This document shows positions 1 to 24,307 of a stretch of DNA of 24,307 bases, one piece after another (the first letter of the stretch is position 1; the number at the start of each line of letters is the position of its first letter). Made by a program: the position numbers and the translations under genes. Source of the DNA: Bacteroidota bacterium (GTDB lineage: Bacteria > Bacteroidota > Bacteroidia > J057); NCBI GenBank assembly GCA_039197765.1, contig JBCCTX010000076.1:1-24307 (forward strand), in the 5' to 3' direction. The notes under the pieces are model-generated. The model saw only the letters and a program-made list of their open reading frames with translations, had not been told where the DNA came from and did not search any database.

Positions 1-88
1 AACCATTCACAAAAAAGTAAACGGAAAAGACACCCTTACCACCATTTCCGTTGATCCGACTACCTACATTAGCAGGTTTAGCCGGAGG

Positions 89-3000
89 TTGAACATTGGA
101 CTAGCATTGGGAAGCATACTTCAAGAATCCAATAATATTACGCTTCCTGATTATTTACTTACAGTATTGGAGAATTCATATCTTTTGAGAAGCGAATTCT
201 TTCCAGATCGTTCCCAGGTTAATTCCTCTGAATTATGGTTTTTTCCGGGAAGAAATTTCATGAACGCCCCTACCTATTTTTTAGCACCTGGACAGGATAC
301 CCTATTTTCCTCTTCACAAGTGTCTGGACAACGAATCAAATTGAAGGCTGAGCAAAATTTCTTCCTAGGATTGGGGGGGACCAAAGCGACCCGAATTTAT
401 AAACAATACCGCGATGGATCCAAGCTCCAACTACGCTTTGAGTTTCCCCAACGCAGAAGGTTAAGGTCAAATGGTCCTCAAGATAGTTCACAGGAGTTGT
501 TTATTTCTTCCTCGACCATAGAAATCTTGCAGAATGACTACGATGCAGGGTATCACTTCCCATTTTTTGAGCGGGATGGACACTTTCTGCATTTCAATGG
601 CCTCTCAAAATACTATTTGGGAGATGCCAGAGATTCTATGGCCTTCTCTATTCTCGACCAATTTAAAAGCACCATTGAACCCTCCATTAAAATTTACAAG
701 GCAGGAGAGATCATACGACTAAGTGCAACAAATTATCGTCAGATCGAGTATGTGAATTCCCTGGGCCAGAAAGCCAGTGCCATAGATGTTAAAGATAGCT
801 TGGGATTTAAGATTATGCGTACGCCTATGGGAGTGCAAGAGACGATCAGCAGAAAGGAATTGAGCACTACAGATAGTACCTCTGCAAGGATCTACCTTAA
901 AAAACACCATTGGTTGTTTTCTTTCCACGATTTATCCGAGACCAACCCCTTGAAGGTATCTTACATTTATGGCTTAATTCTGCTTTGTACCTTATTGAGT
1001 TTTATCGTACTCTTTACCAAGCAGTTGGAAGATATATCCAAAACTGAGGTGATCATCTATGCCTTACTTGTAGGATTTCTAACGCTTCGAATGGTGTTAT
1101 TGTGGCGAACAGCGACCTTCGTTCCCATAGAGGATATCGATAGCAAAGTTTTCCATAAGTTGCGCTCACCGGATTACTTCCAACATACGTTTCAAATCGT
1201 CTGCTGTTTTTATGCTTGTATCGTAGGTGCTTACCTGCTATTTCATAAGTGGGGAACCAATCCCTTAGCCAGCAGATTGAGAGTTGTCCAACTCATCCAT
1301 GAAAAGGAGGATTTCCAAACGGGTAGCCCTTTTGTGCATTGGATGGAAACATATGGCAGGTGGATTGTAGCCTTTTTGCTGAGTTGGGGACTCATTTTTG
1401 TCAGTATGTATTTCTTAGGCGATCTCGCTGAAAGATTTGTCAATATCGCTTTCCCTATCATGGGATTTTTCCTATTGGCCCTTCCCCTGTTTATTGCGTG
1501 GTCAAGTCGGGATTCTGATCAGGACCTATCTCCTTTTGAGGATAGTTTAATTTGGTTATTTGTCCTCAATTGGGCCTCCTGCTGGGTTTGGCTAGTGGTC
1601 CGGGACGCAGGGTTTTCCATTGTATTTTTGCTTTTTAGCCTGTTCAGCTTAGCCTTCTATCTAGGGATTCGGGCAGCTCGAGATGAGGATAATTCAGCTA
1701 CCCTCCGTCTACTTGCCATCGGAATCTTCTCAGGGGTAGCCCTGGGTATATTTTTTTCAACCCATTTATTAGAACATGCAATTGAATACGCTCCTGAAGC
1801 TTTCTATCTCCTCAGTGGGGGGAGCCTAGTGGGCTTAGGGTTCCTGGGAAGACAGATGTTGCGCTATCGAGAGAAGTATCCCCTTTCGGTCAAATTATTT
1901 GGAGGATTAACCTTGGCTCTTTCTCTCTGTTTAGCTGTCTTCGTAGTAGGAGTTGCCCTAGAGAAATTCGAAAATCCAGGGATTGGCGTAAAGCAGAACT
2001 ATACCTACTTGCAGTATCGGGCAGGCATCCACAACAAAAGCTTGGAGAAGATTTCGAAAGAGATAGACTTTGAGAGTAGAAAGAGCATTAAACTCCTTGA
2101 GGCCTCTCAAAACCAATGGTTTATAGACCAAATGTTGCAAAGGGATTCAGATAAGTATTTTTCCCTGCGTCGCCATTTCAACAAAGGAGCCTCCTTTATT
2201 TCCCAGACGACAGATTTGGTTGTATTGCGGTATATCATTGCAGAACATTCCCAGGAGGTAGTCCTAGGCTTGGTTTTATTATTTGGCGTGCTCTTTACTT
2301 GTATTGTATTCGAAACCAAACTGTTTGAACATGCCAATATGGGGCTTGCAGGAGTTGCGCTTCTTCTTACGATTCAGGGCTTTTTTATCTGGATGACTGT
2401 AACCAATAGATTCGCCTTCTTCGGACAAGACTTTCCCCTGTTGAGTATGCAGAGTCGAATGACCTTATTTTTCACGTTTGGCCTTTTCTTATTGATCATC
2501 TTGTTCATCCGTGAGAAGCCTGCTCAGCCCTCGGCCTCGAGTGGGGAAAGCCGTGCAGCGATAGTATCTAAAAATCAGGTTCTCACCTTTTTGTTTCTAT
2601 CCTTAATACCCGTTTTTTTCAAAGGAGGAAAGCGTTCTGGCGGTGAATCCAATCGCTTTTCCCGCTTTACCTTAGGGAAAACCTTAGAAAGTACACAAGC
2701 CAAGTTTAACCAGCTCAATGCTGAGTTTCGCACCTTTCAACGAACGACCAAAGAACGAGATCCTAAAGCGTTGGTTTTGGCCTTCGATAAGTGGGCAAAT
2801 GGGAAAGGGTTTAATTCCTATAAGGCAATAACGGATAGCTTGGGGGAAGACCAATTCACCTCTAGTGTATGGAAACATTTCCTCAGGCAGACGAGCGCAA
2901 AGAAACTCAATGATCCCAATCAAATTCTTCACCTTAAACGCCCCGAATCCCAGTACTACGAATTTGCCGTAAATAACAATTACTACCTACTAAAGACTCC

Positions 3001-5092
3001 AGAAGAGGTTGAAAATCAGTGGATGGGTTCCCTGCTTGGGGCTAAGACCCGCAGTTATTACAAATTCGTTTACAGAAACCAGACAGATCGTCCGACGGTG
3101 AAGATCTATCCAGATAAAATTATATCCAATATCTTTCAAAAAGCAGGCTTAGAGGAGAAAGATTCTGATTTGACCTATTTGAAGGAGGATATCAATAACA
3201 TCACAATATCCTCCTTACCCAAGGACTGGACCCTAAACGGGGATCCCTTGGTATTGATCAGCATAGAGTCAGGGGATGAAAACTCAAATAGAGGGAACTT
3301 TTCTATTGTAAACGACAGGTTGCGTATCAGTTCGAAGAATAATCCTGCAAGGGCATTTGCCTACCGATTGGAGCCTCGGGATTATATCAATTTGCTAGAC
3401 CATCAGGACGAAGCCATTCAGCTCAAGATGATCTCTACTGAAAAGCAATATTTGGCAAAAAACCTATGGTTAAATGGTAAACAAGAACTTTTTTATCCAT
3501 TAGGTAGGAAATCTATCTGGTCTTACAATTATGCAAACCTGTTGAAACAGACCATGGTCAAAGCCGAAAGTTTGGAGGATAAGGATGTAAATGTGTCGAT
3601 AGATTATTCCTTGAGTGAGAGCCTGTATGACCAGGTAGAGTCCCATATGCGCAAGTATGCTTCCTCAGATGCAGACTTCAGCATGGTGGCTATGGATCAC
3701 AAAGGGAGAATACGCACCCTGGTCGATTACAAGAAACCCCCTGCTTCGCAGTTTGATCCAAACAATACTAAAGAGTACTCTGAACTGTTCCAAAAATTCT
3801 ATCTGACGAGCGACCGATCATCCGAACGAAAAATATTTGGTAATCGCTGCCTCCAAAGACTGGATAATGGACCTGGATCTAGCATCAAGCCCATCATGTA
3901 CACTATTGTTACTGCTGGTTCAGGACTCAATTGGAGAAGCCTTGAGTATTTGGGGCCAGATAAAGAGGAACTCGATGCGAATCTGACCTGGAACGGGAAT
4001 GGATACCTAGTCGACCGATACGCAGGAAATAAGATGCAAGGGAGTTGGAATATCCGGAACAATGATATCCAAAGCTACAACAACCTTACCTATCTCTCCC
4101 GCTCAAGTAATATATACCACTCTCTTATCATGTTTCTGGGTTCTTACGAGAAAGAGCAACTCATTGGGCTGGGAAAATCAGGTGGGGGAAAAGAGGCGAT
4201 CTTGATTCCTGTAAGTGGTAAAGACGATAGAGACTTTCCGAAACTCAAGTTTAATGGCCGCTACTATATCCTCAATTCCGATACACATTATTGGCCAGGA
4301 ACCAGATCTGCAGGCCTGTTCAACAACCTTAACTCTGTACTAAGTAATGGATTGGCAGAAAATTTCAAGTTGGAAGTTCAAAAGCCGGTTGATCCCAACC
4401 GCTTGAAAAATCCTCGGTTCTCACCGGATATCTTACCCAGGGACCTACTGCTTTCTTCCCGGTCCTCCTACTTTATTTGGGCCTATCCAGAAATGTCGCA
4501 CTTTTATCAAATTGATAGGAGTGGGTCCAATTATGAAATTACGGGAATCCGGCAAAGCACAGTCGGGGGCTTCCCAATTGAAGTTACGCCCCTGAAAATG
4601 ACGGAGATGGGCCTGAAAATGGCTACCCTCAACAAGGAACTTTATGCTACCCTAGACACCTCAGGAATTAATACGTTTAGTCCCTTCTTCTATGATGAAA
4701 GTCCATCCAAGTGGAAAAGCCTCAAGGACTTTTACCGTTTTCATGCCCAGAATACCATGCAGGGAATGGAAGATGTCCTGTATACTTCGTCAGGGACGGG
4801 TTTCGAACTCGTTGGGAAAAAGCAGACAGAGCGGTATCACCTGTATGCAAAAACAGGTACGATCAAAGGGGAGAAATCATCCTTCAATGATAGACACCTT
4901 TTGTTCATTCTGAGTAAACGTCCTTTGACGGACCCCGAAAACTTCGGAGACTCCGAAGTCGACAATCCCATGTTCGTACTCTACATTTCCTATTTCAACA
5001 GCAGGTCTAAAAATGAAAAGCTCACTCGGAAATTAATAGAAATTGTAAAAAAATCGGATGTATTCCGCTTCACGATGGGAGATGGAAACTAA
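89..5092 (+). CDS. Giant polytopic membrane protein with a C-terminal class-B penicillin-binding-protein (transpeptidase/beta-lactamase-fold) domain. The 5' end may lie upstream of the window.
   Basis: Uninterrupted 1667-codon ORF. The frame is open from nt 2 to the first listed start (TTG at 89), so the true start may be outside the window. Layout: ~285-aa soluble N-terminal region; ~14 predicted TM helices between aa ~287 and ~860 (nt ~947-2670); ~370-aa soluble region; C-terminal domain with the three serine-transpeptidase motifs in canonical order. SxxK is at aa 1264-1267 (GPGSSIKP, nt 3878-3889; compare EPGSTVKP of FtsI). SxN is at aa 1339-1341 (RSSNIY, nt 4103-4111). KTG(T) is at aa 1588-1591 (AKTGTIKG, nt 4850-4861). 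Stop TAA at 5090-5092. Confidence 0.6.
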   Translation: MNIGLALGSILQESNNITLPDYLLTVLENSYLLRSEFFPDRSQVNSSELWFFPGRNFMNAPTYFLAPGQDTLFSSSQVSGQRIKLKAEQNFFLGLGGTKATRIYKQYRDGSKLQLRFEFPQRRRLRSNGPQDSSQELFISSSTIEILQNDYDAGYHFPFFERDGHFLHFNGLSKYYLGDARDSMAFSILDQFKSTIEPSIKIYKAGEIIRLSATNYRQIEYVNSLGQKASAIDVKDSLGFKIMRTPMGVQETISRKELSTTDSTSARIYLKKHHWLFSFHDLSETNPLKVSYIYGLILLCTLLSFIVLFTKQLEDISKTEVIIYALLVGFLTLRMVLLWRTATFVPIEDIDSKVFHKLRSPDYFQHTFQIVCCFYACIVGAYLLFHKWGTNPLASRLRVVQLIHEKEDFQTGSPFVHWMETYGRWIVAFLLSWGLIFVSMYFLGDLAERFVNIAFPIMGFFLLALPLFIAWSSRDSDQDLSPFEDSLIWLFVLNWASCWVWLVVRDAGFSIVFLLFSLFSLAFYLGIRAARDEDNSATLRLLAIGIFSGVALGIFFSTHLLEHAIEYAPEAFYLLSGGSLVGLGFLGRQMLRYREKYPLSVKLFGGLTLALSLCLAVFVVGVALEKFENPGIGVKQNYTYLQYRAGIHNKSLEKISKEIDFESRKSIKLLEASQNQWFIDQMLQRDSDKYFSLRRHFNKGASFISQTTDLVVLRYIIAEHSQEVVLGLVLLFGVLFTCIVFETKLFEHANMGLAGVALLLTIQGFFIWMTVTNRFAFFGQDFPLLSMQSRMTLFFTFGLFLLIILFIREKPAQPSASSGESRAAIVSKNQVLTFLFLSLIPVFFKGGKRSGGESNRFSRFTLGKTLESTQAKFNQLNAEFRTFQRTTKERDPKALVLAFDKWANGKGFNSYKAITDSLGEDQFTSSVWKHFLRQTSAKKLNDPNQILHLKRPESQYYEFAVNNNYYLLKTPEEVENQWMGSLLGAKTRSYYKFVYRNQTDRPTVKIYPDKIISNIFQKAGLEEKDSDLTYLKEDINNITISSLPKDWTLNGDPLVLISIESGDENSNRGNFSIVNDRLRISSKNNPARAFAYRLEPRDYINLLDHQDEAIQLKMISTEKQYLAKNLWLNGKQELFYPLGRKSIWSYNYANLLKQTMVKAESLEDKDVNVSIDYSLSESLYDQVESHMRKYASSDADFSMVAMDHKGRIRTLVDYKKPPASQFDPNNTKEYSELFQKFYLTSDRSSERKIFGNRCLQRLDNGPGSSIKPIMYTIVTAGSGLNWRSLEYLGPDKEELDANLTWNGNGYLVDRYAGNKMQGSWNIRNNDIQSYNNLTYLSRSSNIYHSLIMFLGSYEKEQLIGLGKSGGGKEAILIPVSGKDDRDFPKLKFNGRYYILNSDTHYWPGTRSAGLFNNLNSVLSNGLAENFKLEVQKPVDPNRLKNPRFSPDILPRDLLLSSRSSYFIWAYPEMSHFYQIDRSGSNYEITGIRQSTVGGFPIEVTPLKMTEMGLKMATLNKELYATLDTSGINTFSPFFYDESPSKWKSLKDFYRFHAQNTMQGMEDVLYTSSGTGFELVGKKQTERYHLYAKTGTIKGEKSSFNDRHLLFILSKRPLTDPENFGDSEVDNPMFVLYISYFNSRSKNEKLTRKLIEIVKKSDVFRFTMGDGN

Positions 5093-5103
5093 CTCTATAA
5101 TCA

Positions 5104-5643
5104 ATGAATATATTAAACGAAATTATTTCGGAGAAATTCCTGTATGCCCTCGGCTTTGGCGTTGCGATCCTACTCATCGGAATCTTTTCCAATCGTTCCG
5201 CAACATTCAATTCTCGGCATGATTTGGCAATACGAAGCGACTCTCTCCACTATCAACTCAATCCCAGGCAGTACGGTGAGATCAGGTATGAGAAATTCCT
5301 GGAGATGATCTATGGCATACAAGCGAAAAACCAGGCAATTGAAGTGGATACCAGTGCACATTTAGGGCATATCAGGATCTACTTTAAAGGAAGTGGGAAT
5401 TATTCTAAATCCTCCTTCAATCGATTCGTCTTCAACAAAATGTCTTCAGACGATTACCCAGATGTCGGGGACTTTGGTCCGTTTTTGAAAGATTCGCTAG
5501 ATATAACCTTGGGATATGAACCAGGAGTATATGGGTTAGAGCTGGAGATTAAGAAAGCACAAGGAGAAAGGTATTTACAAATCCCCTATCAAATGTTGAT
5601 TAGGTTTTTGACGCAACAAAATCAAGTCCTGGTAAAAAAATAA
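5104..5643 (+). CDS. Hypothetical small membrane-anchored protein (one N-terminal TM helix).
   Basis: 179-aa ORF starting 11 nt after the giant gene; A-rich upstream region and no SD, typical of Bacteroidota. N-terminal hydrophobic helix (FLYALGFGVAILLIGIF). No recognisable motifs. Confidence 0.55.
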   Translation: MNILNEIISEKFLYALGFGVAILLIGIFSNRSATFNSRHDLAIRSDSLHYQLNPRQYGEIRYEKFLEMIYGIQAKNQAIEVDTSAHLGHIRIYFKGSGNYSKSSFNRFVFNKMSSDDYPDVGDFGPFLKDSLDITLGYEPGVYGLELEIKKAQGERYLQIPYQMLIRFLTQQNQVLVKK

Positions 5644-5647
5644 TCCC

Positions 5648-6445
5648 ATGAAAGTAGCAAATTCTATTCAACAGGTACATGCGCTTCTGGAACAAAATGA
5701 GGTTGAGTTAGGCTTGCGGAAATTGAAACAAATTTCCCCAGAAAAGGAAGAGGAAATCGACCTGGCGGTAAAGGCATACAAAAAGGGAGGACAAAAGGCT
5801 TACCAACTGAAAAAGTATCTCCATGCAGTAGATTACTTCGAAGGAGTAAGAAAACACAGCCAATCCGAAGCCGAAAGAATTGCAGCAGAAAAAAGGATTT
5901 ATTTCTTCCTCTTCCTGCATTATTACACTAAAGGAAACTCCTTGTGGAAGTTAGGAGAGAGAGCCCCAGCTCAAAAGTACTATGAAAATGCCCAACAAGC
6001 CTATGAAAAGTATCCGGAAATGGAGGCAGAGGGAAGTGTAGCAGAGGATAAAGCAAAGGCTTACATGGAGACCTGTTTAGAAAAGATAAAAAACTATTTG
6101 CCATCGAAAGAGGGTACTTCGCCCATACCTGAACTAGCTATTCAAGTTTTTCCTGAGAAAAAAGAAGAAGTAGCCCTGGAAATAGCGCAGAAGAAATCGG
6201 AAGAGAGGCTTCCAATAGAAGCTTCCAACCCAGAGCTAGTGATAGCTGACCGAGTTCGGTTCAAGCTAGAAGTAATAGCAGGCATTGAGTCCTATAAGCT
6301 GCAAAAATTCGATTCGGCACTCCAACACTTTCGTATTGCCTGGAGTATATGTCCGCTAGATAGCCTGAGTCAATTACTCGCAAAGTGTAAGTTAGCCAAC
6401 GAACTCGTAGAGGATTTGGAAAATCTAGAGGCCTCGGAAAACTAG
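5648..6445 (+). CDS. Hypothetical soluble alpha-helical protein.
   Basis: 265-aa ORF starting 4 nt after the previous stop, which suggests translational coupling or an operon. Charged, helix-rich composition; no recognisable catalytic motif. Confidence 0.55.
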   Translation: MKVANSIQQVHALLEQNEVELGLRKLKQISPEKEEEIDLAVKAYKKGGQKAYQLKKYLHAVDYFEGVRKHSQSEAERIAAEKRIYFFLFLHYYTKGNSLWKLGERAPAQKYYENAQQAYEKYPEMEAEGSVAEDKAKAYMETCLEKIKNYLPSKEGTSPIPELAIQVFPEKKEEVALEIAQKKSEERLPIEASNPELVIADRVRFKLEVIAGIESYKLQKFDSALQHFRIAWSICPLDSLSQLLAKCKLANELVEDLENLEASEN

Positions 6446-6537
6446 AATCTCCGAGAACTATCTATTTGCCATATGCTTATTGCGATACATTCTATAAAGA
6501 CAGTTAATCCAGTTGAAACCTACAAACCAATCAAGTC

Positions 6538-7941
6538 ATGAAATGGCAATCTTTTCTATGGTACCTCGCAACTTCTGACACCCAGATTTTAAATCAGGTG
6601 GAAGACAGGACTGAACGCATTTGGCATTCTATTATCGGAACCTTTGTCCTGATTACAGGGACTTTTGCATTTATTACAGGCAGCTTTACCATGAGCTTGA
6701 TCTTAGGAGAAGGAGGTGCTTCATCCAATCTGCCACCATGGTTTGTCCCCCTTGTCTTTGGATTGATATGGGGGGTACTCATCATTACCATTGACCGCCT
6801 CCTAATTGCTTCCATCGCTACTGAAAGGAGGAATAAATACCTTGCCGCTTTCAACAAAGTGCGCAAAGAAGATACAGCGCCTACTCCCGAGGGGGAGAAG
6901 AATGCTGAGGTAAAAAATAGGGATTGGGCTAAAACTTGGATATTTGTGTGTATTCGATTGGGAATAGCCCTATTAATTTCGCTGCTTATTACCAAGCCTT
7001 TTGAGTTGTGGCTTTATCAGGATCAGATTGCCCTCGAAGCGATGAAGCAAACCCAACAGGAGCGTATGGAGTTTAAAGATAAACTGGTCGAAGACTCTAG
7101 TTTAGATTTTATCAAAGAGAATATCGATAGGGATTCTGCTGAAGTAAAGGGGCTATTTGCAGAAATAAAAAAGGCAGAATGGGTGGAGGAATACCGGGAG
7201 CTACGCAACCAAAAGCGCAGGACTATTCGAGCGAATAGTAGAGAAATACGGAAGATAGAATCCTTCGCTTATCCCCAATATTATAGGGTGGATACGAGCA
7301 AGAGACCCAGTCCTGATACCCTTTTCATCAATGCAAAAGGTGAGCAAGCGATAAAGAATTACAAAAGAAAAAACTATCAGGCTCAGAAGGATACAAGTGA
7401 AGCGAGAAAGCGTCTCTTGAACAAGGGCGTATCCAATAGCGAAATTGTTCGTATGAAAGTGGGTCCGTTGATCACCCAAGTAGAATCGCTAAAAGATTCT
7501 ATCGGTAAGCAACAGGAAGAGCGGGAGAATGAGATTGCTCAAATAGAGGCAGACTCCGATTCAAGCCAAATAATCATCCAACGTTCTATGGACGATTTAT
7601 TCGGAAAATTAGAAGCCTTGCATGCATATGTTTATGATGAAAATAACCCTGATCGAAAGTATATGAGTTGGCTTATCCTATTCATATTTTTGACCATAGA
7701 AACGCTTCCGATTGTATCCAAGATGGCTTCCTCTTCAGGGGAATATGAACGAAGACTGATATCTAGGCACCAGCTATCGATCAATCAACTCGAAAAACTG
7801 GAGTCAAAGGCTATGAGGATGGAGGAGCGCAATACCCGTAAGCGGGAAAGTATCCAAGCTCAGCTTCAGGAATTAACCCAGCTAGAACTTTCTGTGGACA
7901 CCTTTCTGTCGCAATATGACCAGGCCGTGAATGAATCCTAG
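6538..7941 (+). CDS. DUF4407-like membrane protein with a long coiled-coil region.
   Basis: 467-aa ORF. The N-terminus (FLWYLATSDTQILNQVE...IIGTFVLITGTFAFITGSF...LVFGLIWGVLIITIDRLLIAS) matches my memory of the DUF4407 N-terminal signature (W-x-L-A-x-x-D-x-x-x-L, two TM helices, then an [I/F]-x-[I/N]-D-R motif). It is followed by a ~200-aa highly charged, heptad-like region and another hydrophobic segment (YMSWLILFIFLTIETLPIV). Family assignment is from memory only. Confidence 0.55.
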   Translation: MKWQSFLWYLATSDTQILNQVEDRTERIWHSIIGTFVLITGTFAFITGSFTMSLILGEGGASSNLPPWFVPLVFGLIWGVLIITIDRLLIASIATERRNKYLAAFNKVRKEDTAPTPEGEKNAEVKNRDWAKTWIFVCIRLGIALLISLLITKPFELWLYQDQIALEAMKQTQQERMEFKDKLVEDSSLDFIKENIDRDSAEVKGLFAEIKKAEWVEEYRELRNQKRRTIRANSREIRKIESFAYPQYYRVDTSKRPSPDTLFINAKGEQAIKNYKRKNYQAQKDTSEARKRLLNKGVSNSEIVRMKVGPLITQVESLKDSIGKQQEERENEIAQIEADSDSSQIIIQRSMDDLFGKLEALHAYVYDENNPDRKYMSWLILFIFLTIETLPIVSKMASSSGEYERRLISRHQLSINQLEKLESKAMRMEERNTRKRESIQAQLQELTQLELSVDTFLSQYDQAVNES

Positions 7942-7959
7942 AAAGCGATACATATTAGG

Positions 7960-9153
7960 TTAATTTTTCGTCAGGCTAGGATCTATGGCTTTTTCATAAA
8001 GCCCTAGGCAGATCTTCATTCGTAAAATACGTTTAACAGATGCCTCATGGAGGGACATCATATCAGGAGAGTTGAGCAGTTCCTCCCTTATTTGATGGAT
8101 TAATTCAACACTAAGCTGGGGAGCTAATAGCAAGTCGTTGCCAGCTTTTAAGGCCAATAGCACAGCATTGGGAATTTCGGACACCCCCTTCATATCCATG
8201 GCATCCGTTAAAATGAGTCCTTCAAATCCCATCTTCTTGCGCAGGAGCTGTTGGATAATATTTTCAGATAAGGTAGCCGGTAATCCCTGGGTATCGTATT
8301 CACTATTCCCACGCACGCCAATATGTCCTACTAAAATGGATAATACACCTACATCTATGGCTGCTTCAAATGCAGGAAGTTCTGTGAGTTCCCCCTCTAT
8401 GAATACGGTTTCCAGGTGGCTATCTCCTTGAACCTTCCCATGTCCAGGAAAATGTTTGGCTGTTGCTACCATGCCCATCCCTTGGGTTTCTCGTATAAAC
8501 GTTTGAATGCGAGGTTTTGCTGCTGTGATTTCGTATCCAAAGGATCGCTTGGCAACCAAGCTACTGGGGGATGCAATATCGCAAACTGGAGCCAGATTTA
8601 AATGGAATCCAAGTTTGGCCAAATACCCGGTCATATCGATGGCCATTTCCTTGACATCGAAGTCAGATTCCAACTGATCTGCATAGGTGTGTAATTGGGA
8701 AGGACTCGCAGGTAGGCGAGCGTGTAAAATGCCAGGCTCTCCATCAATCATAAAAAGCAGCGGGACACCCAAGGATTGCAAATTGTACTGCCTAAATTGG
8801 GATAGGTCCGTAGCAATTTGAGACTGCTTCTCCAGAACGAGAATCCCAGCTATTTGATGTTGGGCTATTCTATGGAATAGGAGTTCGCGCTCTTGCTCGT
8901 ATTTACCCGTGTAAGCAGTAATAATTCGTTGCCCAATGCTTGCTTCCAGGCTAAGGTGTTCATACAGGGAGTCTGTCGCCTGATCTAACAAAGGATTTGA
9001 GTTGAAGAAATCCTTCAGGGTGAAAAGAGAAAGCGCATCTGTAGGCGTTAGAGAAACCGTTTCAGTTGGGGTATTTTTCGACTTTTTTGTGGGAGTCTCA
9101 CACCCAAAAAGAAATAGACCTAGTATGGTGAAGAAGGCAAGGTGATTATTCAT
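7960..9153 (-). CDS. nagZ: Glycoside hydrolase family 3 N-terminal-domain protein, NagZ-like beta-N-acetylhexosaminidase, lipoprotein.
   Basis: 397-aa single-domain GH3. KHFPGHGKVQGDSHLE matches the NagZ catalytic-region signature KHFPGHG...DSH. LGFHLNLAPVCDIAS matches GFN(L/F)N(F/L)APV(L/C)D. N-terminal lipoprotein signal (FFTILGLFLFGCETP). Convergent with, and 18 nt from, the upstream plus-strand gene. Confidence 0.8.
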   Translation of the reverse strand: MNNHLAFFTILGLFLFGCETPTKKSKNTPTETVSLTPTDALSLFTLKDFFNSNPLLDQATDSLYEHLSLEASIGQRIITAYTGKYEQERELLFHRIAQHQIAGILVLEKQSQIATDLSQFRQYNLQSLGVPLLFMIDGEPGILHARLPASPSQLHTYADQLESDFDVKEMAIDMTGYLAKLGFHLNLAPVCDIASPSSLVAKRSFGYEITAAKPRIQTFIRETQGMGMVATAKHFPGHGKVQGDSHLETVFIEGELTELPAFEAAIDVGVLSILVGHIGVRGNSEYDTQGLPATLSENIIQQLLRKKMGFEGLILTDAMDMKGVSEIPNAVLLALKAGNDLLLAPQLSVELIHQIREELLNSPDMMSLHEASVKRILRMKICLGLYEKAIDPSLTKN

Positions 9154-9179
9154 GTTTCAGGGCTTAGGGGAGAGTAGTC

Positions 9180-10028
9180 TTACTTATAACTTGCCAGTCC
9201 ATAATTGTAATTCTGTTGTTGATGGGCTGCGATATAGCCTTTGTAGTCCCCTTTTCTCCCATTAATTAGCAAGCTTTTGTTGAGGGAATTGAACCTCCGC
9301 TCTACTTCTGCAAGTACTTCAGGGTCATTAAGCTTATCTTGGTAGTAGGAGACGTTCCGCCAATATTTCCTATAGTTGTATTTACCTGCATAATACCTGA
9401 TAGCCATTTGAACTTTGGTCAGTCCTTTGATTCGGGGTTTATGCATGTAGCAGTGCAACATCCTTCCAGCGGCATCTATATTGTATATCGGATGAAATCG
9501 GTCGTCATGCACAATGAGTTTTTTTCGGTCGTATTTATGGGTTTGGATTAATTTTCTCAATTCTCTCCCATGCGTGGTAGAACGGAGTTTGTTAAAATTT
9601 TTGTACGTCTTTAACCCAAATTCATAAGCAGTAGACCCTTGCATATGACACAATCCGATCCCTCCATCGTCTAGGCAATTGGGCAATAGGTCGGCTCCGT
9701 GCGTCTCCTGAATAATCATAGCTAGTAAAAGGTTCCTGGGTAGGTCGTATTTGTCCTCTACCATTTCTGTAATATTCTTGAAACGCATGGATCGCAGGAT
9801 TCCTCCATATAGAATGGTTGAATGAGAAGGACTCTCAATCCCACAGTCTCCCACGGCTCCGAGCATTTTTAAATTTTTAAACGTAGGCTCGCTATGAACT
9901 TCCTCATAGGAAAAGTTATTTGTGGGCTTCGTTTTGTAGCAGGAGTTGGTAGGAGACGGGTAAGGCATGGGACTCATACTTACATGCAACAGCAAGATAA
10001 GTATGCACGCGGGGCTATTGATTTTCAT
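9180..10028 (-). CDS. Lytic transglycosylase (SLT/GH23-like domain) protein, secreted.
   Basis: 282 aa with an N-terminal signal peptide. The core LLAMIIQETHGADLLPNCLDDGGIGLCHMQGSTA matches the SLT-domain pattern (catalytic E-S/T ... G-L-M-Q). It sits 26 nt upstream of the nagZ-like gene on the same strand, so co-transcription is likely. Confidence 0.6.
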   Translation of the reverse strand: MKINSPACILILLLHVSMSPMPYPSPTNSCYKTKPTNNFSYEEVHSEPTFKNLKMLGAVGDCGIESPSHSTILYGGILRSMRFKNITEMVEDKYDLPRNLLLAMIIQETHGADLLPNCLDDGGIGLCHMQGSTAYEFGLKTYKNFNKLRSTTHGRELRKLIQTHKYDRKKLIVHDDRFHPIYNIDAAGRMLHCYMHKPRIKGLTKVQMAIRYYAGKYNYRKYWRNVSYYQDKLNDPEVLAEVERRFNSLNKSLLINGRKGDYKGYIAAHQQQNYNYGLASYK

Positions 10029-10163
10029 GAATTTCAGTTTACAGTAAATTCACCCTAAAGATGTTACTGTCAGGTAAAAAGTTGTAAAAAAACTTACCTA
10101 ATTCTCTCCGATAAGGTTAAGGTAATGGAGTAAAAATAACTTTGACTAGGAAATAGGTTGATA

Positions 10164-10937
10164 TTACCATTTTTGTATTATTCTCCTAGGTTCAGAGCCT
10201 TCAAAAAATAAGGTATCTGTCCAAAATTGGGTAGATAGGGGTTCTGTGGAGAACTCACTTTCAAACTCCTCAATGGTAATTTCTCGTAAGATGGGACGGT
10301 CTATAGGCAGGCAAAAAAAGTAGTAGGAGGTATCAAACCCGCCACTGTTTGTGAAATACCAACTTTGGTAGAATTGAGCTTCTCCCAGATTTTTGTATTC
10401 GTGTTGAAATCTTCTGAAGTTAGAATTCGTAGCTGAGGAGGTATCTATTACTTGTAAATCAATTTGAGTACTTCTTACGAGATCGAATTCAATCTCAAAC
10501 GTATCTGTGGGAAAATTCGTCGCAAATATTTCCTTTACAAGTGGTATCTCTGGATTATTAGAAGAATATGCACATCTGGGGATGTCCCAACTTACCCGAA
10601 AATAGAAAGTGTCTTTGGAAAAGAGTTCTCGGATAGAGAACTGACTGCGATTCTGCCCGAGAAAGTGGTTCCGGTAAGCGGTATCACTTACGGTAAACTC
10701 AAATTCACCCATTTCATCTGCTAGGGCTCCTGAGGATACTTCCCTTTCAAAAGTGGCTGATATTCTTGCTTTAGCGAGGTAGGCCTGCGTATCCTTGTCG
10801 AAAATTCTCCCCTTAAATACATAGGTAAAACTTTTTTGGGGGTCAAAATCTTCCTGTGGATCGTCTTCTGTACAAGCCACTATACAGGTTAAGGCAAGCA
10901 ACAAGGATTTTATAGGCTTGTGAGGGAAAAGGAACAT
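10164..10937 (-). CDS. Hypothetical lipoprotein.
   Basis: 257-aa ORF with a lipobox-like N-terminus (LLLALTCIVACTEDD). Same strand as the SLT and nagZ-like genes. No motif recognised. Confidence 0.5.
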   Translation of the reverse strand: MFLFPHKPIKSLLLALTCIVACTEDDPQEDFDPQKSFTYVFKGRIFDKDTQAYLAKARISATFEREVSSGALADEMGEFEFTVSDTAYRNHFLGQNRSQFSIRELFSKDTFYFRVSWDIPRCAYSSNNPEIPLVKEIFATNFPTDTFEIEFDLVRSTQIDLQVIDTSSATNSNFRRFQHEYKNLGEAQFYQSWYFTNSGGFDTSYYFFCLPIDRPILREITIEEFESEFSTEPLSTQFWTDTLFFEGSEPRRIIQKW

Positions 10938-11081
10938 AGGAATAGGAGTTTCTCAGGTTATTTGTTTTACTATCAGGGAGCTACATCTATGAAACTTAAA
11001 AATTCACACCCTGTTTAACTACTAGATTTTTTCCCAACTATTTAGGCATAATGTAAGTATAAGAAGGAAAATAACAACCCC

Positions 11082-11579
11082 ATGAAAAGACTATTGGTTA
11101 TAGCTTTGAGTTTAGGAATTAGCCTTTGGGCTTTTGGTCAAGAAACGATTGAGGTCAAAGGAATGAAATTTTCTTATCAGGTGCTCGGGGACGAGATCGA
11201 AATAGAACTAGAGGCCCCCACGATGGGATGGGTAGGGGTCGGCTTCAACGAGCGCGATGATATTGTTAGAAGTGATTTGTATTTATTTCATGTAGTAGGA
11301 GATGAAGTTGAGGGGCTGGATATGTATGTCGTCGGTGCAGGTAATCCCAAAGAAGATACAGAGCTTGGGGGAACCATGGATGTGGAAGCTTTGGAGGGTA
11401 AAGAGGGGGGAATGCACACCTGGATTAAGTTCAGACTACCTTTTCCTAGTACTGACACTCATGACTTTTCTCACCGGGCCGGAAAGCAGTTTTGGTTGAT
11501 CTTGGCGTATTCCACACATGATGAGTTTGACCATCACTCGCGGATGCGGGAGCACGTCTCCTTTACCTTTGAGAAATAA
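11082..11579 (+). CDS. Small secreted protein, possibly DOMON-like beta-sandwich.
   Basis: 165 aa with a cleavable signal peptide (MKRLLVIALSLGISLWAFGQE). The MGWVGVGFNE...SDLYLFHVVG pattern resembles DOMON/haem-binding beta-sandwich domains (GW[VI]xxGF...D). Weak, from memory. Confidence 0.45.
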   Translation: MKRLLVIALSLGISLWAFGQETIEVKGMKFSYQVLGDEIEIELEAPTMGWVGVGFNERDDIVRSDLYLFHVVGDEVEGLDMYVVGAGNPKEDTELGGTMDVEALEGKEGGMHTWIKFRLPFPSTDTHDFSHRAGKQFWLILAYSTHDEFDHHSRMREHVSFTFEK

Positions 11580-11609
11580 CCGTTATTGAAAACCTCCAGA
11601 CGATCAATT

Positions 11610-13268
11610 CTACTTCAATACCTCAAATGTAGTAGTTTCTGTATCTTCAAAGCCAAATTCATCTTTTGCGAAGATCTCCACCGAATGAATTCCAGGTTCT
11701 AATTCTGGAAGCCTATACTGCCAGATGTGGGATGATACTGCCGGAGGTTGATAGGCATCGGGGGTATTTTCATATTTCTCGTATTCCCTTGCGTAGCCCG
11801 GGTCTGTCTGCTCGACATACTCCATGGCAATGGGGGAATCCCCATCCAAAGAGATATGAACTTCATCCCTTTCTCCTCCATCAAAGAAATTAACAACGAT
11901 ATAGGTGCTATCCTGTTGTATTCCTCGGTCTAGCTCTACCGGATTCCCTTCAAAAGGAAGTAAGGGAGGATCTAGCATTATTCGCAAGCGGTCTGTGGGA
12001 TCGCCACCTGCAGGAATAAACCTAGGGCGCATGTGGGCTCCTTCAAAATAGAACACATAGTATCCATTGGGGTTACCATCTTCCATAGTTGCCGCTCGAA
12101 CTCCGCGTTCATCACGAGGTCCTTTCTCCCAGCCACTTCCTCGAACTTCAGCCAAGGTATGGGCGATAAAAGGACGGCCGTACCATCCGTGGCGGTGATT
12201 CACCTCAACTTTCCAACTATTGCTAGTATCATGGCCTGAGATGGTATAGATGTGTTCAAATCGACTTAGGATCTTCAGAAGTTCCTTGAAATTGTCTGTA
12301 TTTATACCTTCAGGGAAAGATCTGTTGTCGGCATAAGTTATCAAGGGAATATGAGTGAGGATAATGATGAGTTTATCCGAGGGAACATCCTGCAAGTCAT
12401 TCTCAACCCATTGCATCTGAAGGGAATCTATATGCCCAATATAGCCCTGCTCTTTGCCCAGGTAACCAACATTGTTAAGCGCCAAGAAATGCACTGACCC
12501 ATAGTCAAAAGAGTAGTAATCAGGTCCAAATACACGTTTGAAGGTTTGCGTAGCCAATTGATAAGTAGGAGATTCTTGATTAAGGTCGTGATTCCCCGGT
12601 ACATTCCACATGGGGATATTTATTTGGGCCATGAGTCGGTTATGGCGCTCATAGAGAGCGAGGTTGTCGTTGACCACATCACCCGCAACCAGGCCAAACT
12701 TGGCCTCATAGGGATTGCCAAAAAGTTCGTCTATGATGTCCTTGCGCATCATGTCCAGGTCTTCGTGGGTTCCGGTTTGGGGATCGGCGAAGCCCATGGC
12801 CTTGAAAGTATCAGCAGGTGTTTCCTTAAATAAGGCAAAATCGATTCGCTCAGGCAAAGGGCCAGTAGGTTCTATCACGGGCCATTTCCAATTGGCTATA
12901 TCAGGGGTCCCTTCTGGATAGTGATGGTAGTAAAATTGAGGGAGTTGGACTTCATTGAGGGGAAGGCGGTAACTAGCAGGTTTGGAGAGGAACAAGGTTC
13001 TTCCGGGAGGAAGGGCGATTTGATAGGTACCCTGTGCATCGGTATGAACTACCTCTACTCCGTTAGAGATTTTCACATTGGGAATACCAGATTCCCCAGG
13101 GTCGTAAAGGTCGTTTTGGTTACTGTCCAGATAGACGGTGCCTTGGGCTTGTTGAGCTTGGAGAGGAACTTGTGAGAGAACAGGAATCGAAAATAGAGAA
13201 GCCAGGATTACATAGTTCACAATCCTGTGGTTTTTATTACCTATAAGGATAGGAAGCAATAAATCCAT
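11610..13268 (-). CDS. Calcineurin-like metallophosphoesterase with signal peptide and C-terminal beta-rich extension.
   Basis: Metallophosphoesterase motifs GDVVNDN (GDxxDR-like) and GNHD are present (FGLVAGDVVNDN...WNVPGNHDLN). The listed ORF extends to 13532, but that N-terminal extension overlaps the upstream flotillin gene and has no signal peptide. ATG at 13268 gives MDLLLPILIGNKNHRIVNYVILASLFSIPVLSQ, a plausible signal peptide, and removes the overlap, so the start is placed at 13268 (552 aa). Confidence 0.7.
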   Translation of the reverse strand: MDLLLPILIGNKNHRIVNYVILASLFSIPVLSQVPLQAQQAQGTVYLDSNQNDLYDPGESGIPNVKISNGVEVVHTDAQGTYQIALPPGRTLFLSKPASYRLPLNEVQLPQFYYHHYPEGTPDIANWKWPVIEPTGPLPERIDFALFKETPADTFKAMGFADPQTGTHEDLDMMRKDIIDELFGNPYEAKFGLVAGDVVNDNLALYERHNRLMAQINIPMWNVPGNHDLNQESPTYQLATQTFKRVFGPDYYSFDYGSVHFLALNNVGYLGKEQGYIGHIDSLQMQWVENDLQDVPSDKLIIILTHIPLITYADNRSFPEGINTDNFKELLKILSRFEHIYTISGHDTSNSWKVEVNHRHGWYGRPFIAHTLAEVRGSGWEKGPRDERGVRAATMEDGNPNGYYVFYFEGAHMRPRFIPAGGDPTDRLRIMLDPPLLPFEGNPVELDRGIQQDSTYIVVNFFDGGERDEVHISLDGDSPIAMEYVEQTDPGYAREYEKYENTPDAYQPPAVSSHIWQYRLPELEPGIHSVEIFAKDEFGFEDTETTTFEVLK

Positions 13269-13297
13269 GAAAAGGTAATTTAGGCTTAAACAATTTT

Positions 13298-13322
13298 GGG
13301 GGTCCTGAGGACCCCCAATTTT
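13298..13322 (-). terminator. Perfect GC-rich hairpin between flotillin and the metallophosphoesterase gene; a terminator or attenuator candidate.
   Basis: GGGGGTCC-TGA-GGACCCCC (8-bp perfect stem, 3-nt loop) at 13298-13316. On the minus strand it is followed by AAAATTGTTT, which is only partly U-rich. On the plus strand it is followed by AATTTTCC. It lies 20 nt downstream of the flotillin stop. Strand and function are ambiguous. Confidence 0.35.
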
Positions 13323-13335
13323 CCATTCATAATTT

Positions 13336-14967
13336 TCAACTTTCAATTCCCTCTTCTTCTTTTCCATTTTCCTTAATGATTTCCACCTCCACCTCTTCTT
13401 GCTGTTTCTTGGCCAGGTAATCGGGTAGTTCCAACCCTGCCATTTGGAAGAGTTCAGCCAAAGGAGGCATAGACTGATAGAGCCCTGAGATAAAGCGGGA
13501 GGTTGAAGTTCCTTCCCCATGGCCATTTCCACCTCCGCCTTCCCAGACCGTAACCTTGTCGATCTTGATATTCTTGATGGCCTCTACCTGGAGTTCTACC
13601 AATTCGGGTAATTTGTCCGCAATCATCAGCAATACCGCTTCGCGGGCCTCGCCATTGGCGGCTTTGACGATCTTATCGAATCCTTCGGCTTGCTTACTCA
13701 AGATTTCAAATAAGCCCATCGCTTCAGCTTGTCGCTTGGCCAGAATCGCATCAGCGTCCCCTTTCGCCAGTTCGCGAATGCGTTCCGCTTCTGCCTGGGC
13801 TTTGATGACGGCCTTCTGCTTTTCAATCTCTGCCTGGACGATGATGTCCGCTTGCTTTTGGGCCATTTCACGTTGGGCACGGGCCTCTTCTGCTTCTTTT
13901 TCCGCTTTGTATGCCTCTTCCAGGGCTTTGGCTTTTTGAATTTTTTCGGCAGCAGTTGCGCGGCTATTGGCTTCTGCTTCTTTTTCCCGACGCTGAGCCT
14001 CAGAATTGGCAATGGTGATTTTAGCAAGGTTTTCCCCTTCGACTGCCTGGGCGTTGGCCTCGGCTTCACCCACCTTAGCCTGTGCTTCTGCATTGGCTAC
14101 CTGAATTCTTTCTTCCTGTTTGATTTTTGCAACCCCTGCTGCTGCCAAACTATTGGCTTCCGCTTCCCTTTCACGGCGCTTTGCCTCTGAATTTGCCACC
14201 GTGATTTTAGCGAGGTTTTCCCCTTCTACAGACTGGGCATTGGCTTCAGCCTCACCGACTTTTGCGGTTGCTTCCGAGTTGGCGACTTCTACGCGCTCCT
14301 CTTGCTGGGCTTTTGCCTCTCCGATAGAGCCATCACGGGTTTTTTCGGCTACCAGTTTACGTGCCTGGTTTACGGCTTGTGCTGCTGCTTCCTTACCCAA
14401 AGCTTCAATATATCCCGACTCATCATGAATATCCGTTACGTTTACGTTGATGAGGTTGAGACCGATTTTTTTCAATTCTGAACCTACATTGGTATATACA
14501 TTTTCAACAAACTTGTCCCTGTCAGCATTGATTTCCTCTATGTCCATCGTGGCAATTACCAGACGCATTTGTCCTACTATAATATCCTGGGCCAAATCAC
14601 GGATACTCTCCATCTTGAGCCCTAGCAAACGATTGGCAGCATTTTCCATGATACCGGGTTCGTTGGAGATACCTACAGTGAAGCGCGAGGGAACATCCAT
14701 ACGAATATTCTGACGGCTTAATGCACCCGTTAAATTTACCTCTATAGATAAGGGAGTCAGGTCGAGAAACTGATAGGATTGAAAAACCGGTACGACAAAG
14801 GCTGCCCCTCCATGTATACACTTGGAAGCCCCTTGCCCCGTTTTTCCATAAACTACCAGAATCTTGTCGGATGGGCAACGCTTGTACTGAATGACAAACA
14901 ATATGAGTAGTAGGAATAAAATTCCTATCGCTACGAGCAAAACACTTGTGAAGGTTGACATGGGCAT
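13336..14967 (-). CDS. Flotillin-like SPFH/band-7 protein (YqiK/FloT-like) with EA-rich repeat region.
   Basis: 543 aa. N-terminal TM helix (VLLVAIGILFLLLILFVI). An SPFH-like core (KILVVYGKTGQG... through VGISNEPGIMENAANRLLGLKMESIRDLAQDIIVGQMRLVIATMDIEEIN) is followed by a long Ala/Glu-rich coiled region, as is typical of bacterial flotillins. It is immediately downstream of a YqiJ/NfeD-like gene on the same strand, which is the classic pairing. Confidence 0.85.
   Translation of the reverse strand: MPMSTFTSVLLVAIGILFLLLILFVIQYKRCPSDKILVVYGKTGQGASKCIHGGAAFVVPVFQSYQFLDLTPLSIEVNLTGALSRQNIRMDVPSRFTVGISNEPGIMENAANRLLGLKMESIRDLAQDIIVGQMRLVIATMDIEEINADRDKFVENVYTNVGSELKKIGLNLINVNVTDIHDESGYIEALGKEAAAQAVNQARKLVAEKTRDGSIGEAKAQQEERVEVANSEATAKVGEAEANAQSVEGENLAKITVANSEAKRREREAEANSLAAAGVAKIKQEERIQVANAEAQAKVGEAEANAQAVEGENLAKITIANSEAQRREKEAEANSRATAAEKIQKAKALEEAYKAEKEAEEARAQREMAQKQADIIVQAEIEKQKAVIKAQAEAERIRELAKGDADAILAKRQAEAMGLFEILSKQAEGFDKIVKAANGEAREAVLLMIADKLPELVELQVEAIKNIKIDKVTVWEGGGGNGHGEGTSTSRFISGLYQSMPPLAELFQMAGLELPDYLAKKQQEEVEVEIIKENGKEEEGIES
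13963..14301 (-). repeat. Internal in-frame tandem duplication inside the flotillin gene: two ~51-aa units separated by an ~11-aa linker.
   Basis: Protein units EERVEVANSEATAKVGEAEANAQSVEGENLAKITVANSEAKRREREAEANS (aa 223-273) and EERIQVANAEAQAKVGEAEANAQAVEGENLAKITIANSEAQRREKEAEANS (aa 285-335). The DNA copies are clearly similar, e.g. ...gtgattttagcaaggttttccccttcgactgcctgggcgttggcctcggcttcaccc... and ...gtgattttagcgaggttttccccttctacagactgggcattggcttcagcctcaccg... Confidence 0.8.
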
Positions 14968-15259
14968 TAACGATTAAAGATGAATGTATATAAAGTTGAT
15001 CATTTTTTTTCGGTAAAACATCAAAAATTGTTCTAAGGCCAATAGAGGGTTATACCCCTATCCCCAAAACCTATCTATGTATTGGCTCGAAAATACCTTT
15101 AATTATACTATAATATAGACCCCAAAAGCTTGAAAGGGTTGGAAGAGATAGAACTGTAAGGGCAATGAGTCAAGAGCGTGGATAACCTGGTAAATCTCTA
15201 GGTAGATTTGCAGTACGCAACCTTATTCTCGCCCCTATTAACTCACTCCTCATTCCTTG

Positions 15260-15850
15260 TTAAAGCGGCTCCACCCGCAACATAGTATTCTGGATAACCT
15301 CCACCACCCGCACTTTGCTTCCAGTGGGGATTTCGGTTTTACTCTCTGTAATTGCTTCGATTTCTTGGTACAGGTTGCTAAAAGTAATATGGACTTTTCC
15401 CTTTCCTGATCTTGAAGGGGGAATGCGTAAATAGACTTCTCCAATTTCATCTATTGCATTGTACAAGTCGAATTTGTGTCCAGGGTCTTGCATTTTGAGT
15501 AGAAAACGCATAAGGTAAGCAGCCCCTACAAGTGCTAAAATACCCGTGAAAATTGCCCATGCTACCGAGGTGAGGAGGGGATTCCCATTAGATAATGCTG
15601 CAACTCCCGTCCAGCCAAACATCATTAAGCCTGCTAAGATGGTTTTTACAGAGAAAAAGTTGAGGTCTCCAGCTCCGTCAAAGTCTCCCCCTGCAGCATC
15701 CATATCTAAGTCGGCATCTCCATCTAGCCCTAGGAATGAAAGCAGAACCATGAGTAAAAATAAAGAGGTAGACACCAAGGCAATGCCCCAGAATACTTGT
15801 TCAGGGGCAGATAGTTCGGTCCACCAATGGGAAAATGATCCAACATCCAT
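15260..15850 (-). CDS. YqiJ/NfeD-like membrane protein, flotillin partner.
   Basis: 196 aa with TM helices. An acidic DGDADLDMDAAGGDFDGAGD stretch is characteristic of YqiJ (DUF1449)-type proteins, and the C-terminal soluble part is beta-rich. It is on the same strand as the flotillin gene and upstream of it, with a 292-nt gap. Confidence 0.65.
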   Translation of the reverse strand: MDVGSFSHWWTELSAPEQVFWGIALVSTSLFLLMVLLSFLGLDGDADLDMDAAGGDFDGAGDLNFFSVKTILAGLMMFGWTGVAALSNGNPLLTSVAWAIFTGILALVGAAYLMRFLLKMQDPGHKFDLYNAIDEIGEVYLRIPPSRSGKGKVHITFSNLYQEIEAITESKTEIPTGSKVRVVEVIQNTMLRVEPL

Positions 15851-16066
15851 ATGAGAAGCGTTTTACGTACTTATGTCTCTTTTAATAATACTGGTAAATT
15901 TGAAAAACAGTTTCATTAACGGGACCCTATTGGTCTTTTTCTGGTATTTCTCATCCTGAAAGGCTTATATTAGGCCTGAGTTGATAGGATTTAACCTGTA
16001 ATAGAATTCTCCAACTCAAAAGAATCCCTTTGCTTGAATATTCAATTCCAATTTTGACTACTACTT

Positions 16067-17449
16067 ATGAACCACCAAAAGATCTTCTTCTGGTCGATTA
16101 CTGTCGCACTCGCAGGATTCCTCTTTGGCTTTGATACTGTGGTTATATCTGGTGCAGATCAGGCCTTACAAGAATTATGGAATGTAGACCTCCGCTTATT
16201 TGGAGGAAGTATTCACCTATCCCCTGAATTATTTCACGGAACAGTTGTCATGGGGACTGCTTTGATGGGAACAGTCATTGGAGCAATCTTAGGGGGAATA
16301 CCAACCGATCGGTTTGGGAGAAAGAAGACCTTATTGGGAATTGGATTGCTTTACTTTATCTCGGCGGTGGGTTCAGCCTTGGCCAACGATCCCTATATTT
16401 TTGGCCTCTTTAGATTTGTTGGAGGCCTAGGCGTTGGAGCTTCTACCGTGGCTGCACCTGCTTATATTTCCGAAATTGCCCCTTCAGAAAGAAGGGGAAG
16501 GCTAGTAGCATTATATCAGTTTAATATCGTTTTTGGGATTTTACTTGCATTCATTTCCAACTATTTACTGAGAGGGGTAGGGACCGAGCCTTGGCGTTGG
16601 ATGATAGGAGCAGAAGCCTTTCCAGCATTTATATACACGATCATGGTGTTCACCATTCCCAATAGCCCCCGATGGCTTCTGACCTATAAGGGAGATCGCG
16701 AAGGGGCTTCCGAGGTGCTGAAAATGATAAACCTGGAGGAAGATCCCAAGGTCATGCTACAGCAAATTGAGGAAGATCAGAACCAAGTGGATAAGTCGGA
16801 AAGTATCTTTCAAGCACGGTACAGAATCTTACTCATATTGGCCTTTCTCATTGCGTTTTTCAATCAATTATCAGGTATAAATGCCTTTTTGTATTACGCT
16901 CCACGAATATTTGAAGCAGCAGGTTTGGGAGAAAGTACCGCCTTATTGAGTAGTATAGGGATTGGAGTAGCTAATTTGATCTTTACCCTACTAGGGCTTT
17001 ATTTGATCGATAAACTGGGGAGAAAAATTCTCATGTATATAGGGTCAGTAGGCTATATAGTCTCCCTAGGTATGGTAGCAGTAGCTTTTTTCTTAAGTTG
17101 GCAGGGATTGGCTATTCCAATATTCTTGTTTCTGTTTATCGCTTCCCATGCTATTGGGCAGGGAGCTGTAATTTGGGTATTTATATCAGAAATCTATCCC
17201 AACCATCTCCGGGCATATGGACAGTCTTTCGGGAGTTCTACACACTGGGTTCTTGCTTGGCTTATAACCACCTTTATGCCGGCTGTTTTGGCTCGGGTAA
17301 GCAATCCTGGATATGTATTCGCATTCTTCTCGGGAATGATGGTTTTACAGCTGTTATTTGTATGGCGAATGATGCCGGAAACTAAAGGGGTACCGTTAGA
17401 AGAATTGCAAGATAAATTACTTCGAAATAAACCCTCACTATCTGCCTAG
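16067..17449 (+). CDS. MFS sugar-porter family transporter, likely a fructose/sucrose-type sugar:H+ symporter.
   Basis: 460 aa, 12 TM helices. Sugar-porter signatures GRKKTLL (loop 2-3 G-R-[KR]) and PNSPRWLL (the PESPRWL motif). Immediately upstream of a GH32 gene on the same strand. Confidence 0.85.
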   Translation: MNHQKIFFWSITVALAGFLFGFDTVVISGADQALQELWNVDLRLFGGSIHLSPELFHGTVVMGTALMGTVIGAILGGIPTDRFGRKKTLLGIGLLYFISAVGSALANDPYIFGLFRFVGGLGVGASTVAAPAYISEIAPSERRGRLVALYQFNIVFGILLAFISNYLLRGVGTEPWRWMIGAEAFPAFIYTIMVFTIPNSPRWLLTYKGDREGASEVLKMINLEEDPKVMLQQIEEDQNQVDKSESIFQARYRILLILAFLIAFFNQLSGINAFLYYAPRIFEAAGLGESTALLSSIGIGVANLIFTLLGLYLIDKLGRKILMYIGSVGYIVSLGMVAVAFFLSWQGLAIPIFLFLFIASHAIGQGAVIWVFISEIYPNHLRAYGQSFGSSTHWVLAWLITTFMPAVLARVSNPGYVFAFFSGMMVLQLLFVWRMMPETKGVPLEELQDKLLRNKPSLSA

Positions 17450-17533
17450 AGAGCTTTTCCCAAATTCTATTTTTCGAACCAGAACACTACCTATTAGTTT
17501 CACTCACATTCAAAATCCCTAATTTCTTTTCCT

Positions 17534-19627
17534 ATGGTACGCGATGTGATAGACCATATCTTAAATATCAAGTCCCTGTTTCTCGGGTTATGGATAGTCG
17601 GGGCCTGTCAAACGCCTCAGAAATCGGTAGGTAATTCTTCTTCGGCCTACTACACCGAAGATCACCGCCCTCAAATTCACTTTTCTCCCGATTCCATGTG
17701 GATGAATGACCCCAATGGGATGGTCTACTACGAGGGAGAATACCACCTTTTTTATCAATATCATCCAGAAAGCACCGTATGGGGACCCATGCACTGGGGG
17801 CACGCAGTGAGCCCGGACCTGGTTCATTGGGAGCACTTACCCATAGGCATTTTTCCCGACAGTCTGGGAACGATTTTTTCCGGTAGTGCCGTAGTAGATA
17901 GGAAGAATACCAGTGGCTTCGGAGAGGAAGGTAAGCCTCCGTTGATCGCGATTTTTACCCAGCATAGCCATGAACTCTATGATGCAGGCTCTGACCTCTT
18001 TCAAACCCAAGGTATAGCCTATAGCAATGACAAGGGGAGAACCTGGACCAAGTATGAAGGAAATCCCGTCATCCCCAATCCGGGCATAAGGGACTTTCGC
18101 GATCCCAAGGTCCGTTGGCACGAGGAAAGCCAACATTGGGTTATGATATTTGCTGCTAAAGATCGGGTAAAGATCTATACCTCCCCGAACCTCAAAACCT
18201 GGACCCAGGCATCGGAATTTGGGAAAAATATAGGCACACATGCTGGGGTATGGGAATGTCCGGATTTATTTCCGTTGCAAGTGGAGGGATCGACAGAAAC
18301 CAAATGGGTGATGCTGGTAAGCATCAATCCCGGGGGACCTAATGGAGGGTCGGCTACCCAGTACTTTGTGGGGGACTTTGATGGGAAAACCTTCACCCTG
18401 GACTCAGAATTTGCAACACGCCTGGGTTCTACGAAGGCAAGAGTTCCTCAAGGAAGGCTATATGACACATTTGAAGGGGGAGACTTTGGCGAGTGGAAGG
18501 TAGAAGGGGAGGCCTTTGGCAGCCGCCCCAGCGATGGGAGGGTAGGGGAACAGCAGGAAGTTTTGGGCTTCACAGATAAACGCCTAATCAATAGCTTTCA
18601 CGGTGGAGATGCCAGTACTGGAATCCTTAGCTCCCCCATATTTGTCAACGAATATCCCTACATCAATTTTCAGATTGGGGGAGGGCGCCATCCGGGTTCA
18701 ACAGCCATTCAGTTATGGGCGGATGGAGAAATAGTACGCACCGCAACGGGAAACAATAGCGAAAAGCTTCGCTGGCATCATTGGGACGTATCTGAATTCT
18801 TGGGAAGATCCCTACAGATCAAAATTGTCGATGCCCATGAAGGCGGTTGGGGGCATATCCTAGTGGATCAGATTCTATTTGCTAATGAGCCTGCCACGCC
18901 TGCCATCGAAAAAGCCAAATGGCTTGAATACGGAAGGGATAATTACGCAGGAGTTACCTGGTCGGATATACCCGAATCCGATGGCAGGAGAATTTTCTTG
19001 GGATGGATGAGCAATTGGGACTATGCCCAACGCGTACCAACTTCAAAGTGGCGGAGTGCCATGACTTTACCTCGGGCACTAGAGCTTGTCGAAGTCCCCC
19101 AAGGCCTGACCCTTCGCTCCCAACCGGTAAAAGAATTGACAGAACTTCGATTAGAAGAAATGGGAAGCTACAGTTTTCCATCACTAGAAACGGACACTCC
19201 CTTAATGAGCGGGATAAAGGGCCCAATAGAAGCAATTCTAGAATTCGAAGTAGACGAAGACTCAAACAAGGAGCTACAGGTAGGACTGGAACTATCCAAT
19301 TCTGTTGGAGAATTCTATCGAGTCTTGTATGATAGAGGTTCAAATTCCTATGTGAGCGATAGGACCCTGGCTGGGAAAAAGGATTTCTCAGATATTTTTG
19401 CCTTTGAGGTACATGATGCCCCTAGATTGACAGATGCCTCTGCCATCCAGATGCATCTTTATTTTGATCTGGCGTCTATGGAGCTCTTCGCCGATCAAGG
19501 ATTGACAGTAATGACCGATATTTTTTTCCCAAATCAGAACTTTTCCCAATTGCGTTTGGTATGTAAAGGAGGTAAAATTAAAGGGGGGAAGTTGACCCTG
19601 CATTCCTTAGGAAGGATCTGGGAATAG
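17534..19627 (+). CDS. Glycoside hydrolase family 32 (levanase / beta-fructofuranosidase) with C-terminal beta-sandwich extension, lipoprotein-type signal.
   Basis: Canonical GH32 motifs. WMNDPNG (HFSPDSMWMNDPNGMVYYEGEYHLFYQYHP) carries the nucleophile Asp. FRDPKV is the RDP motif. WECPD is the EC motif with the acid/base Glu. The N-terminus ends LWIVGACQTP, which is lipobox-like. 697 aa. Confidence 0.9.
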   Translation: MVRDVIDHILNIKSLFLGLWIVGACQTPQKSVGNSSSAYYTEDHRPQIHFSPDSMWMNDPNGMVYYEGEYHLFYQYHPESTVWGPMHWGHAVSPDLVHWEHLPIGIFPDSLGTIFSGSAVVDRKNTSGFGEEGKPPLIAIFTQHSHELYDAGSDLFQTQGIAYSNDKGRTWTKYEGNPVIPNPGIRDFRDPKVRWHEESQHWVMIFAAKDRVKIYTSPNLKTWTQASEFGKNIGTHAGVWECPDLFPLQVEGSTETKWVMLVSINPGGPNGGSATQYFVGDFDGKTFTLDSEFATRLGSTKARVPQGRLYDTFEGGDFGEWKVEGEAFGSRPSDGRVGEQQEVLGFTDKRLINSFHGGDASTGILSSPIFVNEYPYINFQIGGGRHPGSTAIQLWADGEIVRTATGNNSEKLRWHHWDVSEFLGRSLQIKIVDAHEGGWGHILVDQILFANEPATPAIEKAKWLEYGRDNYAGVTWSDIPESDGRRIFLGWMSNWDYAQRVPTSKWRSAMTLPRALELVEVPQGLTLRSQPVKELTELRLEEMGSYSFPSLETDTPLMSGIKGPIEAILEFEVDEDSNKELQVGLELSNSVGEFYRVLYDRGSNSYVSDRTLAGKKDFSDIFAFEVHDAPRLTDASAIQMHLYFDLASMELFADQGLTVMTDIFFPNQNFSQLRLVCKGGKIKGGKLTLHSLGRIWE

Positions 19628-19647
19628 GGGAGAGGTTAAATGGCTAA

Positions 19648-19744
19648 TAGTCCACGGTAACTCTTGATAGGGTAGTCCATAGTAACCTCTGATAGGATAG
19701 TCCATGGTTGAATAGTCCATAGTCCATGGTAACCCTTGATACGA
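19648..19744. repeat. Degenerate tandem array of a ~25-bp unit (consensus about TAGTCCATGGTAACyCTTGATAgg), roughly 4 copies, each with a CCATGG palindrome core.
   Basis: Read directly: tagtccacggtaactcttgataggg / tagtccatagtaacctctgatagga / tagtccatggttgaa / tagtccatag / tccatggtaacccttgatac. It lies in the GH32-to-isomerase intergenic spacer. Confidence 0.7.
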
Positions 19745-19760
19745 TATCAATGTACACTTT

Positions 19761-19859
19761 TCAAACCTCAAACTTTTGCCCCTTTTTAAGGGGTTGGGGT
19801 TCTTTCCCTCAAACCTCAAACCATTTGCCCCTTTTCAAGGTTGGGGTTTCCTCTCAAAT
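19761..19859. repeat. Second tandem repeat, ~47-bp unit x ~2.2, each unit containing a CCCCTT-ttt-AAGGGG inverted repeat.
   Basis: Copy 1 (19761-19808): tcaaacctcaaacttttgcccctttttaaggggttggggttctttccc. Copy 2 (19809-19853): tcaaacctcaaaccatttgccccttttcaaggttggggtttcctc. A partial third copy begins tcaaatttc. Directly upstream of the ATG at 19915. Confidence 0.7.
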
Positions 19860-19914
19860 TTCATTGCTTTTCCGAATAGGGAAATGCAACTTGTGGTATC
19901 AAATCCTCTACCAC

Positions 19915-20832
19915 ATGAAAAGAAGATCATTTATCCAAAAAGGGATGGCTACCGCCGCTATTGGGAGTAGTATAGGCCTCCCACATCTGGCTGCACAAGG
20001 CAGCGGCAAGGAAGAGCCCTTCCGATTAAAATATGCCCCTCATTTGGGTATGTTCAAGCACCACGCAGGAGAAGATCCCGTCGATCAAATCAACTTCATG
20101 GCTGATCAAGGCTTTCTTGCATTCGAAGACAATCGTCTATCGGCCAGAGAAGTTGATGTGCAGGAAAAAATTGGATCAGCTTTGGCGAATCGGAACTTGC
20201 AAATGGGGGTATTCGTCGGAAACTGGAATGTACGTAGGGGAGACGGCCTGGCAAAGGGAGATCCTGAAACGCGGGAGGCATTTTTAGAAGAAATAAAAGG
20301 TTCGGTAGACGTCGCCAAACGCGTAAATGCGACTTGGATGACCATCGTTCTCGGAGATTTACACCACAAGTTGGAACTCGATTACCAGACTGCACACATC
20401 ATCGAAACCTTGCGAAGAGCCTCGGAGATTCTAGAGCCCCATAAGCTGGTAATGGTGCTGGAACCCCTTAATCCCTGGGTCAACCATCCCAACATGTTTT
20501 TGGCCAAGATTCCACACGCCTACCTGATCTGTAAGGCGGTGAATAGTCCCTCTTGTAAAATCTTATTTGACATGTACCACCAGCAAATTACAGAAGGGAA
20601 CATCATCAACAATATGGATCTCTCTTGGGACGAAATAGGATACTTCCAAATTGGGGATGTCCCGGGAAGAAAAGAGCCCACTACAGGGGAGATGAACTAT
20701 AAGAATATCTTCAAACACATTCATAGGAAGGGTTTCCAGGGGGTTTTGGGAATGGAACATGGAAATTTTTCCGAAGGAAAAGAGGGGGAAGCCGCACTTT
20801 TAAAGGCCTATCGGGAAGTCGATAGTTTCTAG
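19915..20832 (+). CDS. Tat-exported sugar phosphate isomerase/epimerase (xylose-isomerase-like TIM barrel; hydroxypyruvate-isomerase-like family).
   Basis: The listed ORF begins at 19726 but its first 63 codons run through the tandem repeats. The internal ATG at 19915 gives MKRRSFIQKGMATAAIGSSIGLPHLAAQG, a textbook twin-arginine signal (RRxFIQ). The mature part has xylose-isomerase-like TIM-barrel features (metal-ligand-like E/D/H positions, e.g. ...VLEPLNPW..., ...GMEHG...). 305 aa. Confidence 0.65.
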   Translation: MKRRSFIQKGMATAAIGSSIGLPHLAAQGSGKEEPFRLKYAPHLGMFKHHAGEDPVDQINFMADQGFLAFEDNRLSAREVDVQEKIGSALANRNLQMGVFVGNWNVRRGDGLAKGDPETREAFLEEIKGSVDVAKRVNATWMTIVLGDLHHKLELDYQTAHIIETLRRASEILEPHKLVMVLEPLNPWVNHPNMFLAKIPHAYLICKAVNSPSCKILFDMYHQQITEGNIINNMDLSWDEIGYFQIGDVPGRKEPTTGEMNYKNIFKHIHRKGFQGVLGMEHGNFSEGKEGEAALLKAYREVDSF

Positions 20833-20848
20833 AAATAGATCTGAACCT

Positions 20849-22735
20849 ATGCTTACACCGCATATTCCTGCAGATGCTCAGCTTTCTGAAGAACAATTCG
20901 AATCCCGTATGGATAATTATTTGCCGATTGAATTTCGGCACTTTATCGAAGAGAATTTCTATGGACCGATAGGGGAGCAGGCAAAGCTGGAATATGTAAA
21001 GAAGGATCCCGATTTTTATAAAAACCCTGCAAGGCATATTGCCTTATTTACAGATCATAGCATAGTACATGTTAGGGACGTAGCAGTCCAGGTACTGGAG
21101 GTAGTCAAAAAGGTAAATGGTCAATTGATTCCTTTCCGCGAAAAAGATGAACTGGAATTTCTTAGGGCTTGTTGTCTGCATCTAACCTACCTACACGATA
21201 TTGGAATGTCGGACTTCAGTCCTTTTGGGAGGTTTATGCACCCTGAATTCGCCGCTCAGTATGTATTCTCACCGGTCTTTGATACCTGGGTGGACTTTCT
21301 TTGGGAAAAGAATTCTGGAAATATGTCCTGGATGCTCTCCCGACTTTTTAAAGGGAAATGGGAGGAAGAACGCCTAAAGCTCCTATTGAGAGAAGTTTTG
21401 GCCTTATCCGTTGCTCATAGTAAAAGCAAAGTTCCCATCGAGATTGTTGCCAATCCCCTAGCGTTAAGAGAAAGAATGTTGAACGTTCTCAGCAAACCTC
21501 TTCCTCTCCTGTATGCAGAACAAAAAGTTCAACGCTTACAAAAGAAGCTCGAAAAGAAACCCGATTCGGAGAAATCCCAAAAGTGGAAGGAGGAAATAGC
21601 GCTTTGGGAAAATAAAAAGAAGACGCATGTGCAACATCGTGAAACGACGAATTCAGACTTTTCAAACAGATATTCCAACGAACAACAAGAGGCTTATCAA
21701 TGGCTAACATGGGAGGAGGAACCGTTTAGGCGTTTCATCATACATACACAAGATGCTATCCGTTGTCTGAGAACTGCAGACGCCTTACGCCAACGGGGAA
21801 CAGTTCTACGCACATCTGCTGGGTATGAAATCTTCATCGATGGGAAAACGGCAAATGCTATTTATGCTCTGCGCAATGAAACGGATGAAGAATTGTACCT
21901 ACTAGAGACTAGAAAATCTGTTAACGCAGGGGAAGCCAATCTTGCCAGTAGTGAAATTGATGCTTGTGGGAACTTGCGGGTTTCTTTTCACTTGGGTGCG
22001 TTTTCTGAAGAAAAAATTACCCGTAAAGCAGCCCGAAATGCTGCCGCAGTCATCGACGATATCCAAGCGGATACTATTCAAAGCTTCCTGCGTAACCATC
22101 GCCTGGATGCTAACATTTTTTCTCCCCCTAAAATAGCCTTTAAAGACATCCAGATCTTGGTAGAAGGCACCGATGATAACCCAAATTTTGCAGCCTGGGT
22201 ATGTGAAGCTTTGAATAAAAAGAATCCTGAAAATGCATTTCGGGTACAGGAATCTTTTTCTTTGCAAACCTATGACTTGGAAGAGGTGCAGCGCTATCTC
22301 GATGGGGAGACCTTGACAGATTACCTGCAAGCAAACCCAGAGTTTCGTCAGGTTATTTTAAATGAGCTGAGAAAGTCAGGATTTGAGTTTGCCCCGGAGA
22401 AATCTATTCCTGGAGAAGCAGATATACGCCTCATTCATCTAGCAAATGGTGCACAACTGATCAAAGGAGGGAGTACCTCTGGCTTTGTCTATTTTCCTAT
22501 AGCGGAAGGGCTGCGTGTGTTTCCCTTGGGAGGTTATGAAAGCCGTATGGCCAGTGCTTGGGTCCCTTTGGGGAATACAGGCGTGATACGAGGCTCCATC
22601 CGCAATGCCCATGTATTCGCAGAAACAGCCACCTCTCTCATTTGTGTTCCCAAGTCCATTTACCTCAAGCATTGGTATCATCCCCTAACGTCAAAGGATT
22701 TAGCGAAAATGTGGTGGAAAGGGGAAGATGCATAG
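20849..22735 (+). CDS. Large HD-domain (metal-dependent phosphohydrolase superfamily) protein with a Lys-rich coiled-coil insert; function unknown.
   Basis: 628-aa ORF. His ... His-Asp spacing and context fit HD motifs I/II (DHSIVHVRDVA ... CCLHLTYLHDIGMS), followed by further conserved His residues (MHPE, VAHSKS). The central segment QKVQRLQKKLEKKPDSEKSQKWKEEIALWENKKKTH is strongly basic and helical. Starts 16 nt after the isomerase stop. Confidence 0.55.
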   Translation: MLTPHIPADAQLSEEQFESRMDNYLPIEFRHFIEENFYGPIGEQAKLEYVKKDPDFYKNPARHIALFTDHSIVHVRDVAVQVLEVVKKVNGQLIPFREKDELEFLRACCLHLTYLHDIGMSDFSPFGRFMHPEFAAQYVFSPVFDTWVDFLWEKNSGNMSWMLSRLFKGKWEEERLKLLLREVLALSVAHSKSKVPIEIVANPLALRERMLNVLSKPLPLLYAEQKVQRLQKKLEKKPDSEKSQKWKEEIALWENKKKTHVQHRETTNSDFSNRYSNEQQEAYQWLTWEEEPFRRFIIHTQDAIRCLRTADALRQRGTVLRTSAGYEIFIDGKTANAIYALRNETDEELYLLETRKSVNAGEANLASSEIDACGNLRVSFHLGAFSEEKITRKAARNAAAVIDDIQADTIQSFLRNHRLDANIFSPPKIAFKDIQILVEGTDDNPNFAAWVCEALNKKNPENAFRVQESFSLQTYDLEEVQRYLDGETLTDYLQANPEFRQVILNELRKSGFEFAPEKSIPGEADIRLIHLANGAQLIKGGSTSGFVYFPIAEGLRVFPLGGYESRMASAWVPLGNTGVIRGSIRNAHVFAETATSLICVPKSIYLKHWYHPLTSKDLAKMWWKGEDA

Positions 22736-23181
22736 GGGTATGTGGGAATAGGCGAAATCAAACAGATTTTTTGAGTCGTTTCTTTTGTAAGAGAATCGGG
22801 GAGGCAGCGGAAGAGTACCAAATGGATACGAAACAAAGGGTTACTTCTGTCCTAAAAAAAATGAGTCAAACCATAGGGTAAATACCTCTTTAGCAGTTTT
22901 ATATATATACAGATTTTTCTCCTTTTGGAGTATTTTTTTAGCAGGGTTAATTTTCCTATCTGTGAATGACATTTTCCGGTAAGGAAGTGTGGATTTGAGT
23001 TGTAAGGAAGGGTAGATTGAGGCAAAGGGCGGCAGCCTCTACCAGCTGATTACCCTCCCTATTTCTGAGTGTCTTCGAATGAGTTTCCTCTAGGAATTAG
23101 CAGCAAGTTCGTAAGCCTCACAGCTTAAATTCTAGATTAGAAATTAGACCCTGACAGTCCAAAATTCCGAGTTTGAGGACA

Positions 23182-23210
23182 GGGCCAGGAAAACTCCTGG
23201 CCCTTATTTT
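23182..23210 (+). terminator. Rho-independent terminator-like hairpin on the plus strand with no annotated gene directly upstream.
   Basis: agGGCCAGGA-aaact-CCTGGCCC (9-bp stem, 5-nt loop) followed by TTATTTTTG. It is ~450 nt downstream of the HD-gene stop, inside a ~700-nt gene-free stretch. Confidence 0.45.
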
Positions 23211-23408
23211 TGAAGGGAGTTTATGCTGGAATTTATTCGGAAACTTTTGGGCCTGAACTATAAATTTATATCCTATTGAAGTTACTATGGAAGGTTTAAA
23301 TGAGGCATCCTCTTTTTAGGATAAGTATTTACAGAATTTCCACAGGGTTCCAATTCTCAGCGTCTCTTAGCAACGCTAAGTCCCTCTAAGTCAGTGCCCT
23401 TCAATGTC

Positions 23409-23442
23409 AAAAATAAAAAAGTCATCCCATCTTTGGGATGAC
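23409..23442 (-). terminator. Rho-independent terminator of the TerD-like gene on the minus strand.
   Basis: On the minus strand: GTCATCCCA-aaga-TGGGATGAC (9-bp stem) followed immediately by TTTTTTATTTTT. It lies 10 nt downstream of the TerD-like stop at 23452. Confidence 0.6.
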
Positions 23443-23451
23443 CTATCCTGA

Positions 23452-24307
23452 CTACCCTAAAAACAACTCCGCCACCTTCGCAGAATCCCGGGCCCACTCC
23501 ACATCATAGACCTCTTCCGCTACTTCAGGATTCTCTACCTGCATGAGGCTCTGGCATTCAGCCTTAAGTTGAAGCAAATCGCCGATTTTCCACTTGGCAT
23601 CTAGCTTGGCCATTAAGGCTTCCACCCCTTCTGTATCTAGGTTTTGGACAATTTGCCCCCCGAAGGCAAGTTCCAGCCATAGAATTTCTCGCGCTGCCAC
23701 ATCCAGCACGCCAAAGACCATTCCCTTATTCAAGGTTTGTGTGATCCGGCACTGCTGCTGGACAGCCGTAGGGTCATAGGCTACCCCGCTTTCCTTGATT
23801 TCCATAGGATAGGTGGAATTCATCCATCCTACCACAAGATTGGGAGCTAGGCTCCCATTGGTATAAGCATTGCAGGTAAACGAGACATATTTTGCTCCCA
23901 ACTTTGTCAGTTGATCAAGGTTCACATCAATATACTCTGCTGTACCGACCTTTTCAGGAATCCGCTGGATGTCCCCACTGTGCCGACAGCCTGCTACTGT
24001 CAGTTTGGAATAAGAGCATCGCTCTGTTCTATTTTCATAGGCAACCATACAACTCAAGTCCATATCAAGGTGTTGGGCTTCCAAGCCCTCTCCCCATTGC
24101 ATAAAGAGTCGAACGATATCTCCCTCAACAGGTAGACGGGTACCCATCAGGATTTGAGGTAGATCCTGGACCATCTCACTTCGATCTCCAATGGCAATGG
24201 GAATTTGGAACAGGGATTCATCTATGTAAATGGACTTATTTTCATTTTCCTGTACACTCAAATACCCCTTGATAGCTTCTAGGCTTACTTCCTGAACGGC
24301 TACCTGC
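23452..24307 (-). CDS. TerD-domain (tellurite-resistance/stress TerD family-like) protein; the 5' end is outside the window.
   Basis: The frame is open to the window edge; the listed TTG at 24261 is probably not the true start. The sequence parallels TerD landmarks. HLDMDLSCMV matches DFDLDASAFLL. RHSGDIQRIPEKVGTAEYIDVNLDQL matches HTGDNRTGEGDGDDESLKIKLDAV. AKYVSFTCNAYT matches KIIFVVTIHD. The C-terminal FGVLDVAAREILWLELAFGG matches FGELYRHNGEWKFRAVGQG. The canonical acidic Ca-binding GDN(R)TGEGDGDDE motif is degenerate. Confidence 0.5.
   Translation of the reverse strand, partial: QVAVQEVSLEAIKGYLSVQENENKSIYIDESLFQIPIAIGDRSEMVQDLPQILMGTRLPVEGDIVRLFMQWGEGLEAQHLDMDLSCMVAYENRTERCSYSKLTVAGCRHSGDIQRIPEKVGTAEYIDVNLDQLTKLGAKYVSFTCNAYTNGSLAPNLVVGWMNSTYPMEIKESGVAYDPTAVQQQCRITQTLNKGMVFGVLDVAAREILWLELAFGGQIVQNLDTEGVEALMAKLDAKWKIGDLLQLKAECQSLMQVENPEVAEEVYDVEWARDSAKVAELFLG

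Follow-up and report, generated by a model that had tools for sequence, protein, structure and literature searches.

The window analyzed here is a stretch of 24,307 nt, read from a metagenome-type contig, and the question that it raises is what kind of protein is encoded by the very large reading frame at its left edge. A sequence-only reading had described this product as a polytopic membrane region joined to a penicillin-binding protein, and proposed either an unusual SEDS-like–bPBP fusion or a novel membrane module coupled to a transpeptidase or beta-lactam-sensor-like domain. Our analysis supports the first of these alternatives, as the membrane region has a SEDS fold and the C-terminal part finds class-B PBPs in structural searches, and it is fairly likely that the giant gene product is a cell-wall synthase of SEDS-bPBP type that combines both functions in a single chain.

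The gene extends beyond the window, as had been suspected. The ORF at 89..5092 on the + strand has no in-frame stop upstream as far as base 2, and an independent Logan contig encodes a protein of 1,895 aa, P0001, for which the search gave a 100% match to the window protein and direct reading a single I/T difference. A comparison of translations shows that bases 2-88 encode residues 200-228 of P0001, and therefore the TTG at position 89 is not the start codon; the true start of the gene lies ~600 nt upstream of the window. The listed ORF is preceded by 228 residues, and residues are given below in P0001 numbering (window residue plus 228) unless stated otherwise. A frameshift or assembly join between the two parts is excluded, as more than 150 relatives, each independent and 1,700-2,100 aa in length, carry the membrane module in the same position, and ~100 of these can be aligned over their whole length; the GC content is even at ~0.43. 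The gene and its domains are as follows:

2..5092, + strand: giant SEDS-like/bPBP fusion gene, 3' 5.1 kb, frame open from base 2, encoding residues 200-1895 of 1,895 aa
2..955, + strand: C-terminal two-thirds of a beta-rich N-terminal domain of ~470 aa (P0001 aa 47-517), predicted to be periplasmic
956..2506, + strand: SEDS-fold membrane module of 13 TM helices (P0001 aa 518-1034)
2552..2617, + strand: fourteenth TM helix, the membrane anchor of the PBP part (aa ~1050-1071), from hydropathy, an AlphaFold helix at 1048-1065 and loop charges
2672..3673, + strand: juxtamembrane helical bundle and beta-rich pedestal (aa ~1090-1423), model pLDDT mostly >80
3674..5089, + strand: transpeptidase (penicillin-binding) domain (aa 1424-1895), from motifs, Foldseek and a weak PF00905 match

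From the N terminus, the order of domains is thus a TM hairpin, the beta-rich domain, the polytopic SEDS-fold module, a short cytoplasmic loop and a TM helix, followed by the helical bundle and pedestal and then the transpeptidase domain. The hairpin of two TM helices is encoded outside the window and was recognized by hydropathy and AlphaFold helices; the beta-rich domain that follows it gives weak FHA-like matches. The earlier count of ~14 TM helices proved accurate for the window, where hydropathy and AlphaFold place 14 within P0001 aa 518-1071, the last SEDS helix being connected to the PBP anchor helix by a cytoplasmic loop of ~13 aa. Overall the protein has 16 TM helices, and net loop charge alternates consistently across all of them.

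The C-terminal part has the architecture of a bPBP, with a pedestal and a single TM helix directly ahead of the soluble part, as judged from Foldseek and the predicted model. The AlphaFold model of the C-terminal 856 aa has a pLDDT of 84.5 and a pTM of 0.86, and when it was compared to the PDB by Foldseek, class-B PBPs occupied each of the top 50 places (E 3.5e-11 to 6e-10), with alignments to full-length bPBPs that cover 570-925 columns and reach well upstream of the transpeptidase. The soluble region that had been likened in size to a pedestal comprises ~355 aa between the last TM helix and the transpeptidase, and is modeled as a helical bundle followed by a beta-rich pedestal. It contains the motifs FYPLG (nt 3491-3505) and SIDYSL (nt 3596-3613), which we take to resemble the bPBP motifs "RxYPxG" and "LTIDxxLQ"; PF03717 (pedestal) was not detected in Pfam scans of family members. 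The three active-site motifs occur in the order SxxK, SxN, KTGT at the positions first assigned to them, namely SSIK at nt 3878-3889 (window aa 1264-1267), SSN at nt 4103-4111 (window aa 1339-1341) and KTGT at nt 4850-4861 (window aa 1588-1591). The spacing of SxN to KTG is 247 aa, with ~100 aa inserted, which confirms the insertion that had been postulated. In an alignment of 104 sequences, in which relatives are 20-60% identical to the window protein, no substitution occurs at the S and K of SxxK or at the S and N of SxN, and KTGT, which does not vary among 43 sequences, shows a conservation of at least 90% among the 104.

Sequence profiles recover little of this. PF00905 matches the window protein with an E value of 0.13 and 11.8 bits, below the cut-off of 22.1, and is matched by three of 15 relatives at E <= 0.1 (best E 1.6e-5). 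By the letter this comes close to the absence of a PF00905 hit, an outcome that the sequence-only reading had equated with coincidental motifs, but the fold and the conservation of the motifs override it and coincidence can be set aside. Searches of the PDB with the single C-terminal sequence and with profiles of 6, 10, 15 and 104 sequences gave no significant PBP or SEDS match, and the profile searches yielded only a sub-threshold match of the KTG region to PBP1B. Pfam and NCBIfam scans of the window protein likewise returned sub-threshold matches only.

The membrane module has the RodA/FtsW (SEDS) fold in a strongly diverged form. It contains the 10-TM fold with a large periplasmic loop ahead of the last three helices, and SEDS proteins score about twice as high against it as WaaL. 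The earlier objection that 14 TM helices exceed a SEDS fold is unfounded, as the 10-TM core is present with helices added to it, plus the PBP anchor; relative to this core the giant protein possesses six more helices, one of which is the anchor and five of which are additional. SEDS proteins also work with a cognate bPBP, and here the module is covalently fused to one. At the sequence level, PF01098 had no match at E <= 0.1 among 15 family members, and PDB searches with profiles of 10, 15 and 104 sequences did not find SEDS proteins. Comparison of the family membrane module to RodA in hhalign gave a probability of 0.3%, which is not significant, with a thin SEDS profile (Neff 1.7); the search for RodA homologues to build this profile returned only Enterobacterales sequences of 85-96% identity and did not deepen it. 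An unfiltered SEDS HMM gave matches of up to 11.4 bits, and 11 of the top 12 fall on one segment in one register, whereas the controls score no higher than 6.0 bits (reversed) and 6.7 bits (shuffled), at scattered positions. In these best matches, HMM positions 256-356 align at the QTTDLVVLRYIIA region. The following features bear on the comparison:

1604..1615, + strand: DAGF turn between two TM helices on the periplasmic face, D734 being invariant in 43 sequences
1958..2251, + strand: large periplasmic loop (aa 852-949), counterpart of SEDS ECL4 by its position relative to the TM helices
2204..2242, + strand: QTTDLVVLRYIIA, degenerate SEDS "HTDFIFxxxxEE" motif, from SEDS HMM alignments and, at low probability, the same register in hhalign
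2423..2455, + strand: GQDFPLLSMQS in the last periplasmic loop, counterpart of SEDS "G.PLP..SYGGS", from conservation and HMM alignment

Across the family the first motif takes the form QTTDLVVxRYIxAEH, with TTDLVV..AEH in place of HTDF..EE.G and an invariant D937 (nt 2213-2215) that weak HMM alignments place on RodA D262 in 23 of 103 members. The PDB sequence 6bas (D255A) departs from wild type at the Asp of HTDF. On the basis of these sub-threshold alignments, rather than a residue-level superposition, D937 is a candidate catalytic Asp. The counterpart of SEDS PLPxxSYGGS reads FFGQDFPxxSxxS in the family; its residues G1007, Q1008, D1009, P1011 and S1014 are invariant, and HMM alignments bring it to the SEDS P337 region in 46 of 103 members. 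In the ECL4-like loop, R872, NQWFI (903-907), Q934, D937, R942 and E947 are invariant or at least 90% conserved. HMM alignments at noise level place SEDS D159 on D734 in eight of ten listed contexts, which is no more than suggestive, and D734 is a possible counterpart of the Asp in SEDS "PDLG". Altogether, ~20 polar residues of the module do not vary, acidic ones at SEDS-motif positions among them, and its conserved polar residues all lie on the predicted periplasmic face, on the side of the PBP domain. What is left of the SEDS motifs is degenerate (TTDLVV..AEH, GQDFPxxS) and lies elsewhere than the faint echoes pointed out at first. Those echoes, YGRWIV and LLSGGSLVGLGF, occupy alignment columns without conservation among family members and are due to chance. 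An FxPxE sequence noticed by eye as a counterpart of SEDS "FQPSE" was discarded, as the HMM alignments support it in one sequence only.

The family to which this protein belongs comprises at least 309 clusters at 50% identity, always with members of ~1,700-2,100 aa. The named source genomes are all Bacteroidota with one exception, which looks mis-binned. Members were found in 70 species-representative genomes and occur in cultured Dyadobacter, Runella, Emticicia, Taibaiella and Edaphocola as well as in gut and rumen Prevotella, Alistipes and Paludibacter. In a membrane-module profile search of representatives the best 150 matches were all family members, and a second word-index search using the family alignment gained one new member. 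Both modules are invisible to Pfam/InterPro-type profiles, and the family was not found described in the literature searched. An origin from mobile elements was rejected, as tblastn against 72,556 plasmids and 50,697 phages came back without a match.

The giant gene lies within a conserved five-gene operon that encodes proteins A and B, the SEDS-bPBP fusion, and proteins S and T. Three genes follow it in the window:

5104..5643, + strand: operon partner S, a single-pass membrane protein of 179 aa whose gene begins 11 nt downstream of the giant gene
5648..6445, + strand: operon partner T, a 265-aa soluble protein, starting 4 nt after S
6538..7941, + strand: DUF4407 membrane protein (PF14362, E 1.6e-37), the last gene on the + strand

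The giant gene, S and T are separated by 4-11 nt, a spacing that suggests co-transcription; scans of the window with Rfam and for tRNAs and terminators found nothing relevant. Protein S has one N-terminal TM helix, no Pfam match and homologues directly downstream of the giant gene in 37 loci, while homologues of T, which gives weak sub-threshold TPR signals, are present in 44. Protein B is a single-pass membrane protein of variable size. Pfam scans of B/b, S and T yielded no consistent family. Protein A, found upstream of the giant gene in 68 of 78 loci, is a cytoplasmic protein of ~830 aa with no TM helix or signal peptide, and carries ASKHA-type motifs (DFGSE.SQ, SESDA, IDxGKGTTDFS and LTGR.F). 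All 28 matches of a five-sequence profile of A to the PDB are to MreB or Hsp70 (E 0.27-1.3), as are nearly all those of a 38-sequence profile, and recurrent Pfam matches among the 38 sequences are to DDR (15), MreB_Mbl (8) and MreB-like_C (2), which we take to be actin-like ATPase families. These matches are sub-threshold and all point in the same direction, making protein A a candidate actin/Hsp70-like ATPase.

The DUF4407 gene is conserved after T only in loci L001, L002 and L009, and its link to the operon is confined to this clade. A defense-system reading, suggested by this gene and a nearby BrxL gene, was rejected, as both neighbors are not conserved and PADLOC had no match for the giant protein, A, B, S, T, DUF4407, A0 or the transglutaminase-core partner. 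In single loci an ECF sigma factor or a PP2C phosphatase is encoded nearby, and neither is conserved across loci. No canonical SEDS genes were detected by tblastn in the retrieved loci.

A comparison of the giant protein and the paradigm synthases RodA-PBP2 and FtsW-FtsI (PDB 8TJ3, 6PL5, 8BH1 and 8P1U) shows several differences. Those synthases consist of two chains of ~370 and 600 aa and have no significant sequence similarity to the giant protein, which is a single chain of 1,895 aa and adds the ~470-aa beta-rich domain, the helical bundle ahead of the pedestal and the ~100-aa insertion in the transpeptidase. Its operon partners have no sequence-level relation to MreC, MreD, RodZ or FtsQLB. 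Fusions of this kind are known, and the earlier description of an undescribed architecture was too strong: a survey of 2025 reported 117 InterPro-detectable SEDS-bPBP chimeras ("bifunctional class B") of ~950 aa on average, with examples in Rhodococcus jostii (947 aa), Paraphotobacterium marinum and Pedobacter ginsengisoli (1,341 aa), and noted outward-facing beta-rich regions in some SEDS proteins (PMC12516126). These chimeras and the giant protein alike join a glycosyltransferase of SEDS fold to a bPBP transpeptidase in one polypeptide; the order of GTase, pedestal and TPase is the same as in the R. jostii chimera, and a cytoskeletal-type neighbor gene is also common to both, as mreB adjoins the R. 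jostii gene (PMC12516126). The described chimeras span ~800-1,350 aa and are recognized by PF01098 (IPR001182) and PF00905 (IPR001460) (PMC12516126), whereas the giant protein is about twice their average length and neither model is above threshold for its family, which is further set apart as a separate large family that is essentially restricted to Bacteroidota and has its own five-gene operon.

The same fold could serve another polymer, with the SEDS-like module polymerizing or ligating a non-peptidoglycan lipid-linked glycan by Wzy/WaaL-like chemistry. The PBP-like domain would in that case use another D-Ala-D-Ala-like or peptide substrate, as an acyl-transferase or a peptidase that might, for instance, anchor or cross-link a surface glycopolymer. 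The O-antigen ligase WaaL is a glycan ligase that does share the SEDS-type membrane fold; however, it reaches only about half the score of SEDS proteins and has no fused PBP, and Pfam scans of the window protein and 15 members gave no match to Wzy_C/PF04932. In addition, bPBPs, pedestal included, are the sole structural relatives of the C-terminal part, and the three PBP motifs are strictly kept. To our knowledge, combinations of a bPBP pedestal with a SEDS fold, in one chain or as partners, have so far been linked to peptidoglycan only, and we consider this explanation unlikely.

Less probable still, and in our view rather improbable, is a sensor or scaffold in which the PBP-like domain detects beta-lactams or muropeptides in the manner of BlaR1/MecR1 or PASTA-type proteins and signals through a membrane module with a dead SEDS-like part to the cytoplasmic ATPase. 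The large ATPase-like and TPR-like proteins of the operon, the FHA-like matches of the N-domain and the regulators near single loci would be in keeping with such a role, and BlaR1/MecR1 resemble the giant protein in joining a polytopic membrane part to an extracellular penicillin-binding domain. The membrane part of BlaR1, however, is an M56 zinc protease, and its sensor resembles a class-D beta-lactamase and lacks a pedestal. Fusion of peptidase_M56 to a TPase domain has been related to beta-lactamase expression (PMC12516126). In the giant protein the membrane part is instead SEDS-fold and the soluble part bPBP-type; Pfam scans of the window protein and 15 members found no M56 peptidase or kinase module, and its structural neighbors are bPBPs with pedestals, with class-D beta-lactamases and the BlaR sensor absent from the Foldseek top 50. 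The invariant polar residues of the periplasmic face are hard to square with a dead scaffold, and the neighboring regulators lack conservation across loci. A chimeric or frameshifted join of transporter and PBP genes, or an SLC5/6-type transporter, which the metagenome-type origin of the window and the NCBI name of the Spongiimicrobium salis homologue ("SLC5/6 family protein") might suggest, is refuted by the full-length relatives and the SEDS-fold module and has almost no probability left.

The giant protein is therefore best read as a self-contained accessory peptidoglycan polymerase and cross-linker. Its fusion architecture is well supported, and we infer its substrate and cellular role. 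The substrate of the SEDS-like module would be lipid II or a closely similar lipid-linked disaccharide-peptide, polymerized in a cavity that faces the periplasm and is formed by D937 of the ECL4-like loop together with D734 and the GQDFP loop. The growing glycan strand would travel along the pedestal to the fused transpeptidase, where S1492 would attack a D-Ala-D-Ala stem and cross-link it to the wall in the manner of RodA-PBP2 and FtsW-FtsI. Both modules have diverged so far that the substrate could also be something other than canonical lipid II. As the family is sporadic within Bacteroidota, the fusion synthase is probably additional to the housekeeping elongation and division synthases. 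It may act inside a dedicated operon-encoded machine composed of the ATPase-core protein A, the single-pass B and the small partners S and T, which would surround the fusion much as MreB, RodZ and MreC surround RodA-PBP2. More tentatively, and with the balance somewhat against it, the operon could represent a third, complete Bacteroidota-specific morphogenetic machine for peptidoglycan synthesis, distinct from the elongasome and divisome and with its own cytoskeleton-like organizer.

SEDS-bPBP pairs are core engines of bacterial growth and division and major antibiotic targets, and surveys of their diversity rely on Pfam/InterPro models that a large group of at least 309 clusters escapes entirely. 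A natural single-chain SEDS-bPBP with extra domains would be useful for structures of the coupling between polymerization and cross-linking, and the operon presents a candidate new partnership of a wall synthase with an actin/Hsp70-type ATPase. Should the substrate not be peptidoglycan, this would be the first SEDS-fold/PBP pair serving another polymer. If the operon does encode a third machine, it would have stayed hidden because every component lies below sequence-profile detection, and it would build or remodel a specialized part of the wall, such as a particular cell pole, the septum of a filament, a resting stage or a patch of stress repair. Such a machine would moreover be a beta-lactam target not listed before in Bacteroidota of gut, rumen and soil, and the role of a third wall synthase in this phylum can be tested in genetically tractable isolates.

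On its predicted structure, the membrane module of the giant protein is a SEDS (RodA/FtsW-type) fold with added helices. Residue numbers refer to P0001, the full-length 1,895-aa version, in which residue N of the window protein is N+228. Taken together, hydropathy and the AlphaFold helices give 14 TM helices for the part inside the window (aa 518-1071), bearing out the approximate count made in the sequence-only reading, and two more in an N-terminal hairpin outside it. Profile searches of the module against the PDB gave no match. Residues 1-1100 gave a confident AlphaFold model (pLDDT 83.7, pTM 0.84), for which E. coli RodA alone reaches a real TM-score in Foldseek (0.58, target-normalised; probability 0.99), with FtsW and T. 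thermophilus RodA next.

Fold matches of the membrane module (protein, score, extent)
E. coli RodA 8tj3_B, 18.1, 302/341
T. thermophilus RodA 6pl5_A, 17.6, 298/336
P. aeruginosa FtsW 8bh1_A, 17.1, 297/348
WaaL 7tpj_B, 9.3, 294/403
All other fold matches, at most 8.7, short fragments, helical or beta

The sequence-only reading had left open an unusual SEDS-like-bPBP (class-B PBP) fusion or a novel membrane module, and had held 14 TM helices to be too many for a SEDS fold. As the fold search returns RodA and FtsW, the fusion stands and the novel module falls, as do a new fold or a transporter; the SEDS fold is present with extra helices added. The NCBI name of the full-length homologue P0017 (Spongiimicrobium salis), "SLC5/6 family protein", looks mis-annotated and could spread, since the fold search gave SEDS proteins and no transporter fold.

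Loop net charge, assigned on the AlphaFold helices, alternates throughout, predicted cytoplasmic loops all being positive and short periplasmic ones zero or negative, which assigns the N-terminal beta domain, a 98-aa loop and the PBP to the periplasm. Ten helices precede this large loop and three TM helices, equivalent to SEDS TM8-10, follow it, leading through a cytoplasmic loop of ~13 aa to the PBP anchor helix. The same GTase-pedestal-TPase order occurs in a Rhodococcus jostii chimera (PMC12516126).

A SEDS HMM built from 10 RodA sequences was run unfiltered against 103 family membrane modules, and its best matches reached 11.4 bits. Eleven of the top 12 set HMM positions ~252-360 on one common family segment, pairing "rHTDFIFa..vlAEElG" with "qTTDLVItRYVLAEH-G" and "GvPLPlvSYGGS" with "GQDFPFISLQSR". 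These weak alignments place RodA D262 on the invariant D937 in 23 of 103 cases and the P337 region on QDFP in 46 of 103. Control sequences scored at most 6.0 bits when reversed and 6.7 bits when shuffled, at scattered positions, and hhalign against a thin SEDS profile found the same register at 0.3% probability. The E. coli RodA sequence used is 100% identical to 8tj3_B, and the 6bas (D255A) sequence departs from wild-type T. thermophilus RodA at the "HTDF" Asp, identifying that Asp as the mutated residue. The signal is consistent with very remote homology and is not significant alone. The SEDS echoes cited earlier (YGRWIV and LLSGGSLVGLGF) lie in unconserved columns and are chance resemblances.

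Invariant or nearly invariant positions of the module are E548, R562, W567, R568, P574, P684, D734, G736, R872, G928, Q934, D937, R942 and E947. F1005, G1007, Q1008, D1009, P1011 and S1014 are invariant, N1001 and R1002 are at least 90% conserved, and N903, Q904 and W905 reach at least 90% without being invariant. Most conserved residues of the module occupy periplasmic loops or the periplasmic ends of helices, which fits a SEDS-type active site. The SEDS-like module would polymerise lipid II or a close analogue, with D937 as its candidate catalytic Asp; a different glycan substrate is unlikely, at odds we would still not call negligible.

Direct reading finds the three transpeptidase motifs where the sequence-only reading had put them:

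nt 3878-3889, + strand, SxxK motif SSIK
nt 4103-4111, + strand, SxN motif SSN
nt 4850-4861, + strand, KTGT motif

The motifs were to count as coincidental should PF00905 (transpeptidase) fail to match. That profile gave E 0.13 on the window protein and at best 1.6e-5 among relatives, yet an alignment of 104 sequences (20-60% identity with the window protein) shows no variation at the S and K of SxxK or the S and N of SxN, with KTGT conserved to 90% or more. PDB profile searches of the C-terminal part yielded at most a sub-threshold match to PBP1B near "GTA...KTGT". The AlphaFold model of residues 1040-1895, from a 43-sequence alignment, is confident (pLDDT 84.5, pTM 0.86), and all of its top 50 Foldseek matches in the PDB are class-B PBPs (E 3.5e-11 to 6e-10), including Y. 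pestis PBP2, E. faecium PBP5, several PBP3s, SpoVD and PBP2a. At 570-925 columns, the alignments run far beyond the transpeptidase on its upstream side and into the pedestal. The conserved motif order of the family (FYPLG, SIDYxL, FSxVAxDGxGxIRxL, DPNN, GPGSSxKP, SxN, KTGT) follows what we take to be the canonical bPBP order (RxYPxG, LTIDxxLQ, AxVVxDxxTGxILA, FxPN, PGSxFKP, SxN, KTG). The C-terminal part has two additional features, a juxtamembrane helical bundle of ~80 aa and ~100 aa inserted between SxN and KTG, whose spacing of 247 aa agrees with the ~250 aa and insertion proposed earlier. The fused PBP would cross-link the product of the SEDS-like module; that the giant protein is instead a sensor or scaffold seems to us quite improbable.

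The ORF at 89-5092 (+) had been suspected to continue past the window edge, and its frame is indeed free of stop codons as far as base 2, with 228 P0001 residues preceding the listed ORF. Bases 2-88 translate as TIHKKVNGKDTLTTISVDPTTYISRFSRR, which is P0001 residues 200-228, and the gene therefore starts ~600 nt upstream of the window. P0001 comes from an independent Logan contig; the search put its match to the window protein at 100%, and reading both directly shows a single I/T difference. The 16 relatives returned by a word-index search are all unnamed Bacteroidota proteins, 1,750-2,030 aa in length. Searching exhaustively with a profile of just the membrane module gave at least 309 cluster representatives at E <= 1e-3 (209 at E <= 1e-30); nearly all of the best 150 are 1,700-2,100 aa long with the module at the same position, and about a dozen of them are shorter, probably truncated entries. 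The relatives' length and module position, the motif conservation and the flat GC content along the sequence exclude a frameshift, a chimeric join of two ordinary genes and coincidental motifs, and an artefact can be dismissed with near certainty.

The giant gene belongs to a conserved operon, as seen in 78 loci, 70 of them from one-genome-per-species representatives. Protein A (~800-1,035 aa) lies upstream in 68 of the 78; between A and the giant gene there is usually protein B/b, which varies in length and has at least one predicted TM helix, sometimes a few; downstream are S (single-pass, ~150 aa; 37 loci) and T (255-446 aa; 44 loci). The window's own contig (L001) ends before the protein A position.

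Window 5104-5643, + strand, S gene, 11 nt after the giant gene
Window 5648-6445, + strand, T gene, 4 nt after S
Window 6538-7941, + strand, DUF4407 gene, following T in this clade only
L002:3825-6932, protein A gene
L003:2779-5244, protein A gene
L005:4533-6884, protein A gene
L006:3785-6418, protein A gene
L008:6598-8979, protein A gene
L003:13625-15334, L005:15568-16557 and other loci, replaced downstream partners in Bacteroidales

In that Bacteroidales branch S and T give way to a membrane-anchored transglutaminase-core protein, often with an M50B-like membrane protein, and an extra "A0" (~785 aa, signal peptide, one TM helix) precedes protein A. At one Lacihabitans locus (L008:2425-5987) the operon is directly preceded, on the same strand, by genes for an ECF sigma factor, a TPR protein and a caspase-like C14 peptidase; none of the other loci with inspected gene calls showed this arrangement.

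Protein A is cytoplasmic, with neither a TM helix nor a signal peptide. Its invariant motifs, in order D-F-G-S-E-x-S-Q, S-E-S-D-A, I-D-x-G-K-G-T-T-D-F-S and L-T-G-R-x-F, are presumably the phosphate-1, connect-1, phosphate-2 and adenosine motifs of the actin/Hsp70 (ASKHA) fold. Against the PDB, a 5-sequence profile gave 28 matches, every one to MreB or Hsp70 nucleotide-binding domains (E 0.27-1.3), and with a 38-sequence profile nearly all matches were again to these (E 0.06-1). No Pfam family reached threshold; the recurrent matches, each individually sub-threshold, are DDR (15/38), MreB_Mbl (8/38) and MreB-like_C (2/38), which we take to be actin-like ATPase families. Taken together, the invariant motifs and these matches point in one direction, to an ATPase core of the actin/Hsp70 type. 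No known family was matched by partners B, S and T, and a PADLOC search of the operon proteins gave no match.

By organism label all loci are from Bacteroidota except one: Spirosomataceae (Dyadobacter, Runella, Persicitalea, Emticicia, Lacihabitans), Chitinophagaceae (Taibaiella, Edaphocola, Sediminibacterium) and Bacteroidales (Prevotella, Alistipes, Paludibacter, rumen MAGs); the Spongiimicrobium homologue is outside the 78, having been picked up in a protein search. The exception, a MAG labelled Cyanobium sp. NIES-981 (L049), and one labelled Chitinophaga pinensis (L076) share the gene layout and coordinates of Emticicia loci, and their contigs are probably mis-binned or mislabelled. Two divergent copies of the entire locus, each with its own protein A, occur in a Lacihabitans MAG (L014/L019), Emticicia sp. 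W12TSBA100-4 (L022/L050) and an Emticicia MAG (L016/L078). A plasmid/phage search found no homologues.

Elsewhere in the window, a glycoside hydrolase family 3 gene with a NagZ-like N-terminal domain (7960-9153, - strand; E 1.2e-47) converges on the operon, beside which it also lies on the window's own contig (L001); it is absent at that position in L002, a 55%-identical relative, so a link to cell-wall recycling is not conserved. A sugar-utilisation cluster (16067-20832, + strand) encodes a sugar transporter of the MFS type (E 2.9e-101), a 697-aa enzyme of the GH32 fructan hydrolase type and a TIM-barrel protein resembling xylose isomerase; next comes a 628-aa ORF that no Pfam family matched. 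The listed metallophosphoesterase (11610-13532, - strand) and SPFH/Band-7 (13336-14967, - strand) ORFs overlap by ~200 nt; on an identical contig the two genes are called shorter, at 585 and 541 aa, and the GTG start of the former is therefore probably over-extended.

SEDS-bPBP fusions as such are known, with 117 InterPro-detectable chimeras of ~950 aa on average (PMC12516126), and to that extent the architecture is not the undescribed one it was first taken for; a full-text literature search found no description of the giant family itself. Unlike the known chimeras, the giant proteins are twice as long, have a further periplasmic domain and, on top of the SEDS core and PBP anchor, five additional helices, are missed in all parts by Pfam-A, and sit in a conserved operon that includes an actin/Hsp70-like ATPase. 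The analysis shows the domain architecture, the folds, the conserved PBP catalytic motifs, how large and widespread the family is, and the operon. By analogy with MreB or FtsA, protein A may organise or regulate the enzyme from the cytoplasm, and the giant-protein system would be accessory to the housekeeping synthases.
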